A stretch of 64,000 nucleotides of DNA from Candidatus Nanoarchaeia archaeon. Lineage in GTDB: Archaea; Nanobdellota; Nanobdellia; SCGC-AAA011-G17; JACPNG01. The stretch spans positions 7,556 through 71,555 of the forward strand of contig JAQTOC010000003.1 of NCBI GenBank assembly GCA_028713535.1, in the 5' to 3' direction. The position numbers and the translations under genes are program-made. How positions within the stretch are numbered: the stretch's first letter is position 1; the number at the start of each line of letters is the position of its first letter. This document shows, one piece after another, positions 1 through 64,000 of the stretch. The notes under the pieces are model-generated. The model did no database searches and had not been told where the DNA came from. It was given only the letters and a program-made list of their open reading frames with translations.

Positions 1-33
1 GATGAATGTAAAAACTTTTTAATTCAAAAAGGG

Positions 34-420
34 GTGGATCAAAATAAAAATAATTATTCTGTTGTTTTAATAAATCCCGAAGGGGAAAATAAGAAGGGGG
101 GGATTATTATTTCAAGAGACACCGGCCTGCTCCTGGAGGTTGTGGATGGCACGGTTGAGGATATCTCTTATGGGATAAACCCCTCCATAAGTTACCAGAT
201 TGATTTTACAAGGGTCGGTCATCTTGAGGATAAGGTGATTTGGAATAAAGGAGGAAGTTTTGAGGATAAAAAACTAGTTAAGAGCATCTTGTCTTATCTG
301 ACATTGAACCCAGATTCCTTTAATCCGCTTTTCCTGAGGGGGTATTTTGAAGTTGTAATTACACAAACAGACGAAATAAAATTCATAGATTACAAAGTAA
401 ATAAAATGTATCTTAAATAA
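34..420 (+). CDS. hypothetical protein (128 aa)
   Basis: Intact ORF, no recognisable motifs; ends 6 nt into convergent NUDIX ORF. Confidence 0.4.
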   Translation: MDQNKNNYSVVLINPEGENKKGGIIISRDTGLLLEVVDGTVEDISYGINPSISYQIDFTRVGHLEDKVIWNKGGSFEDKKLVKSILSYLTLNPDSFNPLFLRGYFEVVITQTDEIKFIDYKVNKMYLK

Positions 421-823
421 ACTTGCTAAACCCGATTTCTTTATATTTATCTACATGCTCATGAAAGAATTCTGTTAGCTTTTCTTTGCTCTTATTCATC
501 TCAATCCACTCAAACCCAGAATGTTCATTGCTTAACTTAATATTTTTGTTTAATGCCCTGCATAAGAATATTAACATAGTTATTGTTTGTCCGTCATTCC
601 TTGTGAAATGTTTTACATCTATCGGATGCAGAACCTCTATATCTAACCCAGTCTCTTCCTTAGTCTCTCTTTTTAATCCTGCCTTAGGATCCTCTCCAAG
701 ATGCAATCTCCCTCCAGGAATTTCCCATGCCTCGGGGGTTTGTATGTCCTCGGAACTTCTTTTAATAATCAATAATCTTTCTCCATCAACTATGAATGCC
801 TTGGCAGCAACTCTAAAATCCAT
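413..823 (-). CDS. NUDIX hydrolase (ORF extends to 934; likely start at internal Met 'MDFRVAAKAFIV')
   Basis: Nudix box GGRLHLGEDPKAGLKRETKEETGLDIE (GX5EX7REUXEEXGU); the long ORF would overlap divergent lonB start by 29 nt, so the shorter start is preferred. Confidence 0.8.
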   Translation of the reverse strand: MDFRVAAKAFIVDGERLLIIKRSSEDIQTPEAWEIPGGRLHLGEDPKAGLKRETKEETGLDIEVLHPIDVKHFTRNDGQTITMLIFLCRALNKNIKLSNEHSGFEWIEMNKSKEKLTEFFHEHVDKYKEIGFSKFI

Positions 824-905
824 AAACTTGACTGGAAAAATTAAGTTATAAGTTTTTCCAAACCCCAATGCATACATTTTTAAATTTTTTCTATACATAT
901 ATCTC

Positions 906-2762
906 ATGGATTTTAAGACAACTAAAGACATCAAAGTATCTCCAAATCTTGTAGACCAGATTATTGGTCAGGGGCATGGAGTTGAAATAATAAAAAAAGC
1001 AGCAATCCAGAGAAGAAATGTTTTACTGATTGGAGATCCTGGAACAGGTAAATCAATGATAGGCCAGGCTCTTGCAGAACTTCTTCCAAAGGAAAAATTA
1101 GTTGATATAATTGCCTTGCCAAACCCTTCAGATGAAAACCTACCTTTAATAAGAACAGTACCAAAGGGACAGGCCAAGAATCTTATCACTCAATCTAGGC
1201 TTCAGGCAATGTCTTCATTTAAGAATCAGAGCATCATTATGTTTGTCCTTGTTATTGTAATCTCATTGATTCCTTATTATTTCTGGAAAACCGGAAAGAT
1301 TTCAGATGTGATTTATGCAGCATCAATGCTCTCCAGTGTGGTCTTAATTGTGGGCCTTGTTTTGTTTATTAATGTTGGTAAGAGAATGGCCCTTGGAAAA
1401 CAAAACATAGAGATTCCAAAACTCTTGGTAGATAATTCTAACCAGAAAAAAGCGCCATTCATAGATGCTACAGGAAGCCATGCAGGCGCCTTGTTAGGAG
1501 ATGTTTTGCATGACCCCTTGCAGTCTGGAGGATTAGGGACTCCAAGCTACCAGAGGTTGCTTTCTGGAATGATTCACAGGGCAAATGGCGGAGTTTTGTT
1601 TATAGATGAGCTTTCCACTTTGTCTCCAAGGTCCCAGCAAGAGTTGCTTACAGCTTTGCAGGAAAAAAAATATCCAATAACAGGCCAGTCAGAAAGATCT
1701 TCTGGAGCTCAAACAAGATCTGAGCCAGTTCCTTGTGATTTTATTCTTATTGCAGCAGGCAACGTAGAAACAATTAATCACATGCATCCTGCTTTAAGAT
1801 CAAGAATAAGAGGTTATGGTTATGAAGTTTATATGAACACAACAATGCCAGATACAAAAGAGAACCGAGAAAAAATTGCACAGTTTGTTGCCCAGGAAGT
1901 TATCAAGGATAAGAAGATTCCTCACTTTGACAAAGAAGCTGTTGAAGAAATCATCCAGGAAGCAAGAAAAAAAGCAGGCATGGCAGACAAGCTTACCTTA
2001 AGATTAAGAGAGCTAGGTGGTCTGGTGAGAGCAGCAGGAGACCTTGCATTAGAGCAGAAAGCAAAGGTTGTTACAAAAAAACACGTTAATGAAGCAAAGA
2101 TTTTGGCAAGAACATTAGAACAGCAAATGGCAGATCGTTATATTGAAAACAAGAAAAAATACGAAGTAATAATCACCCAGGGAAAGAAAGTTGGAAGAGT
2201 TAATGGTTTGGCTATAATCGGAACAGAAGGAGCTAACTCAGGAATTGTTCTTCCAATAGAATCAGAGGTCACACCTGGAGGAAAAAGAACTGAGTTTACT
2301 GCAACAGGTAAGTTAGGTCAGATTGCAAAAGAAGCAGTAAAAAATGTTTCAGCTATAATTTTAAAATACTTTGGAGAGGACATAAAAGAAAAGTATGATA
2401 TCTTCGTTCAGTTCCTTCAAACTTATGAAGGTGTAGAAGGGGATTCAGCCTCAATTGCAGTTGCAACCGCAATTATTTCTGCTTTGAAAGAAGTTCCAGT
2501 CCGCCAGGATACAGCAATGACTGGGTCTTTGTCTGTTAGAGGAAGGGTCCTTGCTATTGGGGGAGTTACCTCAAAAATAGAAGCTGCAATAGAAACCGGA
2601 ATCAAAAGAGTGATTATTCCAAGGGCAAACGAGAGAGATGTTATTCTATCAAAAGAAAGACTAAGAGACATAGAAATTATCCCCGTAGATACTCTCAAGG
2701 AAGTTTTACAATCTGCTATTGACTGGAAAGGCAAGGAAAAAATTCTTGAAAAGATTAAATAA
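906..2762 (+). CDS. lonB: archaeal membrane-bound Lon protease (LonB)
   Basis: Walker A GDPGTGKS, two TM helices inserted in AAA+ domain, Walker B FIDEL, C-terminal Lon S16 protease motif GDSASIA with catalytic Ser; archaeal LonB architecture. Confidence 0.9.
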
Positions 2763-2838
2763 TTACATATATATACCCCACAACCCTAAAAAAGCCAACA
2801 ACTAAGTTGCTGGCTAGTTAAAATAAAATAATGAGACC

Positions 2839-3036
2839 TTACTTTTTTCCAGCTGATTCTACTGCCGCCAGAAATAAGAAGAGGCCCATCAGGATTGTTA
2901 TGACCTTTTGAAAGGGGCTTAGCAACAGCATTTTATTCTCGTCAAAATGTTCCCCGAACAGGAAGATTCCGAACAAAATCATAAAAACCCCTAAAAAGAT
3001 CATTGCCCTTTTTCCATATAGCTCCCAATAATTCAT
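2839..3036 (-). CDS. small membrane protein (65 aa, 2 TM)
   Basis: Two hydrophobic helices; no known motif. Confidence 0.35.
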   Translation of the reverse strand: MNYWELYGKRAMIFLGVFMILFGIFLFGEHFDENKMLLLSPFQKVITILMGLFLFLAAVESAGKK

Positions 3037-3069
3037 ACAGTTCTCCTTTGTAAATTTTTTATACCATTA

Positions 3070-3573
3070 TTATTTGAGGAACTTTTGTTCTTTGAGGTCT
3101 TTTTCAATTTCCTTATGCCTCTTAATGGTCTCAAGAATTTTTTCATCTGGATGTTTTAATTTGAATATTTGTTTTGAAATATTTTTCCTTAATGTTCTTG
3201 CCTCTTTATATGCTAAATTTACTCTTGAAGGAAACCCAACAGATTCAAGCAGAACTTTAAATCCAGTCTCATCCCCCTTAAATCCCTTTACCATCGCTAT
3301 ATGCATACCCACTAACCCGCGGTAATCTAATACTTCCTTTTCGTCGATTTCACTCATAAATATTCGGCATAATATCTCAATTCCTTCCAATCTTAGTACC
3401 CACACAAACAAGATATCTAGAGAATGTCTTCTCCCCCAGAGGAGTGCATCCCATGCAGGATATCTCTCCCCAAGTTCTAAGAGGTTAAGAATCACCCACA
3501 ACTGTTCTTTAAGAGATTTGTAGTCTTTTTTTTCAGTTAATTTTAGCATTTCTAACTCCTTTGCTTTTTCCAC
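3070..3573 (-). CDS. hypothetical protein (167 aa), possibly HEPN-like
   Basis: Intact ORF, helical charged composition, Rx4-6H-like segments; weak. Confidence 0.4.
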   Translation of the reverse strand: MEKAKELEMLKLTEKKDYKSLKEQLWVILNLLELGERYPAWDALLWGRRHSLDILFVWVLRLEGIEILCRIFMSEIDEKEVLDYRGLVGMHIAMVKGFKGDETGFKVLLESVGFPSRVNLAYKEARTLRKNISKQIFKLKHPDEKILETIKRHKEIEKDLKEQKFLK

Positions 3574-3683
3574 CTTTTTTAAAAAAGGGTGTATAGAACA
3601 CTCTAGAAACCCCTTTTATCCAAAAAGCAGAAATTTTGTTTAATTTAAGTTTCTTTAGAGAATAAAATTATTTATAAGTCTTT

Positions 3684-3938
3684 CTAAACCATCTTCCTAA
3701 ACTGGCCATAAGCTTCATTAGTCATAACCCATTGTTTTCTTCTTATCGTGTTTTTATTTGCCTGTTTTACCAGCCCTTGTTTTTCCATCTCAACTAATAA
3801 CCTAAGAACAAACTCATCATCCCTGATAACCTCATTGGCAATATTGACAGTATACATAGGTTTTAAGTTAGCCTCATACAATAAATACAAAATGTCCTGT
3901 TTAATCCTTTCTATCTTCCCTTTGGATATCTGAGACAT
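3684..3938 (-). CDS. small winged-helix DNA-binding protein
   Basis: 84 aa, helix-turn-helix pattern 'YTVNIANEVIRDDEFVLRLLVEMEKQGLV'. Confidence 0.45.
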   Translation of the reverse strand: MSQISKGKIERIKQDILYLLYEANLKPMYTVNIANEVIRDDEFVLRLLVEMEKQGLVKQANKNTIRRKQWVMTNEAYGQFRKMV

Positions 3939-4046
3939 GAAATCCTCTAAATCTTTAAAATATTTAAATCTTGGCGTTTATTCGGTTAAAAGGATTATAA
4001 GGCATAATACAAAAAATACTTAAATAACGTTCCTTTTTCTAAAAAA

Positions 4047-5723
4047 ATGTTTGAAAAAGAAATAAAAAAAATTCTAAAAAATTACGTTGACGAGGCCGAC
4101 ATTTTAATTGAAATACCAAAAAACCCGGAGTTTGGGGACTATGCCTACCCTTGTTTCAGCCTCGCTAAAAAGCTGAAAAAGAACCCGGCTCAGATAGCAA
4201 AGGATCTTTCAATAAAAATTAAAAAAACAAATCTAATAGAAAAGATTCAGCCTCTTGGCCCTTATGTTAATTTTTTCATAAACAAAGAAAAGCTAAGTCA
4301 CAATATAATCCCAACAATCTTAAAAGAAAAAGAAAGCTATGGTAGTTTAACCCAGAAGCAGACCATAGTAATAGAGTCTCCAGGCCCAAATACCAATAAA
4401 CCATTGCATCTAGGCCATTTAAGGAACATGGCAATAGGCCTTTCCCTGTCAAATATCTTTAAGAAAGCAGGCAATAAGGTAGTTAATGTAGACATAATAA
4501 ACGACAGAGGGATCCATATCTGCCAGTCTATGATTGCCTATAAAAAGTATGGCAAGAACTCAAAGCCAAAAATAAAAACAGACCTGTTTGTAGGCAATTT
4601 TTATGTGTTATATAATCAAAAGCTGAAAGCCAATCCTGGCCTTGAAGATGAGTCTAAGTCCCTTTTGCTTAAATGGGAGCAGAAAGATCCAGAAACAATT
4701 AAATTATGGAAACAAATGACTGCGTGGGCTCTTGACGGCATGAAACAGACTTATGATAGGTTTGGCCTCAGGATAAACAAGGCTTATAGAGAATCAGAGC
4801 ACTACCAGAAAGGAAAAGACCTTATCCTTGATGCCCTGAGAAAAGGAATCCTTTCAAAGAACAAGGAAGGCGCAGTAATAATTGACCTTTCTGAAAATGG
4901 TCTTGGAGAAAAGGTTTTGTTAAGGGCAGATGGAACATCCATATACATAACCCAGGACATTTACCTTGCTAAAAAACGTTATGAAGATTTTAAGATGGAC
5001 AAGATGATTTATGTTGTAGCTTCAGAGCAGATATATCATTTCAAAGTTTTATTTGAAGTTCTTAAGAAGCTTGATTTTAAGTTTGCAGATAGATTTTATC
5101 ATCTTCCCTACGGGATGGTTTACCTTCCAGAGGGTAAGATGAAGTCAAGGGAAGGCAAGATCGTCGACGCAGATTCATTGCTGGATGAAGTTGTCAATCT
5201 TGCTAAGCAGGAAATAAAAAAAAGAGACCCAAAAGTTTCTAAAAAAGAGCTTGACCAGAGAGCAGAAAAGATAGGACTTGGAGCAATCAAGTTCTTTATC
5301 CTTAAATACGATCCAATGAAAGACTTTGTTTATGATCCAAATAAGTCTATTTCCTTTGAAGGAGAAACCGGTCCCTATATCCAGTATACTTATGCAAGGC
5401 TTAAGAGCATCTTGAGAAAGGAAAAGTTCAAATCCATTGTTAATTATGAGTCTCTTAATCAAGATTTAGACAAGCAGTTGATCAAGGTTCTTTCTGGATA
5501 TCCTGAAACAATCAAAAAGGCTTCAGAGGAATACAAACCCTCGCTGGTTGCAAATTACCTTACTGAACTGAGTCAGAACATAAACACATACTATGTCAAA
5601 TATCCAATCCTTAGATCTGAGCCAGAGCTCAAGAATGCAAGATTAGCCTTGATACTTGCCTGTTCCTATGTTCTTAAATCAGGGCTTAACCTCCTTGGAA
5701 TCGATGCTTTGGAAGTAATGTAA
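4047..5723 (+). CDS. argS: arginyl-tRNA synthetase
   Basis: Class I HIGH motif 'PLHLGHLRN', 558 aa, C-terminal anticodon-binding DALR-like region; overall ArgRS layout. Confidence 0.93.
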   Translation: MFEKEIKKILKNYVDEADILIEIPKNPEFGDYAYPCFSLAKKLKKNPAQIAKDLSIKIKKTNLIEKIQPLGPYVNFFINKEKLSHNIIPTILKEKESYGSLTQKQTIVIESPGPNTNKPLHLGHLRNMAIGLSLSNIFKKAGNKVVNVDIINDRGIHICQSMIAYKKYGKNSKPKIKTDLFVGNFYVLYNQKLKANPGLEDESKSLLLKWEQKDPETIKLWKQMTAWALDGMKQTYDRFGLRINKAYRESEHYQKGKDLILDALRKGILSKNKEGAVIIDLSENGLGEKVLLRADGTSIYITQDIYLAKKRYEDFKMDKMIYVVASEQIYHFKVLFEVLKKLDFKFADRFYHLPYGMVYLPEGKMKSREGKIVDADSLLDEVVNLAKQEIKKRDPKVSKKELDQRAEKIGLGAIKFFILKYDPMKDFVYDPNKSISFEGETGPYIQYTYARLKSILRKEKFKSIVNYESLNQDLDKQLIKVLSGYPETIKKASEEYKPSLVANYLTELSQNINTYYVKYPILRSEPELKNARLALILACSYVLKSGLNLLGIDALEVM

Positions 5724-5767
5724 AAATCACCAAAATATTTAAATAAACAATTTTTTCTATATATAAA

Positions 5768-6199
5768 ATGGCAGTAGTAGGATTTAATTTCGATAAAATA
5801 CTTGTAGAGAAAAAGAAAGTCCTTAAAGGCGACATAAAGGTAAAAAACAACCTTGATATAAAGAACATAAAAGAAGAGAGCATGGATCTTGGTGATTCTA
5901 AACAGAAGCTGATTAAATTTGAGTTTAAGTTTACCGTAGAATACGAGCCTTCTGCAGCGAGCATAGAGATTCTTGGTCATATCCTTTACACAGAATCCGA
6001 CGATAAAATCAAGAAAATCCTTGATGACTGGAAGAAGAAAAAAGATGTTGACATGGCTCTTAAAACAAGGTTAGTTAACATGGCCCTTACACGATGTAAC
6101 ATCAAAGCATTGGCGTTAACTCAAGATGTTAACTTGCCTCCGCACATAAGGCTTCCAATGGTTTCTCCAAAAGTTGACAAAACCAGCTATATTGGCTGA
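5768..6199 (+). CDS. hypothetical protein (143 aa)
   Basis: Intact ORF, Lys-rich, no motif recognised. Confidence 0.4.
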   Translation: MAVVGFNFDKILVEKKKVLKGDIKVKNNLDIKNIKEESMDLGDSKQKLIKFEFKFTVEYEPSAASIEILGHILYTESDDKIKKILDDWKKKKDVDMALKTRLVNMALTRCNIKALALTQDVNLPPHIRLPMVSPKVDKTSYIG

Positions 6200-6216
6200 T
6201 TTTTCTTGTTTTTTTA

Positions 6217-6234
6217 TTGAATCACTCACTCACA
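6217..6234. repeat. upstream copy of GTTGAATCAC(TCAC)n repeat, n=3
   Basis: ttgaatcactcactcacaccc; same core recurs 320 bp downstream inside the CDS at 6536. Confidence 0.7.
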
Positions 6235-6305
6235 CCCATTTGAAGCACAATTGAAGCACATAAAATTATTTAAATTTCTAAAACATTACTTATTTAGAGG
6301 AAAAA

Positions 6306-6926
6306 ATGGCTGAAAATGGCTTAAATTTTGTGGAAAACGTTAAATTATCCTTTAATAAGGCTAAAGACGATATAACTAACTTAGAATTAGAAATAAATAA
6401 GTTAAAACAAATTATTTCTGAACAAAACAAGAAAATAGTTGATTTAATTGAAAAAATAGATATTCTGACAATTAAAGAGAAGTTAGAGGTTTTTCCAGGG
6501 TCTTCCGAGAATAGTTCCATCGGAAGTCAAGGGGTTGAATCACTCACTCACTCACTCACTCACATCCAAAATAAGCCTAAAATGACCTCCTTTTCAGTTT
6601 TTAATACACATTTGATAGACTTGTTTAGTAAACTTACTCAGAAGGAGTTTCTTGTCTTTCTTACTATTTACCAGCTGGAAGAGGATAAAGGAAAGATCAC
6701 TTATGTCGACGTCGCTAACCACTCTGGCCTCTCAGAATCTGGTACCAGGTCTTATATCTCGAGGCTGATCTCAAAAGGGGCACCGGTCTTAAAAGAAAAA
6801 AGCAACAACAAACTCTCACTTTTCTATATTTCCCCAGAATTTAGGCAACTAAACCTCAAAAACAAACTTTTAGATATCTACTACCAGCGGGACCCAATGC
6901 AAAAACGCCTTTCAGATCCGTTCTGA
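6306..6926 (+). CDS. coiled-coil protein with C-terminal winged-helix domain; contains (TCAC)5 repeat
   Basis: N-terminal heptad-like region (LELEINKLKQIISEQNKKIVDLIEKIDIL), SLTHSLTHSLTH encoded by tetranucleotide repeat, C-terminal wHTH-like 'FLVFLTIYQLEEDKGKITYVDVANHSGLSESGTRSYISRLISKG'. Confidence 0.5.
   Translation: MAENGLNFVENVKLSFNKAKDDITNLELEINKLKQIISEQNKKIVDLIEKIDILTIKEKLEVFPGSSENSSIGSQGVESLTHSLTHIQNKPKMTSFSVFNTHLIDLFSKLTQKEFLVFLTIYQLEEDKGKITYVDVANHSGLSESGTRSYISRLISKGAPVLKEKSNNKLSLFYISPEFRQLNLKNKLLDIYYQRDPMQKRLSDPF
6536..6566. repeat. (TCAC)5 tetranucleotide SSR inside CDS 6306..6926
   Basis: ttgaatcactcactcactcactcacatcc read directly. Confidence 0.85.
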
Positions 6927-6930
6927 ACTC

Positions 6931-7539
6931 TCACTTCTGGATTTTTACCTTCTTTTTTTGCAGGTTTACGCCCTTTAAAACCTCACTTTTGTACTTTTCA
7001 TTGATATAGAACCGTTTTCTGCCGTCAGGTTCAGACCTCTCCTCGACTAAACCCTCAATTTTACGTTTTATGTTGTTTATCTGGCCTCTTATCGTGGACT
7101 GGTCCTTCCCAAGTATACTCTCTAAGTCCTCATAAGTCAGTCTCAGATCCGTATTTAATAGTGTCCATACCACCAGTCTCTCCATCATTGTTAAATTTTT
7201 TAGTTGAATTGCTGTTTGGACAGCTGTTTGGACAGGCTCAAACGCCTGTTTGGACACGTGTTTGTTTGTGCCTGTTTGTGTTTGGACAGCTGTTTGGACA
7301 GCTGTTTGTTTTTCAAACAGCGAAGCCAGTTTTTCTTCTACTCCATCTATCCTTGCATGAATATTAAGTATCTCTTTTTCATGGCCTTTGTGTTTATTAT
7401 CAAAATGAGAAAGCAACTTGGATATTTTTTCCATATCCCCCCTTACTTTTGAAAAAGAATTTTTAACATTACTATGAACATCATCTATCCTTGCATGAAT
7501 GCTCTCCTCTTTTTTTCTGGTGAAAAATCCAAATATCAT
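6931..7539 (-). CDS. coiled-coil protein with QTAV tandem repeats and C-terminal winged-helix domain
   Basis: Internal duplicated 'IHARIDxVxxxxxxxF' units, QTAVQTAVQT...QTAVQTAIQ, C-terminal 'LTYEDLESILGKDQSTIRGQINNIKRKIEGLVEE...RKRFY' wHTH-like. Confidence 0.5.
   Translation of the reverse strand: MIFGFFTRKKEESIHARIDDVHSNVKNSFSKVRGDMEKISKLLSHFDNKHKGHEKEILNIHARIDGVEEKLASLFEKQTAVQTAVQTQTGTNKHVSKQAFEPVQTAVQTAIQLKNLTMMERLVVWTLLNTDLRLTYEDLESILGKDQSTIRGQINNIKRKIEGLVEERSEPDGRKRFYINEKYKSEVLKGVNLQKKKVKIQK
7204..7316. repeat. 12-nt tandem repeat array (GCTGTTTGGACA) encoding QTAV units
   Basis: Two doublets of the 12-mer at ~7211-7234 and ~7290-7313 with degenerate copies between. Confidence 0.8.
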
Positions 7540-7579
7540 CTTAAAACACTAATCTCTTCTCATTTAAATAATTTTTCTA

Positions 7580-8401
7580 TTAGTCCAGTGGACTTTTTAT
7601 CTTTTTTATTTGCTCTTGCGAGACATGAGTATAAATTTGTGTGGTGCTTAACTGCGAATGCCCCAGCAGTTCCTGTATCAACCTTATATCTGTCCCGTTC
7701 TCCAGTAAATGTGTAGCAAAGCTGTGCCTAAGCGTGTGGGGTGTAACCCTTTTCTTTATTCCTGCCTTCATGGCAGTGTTCTGGATTATTTTTTGTATGT
7801 TTCTCGTCGTCAAAATATCCCTCCCTTGCCCAGGGAATATCCAAACATTTTCGCTCGGCAGCGTTTGAAGATATCTTTCAAGCTCTTTCAGGACTTTCCC
7901 TCCAACAATTGTCATTCTGTCCTTGCTTCCTTTTCCAGCTTTGACTCTTATTGTTTTTTCCTTGAAATTAATTTCATCGGTTTTTAACCTGACAAGCTCA
8001 GAGACTCGTAACCCCGTGCTGTAAAGCAGCTCGATTATTAATTTGGTTTTTTGGGATTTTGCATTTTTAATCAATAAAAATATTTCATCTCTGCTTAAAA
8101 CTTCCGGGTTTGACTTTGGGATCCTAGGAGTCTTCAAATTAATTATGTTTTTCTTTAAGATTTCATCATAAAAAAACTTCAGTGCACTTTTTTTCAGAGA
8201 AACACTTCTTGGTTTTAGCTTTAAGTCAGATATAATATAGCTCATATAACTTTTAATATCAGATTCAGTCACTTTATCCGGCTCTTTTTTTATATAATCC
8301 AGGAACAGCTTATTGTGCCGCATATAAGAGCTGAGCGTCTCTTTGGAAAAACCCCTTAGCTTTAATTCAACCTCTAGATTTTTTAACAATTTTTCACCCA
8401 A
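7580..8401 (-). CDS. xerA: tyrosine site-specific recombinase, XerA/XerC/XerD family
   Basis: C-terminal catalytic box 'HTLRHSFATHLLENGTDIRLIQELLGHSQLSTTQIYTHV' (R..HxxR..Y), 273 aa, typical of archaeal XerA. Confidence 0.85.
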   Translation of the reverse strand: MGEKLLKNLEVELKLRGFSKETLSSYMRHNKLFLDYIKKEPDKVTESDIKSYMSYIISDLKLKPRSVSLKKSALKFFYDEILKKNIINLKTPRIPKSNPEVLSRDEIFLLIKNAKSQKTKLIIELLYSTGLRVSELVRLKTDEINFKEKTIRVKAGKGSKDRMTIVGGKVLKELERYLQTLPSENVWIFPGQGRDILTTRNIQKIIQNTAMKAGIKKRVTPHTLRHSFATHLLENGTDIRLIQELLGHSQLSTTQIYTHVSQEQIKKIKSPLD

Positions 8402-8546
8402 CTCTCTTATAAAATCACAAAATATAAATGTTTCGCTTAATTTTTCAATAATAAATCATTTTAGTACTAAAACTTTTTAGCAGAACCCGTAACTTTTTCC
8501 CTTTTTTCTTTATCATCTATTTTAACCTTAATTATTATTTATTTTT

Positions 8547-9365
8547 ATGTTTAAATCCTTAAAGAGCATTGTTGATTCCTCACTCGACTGGAACGTGCAG
8601 GGTAATTTTCTGACAGAAGTGAAAGAGAGGAATGACTATGGAAACTATTACCGAGGGATATTGGAAAATGTTCATTACCTTCGTGGAAAGGATCGCGGGG
8701 AAGGTAAACTAATCTTTGAAATAAAACATAGACACCACCCAATTATTAAAGATATTTCTGATGGCCTTTACATTGGAGATATTCGCCATGATCCTTACAG
8801 GCTATTCTTCGAAAAAGGGCTCAAAGTTTTTCTTAAAGGCAACATACGTGGCTCTATATGCAATGTAGAAGACCTGTGGGCTGAAGAGTCTTATTCTAAA
8901 CTAAATAATCCTCCAAAAAGAAACCTATTGGATTATATCCACCAGAACCATCAATTGAAAGGAAAATTTCTAAGAGGGGTAGTAGATTCACACTATCCTT
9001 GTTCCAATTATTGGGGAATATTAACTGACGTCGTTGATATGGATTCAGAAATGAATGGAACTGGCAGGGTATTATTCCAGATATCCAGACGGATTCATAC
9101 CAATGATCGTTTGCTATATAACCAATTATTTAACTCAGGCGATATAATCTTAATAAATGCCTATTTTAACAAGAACATGTTGTGGTTTGTGAATGATTTT
9201 AAGGTTATTGGCCAAGCCCAGGAAAATATTGTTTCTCACTCTTATCTTAAGAAAGAGATCCTCACTCCAAAACCATCTCCACAGCTTCCTAAGGAAAATG
9301 TTAGACAGCAAACCCTGTGGGAAAGACCTAACAGAAATCTCATTTATCTTCCAAAAAAACCATAA
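8547..9365 (+). CDS. hypothetical protein with two internal repeats of an ~90-aa module
   Basis: Repeat 1 'YRGILENVHYLRGKDRGEGKLIFEIKHR..GLKVFLKGN' vs repeat 2 'YWGILTDVVDMDSEMNGTGRVLFQISRR..IILINAYFNKN'. Confidence 0.5.
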   Translation: MFKSLKSIVDSSLDWNVQGNFLTEVKERNDYGNYYRGILENVHYLRGKDRGEGKLIFEIKHRHHPIIKDISDGLYIGDIRHDPYRLFFEKGLKVFLKGNIRGSICNVEDLWAEESYSKLNNPPKRNLLDYIHQNHQLKGKFLRGVVDSHYPCSNYWGILTDVVDMDSEMNGTGRVLFQISRRIHTNDRLLYNQLFNSGDIILINAYFNKNMLWFVNDFKVIGQAQENIVSHSYLKKEILTPKPSPQLPKENVRQQTLWERPNRNLIYLPKKP

Positions 9366-9419
9366 CCTTTTCAGTATTTTATCATAAACTCTTTTTAATA
9401 AAACTTCATTGAAGACCTT

Positions 9420-9875
9420 ATGGATGAATATGTTAATCTAGTAGGTATCTTTGTCCAAGGAGAGATCCTTCCACCCAACTTAGACAACTCATTCTTTATT
9501 TATAAGGAAGGGACATATAGGGGAATTCTCAATTCTAAACAAGGAGAAAGAGTTTTATTTGAGATTTCAGGAAAGATATCTGTTCTTGAGAGTTATAATA
9601 TTATTCTTGAACCAGGTTGTACCCTTTATCTAAAGGGATATACAAATAAAAAGCTGTTTAGGGAGGGAAATCCACAAGACCCCATATTTTATGTTAAAGA
9701 TGTTGTAAAAGTGAGACCTGCAGGTTTAGAAGAAGAAGTCGATGAGGGATATGAAACCCAGTTAGAAGAGCCTACCAAGTATGAACCTCCATCAGAAGAG
9801 TCCGCCCTTGAAAATAAGTACTTAGGCGAGAATTATACTCCCAAACTCCCAAGAAGGAGAAACACTCTGTTCTGA
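9420..9875 (+). CDS. paralog (single module) of 8547..9365 with acidic C-tail
   Basis: 'YRGILNSKQGERVLFEISGK...TLYLKGYTNK' parallels the upstream gene's module. Confidence 0.5.
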   Translation: MDEYVNLVGIFVQGEILPPNLDNSFFIYKEGTYRGILNSKQGERVLFEISGKISVLESYNIILEPGCTLYLKGYTNKKLFREGNPQDPIFYVKDVVKVRPAGLEEEVDEGYETQLEEPTKYEPPSEESALENKYLGENYTPKLPRRRNTLF

Positions 9876-9919
9876 TAAAAAACAATAAAGTTTTTATATT
9901 TTATAATTTTCTAAATTGC

Positions 9920-10231
9920 ATGAAACGTTCGTTCATCAAAGCACCTTTATACGTTCTTACATTGGTTCTGCTTCTTATGTTGATTCTAAACTTAAGAGCA
10001 AAAGCACTTGGAACCTCGTTTGGCTCTGACTGGATGACCTTGAAGATTCTTATTGCAATATTTTTAGCATGGATCTTTTGGCTCAGGTCTTACTTCAAGG
10101 AAAAAGAAATAAAAAGAAAAGCTCTTGAAAAAGGCCAGGAAGTTGCAGAAGCAGAAATGAGATATGTTAACTTTGAGTTCAAATGGTTCTTGATACTCAT
10201 TGTTATTGTAATCCTGATATTGATTATCTAA
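9920..10231 (+). CDS. membrane protein (103 aa)
   Basis: Three hydrophobic segments. Confidence 0.4.
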   Translation: MKRSFIKAPLYVLTLVLLLMLILNLRAKALGTSFGSDWMTLKILIAIFLAWIFWLRSYFKEKEIKRKALEKGQEVAEAEMRYVNFEFKWFLILIVIVILILII

Positions 10232-10448
10232 TAACCGAGCCAGTTTTGCTCTAAAAGCCTGGCTTTTTTGCTTAAAATTAAGGATTTATTATATAAGGTT
10301 CGCTTAATGGTGCTTATGCGAATGTTTATAAATTCTTGATTTATTGGTATTTTGTACAAATTTCACAAATAACACGGTTTACCAACCTTAATCAGAATTC
10401 TCCTTTGAAAATCAAAGGGCTGGGAGAAACCGGAAAGGAGCTGAGCAT

Positions 10449-10730
10449 ATGAATCTTGAAGAAAAGATTGAAATATACAGGACTAAACGATATTTCATAA
10501 TCTTGTTAGGGATATTGGGGATACTCATCTTTGGGGTTACAGTACTATATCCGGTTTTGTATAAGACAATACCGCCGTTTTTTCCATTACTTGCCCTCTT
10601 ATCTCTATTATTTATCATAGTATGCATCTTGGGTTGGTATTATGCTTCTAAAGAAATAAAAGACCTCAAAAAGAGTTTGCAAAAATTGGAAAAAACGAAA
10701 ATAATTACAAAACTCAGCAAAAAAGACTGA
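10449..10730 (+). CDS. small membrane protein (cassette member 1)
   Basis: 2 TM; strong RBS GGAGCT/GGAGG upstream; C-terminus ...LSKKD. Confidence 0.45.
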   Translation: MNLEEKIEIYRTKRYFIILLGILGILIFGVTVLYPVLYKTIPPFFPLLALLSLLFIIVCILGWYYASKEIKDLKKSLQKLEKTKIITKLSKKD

Positions 10731-10742
10731 AAGGAGAACTAA

Positions 10743-11105
10743 ATGGAAATCAAACTTAGAAATGGGGAAACAAAGATCCTTGAATCTTTAAACCTCAAAG
10801 AAACCGAAGACGTTTTGGAGTACTATTCATCCAAGGTAGCAAATCTTCTAATTGGAGGGGTAGTTGACGCATTTTTTGCAGCAATGGTGTTTGGAATTAC
10901 CTTTCTGCATATGTCTTATTCTACTCCAAATACTCTTAACTTTGGGTTATCCATCGTGGGTATCCTGCTATTGAGTTTTTTTGTTGTAAGGGGAACTCTT
11001 AAGCTAACAAAGGCATCCATGATTTTTCCAACTCCAAAGGTTATCAAAGAACAAATAGTTCAACTCGGAGGTGGGCAACTAAACAAAAACAAACAAAAAA
11101 GCTGA
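10743..11105 (+). CDS. small membrane protein (cassette member 2)
   Basis: 2 TM; preceded by ACTGAAAGGAGAACTAA-ATG; ends ...KNKQKS. Confidence 0.45.
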   Translation: MEIKLRNGETKILESLNLKETEDVLEYYSSKVANLLIGGVVDAFFAAMVFGITFLHMSYSTPNTLNFGLSIVGILLLSFFVVRGTLKLTKASMIFPTPKVIKEQIVQLGGGQLNKNKQKS

Positions 11106-11116
11106 AAGGAGGCGTT

Positions 11117-11404
11117 ATGGGTACAGACTATGCAGACAATCCTTATACTTCTGAGGTTACACAAAACGGGGTTGTTGTGTGGGTATTCCTGAACATCCAT
11201 CATCAGTGTTGGATTTTTAAACCCTATGACTCATCCGGCAGACTGATTCCCTGCAAACAAAAGAAAGTACCCCTTCTTCATAACGCTGAGAGAGGAGATG
11301 GACGGAGAATTATCCATAGGGAGGACAGAATCAATTTAGAAAAAGAGATAAAGAAATTTATTCTCGATCTTCCAAACCAACCAAAAATCAGCAAAAAAAG
11401 CTGA
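11117..11404 (+). CDS. small soluble protein (cassette member 3)
   Basis: Preceded by GCTGAAAGGAGGCGTT-ATG; ends ...KISKKS. Confidence 0.4.
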   Translation: MGTDYADNPYTSEVTQNGVVVWVFLNIHHQCWIFKPYDSSGRLIPCKQKKVPLLHNAERGDGRRIIHREDRINLEKEIKKFILDLPNQPKISKKS

Positions 11405-11423
11405 AGAAAGGGAGGAGAAGATT

Positions 11424-11657
11424 ATGTGTCAAACACATACTCCTGAAGGACATAAAGAAATCCAATGTCCTTGCGGAGCTTTGATAGATCAAATGCGTAA
11501 TAAAAGTTGTCCAAGATGTAACAGGAGGCAGTGCCCTTCTTGCAAATGTTATAATACTGAAAGGTACAAAACTACAAATACAGATGGATGGTCTGACAAT
11601 GAATTGGAATATTACCACTGCAAGGATTGTGGAGCCAGCTGGACTGATTGGATTTAA
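11424..11657 (+). CDS. Cys-rich zinc-ribbon protein (cassette member 4)
   Basis: CPCG..CPRC, CPSCKC, CKDCG motifs; preceded by GCTGAAGAAAGGGAGG..ATG. Confidence 0.5.
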   Translation: MCQTHTPEGHKEIQCPCGALIDQMRNKSCPRCNRRQCPSCKCYNTERYKTTNTDGWSDNELEYYHCKDCGASWTDWI

Positions 11658-11781
11658 TGAACAAATGAAGGATTATATCTAATGTTCTATCCGTCAGTTT
11701 TACTGACGGTTTTTTAATTTATAATGTATATATAATCATATCCTATAAATCTTGTCATGATGATCAAAGTCTTCAAGGATA

Positions 11782-12021
11782 TTATGATCTGTATTTTTTC
11801 TTAAAATCCTCAATTGTTCCGATATGGATAGCTTTTTGTTTCTGGATCTTAAGAAGTTTTTCTACATACTCTGGCCTTAATTCAGGCTCTAAGATTACAT
11901 CCTGGTATTCCTTAGCCATCTTGTTTATTGCCTCAGATTTATCCTTTAAGGAGTACTTTGCTTTTAGAATATTTAAGACTTTATTTGCATCTTCCGAAAT
12001 GTTTACGATAGCTTGAACCAT
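11782..12021 (-). CDS. small hypothetical protein (79 aa), antitoxin-like/RHH-like
   Basis: 'MVQAIVNISEDANKVLNILKAKYSLKDKSEAINKMAKEY' resembles small DNA-binding antitoxins; no adjacent toxin seen. Confidence 0.35.
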   Translation of the reverse strand: MVQAIVNISEDANKVLNILKAKYSLKDKSEAINKMAKEYQDVILEPELRPEYVEKLLKIQKQKAIHIGTIEDFKKKYRS

Positions 12022-12076
12022 ATTAATATGGTATTAATAAAGGTTTTGGTCGGATAATATATGTTATGCGAAAGAA

Positions 12077-12772
12077 TTATTTAAGTAATTCTAGAAGAAT
12101 CGTAACCAATAAACTTAGGAAAGCTAATCCCCCCTCCACCCCCCAAGTCCATTTAATCCATCCCATAAAAGATGAAGAAGGAAAATATTGTATTTCAACC
12201 TTAATCCCCTCTTTTTTTAGTTCTTTTTTGATATTTTCAAAAAGGGCTATAGAAGAAATTCGAATTAATTCATAATTATACAAGCTTAGCCCCTTTTGAA
12301 GGGAATGTAAGTCTTTTTTGAGAGTTTTTTTATTCAGATTTATAAAAAAGATATATTCCTCCAGAAGATGTATATTTATCCTAAGAAAAGCTAAGACCTT
12401 TCTTTTATAACCATTCCATCTGAATGTTGAAAATTTGGATATTCTTTTTAATCTCTGGAAAATTAGTATCTTTTGATCTTCTCTTAAGGGGGCGGCAACA
12501 GGCCTTTGGATTACAGATTCGAATAGGTTTTGAATTCGAGAAGATACCTTAACAAGTTGTATGCTTCTCCCAAGCGTTGCTGCAAAGATTAGTAATATGA
12601 TATATCCAAAGAGTAGGGGGATAAGAGGAGGGATTTGTAGTTTATTAAAGAAAACAACTATGGATGCAAGAAACATAAAAGATAAAAATGCCACCCCTAA
12701 AAAATAAATAACCTGAACCAATTTTCCATGTTTATATATTTTTCTTATAACCCCAAAATCTTCAAATTTCAT
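12077..12772 (-). CDS. membrane protein (231 aa)
   Basis: Multiple hydrophobic helices at both termini. Confidence 0.5.
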   Translation of the reverse strand: MKFEDFGVIRKIYKHGKLVQVIYFLGVAFLSFMFLASIVVFFNKLQIPPLIPLLFGYIILLIFAATLGRSIQLVKVSSRIQNLFESVIQRPVAAPLREDQKILIFQRLKRISKFSTFRWNGYKRKVLAFLRINIHLLEEYIFFINLNKKTLKKDLHSLQKGLSLYNYELIRISSIALFENIKKELKKEGIKVEIQYFPSSSFMGWIKWTWGVEGGLAFLSLLVTILLELLK

Positions 12773-12853
12773 TATTTTAGATAAGGATATCTCATTTAAA
12801 TGGTTTTAGTAATTATGCTAAAATTATTTAAATAAGGAGGTTATAATTAGAAT

Positions 12854-13228
12854 ATGTGGAATTTAAATTATGAAGATCCGAAGAAATTTCATATAAGCCT
12901 TGGATTGGGTTTAATGTTGGCTGCAGGAATATTAATTTTTGGGAATAACTGGGCGTATTATACAGAAATATCAGATATTTTAGAAAAAGATTATTCTTTT
13001 TTGTATGAGCTGGAAGAAGGGGAAGAAGAAACAACTCCCAATTTTTCTATCCAGGCTAAATCTGTTTCGTTTAGATTAGAAACTCTCCAAAAGGTAATAG
13101 ATGCGAGAATGGATTTTATGTATACTCTTTTTATTATGGGAGCAATTTCTTTTTTGGGAGGATATGTTTTTTGGATTTTCCCTTATCTTAACGATTTCTT
13201 TAAGAGAATATTTAATAAAAAGAAATAA
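12854..13228 (+). CDS. membrane protein (124 aa)
   Basis: 2 TM flanking an acidic loop. Confidence 0.45.
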   Translation: MWNLNYEDPKKFHISLGLGLMLAAGILIFGNNWAYYTEISDILEKDYSFLYELEEGEEETTPNFSIQAKSVSFRLETLQKVIDARMDFMYTLFIMGAISFLGGYVFWIFPYLNDFFKRIFNKKK

Positions 13229-13260
13229 ATCTTTCGCATAATCCCTCTTATCCGAACCAT

Positions 13261-14265
13261 TTATAATTGAGCACTAATAAAATCATGTTCATGTATGTCC
13301 CGAATTGCAGCATAGACTGGCCCAGAAGCGCTTATTTCCTCTATTTTAGGGTATTCTTTGAAGAAATTATCAGACCTGGAAACAGTATCAGAAATAATAA
13401 ATCTGTCCAAACAATCACTTTTTTGGATGGTTTGAGCACTTTCACGGCTTGCTTTACAGTGAGATACCCCGCCTATCACCGTTGCTGCTCCTGCTTCCTT
13501 GCACAGTCTTCCAACATTTAAGATTGTGCTGCCAGTTACAGTTTCATCATCAAAAGTGAACGTAGCTCTTTCTTTTAATGACTTGCCATATAACTCAAGT
13601 CCATAACATTCAATCTCGCTCCCGCTTTTTCTTACCTTTTTTGCATATCCTGTTATGAGATTTATATCTGGATAAACTCTTCTTACTTCAGCTTCTAATG
13701 ATCCAGTCCTGTTATCCATTGCCCCCTTGTCAGGAGCAATCAAAGCGAATTTATCATATTCATTAAACACCGGAGCAAGATGTTCTACCAAGGTTTTTGA
13801 TAATAAGAGATTATAAAATGGCATTCCACAATCTTTTGTTATCTTAGGATTATGGAGATCTACTGCTAAAATTCTGTCAACATAAGCAGCTTTTAGAAAG
13901 TTTATGGTTGCTTTTGCAGATTCAGAATCATTAGTCTCAGTTGGTCTGTCCTGTCTCGCAAACCCAAAATAAGGTATAACCGCAGTGATCCTCGCAGAAC
14001 CAGCACGATGGGCAGAGTCGCAAAAGATCAACAATTGCAGGAGTTTAGTTGACAGCTCTGGCCTGCCCCCGACAGAAAATGTTTTATGAATTGATTGAAT
14101 AACAAAAACATCTTTTCCTTTCATATCCAGAGATGAATCTGGATGTACCCTGAATTCTTCATCGGGAAAGAACATTTCTGTTGCTTCAGCATTGTACCCT
14201 ATCCTTTCACCAAACTTTTTAGAAGAACTTAATGCAAAAATCATCGCATCATCTTTAAATCCCAT
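13261..14265 (-). CDS. prs: ribose-phosphate pyrophosphokinase (PRPP synthetase) family
   Basis: PRPP-binding motif 'FDDETVTGSTILNVGRLCKEAGAATVIGGVSHC'; divalent cation/ribose-5-P site 'PYFGFARQDR'. Confidence 0.85.
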   Translation of the reverse strand: MGFKDDAMIFALSSSKKFGERIGYNAEATEMFFPDEEFRVHPDSSLDMKGKDVFVIQSIHKTFSVGGRPELSTKLLQLLIFCDSAHRAGSARITAVIPYFGFARQDRPTETNDSESAKATINFLKAAYVDRILAVDLHNPKITKDCGMPFYNLLLSKTLVEHLAPVFNEYDKFALIAPDKGAMDNRTGSLEAEVRRVYPDINLITGYAKKVRKSGSEIECYGLELYGKSLKERATFTFDDETVTGSTILNVGRLCKEAGAATVIGGVSHCKASRESAQTIQKSDCLDRFIISDTVSRSDNFFKEYPKIEEISASGPVYAAIRDIHEHDFISAQL

Positions 14266-14336
14266 TAAATTCTAATGTTATCTGCCTTGAAAAGCATTAC
14301 CCATCTAGAAAATATAAAATAAAGAATGTAAAAAAG

Positions 14337-14627
14337 CTAGTTTCTTCCAGCTTTTTTTATCATTCCACCGACGATAAACAAAACTACTAATATGATTATT
14401 CCTGCCCACCAGACCCAGAGTATGTCAAACAGGCCTACTATGAATGCCACAAGTCCAAGGATCTGCAAGATCTTTCCTATGGTGATTAATAATGGGCTCT
14501 CTGGCTTCCTTGCTGGAATGTATTCTTTGAGGTCTGGAACCGGTTCGATTATTTGTTTAGCCTTGACAGGCTTTTTTGTTGCTCGTTTTTTTGCTGCTTT
14601 ACGGGTAACTTTCTTTTTTGTAGCCAT
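14337..14627 (-). CDS. small protein with Lys-rich basic N-tail and 2 TM helices
   Basis: MATKKKVTRKAAKKRATKKPVKAK then hydrophobic helices. Confidence 0.45.
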   Translation of the reverse strand: MATKKKVTRKAAKKRATKKPVKAKQIIEPVPDLKEYIPARKPESPLLITIGKILQILGLVAFIVGLFDILWVWWAGIIILVVLFIVGGMIKKAGRN

Positions 14628-14734
14628 TTTTCCTCCTGAAATATGATTTAATTAAAAAGGATATACCCCTTTATCTATTTTTCTCATTTAGTTCTTTGGT
14701 GAATATATGGCTAAAACTTTTAGGCAGAGCCTAA

Positions 14735-15040
14735 TCATTTTGATTTTATTTTGATGTCCTTGAATAGCTTATTGAAGATTTTATAGCAGGAATCCAGTTC
14801 TTTTTTCCCTTTTTTTGTCAAAGAATATATCTTTTTTCTTCCCTTTTGTTTTAATTTTATCAGTTTGTTTTCCCTTAAATATTTGAGTGCCGGGTATATC
14901 GTACCCGGCGTAAGTTTACCACCTCGTTTCTGGCCTATCGAATCTGCCAGTTCGTCCCCGCAGAGCTTCTTCTTATTGATTTCGTGAAGTATGAGAAAAC
15001 TGAGAAATCCGCCCATCCCGATATATTTTGGATAATTCAT
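14735..15040 (-). CDS. PadR-family transcriptional regulator
   Basis: 'LTPGTIYPALKYLRENKLIK' recognition helix/wing typical of PadR. Confidence 0.7.
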   Translation of the reverse strand: MNYPKYIGMGGFLSFLILHEINKKKLCGDELADSIGQKRGGKLTPGTIYPALKYLRENKLIKLKQKGRKKIYSLTKKGKKELDSCYKIFNKLFKDIKIKSK

Positions 15041-15084
15041 AACGAAAAATAAACCTTTTTTATATTTAAACTTATCGGTTATAC

Positions 15085-15170
15085 AATATATTGGATAAAC
15101 AATTATAGGCTTAACAATAGATTGGTTAACCTATATATAGGATAAACAATATATAAATTTTTAATAATAA
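15085..15170. promoter_or_regulatory. divergent padR/GNAT intergenic region with direct repeats GGATAAACAAT(x2) and palindrome GGTTAACC
   Basis: ttggataaacaattatagg ... ggttaacc ... aggataaacaatatata read directly. Confidence 0.4.
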
Positions 15171-15251
15171 AATTTTCAATCAAAACCTAAAACTTTTAGG
15201 CGCAAAAATACGCCCAAAAACTACTTAAACAATCAAAATTCTACTTAAAAA

Positions 15252-15578
15252 ATGAAAATCAAAACCAAGAACATAGACGTTAATGGAATAAAATTCTACA
15301 TAGAAAAAGATGGAAAAGAAATAGCGAGGGCATACCTCTATCTTATGTATAATGACCTCCATGACAAGCCTTTTGGCTTATTGGAAGATGTTTTTGTTGA
15401 AGAATCATTAAGGGGCCAGGGCATAGGAACAGAGTTATTGAATGAAGTCCTTGGTGAAGCGAGAAAAAGATGCTACAAATTGATTTGTACTAGTCGATAT
15501 TCCAGGCCAAGAGTCCATTCTTTGTATGAAAAACTTGGTTTTAAGGACCATGGAAAAGAATTCAGGATGGATTTTTAG
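15252..15578 (+). CDS. GNAT-family N-acetyltransferase
   Basis: Acetyl-CoA motif 'VEESLRGQGIGTELLNEVLGEARKRCYKL' (Q/RxxGxG/A). Confidence 0.75.
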   Translation: MKIKTKNIDVNGIKFYIEKDGKEIARAYLYLMYNDLHDKPFGLLEDVFVEESLRGQGIGTELLNEVLGEARKRCYKLICTSRYSRPRVHSLYEKLGFKDHGKEFRMDF

Positions 15579-16093
15579 TTTATCTCTAATTTTTTATAAT
15601 TAAACTTCTTTATTTCTTCCTCTATGTCCTTGAAAGTTTTTCCGCAGAGCATTCCGCCAGCCAAGAATTCTTCGTGAGTTACTTCTGCCAAACAGAAATC
15701 AGGCATTTTAAATTTATTTTTCTCTTCCATGCTTTTAAATTCAAAATCAATAACAACCAGCCCCTTTAATGCACCCTGAAAAATATCAATTTCAGCAGTT
15801 CTTCCATTATGCTCATAATAATATCTTAGTTTGTGTGTTTTTTTGCCGTCGATTTTGCTTAAATCATTAAATTCCTCTTCAGTTAGTATTATTGTCTGCT
15901 CGTTTTGATGTGAAGCATCATCAGTAACAGGCTCTTTCTTGGTCATTTCATATTTATTTCCGTTTTTTCTTATCCTTAATGTAGGATGCCTTCTTGATTT
16001 AGGGACATAAACATCAATTATCTCCTTGAATTTGCAATTCTTTAAGCCATCTGGAATTTTCTTTGCCAAAAACGTTCTTTCTAACTCAATCAT
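15575..16093 (-). CDS. CYTH-domain protein (triphosphate tunnel metalloenzyme)
   Basis: N-terminal 'IELERTFL' (ExExK-like) and overall CYTH size; overlaps the upstream nucleotidyltransferase gene by 8 nt. Confidence 0.6.
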   Translation of the reverse strand: MIELERTFLAKKIPDGLKNCKFKEIIDVYVPKSRRHPTLRIRKNGNKYEMTKKEPVTDDASHQNEQTIILTEEEFNDLSKIDGKKTHKLRYYYEHNGRTAEIDIFQGALKGLVVIDFEFKSMEEKNKFKMPDFCLAEVTHEEFLAGGMLCGKTFKDIEEEIKKFNYKKLEIN

Positions 16094-16586
16094 CTTTCAT
16101 GTCCTTTATTTTTTTGATTAAACTTGAGGTAGAATATCCTTCAATTATCTTGATTATGTAAACTTTTCCGCCATATTTTTTAACAGTCTCAGCCTCGATA
16201 CAATTTTCCCCGTACTCAGAGCCGTTTACATGGACATCAGGTTTAACACTTTCAACAAACTTCAAGCAGTCTGTCTCATCAAATAAATTTACATAATCCA
16301 CACATTCAAGAGCAGCAAGCATCCCCGCTCTTGCTGTCTGGTTGTTTAATGGTCTTTTATCCCAGTCCTTATAGCCAATGTGTTTTTTCCATCGTCTTAC
16401 AGAATCATCTGTATTCAAGCCAATGATCAAAACATCTCCTTGTCGCTTAGCTTCTTCTAGATATTTAATGTGCCCATAATGCAAAATGTCAAAAGAACCG
16501 TTGGTTGAAACTATTTTTTTCCCAGCCTTTCTTAATTTATCACAAATCTTAATTATTTCTTCCCTTGTTTTTATTTTATTCTCCAT
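16086..16586 (-). CDS. cytidylyl/adenylyltransferase, RfaE domain II (HldE-C)/TagD-like
   Basis: 'GSFDILHYGHIKYL' (HxGH nucleotidyltransferase motif), 166 aa; operon context with gmhA/gmhB/hldD. Confidence 0.75.
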   Translation of the reverse strand: MENKIKTREEIIKICDKLRKAGKKIVSTNGSFDILHYGHIKYLEEAKRQGDVLIIGLNTDDSVRRWKKHIGYKDWDKRPLNNQTARAGMLAALECVDYVNLFDETDCLKFVESVKPDVHVNGSEYGENCIEAETVKKYGGKVYIIKIIEGYSTSSLIKKIKDMKDD

Positions 16587-17472
16587 TTTTTAATAGCCAC
16601 TTATGATAGTCTTTTACTGCCTCTCTAAATTTCCATTCAGCCTTGAACTTAAGGTATTTTTCAGCTTTTTTTGTGTCTGCCTGCGACAAATTTTGATATT
16701 CTTCATAGGGATTCTCTATATACTCAATTTCAAAATCAGTTTTCATTGCTTCGTTTAAGGCATAAACTATTTCGCTAAAGTTTATTTTTTCTCCAGTGCC
16801 GACATTGTAAACCCCTGAAGGGGCATCTAAAGCCAATAAGTTTGCTCTGACAATGTCCTTGACATAAATCTGGTCTCTTGCCTGTGTCCCTGGCTTGAAC
16901 AGTCTTGGAGTCTCTCCATTCATCATGGTTTTTCTTAAGTGATACACCATTGATGCAGGCCTTCCCTTGTGGCTTTCTCTTGGTCCAAAAACATTAAAGT
17001 ATCTTAAACCAACTATATGCATTTTTTTAAAGTATGTTTCAGCAATCCTGTCCATTTCAATCTTGGATCTTGCATAGTCTGTCTGGGGGTCTTTTTCCTG
17101 GTCTTCTTCCATTGGGCATGGGCCGTTCCCATAAACAGATGCAGATGAAGCATAGACAAGTTTAGCATTGTCTTTTAGTGCAATATTAATGACATTATTG
17201 AATCCTTCAATGTTTTTTTTGAAGGTGTCTCCTCCCTCATATCTTGGGTCAGTTATTGCTGCCTCATGGAATATAACATCGAATTTTTCTCCAAGATCTT
17301 TTTTCTTGCATATATCCCATTCAATAAATCTTCCTTTAAACCCCCTAAGATTTTCTTTTTTCCCAGTAAATAAATTATCAACAACAACAACAACTTCATG
17401 GCCTTGTTTTTCCAGTTCTAAAACAAGATTAGATCCAATAAACCCTGCTCCACCAGTAACGAGACATTTCAT
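16576..17472 (-). CDS. hldD: NAD-dependent sugar epimerase, ADP-L-glycero-D-manno-heptose-6-epimerase-like
   Basis: N-terminal Rossmann 'MKCLVTGGAGFIGSN', catalytic YxxxK 'YARSK', SDR extended family; context. Confidence 0.75.
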   Translation of the reverse strand: MKCLVTGGAGFIGSNLVLELEKQGHEVVVVVDNLFTGKKENLRGFKGRFIEWDICKKKDLGEKFDVIFHEAAITDPRYEGGDTFKKNIEGFNNVINIALKDNAKLVYASSASVYGNGPCPMEEDQEKDPQTDYARSKIEMDRIAETYFKKMHIVGLRYFNVFGPRESHKGRPASMVYHLRKTMMNGETPRLFKPGTQARDQIYVKDIVRANLLALDAPSGVYNVGTGEKINFSEIVYALNEAMKTDFEIEYIENPYEEYQNLSQADTKKAEKYLKFKAEWKFREAVKDYHKWLLKNGE

Positions 17473-17473
17473 A

Positions 17474-18037
17474 TTAATCCCCCTTTAAAATCAGTTCCAC
17501 CGCATTATATAAATCTTTTTCTTTAAAGTCTGGACTGACTTTGTAGCCTCTGTCCTTTTTCCCTGCGTGCCCTGTTTCAACCAGAATTGTTTTGCATCCT
17601 GCATTTTTTCCAGCCAAAATGTCACAAAGATCATCTCCTATCATCCAGGAGTTTTTCAGGTCAATATTGAACTCCTTTTTTGCTTTTAACAGCATCCCTG
17701 GCTTTGGTTTTCTACAACTACAATCCATGTCAAAATCAGGGTGATGCGGGCAAAAATATTCTCCGTCTATCTTGATGTTTTCTTTGTTTAGCTCAGACAT
17801 AAAGTGCTTGTTAAAATCATGAAACTGCTCAAGTGTAAAATAGCCTCTTGCAATTCCAGACTGGTTTGTGATAATTATAACCTTGTATTTGCTTTTGTTT
17901 ATTTTTTTAAGTGCTTCCAATGAATTGGAAATGAAAATCAGGTCTTCTTTCTTATGGAGATAGTCTGTATTTTCATTAATTACTCCATCCCTGTCCAAAA
18001 AAATTGCTTTATTCATTTTTGAATAATTCTTGCTCAA
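17474..18037 (-). CDS. gmhB: D,D-heptose 1,7-bisphosphate phosphatase (HAD family)
   Basis: HAD motif I 'FLDRDGVIN', Zn-binding Cys cluster 'CPHHPDFDMDCSCRKPKPGM' characteristic of GmhB. Confidence 0.85.
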   Translation of the reverse strand: MSKNYSKMNKAIFLDRDGVINENTDYLHKKEDLIFISNSLEALKKINKSKYKVIIITNQSGIARGYFTLEQFHDFNKHFMSELNKENIKIDGEYFCPHHPDFDMDCSCRKPKPGMLLKAKKEFNIDLKNSWMIGDDLCDILAGKNAGCKTILVETGHAGKKDRGYKVSPDFKEKDLYNAVELILKGD

Positions 18038-18584
18038 CTAAGTCGCATATAATATGCCCAATTGTAATGTGTGCTTCCTGTATCCTTGGGGTGTCTGCAC
18101 TTGGAACATTGATTAAAATATCTACCAGCTCTTTCATCTTTCCCCCAGAATCTCCTGTGAATCCAACAATGAAAATATCTTTTTCCTTTGCAGCATTAAT
18201 GGCATTAATCACGTTTTTTGAATTTCCGCTTGTAGAGATTCCAATCAAGACATCGCCTTTAGCCCCAAAAGCCTCAATCTGTTTTGAAAAAATATCATCA
18301 AATGAAAAATCATTTCCTATGCAAGTTAAAACCGAGCTATCTGTAGTTAATGCTAACCCCGGCAGTGGTTTCCTGTTAATTCTGAACCTGTTTACAAATT
18401 CTCCTGCTAGGTGCTGGCAGTCAGCAGCGCTTCCCCCATTGCCGCAGAATAAGACCTTGTTTCCTTTTCTTAATGAGTTAATTATTGTTCTTGCTGTTTC
18501 CTCAATTCTTTCAGTTAAGACCTCGCTTACTTTGAGCTTTAATTCAGAGCTTTCCATAAGCTGTTTTCTTATTGCCCTTTCCAT
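18009..18584 (-). CDS. gmhA: phosphoheptose isomerase (SIS domain)
   Basis: SIS motif 'VLFCGNGGSAADCQHLAGEF', 191 aa. Confidence 0.85.
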   Translation of the reverse strand: MERAIRKQLMESSELKLKVSEVLTERIEETARTIINSLRKGNKVLFCGNGGSAADCQHLAGEFVNRFRINRKPLPGLALTTDSSVLTCIGNDFSFDDIFSKQIEAFGAKGDVLIGISTSGNSKNVINAINAAKEKDIFIVGFTGDSGGKMKELVDILINVPSADTPRIQEAHITIGHIICDLVEQELFKNE

Positions 18585-18687
18585 TTTTTAATGTTAGGGA
18601 TTTGTTTATTTAAAAGTTTATATTTTAAACTAATCAGTTATTTTTCCCTATAATAATCCTTAAATAACTACCCTGCTTACTAATACC

Positions 18688-19065
18688 ATGAAAAACAGCC
18701 TAAAAAGGCTAGGCTTTTTTGGAGCAACATTCCTAGTTTCATTGATATCTATCTTTCTTGTTTTTTTGATTGTGGATACGATTAAGGATCGTTTAATTGT
18801 TTCCCTTATCTTTGCAGTTATTTTAACATTGATAATTATAATCTTCAGGGCCCCATTCCAGAAAGAGATTGGGGATTCCCAGGAAGGTACAAGGTACACA
18901 ATGCTGTGCCATGACTGCGGATGGGAGTGGATGTCAAATATAACTCCCGGAGTTAAGCCGACAAGATGTCCTAACTGCAGGTCTGATACCCTCGAAACCC
19001 TCGGCTGGAGAAAAGTCAAAATCCAGAAGAAAAAAGAGCAGGACTTGAGGTCATTCTTTAAATAA
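18688..19065 (+). CDS. membrane-anchored zinc-ribbon protein
   Basis: 2 N-terminal TM + 'CHDCGWEW...CPNCRS'. Confidence 0.45.
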   Translation: MKNSLKRLGFFGATFLVSLISIFLVFLIVDTIKDRLIVSLIFAVILTLIIIIFRAPFQKEIGDSQEGTRYTMLCHDCGWEWMSNITPGVKPTRCPNCRSDTLETLGWRKVKIQKKKEQDLRSFFK

Positions 19066-19101
19066 AAACAATTATAAAGCCATTTATTTAAAAAATTCTG
19101 T

Positions 19102-19176
19102 GGGCCTTTAGCGCAGTCTGGCTAGCGCAGCTGACTCTTAATCAGTTGGTCGGGGGTTCAAATCCCTCAAGGCCCG
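19102..19176 (+). tRNA. tRNA-Lys (anticodon CUU)
   Basis: Cloverleaf folded by hand: acceptor gggcctt/aaggccc, D gcgc/gcgc, anticodon arm gctga-CTCTTAA-tcagt, T-loop ttcaaat; no encoded CCA. Confidence 0.8.
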
Positions 19177-19216
19177 TTCCATAACCTTTAAATATTCTTT
19201 TTAGATACTCATAGTA

Positions 19217-19852
19217 ATGAACAAAAAGAGGCTGGTTATTTTTATTAGTCTGATACTTATGGTGTTGCTTTTCTTCCTAAGCGAGACCATCTTGGGGTAT
19301 GTTATTTATCCAAATTCAACCCCCTCAGTTTCAGGGGGTTCAGACATCCTTGATATTTATTATCAATACGCAAACTGGATTGATTTTATATTGTTCCTTA
19401 TGATATTCCTTGGGATTGGCCAGGTCACAATAGGGAAGAGATTTGAGGGCTCAGGCAAGATTATCTTTGTTGCAGTAGGCATTGTGCTTGCTCTAGCTTT
19501 GTTAATCTGGGAAAATCGTACAGGATTTTATCTTCTTGAAGAGTTTGGGGGCATAATTTTCTGGGTTTTGATAATACTCCTTATCATCTTTGTGATAAAA
19601 AAATTCTCAGGCTCTGTAGGTGGTCTTAGCGTTGGAATTCCGATTGTTTTGCTTGTTGCCTATTTCCTTCTGTACGGAAAGATATTGTGGATGGAATATA
19701 TCTTTGAGGGATTTGCAAACAGTTACCCGCTTAACACGATATTTTATTCTCCGGGAATTTATAATATATTTTTCTTTGTCCACTGGATATGTGTTTTTGT
19801 TTTAATCTGGATGATCATCAAGTATGTCAAAGAGAAAAAAGGTTCATCATGA
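19217..19852 (+). CDS. polytopic membrane protein (211 aa)
   Basis: ~6 hydrophobic helices; first gene of a translationally coupled operon. Confidence 0.5.
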   Translation: MNKKRLVIFISLILMVLLFFLSETILGYVIYPNSTPSVSGGSDILDIYYQYANWIDFILFLMIFLGIGQVTIGKRFEGSGKIIFVAVGIVLALALLIWENRTGFYLLEEFGGIIFWVLIILLIIFVIKKFSGSVGGLSVGIPIVLLVAYFLLYGKILWMEYIFEGFANSYPLNTIFYSPGIYNIFFFVHWICVFVLIWMIIKYVKEKKGSS

Positions 19853-19962
19853 AAAAAGGGTTTTCCTCAACAAAAGTTATAGTTGGATTAATACTTTTTA
19901 TTATATTTGCAATCATTGTTGCTTTGGCAATGAGTGGCATGCTTAAGACGCTGTTAAAATGA
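19849..19962 (+). CDS. small (37 aa) membrane peptide with prepilin-like N-terminus
   Basis: MKKG-FSSTKVIVGLILFIIFAIIVALAM; ATG overlaps upstream stop and its stop overlaps the next ATG (ATGA); not in ORF track (<60 aa). Confidence 0.35.
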   Translation: MKKGFSSTKVIVGLILFIIFAIIVALAMSGMLKTLLK

Positions 19963-21077
19963 ACAAGAAAGGAATGGAGATGGAAACAGTAGTGAAGATG
20001 ATTCTTACAATTGTTTCTTTTATTATTATCTTTTTTGTTATGAGTATCTGGTTGATTCCCACAATGAATGATTCGTACAAGGATGCGGTTTGTAAGTTTA
20101 GCCTGTATATGGCTTCCTATTCCAGAGGAGGAATTCCTTTTATTGGAGTCAAGACTGGTTCTGTATTCAAGTTAAACTGCCCGATGCATGAAAGAAAAAT
20201 AAGTTCTCCAGATAAAGAAGAAACCATGAAAACAATTGCAAAAGAATCTGCAAGTTGCTGGAGTAAATTAGGAGAGGGCAACGTGGATTTTTATTCAGAC
20301 ATTAACTGGCCATGGGACCAAGGAACTGTCTTTTGTGTTATCTGTTCTAAACTAGAGCCAAAATCAACAAGTTATGATCAGTTCATCAACAATGATGATT
20401 ACATTAAGTTCCTTGCTGAAACTACATATCCAAAAGAAAAACTTACTTACTTAGAATACCTTGCTGGAGGCAAGGATAAGACTCTTCCTTCTTTTGTTGA
20501 GATGGAGTCTTCCTCTATTGCAGTTACAAAAGAAAATCCTTTGTATATTATATTTGCTGTGGATAAAAGTGAAGGCGTTGGTGAAAAATTTGCAAGAGCA
20601 TTTGGAATAGAAAATGAAGATGTTATTTCTTTGGCTGCAGCCCTAAAAGTTAAAGGGATGGCATCGTCTTCTGGAACCAAGGTTGGAGCAACAGCAGATA
20701 CAGCAGGAGACCTAGGTAAGTTAAGGGAGAAAGCAGATGGTCTTCTTACAAGTATAAGAAAGATGCCTGAAGGTTCTGCAGAGCGTATTGCTGCAAGAGC
20801 AGAGATGGATAATCTCTTGGCAAGGATTGGAACATTGATGAAAACAAATCCTGCAGAAGCAGGAATTGGTACAAAAGCCATAAAAGGCATATCAAAATTT
20901 ACAATAAAACCAGTTGCAAAAGTAGGATCCAAAGCACTAAAAGCCCTTCCTTATGTTGGAACCGCATTTATTATTATCGATGTATCCTCTTCAATCTTCG
21001 TATCGAAAAACTTTAATGCTAAGATACTCTACTTAAATTCAGAGCAGGCAGCAGGAGTATGTGATGAACTTATCTAA
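19959..21077 (+). CDS. membrane-anchored/secreted hypothetical protein (372 aa)
   Basis: MNKKG + hydrophobic anchor, Cys pairs, Ala/Gly/Lys-rich C-terminal half. Confidence 0.5.
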   Translation: MNKKGMEMETVVKMILTIVSFIIIFFVMSIWLIPTMNDSYKDAVCKFSLYMASYSRGGIPFIGVKTGSVFKLNCPMHERKISSPDKEETMKTIAKESASCWSKLGEGNVDFYSDINWPWDQGTVFCVICSKLEPKSTSYDQFINNDDYIKFLAETTYPKEKLTYLEYLAGGKDKTLPSFVEMESSSIAVTKENPLYIIFAVDKSEGVGEKFARAFGIENEDVISLAAALKVKGMASSSGTKVGATADTAGDLGKLREKADGLLTSIRKMPEGSAERIAARAEMDNLLARIGTLMKTNPAEAGIGTKAIKGISKFTIKPVAKVGSKALKALPYVGTAFIIIDVSSSIFVSKNFNAKILYLNSEQAAGVCDELI

Positions 21078-21213
21078 GAAAGGATCTTTGCACTGGGACA
21101 AGTTAGGAAATATCTTAATAGTCCTTTTTCTTTTAGTTGTCCTGATAATTATTTACTTAATTTTCAAGGACAAAATGGTTGAGGTGATTGAAAAATTCAA
21201 AGAATTTGTCTGA
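21064..21213 (+). CDS. small (50 aa) single-TM peptide
   Basis: MNLSKKGSLHWDKLGNILIVLFLLVVLIIIYLIF...; overlaps the upstream gene's stop; below ORF-track cutoff. Confidence 0.25.
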   Translation: MNLSKKGSLHWDKLGNILIVLFLLVVLIIIYLIFKDKMVEVIEKFKEFV

Positions 21214-21345
21214 ACAAAAAAGGGGTTGCAGTAAGGGAGATAATTACTATTATCCTTGTTTTGGTTGTAGTGATACTTATGATCCTATTTGCAAAAAACA
21301 TAATGCATTTAAAAGACCTAATCTTAAAAATATTTAAACTTTAAA

Positions 21346-22965
21346 ATGAAATACAATAGAAGAGGGGAAAGCACGTCACAAACCACAATAATATGGTGGA
21401 TTATTGGGTTAGTTGTTTTAGTCTTGATAATAGTTGCATTCCTGTTCTTTTGGTCAAGCTCCAAGAGAAAAACAGGCTCAATACAGGAACAGATTGAGGG
21501 TGTTGACTTAAACCTTGGGGACTTTTTCCAGGATGTAAGTGATCTAACGCAAGGAAAAGACTTAAAGTCTGTAGCTCTTGATTTAAGCATAAAATGCAGT
21601 GAAAGTTTTTCTGAAACAGAAAATAAGGAGCTGCTGAAAACGTTTGAAATAGGTTATAAGGATGCAAAAGAAAGAAAGCTCCCTGAAATTGAGGAAGGGT
21701 TCAAAACAAAAACAATGGAATGTAATCTTATTCTCAGGGATTATGATGAAGCAAAGAAATATGGTTATGATCTTGACAAGGTTTGTGATGGCAGCTGGAA
21801 CTCAGAACTAATAAACCAAATTGATATTATCACAAAGAAAACACCAATCCTTACTGAGGCTCAGCTTGAAAAAGCAAAAACAGATCTTAAAAATATTTGT
21901 GACCTCGAGGATAAGGACCTTAATAAGGATGTAAAGGCAAGAATCGAAGCTGCGATAAATGAGCTGGATGCAATGAAGCTTACATTGTTCAAATTAAATG
22001 ACCAGGACGAGACTGTAAAAGAATTTTCAAAAAAATTCAATGGATTAGTCCAGAAAACCATAGCTAAAGATTATACAGGAGCATTGGCAGATACAGGAGA
22101 TTTAATCAATAAAGTTAATGATCTTAAATACAAGAATATAGCAGAAAACAAGTATATTAAAACAAAGATTAAAACGATTTTGTACTTAATAAAATCAAGA
22201 TTGGTAATATACTCTGGCGGAAACTGCAATGATATCCCTACAGTTACAAACTACAAGGAGTTTGTAGGAACTTTATTCTCAGAAACGTCATTTAGCACTT
22301 ACTTTGATACAGGTCAAAAAGATTTTGAGGGATTTAAGGGAGTTATTGATTCTGCACCAAGCGCAGGAAGTTTAGACAGCACAGTCTACCCAGATGTCCA
22401 GCTTGCTTTTGACAAGGCAACCTGCCAGAAAAACAAGGGAAGCTTGGCTACAGCAGTAAAAATTTATGAAGACCTGCTTAAAAATTCAGACCTAAACGAA
22501 AACTCAAACATATACCCTGCAATTGTGATGGTGTTTGATGACTACTGCAACAATGCTAACGAAGGAAAAGCGCGTTCTACTGTAATGAACTGCGAAGACA
22601 GAAGTTTTGTCTCAGGCCAGAAAGGATTGTCTCACTGTGTGTTTATTGATGATTATGATGATTCAAATCTACATATAGCTGGCGTAACCCTTGACTTTGG
22701 GGCTAATGAAGGCTCATGTGTTTCTTGTGCAAGCGTTTTAAGAAGTTCCAGAAACTGCAAGGCCTATGAGCCAACAAACAAGGTCTGGTTAAGAGGGCAA
22801 AAAAGCATAGTGGATTTATATGCCTCTTTTGGTGATGATCACGAGGAAGGGTTTGGATCAAACTGGGACAGCACATGTGAAGATGATCCATGCAACTTCA
22901 ATAATGGAAATTGTAATCCTGTAGATGAATCTAATGTTTATGATGACAAGTGTCTTTCATCTTAA
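21346..22965 (+). CDS. secreted hypothetical protein with Cys-rich C-terminal region (539 aa)
   Basis: N-terminal 'RRG' + hydrophobic anchor; ~20 Cys concentrated in last 200 aa. Confidence 0.55.
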   Translation: MKYNRRGESTSQTTIIWWIIGLVVLVLIIVAFLFFWSSSKRKTGSIQEQIEGVDLNLGDFFQDVSDLTQGKDLKSVALDLSIKCSESFSETENKELLKTFEIGYKDAKERKLPEIEEGFKTKTMECNLILRDYDEAKKYGYDLDKVCDGSWNSELINQIDIITKKTPILTEAQLEKAKTDLKNICDLEDKDLNKDVKARIEAAINELDAMKLTLFKLNDQDETVKEFSKKFNGLVQKTIAKDYTGALADTGDLINKVNDLKYKNIAENKYIKTKIKTILYLIKSRLVIYSGGNCNDIPTVTNYKEFVGTLFSETSFSTYFDTGQKDFEGFKGVIDSAPSAGSLDSTVYPDVQLAFDKATCQKNKGSLATAVKIYEDLLKNSDLNENSNIYPAIVMVFDDYCNNANEGKARSTVMNCEDRSFVSGQKGLSHCVFIDDYDDSNLHIAGVTLDFGANEGSCVSCASVLRSSRNCKAYEPTNKVWLRGQKSIVDLYASFGDDHEEGFGSNWDSTCEDDPCNFNNGNCNPVDESNVYDDKCLSS

Positions 22966-23009
22966 AATTTAAAGAAACCAGATACAAATTCCTAAATAAA
23001 AATAAAAAA

Positions 23010-23309
23010 TTAGCCGAATAAGGCTCCAAGTCCTGCTGCTGCCTCTTCAGCTTTTTTCTCTTGATCTTCTTCTTTGTGTTCTTCTTTCTTCTCTGCATGG
23101 CTACTTGCTACCGGACCAGCACTTGCTACTGGAATTGCAGCTTCTTCAATTGCCTTGTCAATGTCAACACCATCAAGAGCAGCCACTAATGCTTTAATCT
23201 GACTACCATCTAAACTTAGTCCCACTGCATCAGCTACTTTCTTTACGTTGCCTTCGTTAATTTCTTTTCCTGCTTTGTGCAACAGCATTGCGATATAGAC
23301 TAGCTCCAT
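23010..23309 (-). CDS. rpl12: 50S ribosomal stalk protein P1 (L12)
   Basis: '[19 protein letters not shown]' archaeal P1 N-terminus, Ala/Glu-rich hinge, C-terminal 'GLGALFG'. Confidence 0.85.
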
Positions 23310-23327
23310 TTTAAACCTCCATCATGA

Positions 23328-24230
23328 TTATCGTTGGATTTCTCCGCCTGCCTCTCCCCACATAATTTTTTTGGTCAGGTCCTCTACCTCTTTTACCTTT
23401 TCTTCCTCACTAACTTCTTGAGTATTATTTTCTGTCTTGGTTTCAATGTTTAATTTTCCATCTACAGCTTTAGCTTCTATTTCAGCTTTCTTGATCATTA
23501 GCTCAACAGACTCCTTGCTGTAAATTCCAGCATATACTGCCAAATTAATAGACCACCTGTAAATGTTCTTGATGTCATTGATGACTTTTGCTTCATCGAT
23601 TCCAAGCACGTCTCTTTCATACATTACTCCGTTTTCATAAGCAAATATTAAGTTAATTCCAACTTCCATTGGTTCTATCTTTAATTTTGTCAAAACATCA
23701 GCAACTTTTGGTTTTATTATATCTCCGGCTTTGACAAGCAGCTTGTCATCCATGATAGAGACTTTTCCTTCTTCTACTCCTGTTTTTATTCCAAGCTGTC
23801 CTAGCTCTCCTATGATTGGGCCAGGAGCAAAAGGAGTTTTTCCTTTTTTTATGTAAATATCATTTGGAGCAGTCTGCCCAGCCTTTGCTGGTGCTGAGGA
23901 TTTTTCTTTTTGTAATTGTTTGTATAGCTTGAATGGATTTTCCTTGCTGAACACAACAGCAGGCATTCCGTTTACTTTTCCTTTTAATGTTTCAGTATCT
24001 TTTATTTTGTCTTTCAATTGGTCTAATGCAATCTTAATTAATCTTTTTTTGCCAACTTTAACAATTGCTTTCCCTGTAAGCTGTTTTTTCATTCTCTGTA
24101 ATTGTAAGGCTGGTAGGTTAGTGAGGTCTGCTACTCCGAAGACAGGATACTGGCTGATTAACCTCTTCATGTCTTCTACAGCGTCCTTTTTCCTTTGTGA
24201 AATTTTCTTACTCATTTTTTCCAATGACAA
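23328..24230 (-). CDS. rpl10: 50S ribosomal protein L10 (P0)
   Basis: 300 aa, archaeal P0 layout with acidic C-tail ending in the stalk consensus; sits in the L1-L10-L12 operon. Confidence 0.88.
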   Translation of the reverse strand: MSLEKMSKKISQRKKDAVEDMKRLISQYPVFGVADLTNLPALQLQRMKKQLTGKAIVKVGKKRLIKIALDQLKDKIKDTETLKGKVNGMPAVVFSKENPFKLYKQLQKEKSSAPAKAGQTAPNDIYIKKGKTPFAPGPIIGELGQLGIKTGVEEGKVSIMDDKLLVKAGDIIKPKVADVLTKLKIEPMEVGINLIFAYENGVMYERDVLGIDEAKVINDIKNIYRWSINLAVYAGIYSKESVELMIKKAEIEAKAVDGKLNIETKTENNTQEVSEEEKVKEVEDLTKKIMWGEAGGEIQR

Positions 24231-24858
24231 CTGGTTTTCCCATTGTTGTTTTGATCATCATGTTTTTTAAGTTCTGTTGTTCCTGTGGCAAATGATGTAT
24301 CACATAATTGTAAATGACCATTACGTTTTCAGCCACATCATCATCTTTTGAACTTTCCTTGCCGATAGGCACCTTAACAGACAAGTCCTTGTTTGTGAAT
24401 ATTCTTACTGTGTTTTGTAATTTTTCCTTTGTTTCTTTTAGGTTTGCAGTTGGAGGAATAACCTGGCCACCTTTTGGGCTTGGCATTTTTCCCCTCATCC
24501 CCAGTATTTTACCAAACTTCTTAGCAATGTCAACCATTATGTTTGCCTGAGCAATGAAAATATCATATTTTTTTCCTAGTTTTTTTACAGCCTTGTCATC
24601 ATAGTTTTTGAAATCATCTTTTGCTAGGAATCCATCAAGGTCCTTGGCCTGGGTAGTCATGTCCTTGTCAATTAAACCAAAAACCGTTCTTTTTGTGCCA
24701 ATCTTGTGTGGCAAGGTTATGAAGTAATCAACTTTCTGGTTAGTGTCCTTTAAGTTGATGCCTCTTAAATTAAGAATTAAATCAAAGGTTTGATCAAATT
24801 TCTTTTTGGGTTGTTCTCTTACCTTCTTGATTGCGTTTAATACTTCTTGTTTATCCAT
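24208..24858 (-). CDS. rpl1: 50S ribosomal protein L1
   Basis: 216 aa, L1 fold motifs 'FDQTFDLILNLRGINLKD', 'VIGKNE'; operon position. Confidence 0.88.
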   Translation of the reverse strand: MDKQEVLNAIKKVREQPKKKFDQTFDLILNLRGINLKDTNQKVDYFITLPHKIGTKRTVFGLIDKDMTTQAKDLDGFLAKDDFKNYDDKAVKKLGKKYDIFIAQANIMVDIAKKFGKILGMRGKMPSPKGGQVIPPTANLKETKEKLQNTVRIFTNKDLSVKVPIGKESSKDDDVAENVMVIYNYVIHHLPQEQQNLKNMMIKTTMGKPVVIGKNE

Positions 24859-24925
24859 TTTTCTCTCCTACTATCAAAGTAGTCTTAACGAGTATGTTTT
24901 AGCTGAAATTAAGGGTTTATAAACC

Positions 24926-25426
24926 TTACTGAATCAAAACAACATACAATTTTTCAAAGAATAGAGCCTCTTCCCCAAGGATTTTAGTCTTTAGGCCATA
25001 CTTCTTTGCTAACTCCAAAACATCCACAGAAAGAGAACTGTAAACCATCAAGCACTTCCCATTTTTATTAAGGTGCTCTTTTAATTCTTTTAAGAATCTT
25101 TCAATAACTTTGTCATCTGTGGTTATTACCCTTATTTCCTCATCTTCATCAGGGTCATAAGGCAGATAAGGAGGATTAAAAATAATCAAATCAAACCTAT
25201 CCTTTACATTAGAAAATAAGTCAGAAACAACAGCATTAATCCCTTTTTTCCTGCAAGCTTCAATAGCTTCTTTGTTTATATCCACAGCCAAAACATCTTT
25301 TGTTTTTTCCAAAGCAATCTCAGCCAGATACCCAGAACCAGTTCCCATGTCCAAGACTTTGCCTTTGGAATATTCTCTAACAAACTTTCCAAGCAAGAAA
25401 CTATCCTCTCTGGGTTCGTATATCAT
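24926..25426 (-). CDS. class I SAM methyltransferase with NPPY motif (Mtq2/HemK-like N5-glutamine MTase)
   Basis: SAM motif I 'VLDMGTGSGYLA', motif IV 'IIFNPPYLP'; 166 aa. Confidence 0.7.
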   Translation of the reverse strand: MIYEPREDSFLLGKFVREYSKGKVLDMGTGSGYLAEIALEKTKDVLAVDINKEAIEACRKKGINAVVSDLFSNVKDRFDLIIFNPPYLPYDPDEDEEIRVITTDDKVIERFLKELKEHLNKNGKCLMVYSSLSVDVLELAKKYGLKTKILGEEALFFEKLYVVLIQ

Positions 25427-25456
25427 ATAAAAAATAAAAGAAAAAGATTAATAAAT

Positions 25457-25648
25457 TTATTCAAAAAGTGTTTCCTCATCAATCTGAAGATCTTCATCAA
25501 CTTCGTCTAAGCTTTCTTCATCAAGAGTTTCTTCACTTATTCCGCTTTCTTTGTCAAACTCATCACTAGGCCCTTCTGAAGAAGTTTGGCATCCAACTAA
25601 AAAGACCAATGAAAGCACCAAAACAACTGAAATTATCTTTTTGATCAC
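25457..25648 (-). CDS. small acidic lipoprotein-like peptide
   Basis: Signal + 'LVGC' lipobox-like then D/E-rich tail. Confidence 0.4.
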   Translation of the reverse strand: MIKKIISVVLVLSLVFLVGCQTSSEGPSDEFDKESGISEETLDEESLDEVDEDLQIDEETLFE

Positions 25649-25649
25649 T

Positions 25650-26735
25650 TTAATCCACCTCTTTTATGATGTTTGGTTTAATCCCATTAGCCTTTAGTTC
25701 CTTATAAGCTTTTTTCAATGCCTCATGAGCAGCCTTTAAGTTGTTTCTCATGTCTTCAAAGTAAGTCTTAGCTTCTTTAAGTACAGCCAGCTTTTCATCC
25801 CCGGTTTTAGCCTTAGCATCTTCTATTTTTGCAGTGAACTTTGTATAAGCCTCTTCAGCCAAGACCATCTTAGCATCGAATTCAGTCATGTAAGTCTCTG
25901 CTTCACCAATTTCAGTTCCGGCTGTTTTTGCATCAGCGATTGTAACCTCTAAGTTATCTCCAAGGGTTCCCAATCTTTCCATTAGGTTTACCAAAGAATT
26001 TTTTGCATTCAATGTAACAGCAAGCCTTTCCTTTTCTCTTATTCTGTTCCATGCCTGGTTTATTTCCTTGGCAATCTCTTTTAATTCTTCTCTTGTTGTT
26101 GCAGCACCTACCTTAACTTTAAGGTCTTCAATGTTCTTGATTTCAGCATCAATCGCAGCAATCAATTCAGTTGCTTCTTCTTCAGTAATTTCCTCATTGC
26201 TTTCTATTTTGCTTTTAACTTTTTCAAGATGGGATATCATTTTGTCTGCAGATCTTGTTACAACTTCCTTTACATGCTCAATTAATTTAGTTTCTTTTTC
26301 AGTGCAGTTTTCAGTGCATTCTTTTCTTGCTTTTTTAGCCTCTTCCCATGCTAGTTTCTTTTCTTCAAATTCTAGTTTTGACTTCTCAAATTTTTCCTTG
26401 GCTCTCAGGAAATTTTCTTTTGCCTTGTCAATTTTGATTTTGTTTAGGGCTCTTTCCTTATTTGCTATGACATTTTCAAATCTTTCCTGCCAGGTTTTTT
26501 TGCCTGAATCATCACTTTCTTCATCTTCAGTTTCGTCTTCATCATCAGCACCCTGTTCCATTGTTCGTATTTGTATGTCTTCTCCCTGGTTTTTGATTTC
26601 ATTCGTTTCTTCTTCTAAACCGTCGTTTCCATTACCTTGTCCGTTTTCCTTAGCTAAAATCCCTGAAGGGATTATTCCTAAAAGAAAAACAAGCAAGATT
26701 GTCATTCCAATTATTTTCTTCATATTATCCTCCAA
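25650..26735 (-). CDS. secreted coiled-coil protein (361 aa)
   Basis: Sec-type signal (…IPSGILA|KENG), extended Glu/Lys heptad-rich sequence. Confidence 0.5.
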   Translation of the reverse strand: MEDNMKKIIGMTILLVFLLGIIPSGILAKENGQGNGNDGLEEETNEIKNQGEDIQIRTMEQGADDEDETEDEESDDSGKKTWQERFENVIANKERALNKIKIDKAKENFLRAKEKFEKSKLEFEEKKLAWEEAKKARKECTENCTEKETKLIEHVKEVVTRSADKMISHLEKVKSKIESNEEITEEEATELIAAIDAEIKNIEDLKVKVGAATTREELKEIAKEINQAWNRIREKERLAVTLNAKNSLVNLMERLGTLGDNLEVTIADAKTAGTEIGEAETYMTEFDAKMVLAEEAYTKFTAKIEDAKAKTGDEKLAVLKEAKTYFEDMRNNLKAAHEALKKAYKELKANGIKPNIIKEVD

Positions 26736-26894
26736 AGTATTATGAAAACCAGAATATCAGTTTCTTTATAAACAAACTTTCAGAATTAAAAACTTAAAAG
26801 TTCATAATCCTTTATAATCCTTCAAAAGAGCAGAAATTGCTTTATTTTTCCCAAAGAAAAGATTTTTATATGAATTTAACCAAAATAATAATAA

Positions 26895-27530
26895 ATGCTC
26901 AAACAAATAATCTTGGCATTAATTTTGGTATCTTCAATAGCCCAGGCAGCAACAATAACTGGAACAATCTATGATTTAGACTTTTCAAAAGTTGAAGAGG
27001 TCCTAGTAACAGTAAACTCAGTTCCAGAACAAAAATATTTTTCCAGTGATGGATCTTATAAGTTTGAGCTTCCTCCAGGAGAGTATACAATAATCGCAAG
27101 ACAGGAAGATCTTTTAGCTGAAGAGAATATAGAAGTTATCTCAGAAGGGAACTATGTAATTGATTTATTTTTGTTTCCTTCATTTGAAGAAGAAACCCAA
27201 CTCTTAGATGAAGAAGAATCTGTTCCAGATGTTGGAGATGGCCCCTCTTCCTGGATATGGATTGTTCCCATCTTTATTCTCATAAGTTTGATTATATTTT
27301 ATTTTCTTAGAAAAAAACCAAAAAAAGAAGAAAAAGAAATAATAAAAGAAGACCTGGAAAAATTGATTCAGATTATAAAAAAACATGGTGGAAGAACAAC
27401 CCAGAAAGAGCTTAGAAAAGAATTATTCTTGTCAGAAGCAAAGATAAGCTTGATGGTTACAGAACTTGAATCCATGAACAAGGTCAAAAGGATCAAGAAA
27501 GGAAGGGCAAACGTAATCATTCTAATTTAA
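26895..27530 (+). CDS. single-pass transmembrane protein: signal peptide + extracytoplasmic beta-sandwich (CarboxypepD_reg-like) + TM + cytoplasmic winged-helix
   Basis: Signal 'LVSSIAQA|A', 'ATITGTIYDLDFSKVEEVLVTVNS...GEYTIIARQ', TM 'WIWIVPIFILISLIIFYFL', C-terminal 'TQKELRKELFLSEAKISLMVTELESMNKVKRIKKGRANVI'. Confidence 0.55.
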   Translation: MLKQIILALILVSSIAQAATITGTIYDLDFSKVEEVLVTVNSVPEQKYFSSDGSYKFELPPGEYTIIARQEDLLAEENIEVISEGNYVIDLFLFPSFEEETQLLDEEESVPDVGDGPSSWIWIVPIFILISLIIFYFLRKKPKKEEKEIIKEDLEKLIQIIKKHGGRTTQKELRKELFLSEAKISLMVTELESMNKVKRIKKGRANVIILI

Positions 27531-27982
27531 AACTTTTTGACAGCCTCAAAGTATTCTCTGACTCGTTCCTGAATGTTTTCAAGGAAGAACTTCTCAATTT
27601 TCTTGTTGTAGATAAGGTCTAAATCTTCAAACTCAGAAACCCTGTAATTATTGTTTACGCATTCAATGATGAAAATATCCTTTAGTTTTTTTAGCTGCCT
27701 TCTTATGTTTGAGGGGGCAACACCCTTAAGCTCAAGATTATTTTCCTTCCTGTAATCAGTTGCTCTTTTCTGGACTTCTGCAGAGCTTAAAGCTTCTTTG
27801 TTTTTTTTGGCAATCAGCAAAACAGCAAGAATATCAACTATAATATCCCTTGAATCTCCGGGTTGCAATAAACCAAGGCTTAAGCAGAATTTTCTTATTA
27901 ATTCCCTGCCTTCAAGGTCAAAAGGTTTTTCATACCTTCTCAACGTAATTTCTGACAGGGGCAGATCCTTGCTTATTCTCAT
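27527..27982 (-). CDS. hypothetical protein (151 aa)
   Basis: Intact ORF convergent with 26895..27530; no motif recognised. Confidence 0.45.
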   Translation of the reverse strand: MRISKDLPLSEITLRRYEKPFDLEGRELIRKFCLSLGLLQPGDSRDIIVDILAVLLIAKKNKEALSSAEVQKRATDYRKENNLELKGVAPSNIRRQLKKLKDIFIIECVNNNYRVSEFEDLDLIYNKKIEKFFLENIQERVREYFEAVKKF

Positions 27983-28013
27983 AGATTAAAGAAAAAATAA
28001 GAGGCTTATAAAT

Positions 28014-28265
28014 TTATTTAATTCTTATTTTAACGCCAGACTTGCATTTTGTGATGTCAAAGCTTTTTGCTTTCTTGCTCTCAGCCCACTTCTTTGCAGC
28101 GTCTTCTGTTTTAAACTTCTTGAATGGTTTTTTATTTGTTATATTATTTACATCTCTAGGAAGGTGTGTTCCAACTCCCATCCTTCTTTTTTGTTTTGTA
28201 TGGATTTTCATGGCTTTCATAGAATAGGAAAACTTTATAAAGATTTTCTTTCTCAACACCCCCAT
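28014..28265 (-). CDS. small basic protein (83 aa)
   Basis: Lys/Arg-rich; possible nucleic-acid binding. Confidence 0.35.
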   Translation of the reverse strand: MGVLRKKIFIKFSYSMKAMKIHTKQKRRMGVGTHLPRDVNNITNKKPFKKFKTEDAAKKWAESKKAKSFDITKCKSGVKIRIK

Positions 28266-28617
28266 GACAACATTAATAGCATGCCTGTCAACAGGAAAAG
28301 GAACCTGGGGTCACGTATCCAGGGTTATCCAAGACCGAGAATGGGAAAAAGTATATCTTATTACAAATGACTTCGGTAAGGAAAACTTTACAAAGGACGA
28401 TAAAACCGAATTTATTGTTATAGATGCAAACAAATCTGTTCTAGAGATTATAGAAGACCTGAAAACAAGCCTTAAGGACAAGGTAAACGGGGATATTGCT
28501 GTGAATATGGTTTCAGGCACAGGAAAGGAGCATATGGCTCTGTTGTCTGCCCTGCTTAAACTCGGAGTTGGAATAAGACTTGTTGCCCTGACAAAGGACG
28601 GCATCCAAGAACTTTGA
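28264..28617 (+). CDS. hypothetical protein (117 aa)
   Basis: Intact ORF; alternating beta/alpha pattern. Confidence 0.4.
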   Translation: MTTLIACLSTGKGTWGHVSRVIQDREWEKVYLITNDFGKENFTKDDKTEFIVIDANKSVLEIIEDLKTSLKDKVNGDIAVNMVSGTGKEHMALLSALLKLGVGIRLVALTKDGIQEL

Positions 28618-28665
28618 TTTTCTTAAAAAATAAAATTTATAAACTCTTAAAATTCCAAAACAGTC

Positions 28666-29187
28666 ATGGAAGTCGTAGATAAACAAAAATGTCCGTTCTG
28701 TCTTAAGAAAACCCTGACTCTGACAGAGGATCAGATGGACATTCCTTTTTTTGGAAAAACATATATTTTTAGTATGACTTGTTCTAACTGCAAATACCAT
28801 AAGTCTGATATTGAAGCAGAAGAAACAAAAGATCCTGTAAGATATACTCTTGAAATTGATAATGCAAAGGACATGAATATACGGGTTGTCAAGGGTTCTG
28901 AAGCTACAGTTTCAATCCCTAACTTGAAAATGACTATGGAATCTGGGCCATCTTCAGATGGTTTTGTTACAAACGTTGAAGGTATGCTTCAGAGATTTAA
29001 AAAAATAATTGAATCAGAAAGGGATAATACAGACGAAGAAGACGTGCGAAAAGAAGCAAAGAATTTGTTAAAAAAACTCTGGAAGGTTGAGCTTGGAGAG
29101 CAGAAAGTAAAGCTTATCATTGAGGATCCAACAGGAAACTCTGCAATAATTTCTGAAAAGGTTAAAGTTGAAAAACTTAAAAAATAA
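28666..29187 (+). CDS. ZPR1-type zinc-finger protein
   Basis: 'CPFCLKK...(24)...CSNCKYHK' ZPR1-type C4 finger followed by beta-rich A-domain-like region. Confidence 0.55.
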   Translation: MEVVDKQKCPFCLKKTLTLTEDQMDIPFFGKTYIFSMTCSNCKYHKSDIEAEETKDPVRYTLEIDNAKDMNIRVVKGSEATVSIPNLKMTMESGPSSDGFVTNVEGMLQRFKKIIESERDNTDEEDVRKEAKNLLKKLWKVELGEQKVKLIIEDPTGNSAIISEKVKVEKLKK

Positions 29188-29795
29188 TGAAAAAAATATT
29201 TATTGAGGCAAAATCCAAAGAAGATATTTCCGAAGTTCTAACTAAAGTAAAATTAAACTGCAGGATTGGTCTCGCTTCATCAATTCAGTTCTTGGATCAG
29301 CTGAAGATTGCAAACAAACAATTAAAGAATTCGATTATCGCAGGCCAGGTCCTTGGCTGCAATGCAGATAGTTGCAGGAAAATTAAAAATAGAGTGGACT
29401 GTTTTTTATACATTGGCTCAGGGGAGTTTCATCCAACAAGGGTTGCTATTGAAACAAGTAAGCCAGTTTACATTGCAAACCCACTGACAAACACATTTTC
29501 AAAGTTAGACTCAAAAATAGTCGAAAATTATAAAAAAAGCGTTCAGGGAAAGCTGTCTAAGTTTTACAGGGCAGAAAAAGTTGGGATTATCTTTTCCACA
29601 AAATCCGGCCAGAATAAACTTGCTCATATTGAATCAATAAAGAAAAAAATAAAAAAGGAAACTTATTTGTTTGTTGCAGACTTCATAGACACTCGTGAAC
29701 TTGAGAATTTTCCAGACATTGACATCTGGGTTAACACTGCCTGCCCGAGAATTGAAGACAAAAGCATTATAAATTTGGAAGATTTGAGAATTTGA
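29187..29795 (+). CDS. diphthamide synthase Dph2-like protein, short form
   Basis: 'YIGSGEFHP', 'IWVNTACPRI' resemble Dph2 domain motifs; only 202 aa vs ~330 for archaeal Dph2. Confidence 0.5.
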   Translation: MKKIFIEAKSKEDISEVLTKVKLNCRIGLASSIQFLDQLKIANKQLKNSIIAGQVLGCNADSCRKIKNRVDCFLYIGSGEFHPTRVAIETSKPVYIANPLTNTFSKLDSKIVENYKKSVQGKLSKFYRAEKVGIIFSTKSGQNKLAHIESIKKKIKKETYLFVADFIDTRELENFPDIDIWVNTACPRIEDKSIINLEDLRI

Positions 29796-29796
29796 A

Positions 29797-31296
29797 ATGA
29801 AACAGGAATTTTTGAAAGAACTGGTATCTTTTATACAGAACAAAGGATTTATCTGGGGGCCTGAACCAGAGATATATTCTGGATCTGCAGGATTTTATAC
29901 TTATGGTCCTCTTGGAAAATTATTAAAGAACAAAGTTGAAAATTCTGTAAGAAAAGTCTTCCAGTCAAACGGATTATGGGAATTGGAAGCTCCGACAGTA
30001 CTGCCAGATGTTGTTTGGGAAGCCTCAGGCCATCTTAATACCTTTAAGGAAAAAATAATTGAATGTGAAAAATGCAAATCAGTTTTTAGGGCAGATAAAT
30101 TAATAGAAGAAGAACATGACGTTAAGGCTGAAACATTTTCAGACAAGCAGCTCCTTGATTTTATCAAAAAAAATAATGTGCGATGCCCTTCTTGCAAAGG
30201 TTCATTCAAGCCGGAGATAAAAACCCAAAGTTTAATGATGAAAACAACAGTTGCAGGAAAGGATTTTTCATTAAGGCCTGAAACTGCGACAGCAACATAT
30301 CTCCCATACAAGAGATTCCATGATTTCTTCAGGGGAAAAGTTCCTTTTGGAGTGTTCCAGATAGGAAAAGCTTACAGGAATGAGATCTCCCCAAGGCAGC
30401 ATGTTATAAGGTCAAGGGAGTTCACCCAGGCAGAAGGCCAGATATTTATTGATCCCAAGGAAAAAAACAACTGGGAAAAGTATGAGTTAATAAAAGACAC
30501 AAAACTTCCATTATGGACTTACAAACAGCAAAAATCAAATATCCAGCCAAAACTTGTTAAGCTGAATGATTTAGTTAAGTCCAAGGATATTAAAACAAAG
30601 GCATATGCCTGGTGCATCTGGTTGGCATATCAGCAGTATATTTCAATGGGAATTCCCTCTGAAAAAATAAGGTTAAGGCAGCATCATCCTGATGAAAAAG
30701 CATTTTATGCTGATGATGCCTGGGACGTAGAAATAAATCTTAATTCATTTGGATGGACCGAAGTCTGCGGAGTTCATGACCGAACCGATTATGATCTAAA
30801 ACAGCATTCTAAACACTCAAAAACAGAATTGATTGCAAGAAGAGAGGATAATTCTACGTTTGTTCCTCATGTCCTTGAGATAGCATTTGGGACAGACAGG
30901 CCTGTTTTCTCATTGCTTGATATTTTTTACGTAAAAAAGGAAAAGGGCGAAGGTAAAACAATGTTTGAACTGCCTTATAATATTGCTCCAGTTGATGTTT
31001 CAATATTTCCTCTGATGAAAAAACCTGAATTAACAACAATTGCAACAGAAATAAAAGAACAGCTTGAAAAAGAATTTATTGTAGATTACGATGTTTCCGG
31101 AAGCATTGGAAAAAGATATCTGAGAAGTGCAGAATCCGGGACACCATTTGCAATAACCATAGACTATGATTCCATAACAAACAAGGATGTTACAATAAGG
31201 GACCGAGATTCAGAAAAACAGATTAGGGTTAAAATTGAGGAAATTTCAGAAACATTAAGAAAATTCTTGAACAGAGAAATGAGTTTTGGAGATTGA
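29797..31296 (+). CDS. glyS: glycyl-tRNA synthetase, archaeal/eukaryal alpha2 type
   Basis: N-terminus 'GFIWGPEPEIYSGSAGFYTYGPLG', class II motifs 2/3 'FQIGKAYRNEISPR', C-terminal anticodon-binding domain; CxxC...CxxC insertion. Confidence 0.92.
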   Translation: MKQEFLKELVSFIQNKGFIWGPEPEIYSGSAGFYTYGPLGKLLKNKVENSVRKVFQSNGLWELEAPTVLPDVVWEASGHLNTFKEKIIECEKCKSVFRADKLIEEEHDVKAETFSDKQLLDFIKKNNVRCPSCKGSFKPEIKTQSLMMKTTVAGKDFSLRPETATATYLPYKRFHDFFRGKVPFGVFQIGKAYRNEISPRQHVIRSREFTQAEGQIFIDPKEKNNWEKYELIKDTKLPLWTYKQQKSNIQPKLVKLNDLVKSKDIKTKAYAWCIWLAYQQYISMGIPSEKIRLRQHHPDEKAFYADDAWDVEINLNSFGWTEVCGVHDRTDYDLKQHSKHSKTELIARREDNSTFVPHVLEIAFGTDRPVFSLLDIFYVKKEKGEGKTMFELPYNIAPVDVSIFPLMKKPELTTIATEIKEQLEKEFIVDYDVSGSIGKRYLRSAESGTPFAITIDYDSITNKDVTIRDRDSEKQIRVKIEEISETLRKFLNREMSFGD

Positions 31297-31330
31297 AAAG
31301 ATTTTTAACTTGTTTTTTTCCAGTTATTTT

Positions 31331-32557
31331 ATGAATTGTAAGTTTGGCACATCAGGGATAAGAGGCCCATACCCGGAGTCTATAAATGAAGAAGTTTTAT
31401 TTAGGTTAGGTGTTGTTCTATCCAGAGAATTTAACCTAGTTTATGTTGGAATGGATATCAGAGATTCCTCTGAGTCTCTTTTAAATTCGCTAATTAAAGG
31501 ATTATTAACAAATAAGATTGAGGTGATTAATTTAGGTTTAGCTCCCGTAGGTGCACTTGCCTCACTTTCAAAAAATAGCCTGGGAGTTTACATAACTGCA
31601 AGCCACAACCCATTTGATCATAATGGCTTTAAGATATTTTACAAAGGTGGAGAGGTTTATGGAGACCTTGAAAAACAAATTGAAAATAATCTTAATTCAA
31701 TTATCCCTCCTGAAAGTAAAACCCTTGGAATTCTAAAAACAATGGATTGGAAATGGGCATATAAAAAATCACTGCCTTTTTTAGGGATGGGTTCAGCAAA
31801 AATTGTTTTGGCATGCAATGGTTCAGCAAAAGTTGTTTTACCCACACTCTTATCAGAATTAGGTTATGAATTAATATGTTTAAATGAAGAAATTCCGATT
31901 GAGCAATATGACCGAAAAATTATCAGCAAAAAAATAAGAGAAACAAACTCAGATATATGTTTTTTGCTGGATGCAGATGGAGATCGTCTTATTGTTTTTG
32001 ATGAAAACGGAGAAGAAATCCAAAAAGATATTCAATTAAATCTCGCACTTGATTTTTTAAAGCCAGCAAAGCCTGTTTTGACAGTTGAATCTTCGCATTC
32101 TTCCACAAAGATAATGAGTGATAGGATTATTACCGCAGTCGGAAGCAAGAACGTTGGCTCTATAATGATGCAGTTAAATTCCAGCTTTGGAGGAGAGCCT
32201 GCCGGAGAATTTATTTATTCTTCATTAAGCTATTGCCCGGATGGAATTGCTACAGCGCTTCTTTTTTTAGAAATATTAAAACAAGGCAAGATCTCTAACT
32301 TAAGGAAAAAATACGAAATTCCAAAGATATACAGAGAAAAATATTTAGTTTTAGACAGGGATAGATCTATGGAAATCATCAAAAAGAGCATTATCCCATA
32401 TTTTAACAATGTTAGTCTCATAGATGGAGTGAGAATCGAACAATCTGATGGATTCGCATTGATAAGACCAAGTGGAACAGAATCTTTAATAAGGCTGACC
32501 TATGAGAATTTTAATGATATAGAAACAGTTAAAAAGATTATTGAAGAATCAATTTAA
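31331..32557 (+). CDS. phosphoglucomutase/phosphomannomutase (alpha-D-phosphohexomutase)
   Basis: 'FGTSGIRG' N-terminus, active-site phosphoserine loop 'ITASHNPFDHNGFK', metal loop 'DADGDR'; ORF track starts at 31286 but in-frame ATG 31331 matches the family N-terminus. Confidence 0.85.
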   Translation: MNCKFGTSGIRGPYPESINEEVLFRLGVVLSREFNLVYVGMDIRDSSESLLNSLIKGLLTNKIEVINLGLAPVGALASLSKNSLGVYITASHNPFDHNGFKIFYKGGEVYGDLEKQIENNLNSIIPPESKTLGILKTMDWKWAYKKSLPFLGMGSAKIVLACNGSAKVVLPTLLSELGYELICLNEEIPIEQYDRKIISKKIRETNSDICFLLDADGDRLIVFDENGEEIQKDIQLNLALDFLKPAKPVLTVESSHSSTKIMSDRIITAVGSKNVGSIMMQLNSSFGGEPAGEFIYSSLSYCPDGIATALLFLEILKQGKISNLRKKYEIPKIYREKYLVLDRDRSMEIIKKSIIPYFNNVSLIDGVRIEQSDGFALIRPSGTESLIRLTYENFNDIETVKKIIEESI

Positions 32558-32558
32558 T

Positions 32559-32630
32559 GGGCTGGTAGTATAACGGTTAGAATCTCGCTTCGGCATGGCG
32601 GGGATCCGGGTTCAAATCCCGGCCAGTCCA
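32559..32630 (+). tRNA. tRNA, probably tRNA-Ala (anticodon GGC); G3:U70 pair present
   Basis: Acceptor gggctgg/ccagtcc gives G3:U70 (Ala identity element); T-arm ccggg-ttcaaat-cccgg; anticodon arm tcgct-TCGGCAT-ggcgg; D-stem weak. Confidence 0.65.
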
Positions 32631-32637
32631 TCCCAAA

Positions 32638-33045
32638 ATGACAGACTGCATATTTTGCAAAATAATCAAGAACGAAATCCCATCTAATAAAATCTATGAA
32701 AATAAAACCACTCTAGCATTTTTGGATATTAATCCAGTAAACAAAGGCCACACAATTGTAATCCCAAAACAGCATTTTGAAACTATTGAGGGAACCCCCG
32801 AAGATGTTCTATGTGAAATAATCAAAACTACCAAAAAACTTATTCCAGCAATAAACCAAGCAGTCAATCCAATAGGTGTTAACTTGGGATTAAACAACAA
32901 GAGCGGAGCAGGCCAGATAGTGCCTCATATACACCTTCATATAATGCCCAGATTTAACAATGATGGCCACAGCTTGTTTGGTGGTAAAAAAGCCTCTTCT
33001 GAAGAGCTTAAGCTTCTCTCAGATAAAATCAAAAACCTTTTATAA
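32638..33045 (+). CDS. HIT-family (histidine triad) nucleotide hydrolase
   Basis: 'CIFCKII' N-terminus and HIT motif 'HIHLHIMPR'. Confidence 0.85.
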   Translation: MTDCIFCKIIKNEIPSNKIYENKTTLAFLDINPVNKGHTIVIPKQHFETIEGTPEDVLCEIIKTTKKLIPAINQAVNPIGVNLGLNNKSGAGQIVPHIHLHIMPRFNNDGHSLFGGKKASSEELKLLSDKIKNLL

Positions 33046-33068
33046 CCTTCATTCTCTGTTTTCAACAT

Positions 33069-33142
33069 GCCGCTGTAGCTCAGCTGGTTAGAGCACCGCT
33101 CTCATGAGGCGGGGGTCGCAGGTTCAACTCCAGCCAGCGGCA
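33069..33142 (+). tRNA. tRNA-Met/Ile2 (anticodon CAU), elongator-type
   Basis: Acceptor gccgctg/cagcggc, D gctc/gagc, anticodon arm ccgct-CTCATGA-ggcgg; G1:C72 rather than initiator A1:U72; one A:A mismatch in T-stem. Confidence 0.72.
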
Positions 33143-33143
33143 T

Positions 33144-34832
33144 TTAATATTTTCCAGATTCTAAATCAATTAGGTGTTGAATGTGCTCGGTTCTTATTTT
33201 GCTGAAGTTCCCTGATGAAACTTTTTTGAATAAACTGCCCATTGCTTCAGCAGAAAATACATGGGGGATTATGACATAATCTGCTCCCCTTTCATACAAG
33301 TCAAGGGCATCGCCTATGTTTTTTGCAGAAACAAAGATCCTTACCCTGTCGTTTATCCCTTTTACATGCCTTATCATACTGAGATTATTGTCAATGTCCT
33401 CTATAGTGGATATTACCAGTTCAGATTCCATGAAATTTATTTTTTTAAGTATCTCATAGTTGTTCATCTCACCATAATAACAGCCTGTCCTGCTTTTTAT
33501 TAATCTGCCAATCACACCAGGATCATGGTCTATTACCAAAACATTTGCTTTGCCAAGGGTTCTAAGAAATATTTTGCCCATCCTGTTGCATCCAAATAAT
33601 ACAACCTTATGCTTGTTGTCTTTTGCCTCAAACCCGAGCTTTTTCTTTTTTGTTGACAAAACCCCAAACAGCCTCAAGAACCAAGACAGTTTATCATAAA
33701 TGCCTGAAGAGTATTTTATCAGATAAGAAGTTATTACCATTGTGATTACAGTTAAGAAAACAATCAGGGAAAAAAACTCTTGGCTTAAGTGCCCTGACAC
33801 ATAAAATCCTATTGAACCAAGCAGCAGAGAAAATTCAGACACCTGTCCAAGTGACAGGGATGTTAAAAAAGCAGTTCTTGTCTCGTAGCTCGCAATGCTT
33901 GTGATAATCATTACTATCAATGGTTTCAATAAAATCACTGCCAGAACCAGCACAAGGAGCAATACTAACAACTCTGTGCTTATCATGACAAGCTGCATCC
34001 CCAACGAGACAAAGAAGATAGTCGAGAAAAAATCCTTTAACGAAACAACCCTGCCAACAATCTCATAGTTGTAAGGCAGGTTCGCCAAACCAACTCCAAT
34101 CATGAATGCGCCTATTGCTATTGAAAAATCAAGCAGGTATGCAAGTATTGCAAACAAAAAGCACAGGCTTATTGCAATCAGGAAAATTAATTCTCTTGAT
34201 TTTGCTGCAAAGTCAAAGACCTTCTTCAATAAAAATCTGCTTAGAAGGAATACAGCTCCAATGAGGATTGCTCCCTGTATTATAGACGTAATTATTACTC
34301 CCCCGTTCAGCTCTTCCTTTGTCAGGAAGGACAATGCAAATACAGCAACCAAGTCCTGTACCAATAATATTCCTAGGAGTATTCTGCCATGTAACGTGTT
34401 TATGTGCCCTTTGTCAGAAAGCAGCTTAACAACAATCATCGTGCTGCTGAATGTGATTATTAATCCAATATACACGCTTGTTAATTTTTGAAATCCCATT
34501 AACTGTCCAATAAAGAATCCAACCAGAAATGTTAATATGATCTGGATCAAACCTCCAAACAAAGCTATCCCTGCAACGTTTTTTATTTTTTTAATGTTAA
34601 TTTCCAGGCCAACCAAGAATAATAAAAATGCAATTCCTATCTCAGACAACGCCCTTATTAATTCAATGTCTTTAACAAACCCCAGTCCAATTGGCCCGAG
34701 TATAACTCCGGCAAGGATGTAAGCAGGAATTAGTGGTTGTTTTATTAACTGGGCTAAATAAGCTAGCACCGTAGCCAGAATGATGATCAATCCCAGATCA
34801 ATAAGTATGTTGGATGGTACAGCCATAATCAA
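33144..34832 (-). CDS. monovalent cation:proton antiporter (CPA2, Kef-type) with C-terminal RCK/TrkA-N domain
   Basis: ~12 TM N-terminal region, C-terminal Rossmann 'VVLFGCNRMGKIFLRTL'. Confidence 0.85.
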   Translation of the reverse strand: MIMAVPSNILIDLGLIIILATVLAYLAQLIKQPLIPAYILAGVILGPIGLGFVKDIELIRALSEIGIAFLLFLVGLEINIKKIKNVAGIALFGGLIQIILTFLVGFFIGQLMGFQKLTSVYIGLIITFSSTMIVVKLLSDKGHINTLHGRILLGILLVQDLVAVFALSFLTKEELNGGVIITSIIQGAILIGAVFLLSRFLLKKVFDFAAKSRELIFLIAISLCFLFAILAYLLDFSIAIGAFMIGVGLANLPYNYEIVGRVVSLKDFFSTIFFVSLGMQLVMISTELLVLLLVLVLAVILLKPLIVMIITSIASYETRTAFLTSLSLGQVSEFSLLLGSIGFYVSGHLSQEFFSLIVFLTVITMVITSYLIKYSSGIYDKLSWFLRLFGVLSTKKKKLGFEAKDNKHKVVLFGCNRMGKIFLRTLGKANVLVIDHDPGVIGRLIKSRTGCYYGEMNNYEILKKINFMESELVISTIEDIDNNLSMIRHVKGINDRVRIFVSAKNIGDALDLYERGADYVIIPHVFSAEAMGSLFKKVSSGNFSKIRTEHIQHLIDLESGKY

Positions 34833-34898
34833 GCCTCTTTTTAATAAATAATATAATTTTTATTATTTAAAGTTTATTAAAAACAAAAAAAGAAGAAA

Positions 34899-35201
34899 TT
34901 ACTTCTTTCCTAATGTGATTTCAATTGTGCTGACCCTTACTTGTTTCCCTTCTTTGTTTTCAAACCCTTCAGAGTCAATCTTGATGTCTTTTACTTCTAC
35001 AGTATTTTCTAAAAATCTTTTTGAAGCCACTTCAGCAATGTCAACAGCTCTTGAGATAAACTTGCCTCTTGCTTTGATAACGACTTCATCTGCTCCCTGT
35101 GTTGTGAACTGCATTACAACTCCGGTCACATAATTCATAAATGGTTTAGGCCCGATAAAAACTGTGTGATTGTTTTCCTGTTTTTGTAATTTCTCTGACA
35201 T
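34899..35201 (-). CDS. albA: Alba (Sso10b) chromatin/RNA-binding protein
   Basis: 'NTVFIGPKPFMNYVTGVVMQF..GADEVVIKARGKFISRAVDIAEV' matches Alba consensus. Confidence 0.85.
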   Translation of the reverse strand: MSEKLQKQENNHTVFIGPKPFMNYVTGVVMQFTTQGADEVVIKARGKFISRAVDIAEVASKRFLENTVEVKDIKIDSEGFENKEGKQVRVSTIEITLGKK

Positions 35202-35214
35202 AGTTGATACCCCC

Positions 35215-35421
35215 TTAGTCTAGGACAATATCTTTTTCTCTCTTTTTGACTGCTCTTACAAGGTATCCTGAGATTGTGTTTCTTAGCTTTTTTGAAGGAA
35301 TCTGGGCTACCTCATCAAGAACTTTCTTATTCTTATCAAAGTCTTTTGTAAGCCTGTCTTTATGTATTCTAAGTATCTTGTCTCCAGTTCTCTTAATCTG
35401 TTTGGTTTTTATCCTTCCCAT
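35215..35421 (-). CDS. rps17e: 30S ribosomal protein S17e
   Basis: 'MGRIKTKQIKRTG...IPSKKLRNTISGY' matches eS17 N-terminal consensus. Confidence 0.85.
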   Translation of the reverse strand: MGRIKTKQIKRTGDKILRIHKDRLTKDFDKNKKVLDEVAQIPSKKLRNTISGYLVRAVKKREKDIVLD

Positions 35422-35455
35422 GGTCTGAGAGTTTATAGTAGAGGATATATAAACC

Positions 35456-36232
35456 TTATGTTTTTTTCTTAAAGAACAAAAAACCGCCCCTTTTGGCGTT
35501 TTTATTGGTTTTAGGCAGTTTTATGGGTTTGCCCTCAAATACAGCAATTACATCCTCTTTGTCAATAAATTCCTTTCTTAAACCACGTCTGTCCATTTCT
35601 ATGCACATTCTCTCGCACAATTCAAGAAACTTTCTTGCTACCCCATTTGACCTGTCAGATATATAGTCTGCTGCAGCTTCTGTAAAAAGATTTTTTCCCT
35701 TTGTCCTTACCTTAAGTAAAGTTTTGGCATCTTTTCTTGAGAGCTTGTTCATTTTTATTACTCTTTCCCCAATTCTTGATTTTATTGCCTTGGAAAAATT
35801 ACTCAGATCTGGTATCTGAGAGATAACTATGGATTTAATATAGCCATTTTCCCAGTGCAGTTTTAACAATCCTTTTAGTGTGTCTTTTGCTACTTGGGCC
35901 TCATCCAGTAATAAGACAACATTTTTTGGATATTCTTTGAAGAAACTCCTGAACAGGCTGTTATGTTGTTTTAAATATTCTTCAAAATTAAAAGTCTCAT
36001 CAAGTCCCTCACAATCAATATATACTGGTGTATGGCCTTTTATTTTTAGTTCCAGCCATTTTAATATAGATGTTTTTCCTGTACCAGACTCCCCTGTAAC
36101 AAAGCAAACATTGCCTCCCAGCGCATAGTCCATCAGCTTTTTTTGCTGTTCTTCTGCTCCAATTAAGTTGGGATTAAACTTTATATCAAAAGGATTTTCT
36201 TTAAAGCCATATCTGGTGTACCATGGTTTCAT
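35456..36232 (-). CDS. P-loop NTPase, AAA+-like (258 aa)
   Basis: Walker A 'TGESGTGKTS', Walker B 'VVLLLDEA'. Confidence 0.55.
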   Translation of the reverse strand: MKPWYTRYGFKENPFDIKFNPNLIGAEEQQKKLMDYALGGNVCFVTGESGTGKTSILKWLELKIKGHTPVYIDCEGLDETFNFEEYLKQHNSLFRSFFKEYPKNVVLLLDEAQVAKDTLKGLLKLHWENGYIKSIVISQIPDLSNFSKAIKSRIGERVIKMNKLSRKDAKTLLKVRTKGKNLFTEAAADYISDRSNGVARKFLELCERMCIEMDRRGLRKEFIDKEDVIAVFEGKPIKLPKTNKNAKRGGFLFFKKKT

Positions 36233-36264
36233 CCCTTATTTTTGTTTAATCAACTTAAAAAACA

Positions 36265-37374
36265 TTATGGACTTAAAACATATATTTCTCTATCAATCAG
36301 ATTGCCGGGAGACTGATAATTAAAAACAAAATCAACTTTCATGTTTAGTTTTTTAAGGATGGTTTCCATTTCTGGTTTTGTCGAGCCTCTCCTGAAAGGG
36401 ATAATGGGAGAAATAAACACAATCTTTTTCCTTGTGATCTTTTTTAATTCTTTCAGGCTGTCAAAATAAAGTCTTGTTAACTCATTTTTTATTCTTGTTG
36501 CTTTCTGCTCATCAGGCATAACGTTTAGGAATGGCCCAAGATAAGGCTCTGTTACAACACAGTCAACTTCCCTTACAAATTTAGATGATTCTCTTGCATC
36601 CCCGTAAAACACTTCAAATTTTGAGGTTTTATAATTCTTTTTCAGCCAGGTAAGATTTGACTTGCATCCTTCATAGGTCTTATGGTCTTTTTCAATCCCA
36701 TAGCAGTTTATTCCCAGCAATAATGCTTCTTGCAGTATTGTTCCAGTACCGCAGAAAGGGTCAAGCAAGGACCCTCCTTCTTTTATTCCAGAAAGATTGA
36801 TTAAAATCTTGGAAAGCCTTATTGAAGTTACTTTTAATCTGTCAAAATAAGGTTTTGAATCTCTTTTTATGTACTGTAATGGATCTGAAACCAGGATTGT
36901 TTTTGCTATATAATTGTTGTAGACAACAAAATCAATAAAATTCCCCTTTTCAGACGGGCTGAACTTGTTTTCTTTTTTTGGTTTTTTGATGATAACTTTT
37001 GTTTTTTGTGACTTAAAATAATCCTTTAATTTCCTGTCTATCTCCTTGAAGTTCTTATAACCATAAATGCTGAACCCGTATTTAATCTTGTCTTGGTTTA
37101 TGTTAATGTCCTTGATGTTAAATACCTCAGCAATCTTTACTGTCCCACCCAATTCATCAATTATTTTTTCATTCAGGTTGTTTATTGCAGCTAGGACAAT
37201 CTTTTTGTTTTCTTCTTTTATTGTGAAATCATACCTTCTTGATTTTAAGTAGCTCTTTATCTCAGCGACACTCAACTCTGGATCCCTTCCAAGCACAAAG
37301 ATATAGTCTTTCATAAGATAACCCTGAGATTTTAGTTTAAATAGGTTGCTATCAAAAATTTTAAATAAACGCAT
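36265..37374 (-). CDS. THUMP-domain tRNA (guanine-N2) methyltransferase, Trm11/Trm14 family
   Basis: N-terminal THUMP-like region; SAM motif I 'DPFCGTGTILQEA', catalytic 'VTEPYLG' (DPPY-type). Confidence 0.7.
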   Translation of the reverse strand: MRLFKIFDSNLFKLKSQGYLMKDYIFVLGRDPELSVAEIKSYLKSRRYDFTIKEENKKIVLAAINNLNEKIIDELGGTVKIAEVFNIKDININQDKIKYGFSIYGYKNFKEIDRKLKDYFKSQKTKVIIKKPKKENKFSPSEKGNFIDFVVYNNYIAKTILVSDPLQYIKRDSKPYFDRLKVTSIRLSKILINLSGIKEGGSLLDPFCGTGTILQEALLLGINCYGIEKDHKTYEGCKSNLTWLKKNYKTSKFEVFYGDARESSKFVREVDCVVTEPYLGPFLNVMPDEQKATRIKNELTRLYFDSLKELKKITRKKIVFISPIIPFRRGSTKPEMETILKKLNMKVDFVFNYQSPGNLIDREIYVLSP

Positions 37375-37388
37375 TAAGTCTTAATACC

Positions 37389-38459
37389 ATGAAAAAAGGG
37401 GTTATCTCGCAGAGTTTTATATATATCTTTGCTGCAATAATCATGATCCTGATTTTAATCCTTGGTTTTTCAATATTTTCAAAATCCAAAAAATATGCAG
37501 AAGACGTTGATATACAAAGCTTTGTTCAAACATTAAACTCAAAAATAACTAAGATTAATGGCCTTGAAGAAGGGTCTGAATCAGTTTTTTCGTATGCTTT
37601 GCCCTCTAGCATTAATAAAATTTGTTTTGCAACAAATGCAAAGAGTTCAGATGCAGATTTAATATCTGTTTATAATCCTGAAAAAAATCTGTATATGTTT
37701 CCTGGCAATGCCTATTCTTTGAATGAAATTTATTTAGAAAATCCTATTTGTGTTTCCGGAAATAATCTAAACCTAAAACTGCTTAAACTGAAACAGGGAG
37801 TTACTATAACCTCTGAACAAGTCTCTCAGAAATGTAATACTCTCTTGTTTAACAAGGAAGATAATCTGGATATTCTGTTTATTTCAGACTCCTATCAAAA
37901 TATTAATGAATTTGTTGAAGATTCAAAAGAATATGTTAATTCTCTTCTTTCCAAAGAGCCATTAAAATCTAAAAAACAACTGCTTAATTTTTATTCCCTT
38001 AATCAATTCCCAGACCTTGGCTGCACAAAAGATTCCCTCTTGATTTGTGATACATTGTTAGTGCAAAAAGCAGCTTTAGACTGCCCTCATGACATTATTG
38101 TTGTTTTGTCTGAATCCGGCATGTTTTCCGGATTAAGGTCAACAAGTCTTGGAAATGTTATCTCAATAGCTACTGGAGACAATAATCTTGTTTTAAGCCA
38201 CGAACTTGGTCATGCTTTGGGTTTGTCAGATGAATATACAATGCCTGGATTCAAAAGCAGCTTAGAAGATTCTCCAAACTGCGATGTATCTCCCTGTGAA
38301 AAATGGGATAAGAACGGATGTTTTGAAGGATGTTCAAGTTCAGCTTATAACAGGCCATCAAAAGATTCTATCATGAAAAGCTATGGCCTTTTTTCAGTAA
38401 ACGAATTCAATGAACCTTCAAAGGAAGCAATGAGCAAAAAACTGGAGGTTTATGAATGA
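37389..38459 (+). CDS. secreted/anchored putative zinc metallopeptidase
   Basis: MKKG + hydrophobic anchor; 'HELGHALGLSDEY' HExxHxxGxxD motif. Confidence 0.5.
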   Translation: MKKGVISQSFIYIFAAIIMILILILGFSIFSKSKKYAEDVDIQSFVQTLNSKITKINGLEEGSESVFSYALPSSINKICFATNAKSSDADLISVYNPEKNLYMFPGNAYSLNEIYLENPICVSGNNLNLKLLKLKQGVTITSEQVSQKCNTLLFNKEDNLDILFISDSYQNINEFVEDSKEYVNSLLSKEPLKSKKQLLNFYSLNQFPDLGCTKDSLLICDTLLVQKAALDCPHDIIVVLSESGMFSGLRSTSLGNVISIATGDNNLVLSHELGHALGLSDEYTMPGFKSSLEDSPNCDVSPCEKWDKNGCFEGCSSSAYNRPSKDSIMKSYGLFSVNEFNEPSKEAMSKKLEVYE

Positions 38460-39001
38460 AAAGAATAATCTTGCTGTTTGTTTTTGTGGTATTAACCAGT
38501 ATGACTTTTGCTTCAGAGATTTATGTTTTGGATTTGGAATATGACCATGGGAGTATTAATGTTTTGGATAAGAACATTTATGATGGGTACCCTCCAGACT
38601 ATAAGATTTCAGAAGGTTCATACTCTCTAGATATATTTAACAATGATGACCAGAAAATAAAGACAATCAGCTTTAAACCGCCTTTGACCCTTTACTCCGA
38701 TGTTTCAAACAATGATTCAATAGATGGTTCTGTGGAAGAATTAACCTATGTCAAGTTCTCTCTTGCATTCCCTTATTCAGAAGAAATAAAAGAAGTCAAG
38801 ATAACAAATGATTCCAAAGAAATTGTTATAATTGATCTTTCAGATATTTCCCAGAAAAAATCAAATGTTTTAATCTGGATTTTGACGCTTTTGGTTATTC
38901 TTCTGATTTTCTTGTTAGTTATGTTTTTTATGAGAAAAAAAGATAAATTTATATTAAACAAACACCAAGAGATACAACAATGGAACCGGGAAAAATTTTA
39001 G
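38456..39001 (+). CDS. secreted protein with C-terminal TM anchor (181 aa)
   Basis: Sec signal 'LTSMTFA|SEIY'; C-terminal 'ILTLLVILLIFLLVMFFM'; start overlaps upstream stop (ATGA). Confidence 0.45.
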   Translation: MKRIILLFVFVVLTSMTFASEIYVLDLEYDHGSINVLDKNIYDGYPPDYKISEGSYSLDIFNNDDQKIKTISFKPPLTLYSDVSNNDSIDGSVEELTYVKFSLAFPYSEEIKEVKITNDSKEIVIIDLSDISQKKSNVLIWILTLLVILLIFLLVMFFMRKKDKFILNKHQEIQQWNREKF

Positions 39002-39183
39002 AAAAGGTTCTTTTGGGCCTGCCTTTGATTGTAGCAATCATTTATTTGGTTTATCTTTTAGTCCCAAAACCAATGCCTGAAGGGCTTCAGCCCGCACCAA
39101 TAAGCAAGACATTAATATTTTCTACAGGATCTTTTATCCTAGGTTATGGATTATTCTTGATGTTTATATATAAGAAAAAATAA
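38980..39183 (+). CDS. small 2-TM membrane protein
   Basis: Hydrophobic profile only. Confidence 0.35.
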   Translation: MEPGKILEKVLLGLPLIVAIIYLVYLLVPKPMPEGLQPAPISKTLIFSTGSFILGYGLFLMFIYKKK

Positions 39184-39187
39184 AAAA

Positions 39188-39598
39188 TTAACAGACCCAT
39201 TCACAGATTTTTACATTTCTAAATTTAGAAGCTTCGCAATTATTCTTCGATTTCATACTATTACAGGTTTTCCCAAATTGTTCTTCTTTATCTGGATCTC
39301 TGGTCCTACAATAACAACCGCTTCCTCCAGCGCCTCCCCCGGGACCCCCACCAACTCCAACAGAGGACATACTTTCAGAAGCAAAACTCCAAAAAGCATC
39401 CCACCAACCTCGACTATAAGCTTGTCCAACAACATTCCCCTCTTCGTCATAAACTGGTTCATAATTTGTTTGAGCTTCATGAATACCGATTGTAACTACA
39501 GCAACTATTGCAACCAAACCAACTACAAGAATATAAGGTAAATATCCTTTGCTTTCCCTCTTTTTTGTTTTTTTCAAAATAATCGCCTCCTTTATCAA
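39188..39598 (-). CDS. membrane-anchored Gly-rich protein (136 aa)
   Basis: N-terminal TM; 'GVGGGPGGGAGGSGCYCRTRD'; Cys-containing C-terminus. Confidence 0.45.
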   Translation of the reverse strand: MIKEAIILKKTKKRESKGYLPYILVVGLVAIVAVVTIGIHEAQTNYEPVYDEEGNVVGQAYSRGWWDAFWSFASESMSSVGVGGGPGGGAGGSGCYCRTRDPDKEEQFGKTCNSMKSKNNCEASKFRNVKICEWVC

Positions 39599-40590
39599 GT
39601 AAGGTATAAATAACTAAACTCATAGATTCTATTTAAAGTTTCCGAATTCATTAGAACAAAAGTTTCTATGACTGCACCAATCAAAAACAAAATAAAAGCA
39701 AAAACAAATACCCAGTAATAATCTGTGAATAGTTTGTAGCTTTTAGCATTCTCAAACAACCTACTTAGTAAATAAACCAGCAAAAAGGTTAAGCCTATTG
39801 AAAATATTTTTAATAATAAGAACTGGTCAAGGTAATACAAAACCATATAGGCTCCAACAAAGATTAATATTGAAATTCCAAGTATGCTGAAGAATTTCTT
39901 GACTTTTTTTGAGTTGGTGATTAACAATGAAATCTTTGCTCCCGAAACCGCAGCAAAGACATAAGCCAAGCCCTCAAAAAAGAAATGTGGAAGAGTAATC
40001 AAAAAGATTAACAACAAATAAAGCCATGCACTCTCCCCAGAGTATAATGCTGCAGTTAATGCCCTATACCCAAACAAAGTCCCCCATGCAGACGCATTCC
40101 AGATGATAAAAAATATTCCTCCTTCAACAAAAAACAAGCTTAAGACAAAGCAGGCTAATAAAACCCAGAAGTTATTCATGAATATGCTTCCCATCAAACT
40201 GAAATCAAACGCACTCCCTCTCAATGCAGGATCAACGAACAGTTGCTCTTTTAAAATGCTTGATGTATCGAATCCAATCTGCGGCAAAACAAACGAATAA
40301 ACTGTAAATACTAAAAATACTCCTAAGAAAATCACAAAATAACTCCAGATGATGTTTTTTGTTAAAAAATAAAACCTCAAGCAACAATTATTTCTGGTCT
40401 TATTTTCTTTTTCAAAAATCTTTTTCATAATCGGCAAGAACAACAATGAAATAAACACAATTGCAACCAGTCCAGAATTTGCTCCAAATAATAATCTTGA
40501 AAGTGCCAATCCAATTGCAGAATAAGCAACAGAGATTAAGAATAACCACCTCTTTTTTATTTCCCTAGCAAAAAGCCGTTCAAAAACCAT
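39595..40590 (-). CDS. polytopic membrane protein (331 aa)
   Basis: ~8 hydrophobic helices; overlaps downstream gene by 4 nt. Confidence 0.5.
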   Translation of the reverse strand: MVFERLFAREIKKRWLFLISVAYSAIGLALSRLLFGANSGLVAIVFISLLFLPIMKKIFEKENKTRNNCCLRFYFLTKNIIWSYFVIFLGVFLVFTVYSFVLPQIGFDTSSILKEQLFVDPALRGSAFDFSLMGSIFMNNFWVLLACFVLSLFFVEGGIFFIIWNASAWGTLFGYRALTAALYSGESAWLYLLLIFLITLPHFFFEGLAYVFAAVSGAKISLLITNSKKVKKFFSILGISILIFVGAYMVLYYLDQFLLLKIFSIGLTFLLVYLLSRLFENAKSYKLFTDYYWVFVFAFILFLIGAVIETFVLMNSETLNRIYEFSYLYLT

Positions 40591-40591
40591 A

Positions 40592-40930
40592 TTACTTCTT
40601 CTTTTTTCCTCTGGCCTTAGCTTTTCTTTTTACTGTTTTTTTGCTAGCATGTTTCTTATGTTTAGAACTCTTTTTTATTATATGTTCCTCATGGACAAAC
40701 ATTGCTGCAAGCAAGTAAGAAACAATCAAGATTGCTGGTGCTGCTCCCAAGACTGCGCCTATAACTTGTAAGAATCCTGGAGGTGCACATGCTCCCAAAA
40801 ATTCGCATTTGAATGACTTGCTGATTATGTCCCATTCTCCAAAGAAAGTTGCGATTAAACTGAATAATACAAATATGGAAAATAAAGCCATTTTTTGGCC
40901 GTTTGGTTTTAAAGCGTCTTTCCAACCCAT
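40592..40930 (-). CDS. membrane protein with Lys-rich C-tail (112 aa)
   Basis: 2 TM; C-terminal 'KKHASKKTVKRKAKARGKKKK'. Confidence 0.45.
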   Translation of the reverse strand: MGWKDALKPNGQKMALFSIFVLFSLIATFFGEWDIISKSFKCEFLGACAPPGFLQVIGAVLGAAPAILIVSYLLAAMFVHEEHIIKKSSKHKKHASKKTVKRKAKARGKKKK

Positions 40931-40966
40931 ATTTAAAAATATATTCTAGGCTTTATATAAATGTTT

Positions 40967-42145
40967 CTATTCCCACAGATAAACCTGGTCGTTTTCCCTT
41001 ACAACCTCAGAGCGCATTGTTATTATGTCTCCCTTTTTAGCCTCACTGATTGCCTGGTTGTTTTTCATAATCTCTTTTACTTTAATTTCCTTGACGCCTG
41101 TTTTGTTTCCAATAATTAATAAGGTATTTCCAACCTTTATTTTTTCAGCTTCAACCTTTAAAACAAGGACATTATTTTTTTTGTAATAGTTTATTATTTT
41201 TCCTATGTATATTTTTTTCTTTGTTGCCTGGCTTCCATAACTTCCTGCAAATCCTTCTCCCCCAGGAACCTTAAAATAAAATCCAGAATGGAAACCCCGG
41301 TTGTATACTCCCGAAACTTCTTTCATCAGCTCTTTTTTTAGTTTATCATCTAATTCATTAGAATAATATGCATCAATTGCTCTTCTGTAAGCAGAGGTAA
41401 CAACCTTTACATACTCCGGGCTTCTCCCTCTTCCTTCAATTTTAAATGCATCCAAGAACATTAATCTTTCAATAAATGGAATTGAGCACAAATCTTTTGG
41501 GCTTAATACATAATTATTTCCTAACTTTAATTCATACTCCCTGTCAACGTCTTTTATGATATATTCTCTCCTGCATGGTTGCAGGCATTCTCCTCTATTA
41601 GCACTCTTCCCAAATATTTCCTGGCTCATAAAGCATCTTCCTGAAAAAGCAACACACATCGCGCCATGGATAAAAACTTCCAGTTCAGCATTAGTTTTTT
41701 TCTTTAATTCTTTGAGTTGTTTTAAATCTAGTTCTCTTGCCAAGACAAATCTTTTGGCCCCAAGTTTCTGGTATTGTTTTATTGCTTCAGAGTTTGCAAC
41801 GCTTGCCTGCGTGCTTATGTGCGCTTCAATGCCGATTTCTTTTGCCAGTTTTAATGCAGCTAAATCCCACACAATTACCGCATCTATGTTATTTGAGTAG
41901 GCGCTTTCAATTATTTTTCTTGCCTTTTTTATCTCATTGTCATAGATTATTGTGTTGACCGTTAAATATTTTTTGATTTCTTCTTTGCCAATCTTTCTCA
42001 AGTCACCTAAGCTGAAATTTTTAGCCCCAAGGTTTCTCATGTTTAATCCTTTAATTCCAAAATAAACAGAATCTGCACCAGCTTGTTTTGCAGCTTCCAA
42101 CATTGCAAAGTTTCCTACTGGGCTTAACAACTCCGGTTTTTTCAT
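40967..42145 (-). CDS. peptidase U32 family protein
   Basis: 'MKKPELLSPVGNFAMLEAAKQAGADSVYFG' conserved U32 N-terminus; Cys cluster 'ECLQPCRRE'. Confidence 0.85.
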   Translation of the reverse strand: MKKPELLSPVGNFAMLEAAKQAGADSVYFGIKGLNMRNLGAKNFSLGDLRKIGKEEIKKYLTVNTIIYDNEIKKARKIIESAYSNNIDAVIVWDLAALKLAKEIGIEAHISTQASVANSEAIKQYQKLGAKRFVLARELDLKQLKELKKKTNAELEVFIHGAMCVAFSGRCFMSQEIFGKSANRGECLQPCRREYIIKDVDREYELKLGNNYVLSPKDLCSIPFIERLMFLDAFKIEGRGRSPEYVKVVTSAYRRAIDAYYSNELDDKLKKELMKEVSGVYNRGFHSGFYFKVPGGEGFAGSYGSQATKKKIYIGKIINYYKKNNVLVLKVEAEKIKVGNTLLIIGNKTGVKEIKVKEIMKNNQAISEAKKGDIITMRSEVVRENDQVYLWE

Positions 42146-42170
42146 AAGAATAAGTCAAAAACCTAATTAT

Positions 42171-43115
42171 TTAAATTTGTCTAAATATCAGTCCAGGCAG
42201 ATTATTTCCCAAGAATTTCTCAGCGCTCTTGCTTAACTTGCCAGAGCTCAAGAACAATACAGGCAGCTGTTTTTGCGTTGCCTCGTGGTGTGCCAACGTT
42301 AAGTCTCCCTCATTGATGCTGTTTTTTTTTCTGGCCTTGACATAGTATCTAAGCCCGCCGACATTTGATTTAAGGTTAACCACAAAGCCGTATTCAATGT
42401 TCTTTTTTATTGTTTCTTCCTTTAATATTTCAACGTCGTTCTCAGTGAAATATTTTAATAATAATTCCTTGAATGTTGACTCATCATCTCTTTTTTTCAG
42501 TGTTTTTTCTTTTGCAGGTCTTTTTATTTTTACCTTTGGTTTTTCCATGACTGGTTCCTCAGGTTTAATTTCTTCTTTTGTCTCAGGAATTACCTCTATA
42601 ACTTCTTCTTTTTTCTCTTCAATTATTTCTTCAGTCTTGTTTTCTTTGTTTACTTTCTTCATTAATTCAGGATCTGCCTTGAGAACCTCTTCAATTAGTG
42701 GCTTTACTTCATTCTCCTTTGTGAGATACCATTTCCAGAATATTTCAGAGTCAGACTCTATTGTAACTCTTAATGGGACTGCAAAATCTTTTATCTCCCT
42801 CAATGCAACTCTCTGCCATGGTTCGCATTCCTTGTCTCTAAGAACTCTTTTTTGTCTTAGTATGTCATAAATTTTTCCTGGTTTCTCTCCGAGATAGTCC
42901 CTTAATCTGTCTAATTTGTATTCCTGTCCTGGAGTATAATACAATGGGCTCCCTCCGATTTTTGCTTTAGTCAGAAAAACATCTTTCTTGTCAACTAACT
43001 CAGATAAGATCGCGCCTGAAAATAATATGTTTGTCTCAAGATGCTTGTTTATTTCAGAAGGAAGTACAGGGCCATGTGCTTTAACAAACGCCAAAGCTTT
43101 TTCTCTTAACTCCAT
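42171..43115 (-). CDS. hypothetical protein with N-terminal winged-helix and acidic central linker
   Basis: 314 aa, E/K-rich low-complexity middle. Confidence 0.5.
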   Translation of the reverse strand: MELREKALAFVKAHGPVLPSEINKHLETNILFSGAILSELVDKKDVFLTKAKIGGSPLYYTPGQEYKLDRLRDYLGEKPGKIYDILRQKRVLRDKECEPWQRVALREIKDFAVPLRVTIESDSEIFWKWYLTKENEVKPLIEEVLKADPELMKKVNKENKTEEIIEEKKEEVIEVIPETKEEIKPEEPVMEKPKVKIKRPAKEKTLKKRDDESTFKELLLKYFTENDVEILKEETIKKNIEYGFVVNLKSNVGGLRYYVKARKKNSINEGDLTLAHHEATQKQLPVLFLSSGKLSKSAEKFLGNNLPGLIFRQI

Positions 43116-43161
43116 GTTACTTAGACTTTATTTCAAATTTAAAAATATTTGTATAAACCAG

Positions 43162-43680
43162 TTAGGGTCTTACCCAGTTAACCTCGTAGTAAGTTACAGA
43201 ATCTTCTTCATCAACTATCCCAAGTAACAAAGCTTTTTTAGTTGAATGTGCAACCCTGTTTTTTGCAGAAAATTCATACCATGTTAATGTGTCAGCTTCT
43301 GCAATAGGATATACAATCCATTTTGCATGATCCTCTCCTGGACTAACTCCCTTGTCATATACTCTGAAGTCAGCTCCGAACTTTAATGCGGTTTTTACAA
43401 TATATCCTCTCTCTCTTAAATCCTTGAAGACACAGTATCTTATCCAGAAGTTAGGCTCTATTTTTTGTGCTTTTTTGATAAACTCATTTTCCTTAATTTC
43501 TTTGTCTTTGCTGTCAAGAACTTTCATTTTTTGTTGCTGAATTAAAAACAACGCTTCAGACAGACTGTAATGTACTTTTTTGTCTTTTAATTCTCCAAAT
43601 CTTGATTTTTCATACATTTGGTTTGCTAACTCGTTGTTATCTGCAAAAACCCTTTCTCTTGAAAATACAGCGTTGATCAT
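43162..43680 (-). CDS. endA: tRNA-splicing endonuclease (catalytic subunit)
   Basis: 'YCVFKDLRERGYIVKTALKFGADFRVYDKG...HAKWIVYPI' matches EndA catalytic domain (Y, H, K triad). Confidence 0.85.
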   Translation of the reverse strand: MINAVFSRERVFADNNELANQMYEKSRFGELKDKKVHYSLSEALFLIQQQKMKVLDSKDKEIKENEFIKKAQKIEPNFWIRYCVFKDLRERGYIVKTALKFGADFRVYDKGVSPGEDHAKWIVYPIAEADTLTWYEFSAKNRVAHSTKKALLLGIVDEEDSVTYYEVNWVRP

Positions 43681-43729
43681 AATGCTCTAAAAGCAAAACT
43701 ATTTAAAAACTTTCCTGTATCCTATATTT

Positions 43730-44617
43730 ATGAAAATAACTTTTTTAGGTACAGGTTCGATGGTGCCAACATTGGAAAGGAATCACAGTGCAATCCTGAT
43801 TAGTTATAACAATGAAAATCTTTTGTTTGATTGCGGTGAAGGAACCCAAAAACAGTTTAGAAAAGCGAAAATCTCTCCTGCAAAAATAACAAGGATATTA
43901 CTGACTCACTGGCACGGCGATCATGTGTTTGGCATCCCTGGTTTGCTAACAACAATGTCCTGGTCAAATTATGCAAGGCCATTCGAGATTTACGGGCCAA
44001 AAGGAACTAAAAAACATCTTGAGAATCTTATGAAAGGATTTATCCAGCAGATGGACTTAAAATCAAATATAAAAGAAATAACTTCTGGAAAAGTTCTTGA
44101 AACAAACGAGTTTTATGTTGAGGCATTTCCTTTGTCTCATGGATGCCCTTGCTTGGCTTATAACTTCATAGGAAAAGACAAAAGAAACATCGATATGGGT
44201 TACCTCAAAAAATTTGGCTTGAAAAATAATCCAATCCTGAGAAAGCTTTCACAGGGCAAGGATATTACTTATAACGGAAAAAAAATATCAGCAAAAAAAG
44301 CAACAAGAATAACCAAAGGCAAGAAAATCTCCATCATACTTGATACGAGTTTTAACAAGAACTTAGTTAAAATTGCAAAGAACGCAGATATTTTAATTTG
44401 TGAATCTACCCATTTGTCAGGAACAAAGGAAGCAGCCGGGTATAAGCATCTGACTTCAGAGCAGGCTGCTTTGATAGCTAAAAAATCAAAATCAAAAAAA
44501 TTAATATTGACTCATTTCAGTCAGAGATACAACGATGTAACTCCTTTGGAAAAAGAAGCCAAGAAAATATTCAAAAATACAATTTCAAGCAAGGATTTAA
44601 TGGAAGTTACTGTTTAA
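43730..44617 (+). CDS. rnz: ribonuclease Z (tRNA 3' endonuclease, metallo-beta-lactamase)
   Basis: 'HWHGDHVFG' (HxHxDH) and downstream His/Asp ligands; 295 aa. Confidence 0.9.
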   Translation: MKITFLGTGSMVPTLERNHSAILISYNNENLLFDCGEGTQKQFRKAKISPAKITRILLTHWHGDHVFGIPGLLTTMSWSNYARPFEIYGPKGTKKHLENLMKGFIQQMDLKSNIKEITSGKVLETNEFYVEAFPLSHGCPCLAYNFIGKDKRNIDMGYLKKFGLKNNPILRKLSQGKDITYNGKKISAKKATRITKGKKISIILDTSFNKNLVKIAKNADILICESTHLSGTKEAAGYKHLTSEQAALIAKKSKSKKLILTHFSQRYNDVTPLEKEAKKIFKNTISSKDLMEVTV

Positions 44618-45440
44618 ACTTATTCTTGTAAGCATTAAATAAAAACAAGTCAGCCCATATTAGCCTTACTAGTCTGAACAGGACATAAATTATAGTTCCC
44701 AAGCCGACAATCAACCACGTGAGTGTGTTAAACAAGACAAATGTATCAACTCCATAAGTCAATCCAAAGCTGAATAGCCAAAGAATCAGGTCTGTAACCG
44801 CCAATAATATTAACACCAAAATAGTATACCCTGGCTTTCTGATAAAGCATTTAATAGAAGAAATTAATGACTTAAACGTTGTTTTTTTGTCCAGGAATAA
44901 GTCTGCATACCTAAACAATAAAAATAATTTTATTATGATGACTGCTAAAATAATAAGGATAAGCATTATTGTAAACGCAGCATTAAATCCAAGCAGTTTA
45001 TTCATTAATGCCCATATGACTATTGCGAGGATAAACAAAACTGTTCCAATTATAAAAACATAAAGCCTCATAAGGACAACTCTCAAAAATCCTTTTTCTG
45101 ACTTGATCAATTTAAAAAATTCATATTTTTCTCCTCTCACAGTTTTTTTGATTAGATTAAACTTCAAGGCCATCAATCCAGAGCCAAGTATAAAGTTAGT
45201 TACAGCAAAGACAATCAAGAAAATAATTATTTTCAGGAGATTGTCTGCTATGAATTTAGTCCCATTTGATTCAAAGAAAGACTCAACATTAAAATTTGAA
45301 ATAGAGCCGAACTGCGAAAGTCCGGTTGTAAGCATGAAAAGCATCAGTAATCCATAGTTCACTATGACAATGATTAAGTCCGGAACAAATAATAAGAGAT
45401 TTAGCTGTTTCCAGGATTTAATATACGCCTCTTTAAGCAT
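44607..45440 (-). CDS. polytopic membrane protein (277 aa)
   Basis: ~7 TM helices. Confidence 0.5.
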   Translation of the reverse strand: MLKEAYIKSWKQLNLLLFVPDLIIVIVNYGLLMLFMLTTGLSQFGSISNFNVESFFESNGTKFIADNLLKIIIFLIVFAVTNFILGSGLMALKFNLIKKTVRGEKYEFFKLIKSEKGFLRVVLMRLYVFIIGTVLFILAIVIWALMNKLLGFNAAFTIMLILIILAVIIIKLFLLFRYADLFLDKKTTFKSLISSIKCFIRKPGYTILVLILLAVTDLILWLFSFGLTYGVDTFVLFNTLTWLIVGLGTIIYVLFRLVRLIWADLFLFNAYKNKFKQ

Positions 45441-45471
45441 AAACTAAGATAAAAACAAGAACTATATAAAA

Positions 45472-46383
45472 TTACTCTTTCTTCTTGACCTGGTCTTTAA
45501 GATTTAATTTATTCAATAATTCCTTATACCTGTTTCTTATCGTAACTTCTGTAACACCTGCTGTGTCTGCAACTTCTCTTTGTGTTTTTTTCTCATTGTT
45601 AATCAAAGCAGCAACATACAATGAAGCAGCAGCAATTCCAGTTGGGCCTCTTCCAGAAGTCAACTCAGAATTCTGAGCCATTTCTAAAATTTCAACAGCT
45701 TTGCTCTGAGTATCAGCGCTTAATTTCAAAGCAGATGCAAATCTTGGAATATAATCAACAGGATTACTTGGAAGTATTCTAATTCCTAACTCTCTTGTTA
45801 TGAACCTGTAAGTTCTTCCAACTTCTTTCTTGTCAATTCCAGATGCTTCAGAGATTTCATCAAGTGTTCTTGGAACTTCGTGTCTTCTGCATGCAGCATA
45901 CAATGCTCCAGCTACAACGCTTTCCATTGATCTTCCTCTAACAAGCCCCCTCTGAACAGCTAAAGTATAAATTCTTGAAGCTTCCTCTTCAACAGACTTA
46001 GGCAATTTCAAATATGAAGCAACTCTTCTTAATTCAGCCAAAGCCAATTTTAAGTTTCTTTCAATTGCTGTACTAACTCTGTACTGCCATTTTCTTAACC
46101 TGAAGTATTTATTCTTACCTTTTCCTTCTAGTTTGTAAATATCACCTTTCTGGCCAACGTCAGTGCCAATTCCCTTGTCAAACTTGGTATAAGTGATTGG
46201 AGCACCCGTTCTTCTCATCTTGTCAGCCTGGTCATGGTCAAATTCTCTCCATTCCTGGCTGAAATCAATCATTTTTTCTTCTATGACTAGGCCACAGTCC
46301 TTACATATAATCTCACCTTTTTCATGGTTCAGAATTAAGTTAATGCCACCGCATTCAGGGCATTTTTTTATATATTGTGCCAT
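45472..46383 (-). CDS. tfb: transcription initiation factor IIB (TFB)
   Basis: N-terminal Zn-ribbon 'CPECGG...CKDCG', B-reader, two cyclin-fold repeats, 303 aa. Confidence 0.93.
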   Translation of the reverse strand: MAQYIKKCPECGGINLILNHEKGEIICKDCGLVIEEKMIDFSQEWREFDHDQADKMRRTGAPITYTKFDKGIGTDVGQKGDIYKLEGKGKNKYFRLRKWQYRVSTAIERNLKLALAELRRVASYLKLPKSVEEEASRIYTLAVQRGLVRGRSMESVVAGALYAACRRHEVPRTLDEISEASGIDKKEVGRTYRFITRELGIRILPSNPVDYIPRFASALKLSADTQSKAVEILEMAQNSELTSGRGPTGIAAASLYVAALINNEKKTQREVADTAGVTEVTIRNRYKELLNKLNLKDQVKKKE

Positions 46384-46499
46384 GGTTTTTTAAACTCCCA
46401 ATAACCACTTATGAATAATATCAGCATAAGTTTTATATATACTACTAAGAGTTTATTTATAAAGCTTCCGGTTTTAAGTCCTTCTGAACCAAAACCAAA

Positions 46500-46540
46500 T
46501 TTGTCCTAAGATGCCAATAAACTGCCATCTTAGCCAGTTT
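46500..46540. terminator. candidate hairpin (8-bp inverted repeat CTAAGATG...CATCTTAG) between rps8e end and tfb start
   Basis: gtcctaagatgccaataaactgccatcttagcc read directly; T-run on the minus strand downstream. Confidence 0.3.
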
Positions 46541-46575
46541 AGCGTTAAATTTTAGTAAATTCTTAGAAAGTAAAA

Positions 46576-46953
46576 TTACTGCAATATAGCCTGTATTCCA
46601 GCATCCTGTCCAGGCCTGTTGGTTACCCTTGCTTTTCCTTTGTCAGTCTCAAGTATTGTTCCTTTTGTTATAATATTTCTTCTTACGTAGTTTCTGTTTG
46701 CAGGGTTGTCAACTACGCTTAGTATCTTTGCTTTTACATATTTTTTAGTTTTAGGATCATAAACGTTTGCAGCTTCTTCAAATAATGTTTTGAATTTGCA
46801 GTTACCGCCAATTGTTCTTACTTTTTTTATTTTTCTTTCTGCAATCTTAGTTAAAACTGGTCTGCTTCCTAACTCGCCTAGTTTCTTCTTTCTCCAAGGC
46901 CTGTATCTCCCGCCAGTTACCTTTCTCTTTGATCTTTTCTGAGAAATTGCCAT
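46576..46953 (-). CDS. rps8e: 30S ribosomal protein S8e
   Basis: 'MAISQKRSKRKVTGGRYRPWRKKK' matches eS8 N-terminus. Confidence 0.88.
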   Translation of the reverse strand: MAISQKRSKRKVTGGRYRPWRKKKLGELGSRPVLTKIAERKIKKVRTIGGNCKFKTLFEEAANVYDPKTKKYVKAKILSVVDNPANRNYVRRNIITKGTILETDKGKARVTNRPGQDAGIQAILQ

Positions 46954-47043
46954 GCAACTTTTAAAAAATAAGCCATTTATAAAACTTACTATTGACAGTT
47001 ATTAGAAACCTTTAAATACTATCCATTTAACTTAAACCTTAAA

Positions 47044-47274
47044 ATGGAAACCGAGAATAGACCTTTAGATGCACTTAACCAGTCTCGTGGTAAGAGAGTT
47101 ATGGTTGAGTTGAAGAATCAAAAACAGCTTATTGGCAAATTAAGGGCATTTGATATTCATATTAACACCGTATTGGAAGACACAGAAGAGCTTGAGAACG
47201 GACTGACAAAAAGAAAACTCGGTTTGGTCTTTGTAAGAGGGGACACAATAGTTTTAATTTCCCCGGCACACTAA
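47044..47274 (+). CDS. Sm-like archaeal protein (SmAP/LSm)
   Basis: Sm1/Sm2 motifs '[28 protein letters not shown]...[15 protein letters not shown]'. Confidence 0.88.
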
Positions 47275-47275
47275 A

Positions 47276-47440
47276 ATGGTTAAGGGAACTCATTCTATGG
47301 GATTGAAGTCTGGTAAAAAGAATTTTATCAGATGCAGGCGTTGCGGCAAAAAAACCTATCATATCAAGCATAAAAAATGTGCTAGCTGCGGTTTTGGAAA
47401 GTCTTCTAAGTTGAGAAAGTATTCCTGGCAGAAAAAGTAA
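47276..47440 (+). CDS. rpl37e: 50S ribosomal protein L37e
   Basis: Hand-translated 54 aa '[54 protein letters not shown]' with C4 zinc ribbon; Sm-L37e operon; not in ORF track (<60 aa). Confidence 0.85.
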
Positions 47441-47500
47441 TTTATTACCACTATCCAATTGTTACAATTAGAAAGATTTATATAATTTATCTATTTTGCT

Positions 47501-48112
47501 TTGGGCATGGTTAGCGCACTGGAAACCCTTGCAAAAGAAGAATTCAATAGGAATATTCTTGACGAAAACAGAACATTTAATGGATTTAGGTATTCTAGAT
47601 TAGCAAGAGAATTTTTAGGAGACAACCCTTCAGCTAGCGTTAGTGATGTTCACAATCATATTTTAAATGAGTTTAATAATAACAATGAAGACTATAAGTT
47701 GCATTTTTATAATCCTACTTTGGTTTACAGGCACGCAAAAGAATTTATTTCTTCGATAGTTCATCCAACAAGCCTAATCCATAGAATTAGAGATTATTTT
47801 GGAATGAAAACTCCATTCATAAAAGCTAAGGCTCTAAAGGAAGGATTGACTTCATTTTCCGGACCAAATAATCAACAAAGATCCCTTCTGGATAATGAAG
47901 ACAAGGATAACTTTAAGTATCCAGCAAGGATTATGAATAAAGTAATTGCTTATAAGAATTTAATTAGCTACTTGGTTTCAGGCGAGGGTCTTGGAAGCAC
48001 ATCATACCATTCTTATAGCCAGAAAATCGATAAACAGGTAAATAGAGGTTATTCTAAATTTAAAAGAATATTTTCAAGACCTGTTAAGAAAATAACCCAA
48101 CCAGTTAACTAA
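47501..48112 (+). CDS. hypothetical protein (203 aa)
   Basis: Intact ORF; no motif recognised. Confidence 0.4.
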   Translation: MGMVSALETLAKEEFNRNILDENRTFNGFRYSRLAREFLGDNPSASVSDVHNHILNEFNNNNEDYKLHFYNPTLVYRHAKEFISSIVHPTSLIHRIRDYFGMKTPFIKAKALKEGLTSFSGPNNQQRSLLDNEDKDNFKYPARIMNKVIAYKNLISYLVSGEGLGSTSYHSYSQKIDKQVNRGYSKFKRIFSRPVKKITQPVN

Positions 48113-48212
48113 CTATTCTGTTATAACTTAATTTTTTGCATAGAATGTCATAAAAAAATTTATATATACCTATATTTATAACAATCATAGAAAAACTGAA
48201 AAGAGGATATGC

Positions 48213-49403
48213 ATGGTGTCTGGTAATAAAGGGAAATCTACGAATAAGGATAGCCCTAAAAATAAAAATCCACGAAAGTTTTATGTTACAGATTTACTAA
48301 GAAACTTTTCAAATCATTCTGTTGCAGATATCATGCATCAGGTAAAATATGAGCTTAAAACCCAGCCAGATTACGCAATTGATGCATTCGAAGAACAATG
48401 GAAATACCTTGAAGAACAGAGAGCTAGAGCAAAGGGAGAACACGTAAATTCTTTGGATTTAGCTAATCGATTGCTTGGGATGGAACAGGGTCTTGCTTAT
48501 AAAAATCTAAATTTTAAAAATTTAAGAGAAGAACTGAGTAAAACTACTGATAAAAAAAAGCAGGAAAAATTGGAAAAGGATATGTTGGTTCTTCTTGTAA
48601 ATGCAGTCCATGATAAACAACAAGAGATTGGGAGAATTGCTCAGGAAGCAAAGCTGGATAAACCCGGTGGAAAATATCTTCAAGGAACGATTGAAGATCT
48701 AATAAAATACAATCAGCTTAACTTTGATTACCAAGGCAAAAAGAAGTTTGATACTGTTGGTGCTCAAAAGTATATTGAGGAACAACTAAGGGCGGGAAAA
48801 TCCAAGGAAGAGATTGCAGATTCAATGTATAAAAATATGGATAAGTACGAAAAAGATTCTGGTTTGCTTTACAGGATGAAAGGCGTAGGAGAATTCTTTA
48901 GGGCATTGAGGCATCCAAAAAGAAATATTTTTGACAGGACCAGGCGTAAACTTGGCTTATCAAATTATTCTGGTGGTGGAAAAGAATACTTAAATGAGGT
49001 AACTGAATTGTTAAAAGAAAACAAAGGGATTATTTCTGATAAAGTTGAAGATTCGGTTAACAAAATAAAAAAAGCAGAGGCTTACAAGGGTGTAGTCGAA
49101 CTTCTTCATGAAGGAGGATATATGAAAAGCAAGTCAGACTACCACACTTTGTCTGATGCTATAAGAGTTTATGGCAAAACTCACAAAAAGGAGATGAAAA
49201 AGCACATGTTAGAAGATTTGGCAGCAGCAATATTGTTCTGGGCTGCAGGAATTGTCGCTTTGGTAAGGGCAAAAGGATCACCAATCACAGGAGCAGTTGT
49301 AATATCAAATATTAATTTAGACCCCAATAATATCTTGTTTATAATTGGGTTCTTATGCTTGATTGTAGGTACAGCGGTGTTCTTGCACAGCAGACATAAA
49401 TAA
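48213..49403 (+). CDS. hypothetical protein with C-terminal TM anchor (396 aa)
   Basis: Charged helical body, two C-terminal hydrophobic helices. Confidence 0.45.
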   Translation: MVSGNKGKSTNKDSPKNKNPRKFYVTDLLRNFSNHSVADIMHQVKYELKTQPDYAIDAFEEQWKYLEEQRARAKGEHVNSLDLANRLLGMEQGLAYKNLNFKNLREELSKTTDKKKQEKLEKDMLVLLVNAVHDKQQEIGRIAQEAKLDKPGGKYLQGTIEDLIKYNQLNFDYQGKKKFDTVGAQKYIEEQLRAGKSKEEIADSMYKNMDKYEKDSGLLYRMKGVGEFFRALRHPKRNIFDRTRRKLGLSNYSGGGKEYLNEVTELLKENKGIISDKVEDSVNKIKKAEAYKGVVELLHEGGYMKSKSDYHTLSDAIRVYGKTHKKEMKKHMLEDLAAAILFWAAGIVALVRAKGSPITGAVVISNINLDPNNILFIIGFLCLIVGTAVFLHSRHK

Positions 49404-49442
49404 GAAAATTTATAAAAGAACTATTTCTAGAATTCCCTATAT

Positions 49443-49526
49443 GCGGGAGTGCCGGAGCGGTCAAACGGGATAGGTTTAGGCCCTATTGGCTTAGTGCCTG
49501 CGCAGGTTCGAACCCTGTCTCCCGCA
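49443..49526 (+). tRNA. tRNA-Leu (anticodon UAG), long variable arm
   Basis: Acceptor gcgggag/ctcccgc, anticodon arm atagg-TTTAGGC-cctat, long variable arm, T-loop ttcgaac; 3' end 4 nt from stop of convergent giant ORF. Confidence 0.8.
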
Positions 49527-49529
49527 GAA

Positions 49530-52500
49530 TTATAATTTAATGCTTAACTTTTCAGAATATTCTTTTCCGTCTATTTTTACTTTAATCGAGAATGTGTACC
49601 ATCCGCCTGTTTCAAATCTATCTAAATTAATGACTAACTGATTATTGTTTTTTATTTCAACATCAACCTTAAACATGTTTGCCGTAGCTTCAGCAGACTC
49701 AACATCTGTGTTGAGGTCAATTGTTAATTCCTTTCCATTAGAAGAATATTTTTTAATTAGTTTTTCATTGCATTTAGTATTCTCACAGCCAAACACACAT
49801 TCCTGGCTTGTTTTTAATTCATTGCTTTCGCATTTTATGATGCTTTTTTTATCATCGCTGCATTTAAGTCCTCCTTCCTTTAAGCCACTGCATCCATCTT
49901 CTTTTGCTTCCTCAGTTTTTTCAGCAGCAACCTCGCTTTTTTTCTCAAAGACATCGCCATGATCCCCTTCACTCCTGTAATCTTCTTTTCCTTTTCCAGC
50001 TTCAAGATAAATGAATCCGGTCTGGTAATATATTTCTGCTCTAAGCTCACTGTTCTGAACAGAATCCAATAATGCCTGCAATTCTTTTACGCTTTTTGTG
50101 TTTTTAATCTCGCTTAACTTAGTCTCTTTCTCTTCATCAGTCAGGGCAGTTATTCCCTTGTTCCTTAAATTTTCTACCTTTTTCTCTTCAAGATAGGAAG
50201 ATACATTTTCATAATTGCTAAGTGAGTCAAGACTAAAGCTTCTTGTGTCTAGCCAGCAGTCTCCAAGCGCAATCCCGTTGCTGTCTTTTCCGCAGCTTCC
50301 AGCTCTTCTCCAATAATCGTTCTCAGAATTTCCATCTGGATCATTAACAGAACAAATTCTCCTTATGCTGTCGGTGCTTGATCCAACTCCAGTTATGGTG
50401 TCCAGACTTTCTTCAATCTTTGATTTTTCTTCAGGAACACACTCTTCTTCATTTGTAATTTCTTTTGTTGCTTCTTCAGCAACAGCGTCGTCCTGCAGTT
50501 TATTTAATGCATAATCTGTTGTTACCCTTCCAAATCCGCATTCAGTTACCTCATTTATTTCAATGCACACCTCTTCAAAGCCTTCCCCTGCCACAGTATC
50601 AACATTCTTTGTGACATAGCCTCCATATTCTATCTGGCCTTTTGATTCGCTTGTGCTTCCTTCATCCCCAAATGTAACATAATGCCTTCTTCCAGTGCTG
50701 CTGTCTCTTAAATAGACTCTGTAGCTTAACTGTGTTGGTGCATTTGCTTCCTGTGTTGTTCCTGCATATATGTGGAAGAACACATTGTATTCATTTGCTC
50801 CAAATTTCTCACTGTATGTTTTTGAGCTTAATGTTGCTATGTATTGTGGTGGATCTCTTGGATTTACCAGTTTTGTTATAAACTCTCCAAGATTTGGTAT
50901 TGATCCAGTAACAACACCCTTGCATAACTCCATTTTTATCTGGGTTAATTTTGTTGATTTGTAAGATTGATCTACAATTGTTCCATACTCGCTTGTGAAA
51001 AATTCAACACTTTTCAATGCGGTTTCATAGCTGCTTGAGAAGTCTAGGTATTCTCCCCCGCCATCTGTGCTACTGCTGCTAATCATATTTCCATTGAAGA
51101 AATTGCTGATAAATTGGGTTGCTCCTTCTGCTTCTCTCCAGAAAACATCACAAATGTAGATGCTTTGTATTTTGTCGCATAAACCTACACTCTTTCCGTC
51201 TTCTTTTTGTGTTGTCAAGCAATCTTTTCCTGATTGGAATATAGATCTTATGTTCTTTAACCCAGCTAATATTCCTGTTGCACAAACAGGGAGTATGTCT
51301 CCAGAACCTTGTGGCAATACAATAGATCCGATAATGCCGGATCTTACTACATCCTTGACATACCAGTTGCCGCCTGCATTAAATCTTGAGACAGGGCATA
51401 CGATTGGATCGCATACATTGAATAACATTTTGCAGTCAGAGACACTCATCGAATCTGTGCAGTGGCCTATTGCTTTGTTTAGTTCTTTGTTTGCAGCATT
51501 TGTTTCGCAGTTAAACCATTTTCCGTCTTTGCTTTTTATTCTTTGTCCTTGTGTGCAGGTCTTTAATGAGTTTACATATGTCTGATACTTTAATAATTTG
51601 GAGGGTTCTTTTTCCTTTAGGAAACTGCTGCTCTCTAAACTGATGTCATCACCAGTGCATAATTTTCCGTCAGGGCCAACATTGTATGAACTGATTTCTC
51701 CTGCGCTTCCGTCAGCAAGTTGTTTTGTGACTTTTAAGTATACTCCTTTCTCATAAGGAACGCAGTAGGGTTTTCCGTCAGAGTAGAATTCTGCCGCAGC
51801 ATTCTTGTCATAATCTTTTCTTTCCCCTTTGTTGTCAGTTTCTTTTAGTACTAAATAACAGCCATTACTTGATGTGTATAATGAAGAAGCGCCAACAATC
51901 TTATTTAAATTCCCGCTGACATCCACACGATTAAGATCATTTATTGTTTGTACAGTTTTTCCTTCGTTGTCTACAACAAACCCAACCCCCTTTCCATTTT
52001 CAATTACAACCTCTGATATCGAGCCAGTTATTTCTTCGCATCCAACAGGTTTTTTATCTGTATTTGCCTTCCATTCTGACTGTCTTTTCTTGAAAGTCTC
52101 TGAACTTTGTGATTCAAGGCTGCTGTAAACAGTGTCGAATATTTTCTTTTTGTTCTCGTCGCTCTTTATGTCCTCTCCGAATAGGCTTTTAACCTCTGAA
52201 TATATCTCATTCTTTTTCTGCACGCTTTTTATTAAAGTATCCTTTTGTTTTTTTATTGTTTCAAAATATGCCTTTTCTTTTCCGCTGGTTCCATCTGGTT
52301 TATTATTGAGTATTGAGTTTAAGAAGAGATATTCTTTAACTTCATCGCTGTCAACCGTTAGTTCCTTTCCATTTTCATCAATTTTTGCTTCTTTTGCAAG
52401 ATCGCTATAAGCTTGTGTAGAATAAATGTTCCCATCTTTTAATGCATCATTGAAATCCTCTATTTTCTCATCTACCTCATCAATAATATTCTCTGCAAAC

Positions 52501-55481
52501 GCTCCTGTTTCAGTCAAGCACTTATCGTAGCTTTCATAGTATTTTCCGACCTTGCTTACAGACTCCAGATTTATGTTCATGATGCTGTTAGTCTGACAGA
52601 ACTCTTTTATTCCCATAACATTATCGTAGCCATTCATTACAACACTTCTTGCATCAGCTTTGTTCCCCAGCAAGAAGTTCTTGGCTGTTATGAACATGAA
52701 TGTTGCACCGCAACCAATAGTCCACCCCTTTACTATGTCTTCTGTTTTGTTAATAATTCCATTTAAGCTGTCTATAACAGAGTCAAGATTGTCTATATGG
52801 GTATCTAATTCCTCTGTTGTTAAATTAAATAATTTAATTCCCTTGTCAATTGGTATGTTTACATTGAACTCACTTGTGCTGTACACATTTGCTCTCCCAG
52901 GGATTATGGAAATCTGGGCTGCCTTGATTGCTTTAACTTCTTTAAGCTCAACTTCAATCTCCTTGCCAGAACTGTCCTTAATTTTTTCTTCTTCGTTTAT
53001 TTTTAATGTTTTTGAATCATCAGCTTTTGCTGATGGAAAATGATATCCGTTTTTTAATTGTTCAGAATTTTTGTTGTAGTTGCTGTTTCCAAGGAGGGCG
53101 TTTTCTAGCTGGTTTCTCAATTCAATTATTTTTTCGACATAAGTTTCATCTGCTGCTTGTTTTTCGCCGTCACAGGACATTCCATTGTATAATCTCAGTG
53201 CTCTTTCCCAACCCTTGTAATTTTTCCACGTTTCAATATAACTTGTGCAGTATGTGTTGTCCTTTAATCTGTCAACCATTGAGTTGTAGCTTGTTGCATC
53301 TTTGGTTTTTTCATATTTTAATTTTAGGAACTTAACTCCTGCTTTGATGTTTTCCTCAGCATCAAACCTTATATCCTGTTCCTTTGTTTTTTCAGATTTG
53401 CTTAGCTCAGCCAACTGTTCCAGATATTTTTTGTTATCTATCTTATATGCACAGGTTGATTTTTGTCCTTCAAGCTCCTTGTAGATATTTTCATCTTTTA
53501 TCCCTGCCTCATTTGCTGCCCCAGGCATTAACTGCATCAAACCCACTGCGCCGCAATAACCCTCGTTTGTTTTTGATATTGCTTTTGTATCAAATCCGCT
53601 TTCAATAGCAATCAGTGCTTTTACCAGTAATGGATCAACATCATACTCCTTGGAATATTTTAGGATTAAACTGTCATAATCATTTTTTATTGTTCTCCCG
53701 CCTATTTGTGTTGCACTTATTGCAATATCACTTTCTGTCAAAGCAGTTGGGTTTTTGATGTAATCCCCTGTTGTAATAATGATATTCTTGTCATTTATCT
53801 CAACAACCTTGTAGTCTGTTCCCTTTAATTTGGCTGATATCCCATAACTGTCTACTTGGTTGTCAACACTTACTTTTGCAGAAGCTCCAACCTGTTTTTT
53901 TATTGTTTTTAGCTCGATAATTGCTTCTTCTCCGTCAATATCTATGTTTTCTGAGGATGAGACCGTTGTTCCAATTGCATCCTTGAGATATTCTCCGTAC
54001 ATTGGAAGCAAGGCCGGATTTTTTATGTTTCCTAGCTCATCTAAAATCCTGCTCTTGAAAGAGTTGACATCATCCAATTCATTTGCATTTGTTGCTTTTT
54101 TTATTAAGTCCCTGTAAGCTAAGATAATCTGTTCTGTATATCTGTCCCAATCGTCTGCATTAGATATGACATACTCTCTTGCCCTGTTGAAGTTTGCGAT
54201 GGCTTCGCAATCCAAATCAAATGTTAAATCACTTTCAGGGTCTGGATTGCTTTTTGATCCTGAACATGGATTTACATTGCTGTAAGTTTGTTCATTTTTG
54301 TTTATTATTAAATTAATGGTCTTTTCTTCTTTTTTGTTGGTTAGTTTAACCTCTCCAGATTCATCTTCATCTTTTATTTCTTCAACAAACCAGTCTGTCC
54401 CAGATATGTAATTATTTTCAAATGCTTCAATTATGTTTATCTGATCTTCTTTGTATATCTCAAAAATTGCGCTTTTGCCCAACGAGTTAAGTATGCTGTC
54501 AAGCCTAACTCTTATCGTATCTGTTGCAGAGCTGCTGAACAATGAACTAAGTCCGCCCAAAGACATTGCAGATGTAGTCTCGCCAACCTTTAATGTTTGG
54601 AGTCCGCCAACAGAAGTTAATGTATTGTCATAAACCTGGATTGTTGCAGAATCATCCTCTATATTGTCTAGTCTTACATAATAAGCTCCATCTAAGAAAG
54701 AATCTTGGTAAGTTGAATCAATTCCTTCTGCAAAAGAAGTTGCTCCCTGATCTGTTCGTCTGCTTAATTTTTCTGTTAACGAAGTCCAGATATTTCGCAG
54801 CCCCTCAGTAACTGTTCTGGATTCCCTTGACGCATCTCCCGCGAACTCATCTTTGCTCTTCTGGTATATCAATTTTGTTAGTTGTCCATAGTTTAAGGTT
54901 CTGGCAGTACTAAACTCAATCCTTGCACTCAGGTTTAAGTCTATATTCTCTGGGATTTGATCTTCACTGCTGAATTTATTTAGCTCAATAATAACAATCC
55001 CAAGATTGTCTAAATCATTGTATTCCATTGTGCCAAGTGCACTTTTGATAGGAGACAATTGATCTAGATAAAAACTGGTTGGGGGGTAATAATCAATGCT
55101 TTTTATGTATGGATTGTATGATAGTGGGGTTATTATAATGTTATTTATTGTAGGAACTCCGATTGTGGGTTCGCCTGTGGAAATCTGTTCCCCCAGGAAA
55201 CTCCCGAGAGTGTTTCCACTAAGGTAAACAAACACAGGAACATTTCCTTTTGTTAATAAATTGCTGCTTAATACATTTGGTTCATAATCAGTAGGATAAA
55301 CATTTATTGCCTCTCCTAAATTATCATAGTAGCTTAATCCGCTTCTTATCGTGTCTGTGGAAGCATATCTTGAAATTGTCTGGCTGCTTCTTGAGCTTGG
55401 CTGGGTTCTTGTTGTGGCAGCAAATGATACATTGCTAAGTAAGAAAATTACTATCAATGTTATTGCAATAATCTTTTTCAT
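49530..55481 (-). CDS. giant secreted protein (1983 aa) with internal GH23/SLT lytic-transglycosylase-like domain and Cys-rich C-terminal region
   Basis: Sec signal 'SNVSFA|ATT'; SLT motifs 'ALIAIESGFD...GAVGLMQLMPGAA'; >40 Cys in C-terminal half; start overlaps upstream gene's stop (ATGA). Confidence 0.85.
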   Translation of the reverse strand: MKKIIAITLIVIFLLSNVSFAATTRTQPSSRSSQTISRYASTDTIRSGLSYYDNLGEAINVYPTDYEPNVLSSNLLTKGNVPVFVYLSGNTLGSFLGEQISTGEPTIGVPTINNIIITPLSYNPYIKSIDYYPPTSFYLDQLSPIKSALGTMEYNDLDNLGIVIIELNKFSSEDQIPENIDLNLSARIEFSTARTLNYGQLTKLIYQKSKDEFAGDASRESRTVTEGLRNIWTSLTEKLSRRTDQGATSFAEGIDSTYQDSFLDGAYYVRLDNIEDDSATIQVYDNTLTSVGGLQTLKVGETTSAMSLGGLSSLFSSSATDTIRVRLDSILNSLGKSAIFEIYKEDQINIIEAFENNYISGTDWFVEEIKDEDESGEVKLTNKKEEKTINLIINKNEQTYSNVNPCSGSKSNPDPESDLTFDLDCEAIANFNRAREYVISNADDWDRYTEQIILAYRDLIKKATNANELDDVNSFKSRILDELGNIKNPALLPMYGEYLKDAIGTTVSSSENIDIDGEEAIIELKTIKKQVGASAKVSVDNQVDSYGISAKLKGTDYKVVEINDKNIIITTGDYIKNPTALTESDIAISATQIGGRTIKNDYDSLILKYSKEYDVDPLLVKALIAIESGFDTKAISKTNEGYCGAVGLMQLMPGAANEAGIKDENIYKELEGQKSTCAYKIDNKKYLEQLAELSKSEKTKEQDIRFDAEENIKAGVKFLKLKYEKTKDATSYNSMVDRLKDNTYCTSYIETWKNYKGWERALRLYNGMSCDGEKQAADETYVEKIIELRNQLENALLGNSNYNKNSEQLKNGYHFPSAKADDSKTLKINEEEKIKDSSGKEIEVELKEVKAIKAAQISIIPGRANVYSTSEFNVNIPIDKGIKLFNLTTEELDTHIDNLDSVIDSLNGIINKTEDIVKGWTIGCGATFMFITAKNFLLGNKADARSVVMNGYDNVMGIKEFCQTNSIMNINLESVSKVGKYYESYDKCLTETGAFAENIIDEVDEKIEDFNDALKDGNIYSTQAYSDLAKEAKIDENGKELTVDSDEVKEYLFLNSILNNKPDGTSGKEKAYFETIKKQKDTLIKSVQKKNEIYSEVKSLFGEDIKSDENKKKIFDTVYSSLESQSSETFKKRQSEWKANTDKKPVGCEEITGSISEVVIENGKGVGFVVDNEGKTVQTINDLNRVDVSGNLNKIVGASSLYTSSNGCYLVLKETDNKGERKDYDKNAAAEFYSDGKPYCVPYEKGVYLKVTKQLADGSAGEISSYNVGPDGKLCTGDDISLESSSFLKEKEPSKLLKYQTYVNSLKTCTQGQRIKSKDGKWFNCETNAANKELNKAIGHCTDSMSVSDCKMLFNVCDPIVCPVSRFNAGGNWYVKDVVRSGIIGSIVLPQGSGDILPVCATGILAGLKNIRSIFQSGKDCLTTQKEDGKSVGLCDKIQSIYICDVFWREAEGATQFISNFFNGNMISSSSTDGGGEYLDFSSSYETALKSVEFFTSEYGTIVDQSYKSTKLTQIKMELCKGVVTGSIPNLGEFITKLVNPRDPPQYIATLSSKTYSEKFGANEYNVFFHIYAGTTQEANAPTQLSYRVYLRDSSTGRRHYVTFGDEGSTSESKGQIEYGGYVTKNVDTVAGEGFEEVCIEINEVTECGFGRVTTDYALNKLQDDAVAEEATKEITNEEECVPEEKSKIEESLDTITGVGSSTDSIRRICSVNDPDGNSENDYWRRAGSCGKDSNGIALGDCWLDTRSFSLDSLSNYENVSSYLEEKKVENLRNKGITALTDEEKETKLSEIKNTKSVKELQALLDSVQNSELRAEIYYQTGFIYLEAGKGKEDYRSEGDHGDVFEKKSEVAAEKTEEAKEDGCSGLKEGGLKCSDDKKSIIKCESNELKTSQECVFGCENTKCNEKLIKKYSSNGKELTIDLNTDVESAEATANMFKVDVEIKNNNQLVINLDRFETGGWYTFSIKVKIDGKEYSEKLSIKL

Positions 55482-57403
55482 GTTAGTTTTGGATATTCAA
55501 AAAATATATTTTCTGGATATCTTGAAAGTTCATCTGCAAATGCTGCAGGGTCTTCATATATTGTGTCTGAGTTGTCATAAACCGCGTAGAATATTATTTT
55601 GCTTGAACTCTTTAATTCATCCCTGTTTATGCTAAAGCTGAAATCTCCTCCGCCAATAAGATTTTGTTTAAAGCTCTGTTCAGGTATTGTATTCTCTATG
55701 CATTCGCTCTTTGTCTTCCCAAGCAAACCCAAGATCCCATCAGGGATATCAACACATTTTGTGAATTTTCTTTCTGGCATTGTGATTGTTTTCCCTTCTT
55801 CAGACATAACATAAGAGTTTATGCTGTATTCTCCAGGAATTATTTTGATTTTTCCTGTTGGATTGCTTAGGACTGTGTTGTAATTATCACTTTTAATCTC
55901 AAACATAACCTGTTCATCCTCTACCTCTCGTGTTGCTCCTGTATTCTTGTTGATTAATTGTACCTCATAATCTAGGTAGTAATAAGGTTCTAGATAGACT
56001 GTGATTTCATTTTCCCTTGTTGTTGAGAGTATCTGGCTTCCTACTCCAAGGTCCTTGTTCTCTGCGACAATCTCCCCATTGACGCAGCTTGGGAAATAAC
56101 TTGTCATTGTTCCGTCGCTTTCCCCGATGTAGCAGTTGCTTACACCGCAGTTATAAGACACCTGCGCAGGAATTTCTTCAAACGTTTCAATGTCTAGTGT
56201 TCTCACATTGACTTCCTTGTTCCTTGAGTTGCATATTGTGTCCTTGAAGTTTGAAACATTCAAGTTTGTTATTGTGTCCACTCTTGGCTGGTTTTTTTCT
56301 ATAACAACCATCGTGGCAAATTGGAATATATCTCCATCAGCCATCAATGTAACTAAAACCGGATATTTTATATCATACGCAAAGTTGTAATTATTTATGC
56401 AGACCATTCCGGATAGAATTTGATTTATTTCACTCCCACCAGCAGCAGAGCCCTTTGCAATTAATAAGTCTCCTTCCCTTGGCTGGACCTCAATTTCAAA
56501 TGGCCAGGTTTCTAAGTACCTTAAATTTACATTAATATCATATTGTTTCTTTAAAGCAGACCACTCGAAATATTTTTCTGTATTTTCATAATTTGTTCCC
56601 TTTATCTTTATGTTTGGGATGTTTAGTTCTATTATTTTTTTAAGTTTAGTAATTATATCATCTACAAACCATGTTTTTACCCCGCAATTAAACTCAGTTC
56701 CAGAATACGGGATATCCTCATATACAGTTAGCATATCAATTGTTTTTTCCTCAAGATAATATTCTTTGCTTTCATCATCAAAAATTTGCCTTGCTACCTT
56801 GTATAATTCTCCAAGGTTTGAATTTACAGAAGTACTGAACTCATCCAGCTTGTATTCGTTGTCCCCTTTCTTTATGGTAACTGGCATGTCCAAACCAACA
56901 CCTATTTTCTTGTCCTGGATGGTTATGTCCACTCTTTTCTCTCCAGTATGGATAGCATACCCTTGGAAATCTGTGAAATTACTAAGACACAATTCCAATG
57001 CGCTTTCAATGAATAATTTTAAGTCGGATTCCATATCAGTTATTGCAGGATAGTTTGTTTTATCAACATTGTTTGCTTTTTTGTAGTACCAATATGGAAC
57101 TTTTGCGTTTCCTGTGGTTAATGCATTTGAAAATTTATTGAAGTCAGAGGCAGGGATGCTATCTTCTTCAACAACAAGGTAACCACCCTGCAAACCAATA
57201 ATCCTCGACCCAATTAGTGTTGTTCTTGCAAGACAGCCCTCTATGTTGCTTCTTACCGCCTCGACTTCTTCACCACCTTTTTCCCCAGAAATAATCTCTG
57301 TACCCTTTTCTAGGATAGAATCCCTGAAAACAAGGAATATAGCAACAAGTACTACCAATATAATACCGATGATGACAAACAGTGAAACCTGGCCTCTTTT
57401 CAT
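55478..57403 (-). CDS. large surface protein (641 aa) with archaeal class III (prepilin-like) signal peptide
   Basis: N-terminus 'MKRG|QVSLFVIIGIILVVLVAIFLVF' fits [KR]G/A-Q + hydrophobic prepilin-peptidase substrate pattern; remainder beta-rich with Cys pairs. Confidence 0.7.
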   Translation of the reverse strand: MKRGQVSLFVIIGIILVVLVAIFLVFRDSILEKGTEIISGEKGGEEVEAVRSNIEGCLARTTLIGSRIIGLQGGYLVVEEDSIPASDFNKFSNALTTGNAKVPYWYYKKANNVDKTNYPAITDMESDLKLFIESALELCLSNFTDFQGYAIHTGEKRVDITIQDKKIGVGLDMPVTIKKGDNEYKLDEFSTSVNSNLGELYKVARQIFDDESKEYYLEEKTIDMLTVYEDIPYSGTEFNCGVKTWFVDDIITKLKKIIELNIPNIKIKGTNYENTEKYFEWSALKKQYDINVNLRYLETWPFEIEVQPREGDLLIAKGSAAGGSEINQILSGMVCINNYNFAYDIKYPVLVTLMADGDIFQFATMVVIEKNQPRVDTITNLNVSNFKDTICNSRNKEVNVRTLDIETFEEIPAQVSYNCGVSNCYIGESDGTMTSYFPSCVNGEIVAENKDLGVGSQILSTTRENEITVYLEPYYYLDYEVQLINKNTGATREVEDEQVMFEIKSDNYNTVLSNPTGKIKIIPGEYSINSYVMSEEGKTITMPERKFTKCVDIPDGILGLLGKTKSECIENTIPEQSFKQNLIGGGDFSFSINRDELKSSSKIIFYAVYDNSDTIYEDPAAFADELSRYPENIFFEYPKLT

Positions 57404-57591
57404 TTTAATGCTATTACTAATTTTGATCCTCCGAGTTTTTTTATCTTGACTAATTTTTTCTTTTGCATATCTTCAATTATGTCTGTGACAGTGGCATTTT
57501 TTATGTTAAAGAAACCAGCAATCATACTGAAATTTACTAGGTTATCCCTCTTCTTTACAAAGTCCAGTATCTCTTCTTCCTTGGGTATCAT
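57400..57591 (-). CDS. small winged-helix protein (63 aa), first gene of the operon
   Basis: 'FSMIAGFFNIKNATVTDIIEDMQKKKLVKI' HTH-like; stop overlaps downstream ATG. Confidence 0.5.
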   Translation of the reverse strand: MIPKEEEILDFVKKRDNLVNFSMIAGFFNIKNATVTDIIEDMQKKKLVKIKKLGGSKLVIALK

Positions 57592-57723
57592 TTAAAGCAC
57601 TTTAAAAGCTTTATTTTAGTCTAAAAGGCTAAAAAAGCCTTTGTTCTTGGTTTAAAATATTTTAAAACCTTTAATAAACTAAGAACATATAGACAGAACT
57701 AATATATAAATATTTTGAAAAGA

Positions 57724-57819
57724 ATGGGCCCGGGGCGAATCGAACGCCCGACCTCCTCCACGTCAAGGAGACGTCATACCTTTGCCCGTTCTTTTTTGGA
57801 GAACTCTAGACCACGGGCC
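57724..57819 (-). tRNA. tRNA-Val (anticodon GAC) with ~23-nt intron in the D-loop region
   Basis: Minus-strand fold: acceptor gggcccg/cgggccc (A73), anticodon arm tctcc-TTGACGT-ggagg, var aggtc, T-arm gggcg-ttcgatt-cgccc; 96 nt = 73-nt mature + 23 nt (ttctccaaaaaagaacgggcaaa) inserted after 'gtctagag'. Confidence 0.7.
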
Positions 57820-57830
57820 CCTTTAAAAAA

Positions 57831-57902
57831 GAGCCCCAGGAGGGACTTGAACCCCCGACCCCCTGATTACAAGTCAGGTGCTCTACCACTGAGCTACTGG
57901 GG
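57831..57902 (-). tRNA. tRNA-Thr (anticodon UGU)
   Basis: Minus-strand: acceptor gccccag/ctggggc, D gctc/gagc, anticodon arm cctga-CTTGTAA-tcagg, T-arm ggggg-ttcaagt-ccctc. Confidence 0.85.
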
Positions 57903-58016
57903 CATAGAGATAACTCATCCTAAGCTTTTTAAAAACATTTCTATTAATACAAATATATACTTAGGATGGAAAAGAGAAGGAATTTCCCTCTCTTATAACT
58001 TGCTTTTGGTTATATA

Positions 58017-58379
58017 TTATATTATTACTGTGGGTGGAGGTTTATCTTCTTCTTTAATGATACTCCTTTCGCTTGTTTCATCTTTTATTGTTTTTTGCAT
58101 ATCCTCCGGTAGGTCTAAAAGAACCTTCTCTAGTTCGCTGGGCGATAGACTACATATGAGTTTGTAGGCGTTGGCTGTATGTATACTTGTTTCAGTGGAT
58201 GGGACTGCGGGGTGTGGTTTGTCTTCTAGATTCATCAGTTTATCTATAGGCACTGATTTTGTTTGAAAAGCCAATCTAGCTATACCTCTGCTGGCAATTA
58301 TCGCACAGACTGCATCTTTAATTGATACAATCTGAGAAGGATCTTCACCGAAATCTTCTGTTTCTTTTTTAGCTGACAA
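58017..58379 (-). CDS. hypothetical protein (120 aa)
   Basis: Intact minus-strand ORF; the overlapping plus-strand ORF 57715..58167 is antisense to two tRNAs and rejected. Confidence 0.4.
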   Translation of the reverse strand: MSAKKETEDFGEDPSQIVSIKDAVCAIIASRGIARLAFQTKSVPIDKLMNLEDKPHPAVPSTETSIHTANAYKLICSLSPSELEKVLLDLPEDMQKTIKDETSERSIIKEEDKPPPTVII

Positions 58380-58520
58380 TTGACCCCCTTCCTTCTTCCG
58401 GTTTTTCCGAAAGATTTCAGAAATTTGCTATGACTATAACTACCAAAAGCTTAAGTTATTTTTGAGAAATTTCCCTTCTCTTTAAATGAAACAGAAAAAT
58501 TATGTAGCACAAATTCCTAT

Positions 58521-60290
58521 TTAAATCTTAGCTTTTAAGACTTCGGCCCCTCTTTTAGTAATCCTAAGCTCTTTTTTCCAGCCCTTGTCATGTTTAATAA
58601 CTTCTGTGGCGATTAAACCAAGATCCTCTAATTTTTTCTTTATGGCATTTCCCCTTCTTACGCTAATTTTAAATAACTCATAAATCTTTGAAATATTAAA
58701 TCCTTCATTCTTAGCTATAAAATCTAAGAACTTTTTTTCTTCATTGTCAAGCTTAAACTCAGGTTTTTTGATTTTAACTTGTTCTTCTAAAAATTCTTTT
58801 GGGGCTGCAACTCCAGAAGCTTTGAAGATATCATCCATTTTTTCTTTTTCTTCATTGACTTCTTTTTCAACTCTCTCTTCAACATAGCCCTTTTCAACCT
58901 CGTCTTGAATTACTTTTTGCCCCATCTTTACTCTTAAATCTTCATCTGTTACAACCTCCTCCTTAAGGCGTACTAAAGGAGTTTTTATCATAAAAGGAGT
59001 TGTATGTCTCTCAGATAATTTTACAAGGGCTTCACCTACCTGCAGCATTGAGAAGTAATCTTTGTGCTCTCTTAGCTGCATGATTCCTGATACTTGTTCA
59101 AGATCATCTGGCAAAACCTGCTGGAAAGCTACATTGCATGCGCTGTTTCCTGCCACAACGTCACTTAACTTAGATATGTGCTGGTCTAAGCAGATTAATC
59201 CAACCCCATACTCCCTGATCTCTCTGTAAACAACCTCTGTTGCGCCTTCTTTTATGAAATTAGGCTTGTCCTTTAAGAATATGTTATGTGCCTCGTCGAT
59301 TATTATTGCCTGGGTGAATTCCCCTCTTGTGGCATTTTCGTTTGTTTTTTTGTATTTGTACAAATAACTTAAGATAAATTCACAGAAGAATTTTTTCTGT
59401 GAGCTGTTTAATGAATGCAATTCAAATAATAACTTATCTCCAAAATAATCTTCAACTTTTACGCTGTCTTTTCCTTTATAGCCTATAACGTCCCCAAAGT
59501 CTCCAAAAGTTAATGCATGTGCTATTCTTAATGCAGAAATCAGCCATTCACTCTCTCTGTTTCTTATCTTCATTTCTTCTTCCTTGATTTCTAATCTGTC
59601 TTTAATCTGATGCCAGGTAGGATAATTTTCAGAACCTTCATACACCCCAAATTCTCTAAATGATTCATCCAAGGTTTCAACAATTATTTTATGTACTCCA
59701 TAGCTTGCAAAGAAACTCTCTGTAACCATATCTGCTAACAGGCTGATCCATTCTTTAGGAGGAACTCCTTGAGGCGGCCTGTTGATGTTTATCTTGAAGT
59801 TATTGTTTATCTTGGAGTTGCCTATCGTGTAAACTTTTATTTGGTTGTCAACTAAAACCAAAGACCTAAAACTTTTTTTCCAGTCAAATATCCAGAAGGG
59901 CTTGTTATTTTTTATTAAGTTTCCAATAATTACAAAAGCAAAATTTGTTTTTCCAGATCCGCTCATCCCGCTGATGCATACGTGTCTTGGCCAGTCTTTG
60001 TCTCTTAACCCAAAAGGATAATAGTCTTTTTCAGCATAAGTTATTACCCCCAATGGATAATCTCCGCCTATTATTTCTTTTTTTGGAGGCTCAAGAAGTA
60101 TTTTCTGGCTCAGCATGCTCTGATTTAAATGTTTGTGATACAAAGCACTTATTGCCTGTTCAATTTCAAATTTCTCGTCCCCTCTTTCTGCTAATCTGTA
60201 TCTTAGATAAAGGGCATCAATCTTTTTACCAAAGACAGGCCTTAGTTTCCTGCATAGTTCTTCTATAGTTAATTCTTTATCAAATGCCAT
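58521..60290 (-). CDS. HerA/FtsK/VirB4-superfamily (DUF87-like) ATPase with C-terminal winged-helix domain
   Basis: Walker A 'ISGMSGSGKTNFA', Walker B 'AIIIDEAHNIF', 589 aa, acidic linker then wHTH-like 'FLDFIAKNEGFNISKIYELFKISVRRGNAIKKKLEDLGLI'. Confidence 0.75.
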   Translation of the reverse strand: MAFDKELTIEELCRKLRPVFGKKIDALYLRYRLAERGDEKFEIEQAISALYHKHLNQSMLSQKILLEPPKKEIIGGDYPLGVITYAEKDYYPFGLRDKDWPRHVCISGMSGSGKTNFAFVIIGNLIKNNKPFWIFDWKKSFRSLVLVDNQIKVYTIGNSKINNNFKININRPPQGVPPKEWISLLADMVTESFFASYGVHKIIVETLDESFREFGVYEGSENYPTWHQIKDRLEIKEEEMKIRNRESEWLISALRIAHALTFGDFGDVIGYKGKDSVKVEDYFGDKLLFELHSLNSSQKKFFCEFILSYLYKYKKTNENATRGEFTQAIIIDEAHNIFLKDKPNFIKEGATEVVYREIREYGVGLICLDQHISKLSDVVAGNSACNVAFQQVLPDDLEQVSGIMQLREHKDYFSMLQVGEALVKLSERHTTPFMIKTPLVRLKEEVVTDEDLRVKMGQKVIQDEVEKGYVEERVEKEVNEEKEKMDDIFKASGVAAPKEFLEEQVKIKKPEFKLDNEEKKFLDFIAKNEGFNISKIYELFKISVRRGNAIKKKLEDLGLIATEVIKHDKGWKKELRITKRGAEVLKAKI

Positions 60291-60291
60291 C

Positions 60292-60768
60292 TTAGTCTAG
60301 AATCTTGTCCAGCATGTTTGCTTCACTCTGTTTTTCCCTTAATTCCTTGCTCCACTCTCTTAATTCTTTTTTAAGCAAGGCAATGTCTCTCCAGCATTCA
60401 AGTTTTTCTTTAACCTTCATCTCTTCCAGTTCTGCTTTTTTCTTGAGTAAGTTTAGCCTCTCGCTTGAAGCGTTAGGATCCATTGTAGATACGCTTATGG
60501 TCATTGTATTAATCTGGCTTACAATTTTATCAATGTCATTCATAAGTTCCTTTGTTAGTTTTTTTCTTTCTTCAATAAGCTCGGCAATCTCTCTTTGGCT
60601 TTCTATCAATGAGTTGATATCTTTCTTTTGTATGTCCTTAAGAATTTCGTCTCCGCCAATAACCTGGTCTTCAAAGGCCGCACTATAGTCTTTTAACTTT
60701 GGCCTTTCCTTCTTATGTTCCATCTCTAGGTCAGACAGGAACCCTTCTAAAATATCTTTTTTTGCCAT
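60292..60768 (-). CDS. coiled-coil protein (158 aa), translationally adjacent to the ATPase
   Basis: Heptad-rich E/K sequence; stop 1 nt from ATPase start codon. Confidence 0.5.
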   Translation of the reverse strand: MAKKDILEGFLSDLEMEHKKERPKLKDYSAAFEDQVIGGDEILKDIQKKDINSLIESQREIAELIEERKKLTKELMNDIDKIVSQINTMTISVSTMDPNASSERLNLLKKKAELEEMKVKEKLECWRDIALLKKELREWSKELREKQSEANMLDKILD

Positions 60769-60853
60769 TTTAACTGCTTAGTAATAAAACTGTTAGAATA
60801 ATATTATATATAAACCTTTCGGTTATTCCGGGGTCTTCCGAGGTATTCCATCC

Positions 60854-61039
60854 CTAATCATCAACTACTTTTACAGCCCCTTCAGGAGCATTTGCTTCAC
60901 ATGCTCTGCATCCAATACAGTCCTCAGGTCTTTTGACAACTATTTTTCCATTCTCTTTTTCAAATACGTTTGCAGGACAGATAGCAATGATCTCGTCATG
61001 ATTTCCTAATTTTTCATGGTTAATTATCGGCCTGGGCAT
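60854..61039 (-). CDS. small single-cluster [4Fe-4S] ferredoxin-like protein
   Basis: 'AICP' ... 'CIGCRAC' (CP + CxxCxxC ligand pattern), 61 aa. Confidence 0.5.
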   Translation of the reverse strand: MPRPIINHEKLGNHDEIIAICPANVFEKENGKIVVKRPEDCIGCRACEANAPEGAVKVVDD

Positions 61040-61040
61040 T

Positions 61041-61604
61041 TTAAACTCCCCGCTTTATTTTTGAAAAATCGCAGAACGTAACAGGGTAAGTCTTTTTTAG
61101 GGAATTTTTGATGTTAAACTGGACCTTCCCCCTTATGACTTCCATCATAAGCTCAGAATATTTTGTTTCATGGACAAATTTTGTTAAGCCTTCTTTTAGC
61201 TGTTTTCTTATTGTTGTTAATACGCTGTTAACAGTCTTTCCCTTAGTGATTATGACTGGTTTTAATACCACATCAACCCCATCACTTGTTTTTAGTTTAA
61301 AAGAATCAGCTACTTTTGAAGAATTAACCCTCACAGACCTTTTTATGCTTGATTGAGGTATTTCATATCCAACCAATTCTGTGAACGCTCCTTTGTCTTT
61401 TACATCTGTAACCTTGAATATGAGTTTAACATTAGATTTCTTGGAGTCAGCTATCTTGCTGGCATCAACAGTGATATTTCTGCCCTTGAGTTCACTAACT
61501 TCATAAGCAGGCGATTCCCCAATTATCTGCTCTCTGAACTCCTTAGGAGCATATATTTCAAACCATTTCTTCTTTCCCTTCTTTATAGCTGCTTTGGTTG
61601 CCAT
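61041..61604 (-). CDS. rps3ae: 30S ribosomal protein S3Ae (eS1)
   Basis: 'KKWFEIYAPKEF' N-terminal signature, 187 aa. Confidence 0.9.
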   Translation of the reverse strand: MATKAAIKKGKKKWFEIYAPKEFREQIIGESPAYEVSELKGRNITVDASKIADSKKSNVKLIFKVTDVKDKGAFTELVGYEIPQSSIKRSVRVNSSKVADSFKLKTSDGVDVVLKPVIITKGKTVNSVLTTIRKQLKEGLTKFVHETKYSELMMEVIRGKVQFNIKNSLKKTYPVTFCDFSKIKRGV

Positions 61605-61641
61605 TTTTAGAATCAGCGATTTAATCCCTTAATAAAGCTTT

Positions 61642-63000
61642 CTATTCCTCCTCGCTAAGAACCTTAGTTGCGACCTCTATGAACTCATTTTCCTTTTCCT
61701 GGGGGATTGTTGAGCCGCATGCAACACTATGTCCACCCGATACATAATCCCCAATTTTCTTTGTTATTTTTACAAGCTTGCTTCTGATATCTACATCCTT
61801 CCCGCCAGAAACTCTTCCTGAAATTTTTGTTTCGCCTATAACATTGTTAGCCATTACAAAAATCATCTTGCCTTTTTCATATACGTTTGAATGGGAAATT
61901 AGAGATGCAACAACTCCTGCAATATTTATGTCAATGTTGTTTTCTGCATTTATTATAACATAATTTTTAGCCTCAATAAATTTATCCTTGTTTTTATAGA
62001 ACCATTCTAATGATTTTCCTATCTTATTTCTGTACTCATCCAATATTTTTGTTCCATCCTCTCTTGCCTTTTCTTTGTCTAAGCAAAAAGAGACCCCTAA
62101 GGAAGTTTTGTTTAGTCTTGCACACGCATTCAGTAACGTTGAGAATTCTCTTAAGTCATTGAATTCATTGTTATTTAAAATATAGGCCTTTCTAAAAATA
62201 TTTTCAGGTTCTTCCTCGCTTCCAATCCTTTTTAGTATGACTGCTGGAATGATTTTTTTAAGTTCATCACCACTTAACTCTGAGATTTTTCTGAACCCAT
62301 TTTCATTTTTGATTTCAATCCCTATTTCTTTAAGGAAATTGATTGCTCCTTCCTCCTTGCCGGTAACCCCGGGGATGTATGGTTCAAAGCAATATTGCAG
62401 CGCCTTGTAAATTGGCCTGTTTCTAGAACCGAAAATGTAGAAGTCCTCCTTGACCTCAATATATTTGTTTTCAACTGCTTCTTCCAAAATTATTTTGTTT
62501 AACCCAAAAAATTCATTTCTCTCCTGATTGTCTCCTAATGCACCAGCAAGAGCTAAAAACCCAAGCTCTTTGTTTTTTTCATTTAATTCTCTTGCAAACA
62601 AATATGAAATTCCAGAAGAGGAAACATCCTCATAGTTCAGGCTTTTGCTTGGATTTAGGTTTATAATTTCCCCTTTGTAATCCTCATAAACATGATGGTC
62701 GAGAACAAAAATATTTTTTTCTTTTAGTCTTTTTTCAATGTCTTTTAGCATTGCAGATCCAAGGTCAAGGAAAAAAAATGTTTCATAATCTTCCCTCTTT
62801 AATTCATCCAGGAAACTATAAGTCAACTGCCTTACAAAAGAAACAGAAAAATTAAGATCTTCTCTTGAGAATGCCTTAATTAAAATTGCTGCAGAACTTA
62901 ATCCGTCTGCATCTAGCTGGCTTATTATTCTTATGGGTTTTTTAGGGAGCTGCCTGAACTTTTTGACAGCTTCCTTTATCCCACTTAAAAATAAATCCAT
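61642..63000 (-). CDS. DHH/DHHA1 phosphoesterase, archaeal RecJ/GAN (Cdc45-like) family
   Basis: DHH motifs 'DADGLSSAAI', 'LDHH'; DHHA1 'GGGH'-type 'YVSGGHSVACG'; conserved position between rps15 and rps3ae. Confidence 0.85.
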   Translation of the reverse strand: MDLFLSGIKEAVKKFRQLPKKPIRIISQLDADGLSSAAILIKAFSREDLNFSVSFVRQLTYSFLDELKREDYETFFFLDLGSAMLKDIEKRLKEKNIFVLDHHVYEDYKGEIINLNPSKSLNYEDVSSSGISYLFARELNEKNKELGFLALAGALGDNQERNEFFGLNKIILEEAVENKYIEVKEDFYIFGSRNRPIYKALQYCFEPYIPGVTGKEEGAINFLKEIGIEIKNENGFRKISELSGDELKKIIPAVILKRIGSEEEPENIFRKAYILNNNEFNDLREFSTLLNACARLNKTSLGVSFCLDKEKAREDGTKILDEYRNKIGKSLEWFYKNKDKFIEAKNYVIINAENNIDINIAGVVASLISHSNVYEKGKMIFVMANNVIGETKISGRVSGGKDVDIRSKLVKITKKIGDYVSGGHSVACGSTIPQEKENEFIEVATKVLSEEE

Positions 63001-63001
63001 T

Positions 63002-63457
63002 TTAACTTACAAGCAACTTGGCCTTGTCTTTGTCATATTTCCAGTCTTCAGGTAATTTGCCTGTTTTCTTGTAGTATTTTGTTAATCTCCTTATCTTGCT
63101 TCTGGTCAATAATAGACCTCTCTTTGCGCCTTCGTCTTTCTTGTTTTTTTCCAGATGCTTCATGATTATTGTTTCTCTCTTGATTAAAGCTGTAAAGTCT
63201 TCTGGAAGCTCGCCAGAAAGTTTATTCTCTGATAATATCTTAGTTATAGTCTTGCCTGTTATAATATTTACATCAGGAATACCATAAGAGTCTCTTAATT
63301 CTATTCCTATCTGACTTGCAGTTTTTCCTTTCTTTGCAATTTTAATAACAAGCTGTTCCACTTCCTTATCATCTCTCTTTAACCATACTGGTTTTGTTTT
63401 GTTTGATGGTTTCTTGCTTGAGCTTTTTCCTTTTGCTCTTGAATGCATTCTTGCCAT
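63002..63457 (-). CDS. rps15: 30S ribosomal protein S15 (uS15/S13e)
   Basis: 151 aa, 'MARMHSRAKGKSSS' N-terminus and C-terminal S15 helical domain. Confidence 0.88.
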   Translation of the reverse strand: MARMHSRAKGKSSSKKPSNKTKPVWLKRDDKEVEQLVIKIAKKGKTASQIGIELRDSYGIPDVNIITGKTITKILSENKLSGELPEDFTALIKRETIIMKHLEKNKKDEGAKRGLLLTRSKIRRLTKYYKKTGKLPEDWKYDKDKAKLLVS

Positions 63458-63558
63458 GTTTGTAATCCTCCTACTCAGAAATAGCTCTCTATTTCTGGTA
63501 TAAGCAAGCCTAAACCGGCTTATCCATTCCTTTTTGTTTTAATCCTCTGTTTATAAAT

Positions 63559-63807
63559 CTAACTTATTTTATAGATCTTGTCTGTTTTCCTTGCAAGATC
63601 CTTTACTTTAATTCCAACAGAGTCTCCTGCGCGAGCTGCCTTTACAGGTTTTCTGTCTATCTGCATGCTTTCAACAACCTGTTCAAATTCTGTTGTAGCA
63701 CCCTTCACTTTTATCTTATCTCCAATCTTTAGACTTCCGCTAAGGGTTATCGCTATGACCCCTATCTTTGAAAAATAATCTTCTACTTTTCCGATTTCTT
63801 TTTCCAT
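63559..63807 (-). CDS. small beta-barrel protein (82 aa), EF-Tu domain-2-like
   Basis: 'GDKIKVKG..EFEQVVESMQIDRKPVKAARAGDSVGIKV' resembles translation-factor domain II barrels. Confidence 0.4.
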   Translation of the reverse strand: MEKEIGKVEDYFSKIGVIAITLSGSLKIGDKIKVKGATTEFEQVVESMQIDRKPVKAARAGDSVGIKVKDLARKTDKIYKIS

Positions 63808-64000
63808 TTTAGACTGAATACCCCCACCATATCTAAGTATAAATATTATATAAAAATATCTAAATTAAACTTAAAGTCCAGCTCTGGCTAGAATATGCCT
63901 GAGAAGTTATTCCATATGGAACGTCTTCCAAGCAGAAATATAAATCTTCTTGTCCTTCTCCGTTACTGTTATTCCCAGCATTTAATATAGAACTGGTTAT

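Follow-up and report, generated by a model that had tools for sequence, protein, structure and literature searches.

Our analysis identified a conserved two-gene operon in the Nanoarchaeia, in which a small helical-hairpin protein is encoded ahead of an ATPase of the HerA/VirB4/DptH class that ends in a winged-helix domain (wHTH). We interpret this pair as a domesticated, nuclease-less translocase of double-stranded DNA that uses the wHTH as a loader and the hairpin protein as an adaptor, with a probable housekeeping role on the chromosome; we put the probability of this reading at roughly 45%. The pair does not make up a secretion machine together with the adjacent SLT/pilin operon and its cell-wall-lytic giant gene. 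The locus lies in the window, i.e., the whole 64,000-nucleotide stretch of Nanoarchaeia DNA that was analysed, where the two proteins are currently annotated just as "DUF87 domain-containing" and "hypothetical". Literature searches turned up no account of this DPANN family.

Both ORFs were confirmed where the initial annotation had placed them on the minus strand (Table 1), with a gap of 1 nt from the stop of the partner gene to the start of the ATPase gene. They form a self-contained bicistronic operon, with the hairpin gene first and the ATPase gene second. Judged against the archaeal promoter consensus, the BRE/TATA-like element ahead of the partner gene is the putative promoter of this operon, and the oligo-T run behind the ATPase gene is a candidate archaeal terminator. 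Downstream of the ATPase gene, the order is oligo-T run, two tRNA genes, and then an operon of a wHTH gene, a 641-aa gene and an SLT giant gene. The hairpin-ATPase pair and the wHTH/641-aa/SLT genes are separate transcription units with the two tRNA genes between them. The genes had been described as one series, which does not agree with a putative promoter of the pair's own, the 1-nt gap, the oligo-T run and the intervening tRNA genes. Both tRNA genes reported there are real; tRNA-Val(GAC) bears an intron and was missed by ARAGORN in default mode and by Rfam, and it was recovered once the intron was removed. The 120-aa ORF that had been counted in the series is not conserved, being missing even from the 84%-identical relative, and is therefore probably not a gene. 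A RecJ/GAN gene is located 1.3 kb upstream of the pair, and the XerA-like gene of the window is 50 kb away from it.

Table 1 Features of the hairpin-ATPase locus and its downstream flank, in window coordinates.
Feature	Position	Strand	Remarks
BRE/TATA-like element AAAGGTTTATATATAA	60800..60822	-	Putative promoter, ~40 nt 5' of partner ATG; read from sequence
Partner gene, 158-aa soluble helical-hairpin (coiled-coil) protein	60292..60768	-	ORF and AF2 model
ATPase gene, 589 aa, HerA/VirB4/DptH-class with C-terminal wHTH	58521..60290	-	
N-terminal three-helix domain, aa 9-58	60117..60266	-	AF2 secondary structure; motif KLKPxxG
ATPase core, aa 66-440	58971..60095	-	Helical-bundle insertion between Walker A and B
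Walker A GMSGSGKT, aa 108-115	59946-59969	-	
Walker B IIIDEAH, aa 329-335	59286-59306	-	
Arg-finger region YREIREYG	59205-59228	-	
Sensor CLDQHISK	59169-59192	-	
Acidic helical linker, aa 449-491	58818..58946	-	23% identity; net charge -6
MarR-type wHTH, C-terminal, aa 516-586	58533..58745	-	Net charge +8
Oligo-T run ATTTTTCTGTTTC	58488..58500	-	Candidate terminator, ~20 nt past ATPase stop codon; read from sequence
120-aa ORF, TTG start	58017-58379		No counterpart in 84%-identical relative
tRNA-Thr(TGT)	57831-57903	-	
tRNA-Val(GAC)	57725-57820	-	Intron of ~20-26 nt in D-loop region

Within the FtsK-HerA superfamily, the ATPase falls into the HerA/VirB4/DptH branch. Its P-loop core holds the Walker A and B motifs, with an Arg finger ahead of strand 4 and a Gln sensor at the end of that strand; its fold matches members of the branch, and the catalytic residues of all these elements are invariant. 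The Walker motifs and the DUF87/HerA/VirB4-like assignment given at the outset both hold, with a Pfam match to the DUF87/HerA central domain that passes the gathering threshold (E=7e-10) and a further match to HerA_C. HerA was the sole significant sequence match in the PDB, and the best structural match was DptH, a restriction-system ATPase. When 21 members were compared with curated profiles, CedD ranked first in every one (E down to 4e-20), and two of them also matched CedB. A relation to Ced had been suggested for this ATPase; CedD stands as the closest curated profile, but membership of that family does not, as the match reached 65 bits where the cut-off is 600, over the ATPase domain alone. 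The other profiles included HerA_Thermprot (31 bits vs. a cut-off of 800) and the TraC-F type (16 bits vs. 567), with helicase_HerA matching 8/21 members (E>=1.5e-4) and VirB4_CagE 5/21 (best E=4e-4).

Ahead of the core, the AF2 model shows three helices (residues 9-20, 22-33 and 37-58), which occupy the position held by the HAS-barrel in HerA. This N-domain has a mean pairwise identity of 55%. Its conservation extends over both family tiers (tier-2 alignment included), where tier 1 denotes the Nanoarchaeia clade and tier 2 its nuclease-bearing sister group. The flexible linker behind the core is poorly conserved, differs in length among homologues and carries an extra inserted domain in some. 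The C-terminal wHTH announced earlier is present as a basic winged helix that resembles MarR/F-93, with the conserved motifs SxRxGN in the recognition helix and KGWKK in the wing. It could bind protein or autoregulate transcription instead of serving as a DNA loader. No TM segment was detected in the ATPase (maximum 19-aa hydropathy of 1.16).

The coiled-coil protein is a true partner of the ATPase, as first proposed. In its AF2 model, aa 38-92 and 100-157 are confidently predicted to pack as a hairpin of two antiparallel helices (pLDDT >90; mean of 82 over the whole protein), preceded by a disordered N-terminus. Its C-terminal helix bears the conserved motif EKLxCWRDIALLKKELRE, and R68, K110, E121, W126, D128, L132, K133, E135 and R137 are invariant. 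The 158-aa protein showed no TM segment and no match to a Pfam or NCBIfam family. Fold searches with the hairpin gave no match at E<=1e-3, and the top-ranking folds (Vipp1/PspA, FliJ/YscO, EsxAB) were set aside as generic helical hairpins. In 82/86 related tier-1 loci, the partner gene precedes the ATPase gene on its strand, usually at a distance of <50 bp, and it is the sole neighbour family present in more than 11 of ~82 loci. At ~17 loci, unrelated small ORFs sit between the two genes; these inserted ORFs in Nanoarchaeia contained no Pfam domains or nucleases and no recognisable effector domain.

Tier 1 comprises Woese-/Pacearchaeota-type DPANN, in which the ATPase core is 52-100% identical, and at least 174 species carry the pair (a lower bound from an exact-peptide scan). 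Across divergent lineages, pairwise identity of the core was 65% on average and 58% at minimum. Comparison with the two closest relatives gave identities of 84% and 80% for the ATPase, as against 79% and 76% for S15, 73% and 65% for RecJ/GAN, and 63% and 61% for S3Ae; its conservation in these relatives exceeds that of the neighbouring ribosomal proteins. Tier 1 is monophyletic in the ATPase tree, and each of four synteny groups forms an exclusive or near-exclusive clade. This congruence between the tree and the chromosomal synteny groups indicates vertical inheritance. The flanks hold housekeeping genes (ribosomal proteins, aIF5B, DRG, THUMP methyltransferase), and no REase, Cdc6-like gene or adjacent integrase was found at tier-1 loci except for an XerA-like gene ~4 kb upstream in one lineage. 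Neither the window protein nor any tier-1 locus has a C-terminal PD-(D/E)XK domain. The two flanks differ strongly, with 46% of ORFs upstream belonging to shared families vs. 13% downstream (p=4e-5), and the DNA 3' of the pair is hypervariable across the class and often codes for small envelope proteins. Searches for a viral or a plasmid origin led to neither. There were no relatives in IMG/VR, a phage collection gave one remote match, and the BFVD fold search returned generic HerA/FtsK ATPases throughout; PLSDB matches were to DUF87 proteins at 20-31% identity, and 7/9 covered 57-65% of the query.

The sister group (tier 2) is 27-38% identical to tier 1 and amounts to 490 clusters at or below 1e-30, on contigs of 29-72% GC from other bacteria and archaea. 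All 72 full-length tier-2 proteins carry a REase-like PD-(D/E)XK domain C-terminal to the wHTH. Further nuclease links were a DHH/DHHA1 domain in P0238 and a Cas4/Dna2-like PD-(D/E)XK gene in L087. The HMM placed the hairpin partner upstream in 48/63 loci and clustering did so in 60/79, and the HMM of the Nanoarchaeia partner matched the tier-2 partner in 5/6 loci (E from 1e-7 to 7e-14). Neighbours at 79 loci included a Cdc6-like gene in 22-23 cases and a tyrosine integrase in 22-24, and IS21, resolvase, AbiE and DISARM-like genes also occur in these contexts. Tier 2 sits in integrative elements, mobile or conflict/defence islands.

Mobile neighbourhoods that combine HerA/FtsK, wHTH, REase and Orc/Cdc6 have been described by the Aravind lab as "HerA/FtsK capture systems" (PMC10853773). 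Going by the passages of that paper on these neighbourhoods, the systems correspond to the tier-2 relatives of our pair, and the hairpin partner is not named there as one of their parts. Common to both tiers are the helical N-domain, the core with its helical-bundle insert, the wHTH after the core and the hairpin gene directly upstream. By contrast, tier 1 has neither the PD-(D/E)XK domain nor an adjacent Orc1/Cdc6-like or integrase gene, and it is a tight, monophyletic and vertically inherited group set among housekeeping genes. Tier 1 thus appears to be a nuclease-less chromosomal offshoot of a mobile-element module. Our analysis also defines a widespread uncharacterised two-gene module (hairpin plus ATPase-wHTH-nuclease, often near Cdc6-like/integrase genes), which in tier 2 is a candidate for a mobile-element or defence function.

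To explain the tier-1 pair, we propose that the ATPase would assemble into a hexameric ring round dsDNA, like HerA, VirB4 and FtsK, and that six tethered wHTH domains could catch or orient this ring on the DNA, following the design of FtsK/SpoIIIE with its gamma domain and of Streptomyces TraB with its wHTH. DNA would then be pumped by ATP hydrolysis, and the hairpin partner may dock on the equally conserved N-domain as an adaptor or regulator. With its nuclease lost, the Nanoarchaeia pump would most likely act on the cell's own chromosome, for example to segregate, clear or unlink DNA. Given the tiny genomes of DPANN archaea, a pair that is kept at 60-85% identity across a class and is more conserved than the neighbouring ribosomal proteins likely has a central function. 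Conservation and vertical inheritance are the two observations that suggest the term "housekeeping". Hypervariable flanks are commoner near defence or mobile loci than near core genes, and both the downstream hypervariability and the ~17 loci with inserted ORFs count against the housekeeping reading. If the pump does act on the chromosome, it would represent a mobile/conflict ATPase that archaea have domesticated and put to housekeeping use on their DNA.

The pair has its closest kin among mobile or conflict modules, and the ATPase has its best structural match in DptH, so that a conflict role remains a candidate, albeit an unlikely one. The pair would in this case still be a counter-invader module, in which the pump intercepts or expels foreign DNA and the effector acts in trans, e.g., from the variable small ORFs. 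This would be consistent with the REase domain and the integrase, Cdc6-like, AbiE and DISARM-like contexts of tier 2, with the variable ORFs between partner and ATPase and with the hypervariable downstream flank, as well as with the immunity reading given to HerA/FtsK-wHTH-REase neighbourhoods in the relevant passages of PMC10853773. PADLOC also returned mad8, DndH (36 bits) and HerA, but these matches are weak and all of the generic ATPase-domain kind, and a known defence family was rejected on this account. The exceptional sequence conservation argues against a conflict role, and so do the stable chromosomal position with a gene tree congruent with synteny, the loss of the nuclease in tier 1 and the inserted ORFs without a recognisable effector domain.

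Archaea, to our knowledge, are without FtsK. A bolder version of events, which we regard as rather improbable, is that Nanoarchaeia took the pump from an integrative mobile/conflict element, dropped the nuclease and fixed the pump as a core machine. It would be either the long-missing archaeal functional counterpart of FtsK, in charge of directed chromosome clearance or segregation, or a motor in the cytoplasm that pulls DNA through the host contact zone together with the fast-evolving envelope proteins encoded downstream.

A Ced/T4SS-like motor for DNA import or export, which modifies the initial proposal, is still harder to support. According to this explanation, the soluble ATPase is recruited, like VirB4 or a TM-less CedD, to a channel of fast-evolving small membrane proteins encoded downstream, and the DPANN cell would exchange DNA with its host or with neighbouring cells. 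In its favour, orthologues of CedD/VirB4 without TM segments have been described (PMC11823120), CedD is the top profile, and a prepilin-like protein and the SLT giant are encoded downstream in the window. Downstream ORFs are moderately enriched in small TM or secreted proteins (42% vs. 25%, p=0.024), although this enrichment is modest and heterogeneous, and naive ORF calling yields an excess of hydrophobic ORFs in AT-rich DNA. Arrays of 2-5-TM proteins follow the pair in many loci, several loci are without downstream membrane-protein genes, and one downstream membrane protein had a weak TcpD-family match (18.8 bits, below the cut-off). On the other hand, no membrane-protein family is conserved beside the pair across ~80 neighbourhoods, no CedA/CedA1/VirB6/VirB2-type neighbour was detected there, and none of ten polytopic proteins encoded downstream matched VirB, Trb or Ced. 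The ATPase itself lacks a VirB4- or CedD-type N-terminal domain, and its C-terminal wHTH is foreign to VirB4, CedB and CedD.

The initial annotation had combined the ATPase with the pilin-like and SLT genes into a T4SS- or Ced-like machine. Conservation of this neighbourhood in relatives had been set beforehand as the check on that proposal, and only the hairpin-ATPase pairing is kept. Of ~80 species, just 2, which are the relatives at 84% and 80% identity, have the SLT giant, the 641-aa prepilin-like and the 63-aa wHTH genes near the ATPase. In the window these genes are transcribed apart from the pair, and neither the ATPase nor its partner has a TM segment. Since the SLT/pilin/wHTH genes are confined to the two closest species, the proposed apparatus fails its preset test, and a tempting T4SS annotation of the locus is removed as unsupported. 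Nonetheless, because the variable downstream DNA is moderately enriched in TM or secreted proteins, the pair may have an envelope link of some kind. If the pump works with the variable downstream envelope genes, this could bear on DNA exchange between symbionts and hosts.

It is also doubtful, and more so than an import motor, that the pair is a decayed or domesticated remnant of an integrated plasmid- or virus-like element, whose ATPase would partition, package or transfer element DNA and whose downstream DNA would be cargo or an insertion hot spot. The linkage of tier 2 to integrase and Cdc6-like replication-initiator genes, the strong flank asymmetry, the tRNA genes directly downstream in the window and the setting of L003/L032, where ~20 small uncharacterised ORFs follow the pair and a Bro-N gene precedes it, would fit such an origin. 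Tier-1 flanks, however, are without integrase, Cdc6-like gene and REase, IMG/VR holds no relatives, and the ATPase tree follows chromosomal synteny. A tRNA attachment site behind the variable flank was also rejected, as tRNA genes occur downstream at 6/61 loci vs. ~8% expected.

The least probable explanation is a HerA-type helicase for double-strand-break end resection with an unlinked nuclease, for which the DUF87 and HerA_C matches, the PDB match, the fused or nearby tier-2 nucleases and the upstream RecJ/GAN gene would speak, but RecJ adjacency is confined to 2-3 species, and neither NurA, whose absence nearby had been noted from the start, nor Mre11 or Rad50 was found in the window flanks or in any of ~80 related neighbourhoods.

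Compared with named systems, the translocase proposed here differs from each in several respects. HerA has an N-terminal HAS-barrel and is linked in operons to NurA (often also Mre11/Rad50), whereas the N-terminus of our ATPase is all-helical (AF2), that linkage is not seen, the wHTH and hairpin partner are not HerA features, and the HerA_Thermprot score is far under its cut-off. The same holds for the scores against CedD, CedB and VirB4. VirB4 has a large N-terminal domain, and many of the Ced DNA-import ATPases of Sulfolobales (CedD, CedB) have an N-terminal TM helix together with a VirB4-NTD-like domain; here ~65 aa precede the core, they form a TM-less ~50-aa bundle of three helices (AF2), and the C-terminal wHTH and hairpin partner have no equivalent in the Ced/VirB4 proteins. 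The linkage of VirB4 to the membrane components VirB2/VirB3/VirB6, often with a VirB1 SLT protein, is likewise unmatched, with SLT adjacent in two species. DndH, whose C-terminal DptH/DndH ATPase belongs to Dnd phosphorothioate-dependent restriction, is a protein of ~1700 aa and eight domains in a DndFGH operon, and those domains and partners are not present here. With regard to FtsK and SpoIIIE, our ATPase does not pass the FtsK_SpoIIIE motor profile (alpha/beta domains), and their membrane anchor to the septum is unmatched in the TM-less ATPase and partner. The common ground with FtsK, SpoIIIE and Streptomyces TraB lies in the overall design, in which an ATPase of the FtsK-HerA superfamily, predicted to form a ring in our case, carries a C-terminal winged helix on a linker, here one of MarR/F-93-like type.

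The ATPase pair of the window (a 158-aa hairpin partner gene and the 589-aa ATPase gene) was retained across related loci, and its neighbours were not. Relatives were detected in at least 174 species when one genome per GTDB species was scanned, and the best 80 of them were all from Woese-, Pace- or Nanoarchaeota-type MAGs. When all window proteins from the region were used as tblastn queries on 86 related loci, 82 of these had the hairpin partner upstream in the same orientation, typically <50 bp away; the remaining four comprised one with a partner detected by clustering, two cut by contig ends, and one with a divergent 222-aa protein. In the same comparison, the SLT giant, the 641-aa prepilin-like protein, and the 63-aa wHTH were recovered only in the two closest species (ATPase identity of 84% and 80%), as was the upstream S15-RecJ/GAN-S3Ae-ferredoxin block; the 641-aa protein and the SLT giant were missing from all other related loci. 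De novo clustering of neighbours agreed, as the top family besides ATPase and partner occurred in just 11 of ~82 loci. The recurrent neighbours in the Nanoarchaeia clade (hereafter tier 1) were housekeeping genes (THUMP methyltransferase, L10e, L35Ae, S9/L13/L18e, aIF5B, and DRG). The initial annotation had hypothesised that the pair, the pilin-like protein, and the SLT protein form one T4SS- or Ced-like apparatus, and had itself listed an unconserved neighbourhood as grounds for refutation. This neighbourhood is indeed not conserved beyond the two closest species, so that proposal is not supported; independence of the pair from the SLT operon is well supported.

The window belongs to the chromosome of a MAG assigned to Candidatus Nanoarchaeia (Woesearchaeota-like DPANN) and encodes housekeeping products elsewhere (LonB, ArgRS, another aminoacyl-tRNA synthetase, phosphoglucomutase, and similar proteins). 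Only 1 nt separates the partner stop codon from the ATPase ATG, and the partner ATG is preceded, at a distance of ~40 nt, by a BRE/TATA-like element (AAAGGTTTATATATAA). Past the ATPase stop codon are an oligo-T run, two tRNA genes, and the AT-rich upstream region of the 63-aa wHTH gene. Because of these features, the pair and the wHTH/641-aa/SLT genes are probably separate transcription units, judging from sequence signals. The gene series drawn in the initial annotation was upheld in part: its tRNAs stand, its 120-aa ORF probably does not, and the pair and the SLT operon appear to be separate units. tRNA-Thr was confirmed, and tRNA-Val(GAC) is also real, though it contains an intron and is overlooked by ARAGORN in default mode and by Rfam; with the insert taken out, ARAGORN does report a tRNA-Val. 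For the 120-aa ORF, homologues were absent from all related loci, and the 84%-identical genome has in this place an ORF of 105 aa that is unrelated; being unconserved even there, the 120-aa ORF is probably not a gene. Cumulative GC skew declines steadily over window positions 1-64000 with only brief reversals, and all genes at 49.5-64 kb are on the minus strand, which suggests that a single replichore contains the whole window, with origin and terminus both outside. The window also encodes a XerA-like tyrosine recombinase (matching a Xer query at E=2e-69) and a 258-aa Orc1/Cdc6/RFC-like AAA+ protein (E=2e-12), at distances of 50 kb and 23 kb, respectively, from the pair.

Coordinates of features in the window, in the ATPase, and in related loci
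Sequence	Feature	Position	Strand	Remarks
Window	Hairpin partner gene, 158 aa	60292-60768	minus	ORF
Window	ATPase gene, 589 aa	58521-60290	minus	ORF
Window	120-aa ORF	58017-58379	minus	TTG start; between ATPase and tRNAs
Window	tRNA-Val(GAC)	57725-57820	minus	~20-26-nt intron, non-canonical position, D-loop region
Window	641-aa protein	55478-57403	minus	class-III (prepilin-like) signal peptide MKRGQVSLFVIIGIILVV at start
Window	SLT giant, 1983 aa	49530-55481	minus	Sec-type signal peptide; SLT lytic-transglycosylase domain aa 605-662
Window	AAA+ protein	35456-36232	minus	
Window	XerA-like tyrosine recombinase	7580-8401	minus	
ATPase	Three-helix N-domain	aa 9-58		AlphaFold2 model
ATPase	RecA-like core with helical-bundle insert	aa 66-440		AlphaFold2 model
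ATPase	Acidic helical linker	aa 449-491		AlphaFold2 model
ATPase	Winged helix	aa 516-586		AlphaFold2 model
L065	Insertion locus	6945-9981		
L067	Insertion locus	2109-4545		
L049	Insertion locus	7290-9987		
L072	Insertion locus	8110-9992		
L060	Insertion locus	8528-9998		
L016	Downstream array	7629-14478		
L051	Downstream array	12069-15853		five tandem paralogues
L084	Downstream array	11428-16832		
L069	Downstream array	12430-17719		
L087	Cas4/Dna2-like PD-(D/E)XK gene	9231-10004		between partner and ATPase
L090	Two tier-2 partner + ATPase pairs	1-1470 and 7583-10043		within 8 kb

Both ORFs of the pair are present as initially annotated, and the Walker A (GMSGSGKT) and Walker B (IIIDEAH) motifs were confirmed. 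The ATPase is 100% identical to the NCBI entry 'DUF87 domain-containing protein [Candidatus Nanoarchaeia archaeon]' and matched the Pfam DUF87/HerA central domain over the gathering score (E=7e-10); its domain layout was taken from an AlphaFold2 model with a mean pLDDT of 77.7. The catalytic residues (Walker A, Walker B, R356/R359 upstream of strand 4, and Q370 at the end of strand 4) are invariant and fit the HerA/FtsK signature as cited in the literature. The wHTH is basic (net charge +8), its recognition helix and wing are conserved, and it is carried by a linker of varying length. The partner, which matched no curated family, consists of a disordered N-terminus followed by a confidently predicted antiparallel helical hairpin, bearing out its earlier description as a coiled-coil protein. 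Neither protein has TM segments. Five related ATPases (P0005, P0007, P0016, P0105, and P0117) are long forms of 630-810 aa with an extra small domain between core and wHTH (pattern …GYxxxDIxxAL…, alignment A1 columns ~600-670) that looks like a UBA-like three-helix fold by eye; this added domain has no Pfam match.

Mean pairwise identity among divergent members was 65% (minimum 58%) in the ATPase core, 55% in the N-domain, 38% in the wHTH, and 23% in the linker. Compared with the same two closest species, the window proteins other than the ATPase were 79%/76% (S15), 73%/65% (RecJ/GAN), 71%/67% (hairpin partner), and 63%/61% (S3Ae) identical, and the 641-aa protein (61%/47%) and the SLT giant (59%/37%) evolve fast. 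In a distance-based, neighbour-joining core tree built without curated outgroups, the Nanoarchaeia ATPases formed a single clade of 84 tips. Each of four locus groups defined by housekeeping synteny corresponded to an exclusive or nearly exclusive clade of this tree, the extra tips being short contigs without flanks, and this match points to vertical inheritance of the pair at stable chromosomal sites.

A profile search over 1.84 billion cluster representatives returned 490 clusters at E<=1e-30, with bimodal identity to the window ATPase core: 52-100% in tier 1 and 27-38% in more distant relatives (tier 2). The tier-2 proteins (640-710 aa) share the N-domain, core, and wHTH with tier 1 and carry an extra C-terminal domain in which His, Glu, Asp, and ExE residues are invariant and whose matches to PD-(D/E)XK nucleases were weak but consistent (AF1548, E=0.0045; also Cas4, Hjc, AHJR-like REase, and Mrr). 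Nucleases are swapped within this wider family. In 80 further metagenomic loci (L093-L172; 29-72% GC), the REase-like domain was present in 72/72 full-length tier-2 proteins, and the gene directly upstream was the hairpin partner in 48 of 63 testable loci by an HMM made from Nanoarchaeia partners only, or 60/79 by clustering. In 22-23 loci, an Orc1/Cdc6-like gene adjoined the tier-2 ATPase at a median of 168 bp; a tyrosine integrase was near the ATPase in 22-24 (median 731 bp; 16/30 loci of >=12 kb). Single contexts included IS21, a serine recombinase, AbiE, a Cas4/Dna2-like nuclease, RadC, DUF2958, ThiF, DISARM-like genes, and SNF2/PLD genes; the name of one cluster assigns it to a Candidatus Brocadiia bacterium. 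In P0238 (996 aa), a C-terminal DHH/DHHA1 (RecJ-like) domain replaces the REase domain, and locus L087 encodes a separate nuclease within the pair. The two pairs of locus L090 adjoin ThiF, a Cdc6-like gene, an AbiE toxin-antitoxin, and an integrase. Tier-2 modules fit the mobile 'HerA/FtsK + wHTH + REase + Orc/Cdc6' neighbourhoods of PMC10853773, which reads them as counter-invader systems. The tier-2 module (hairpin partner plus N-domain-ATPase-wHTH-PD-(D/E)XK nuclease) is widespread and uncharacterised.

HerA, VirB4, TrwB, and FtsK are hexameric rings that move nucleic acid through their pore, and our ATPase would act likewise. FtsK/SpoIIIE/TraB use a tethered winged helix to load or orient the pump on dsDNA; the ATPase has the same architecture, and by analogy only, its linker-tethered wHTH may serve the same function. 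The hairpin partner may contact the ATPase N-domain, because its most conserved segment (WRDIALLKKELRE) and the N-domain are both kept in tiers 1 and 2. Our best, though tentative, reading (probability of roughly 0.45) is that the pump serves as a housekeeping dsDNA translocase that was domesticated from a mobile/conflict module, carries no nuclease, and is inherited vertically under high constraint. The anatomy and evolutionary placement of the ATPase are well supported; its cellular role we infer.

Two features sit awkwardly with this reading: inserted ORFs and asymmetric flanks. Approximately 17 tier-1 loci carry 1-7 unrelated small soluble ORFs between partner and ATPase, none with a Pfam domain; a faint RIO/APH kinase-like signal was seen in the L060 pair only. 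With naive ORF calling in the flanks, 46% of the ORFs within 5 kb upstream fell into families shared by at least three loci, as did 13% of the downstream ORFs (Wilcoxon p=4e-5, n=29), and TM segments were commoner downstream of the ATPase (42% vs 25% of ORFs, p=0.024). Many loci have long co-directional downstream arrays of small non-conserved genes encoding 1-5-TM or signal-peptide proteins, and the window fits this envelope theme with its prepilin-like 641-aa protein and secreted SLT giant. tRNA attachment sites did not account for the flank asymmetry. The inserted ORFs and the asymmetric, TM-rich downstream flank keep three other readings alive. That the pair is a conflict system is unlikely, though worth bearing in mind; tier-1 loci have no REase domain, Cdc6-like neighbour, or integrase. 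We give less credence to a Ced/T4SS-like motor partnered with fast-evolving membrane proteins: ten polytopic downstream proteins matched no CedA, VirB6, VirB2, or Trb family, and one gave a sub-threshold TcpD match. Improbable as well, and slightly more so, is the core of a decayed integrated element; IMG/VR contained no ATPase relatives, and plasmid and phage collections gave remote matches only. A HerA-type repair helicase is the least probable, as the ATPase is without a HAS-barrel and without NurA, Mre11, or Rad50 linkage.

Our literature search found no description of this DPANN ATPase family or its hairpin partner. As identities for the ATPase, VirB4, CedB/CedD, repair HerA, and FtsK each failed their defining tests. 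The ATPase of the housekeeping translocase that we favour belongs to the HerA/VirB4/DptH branch of the FtsK-HerA superfamily, and its nearest relatives are the tier-2 modules, which are defined by a nuclease, a Cdc6-like gene, and an integrase, whereas the pair is free of all three.
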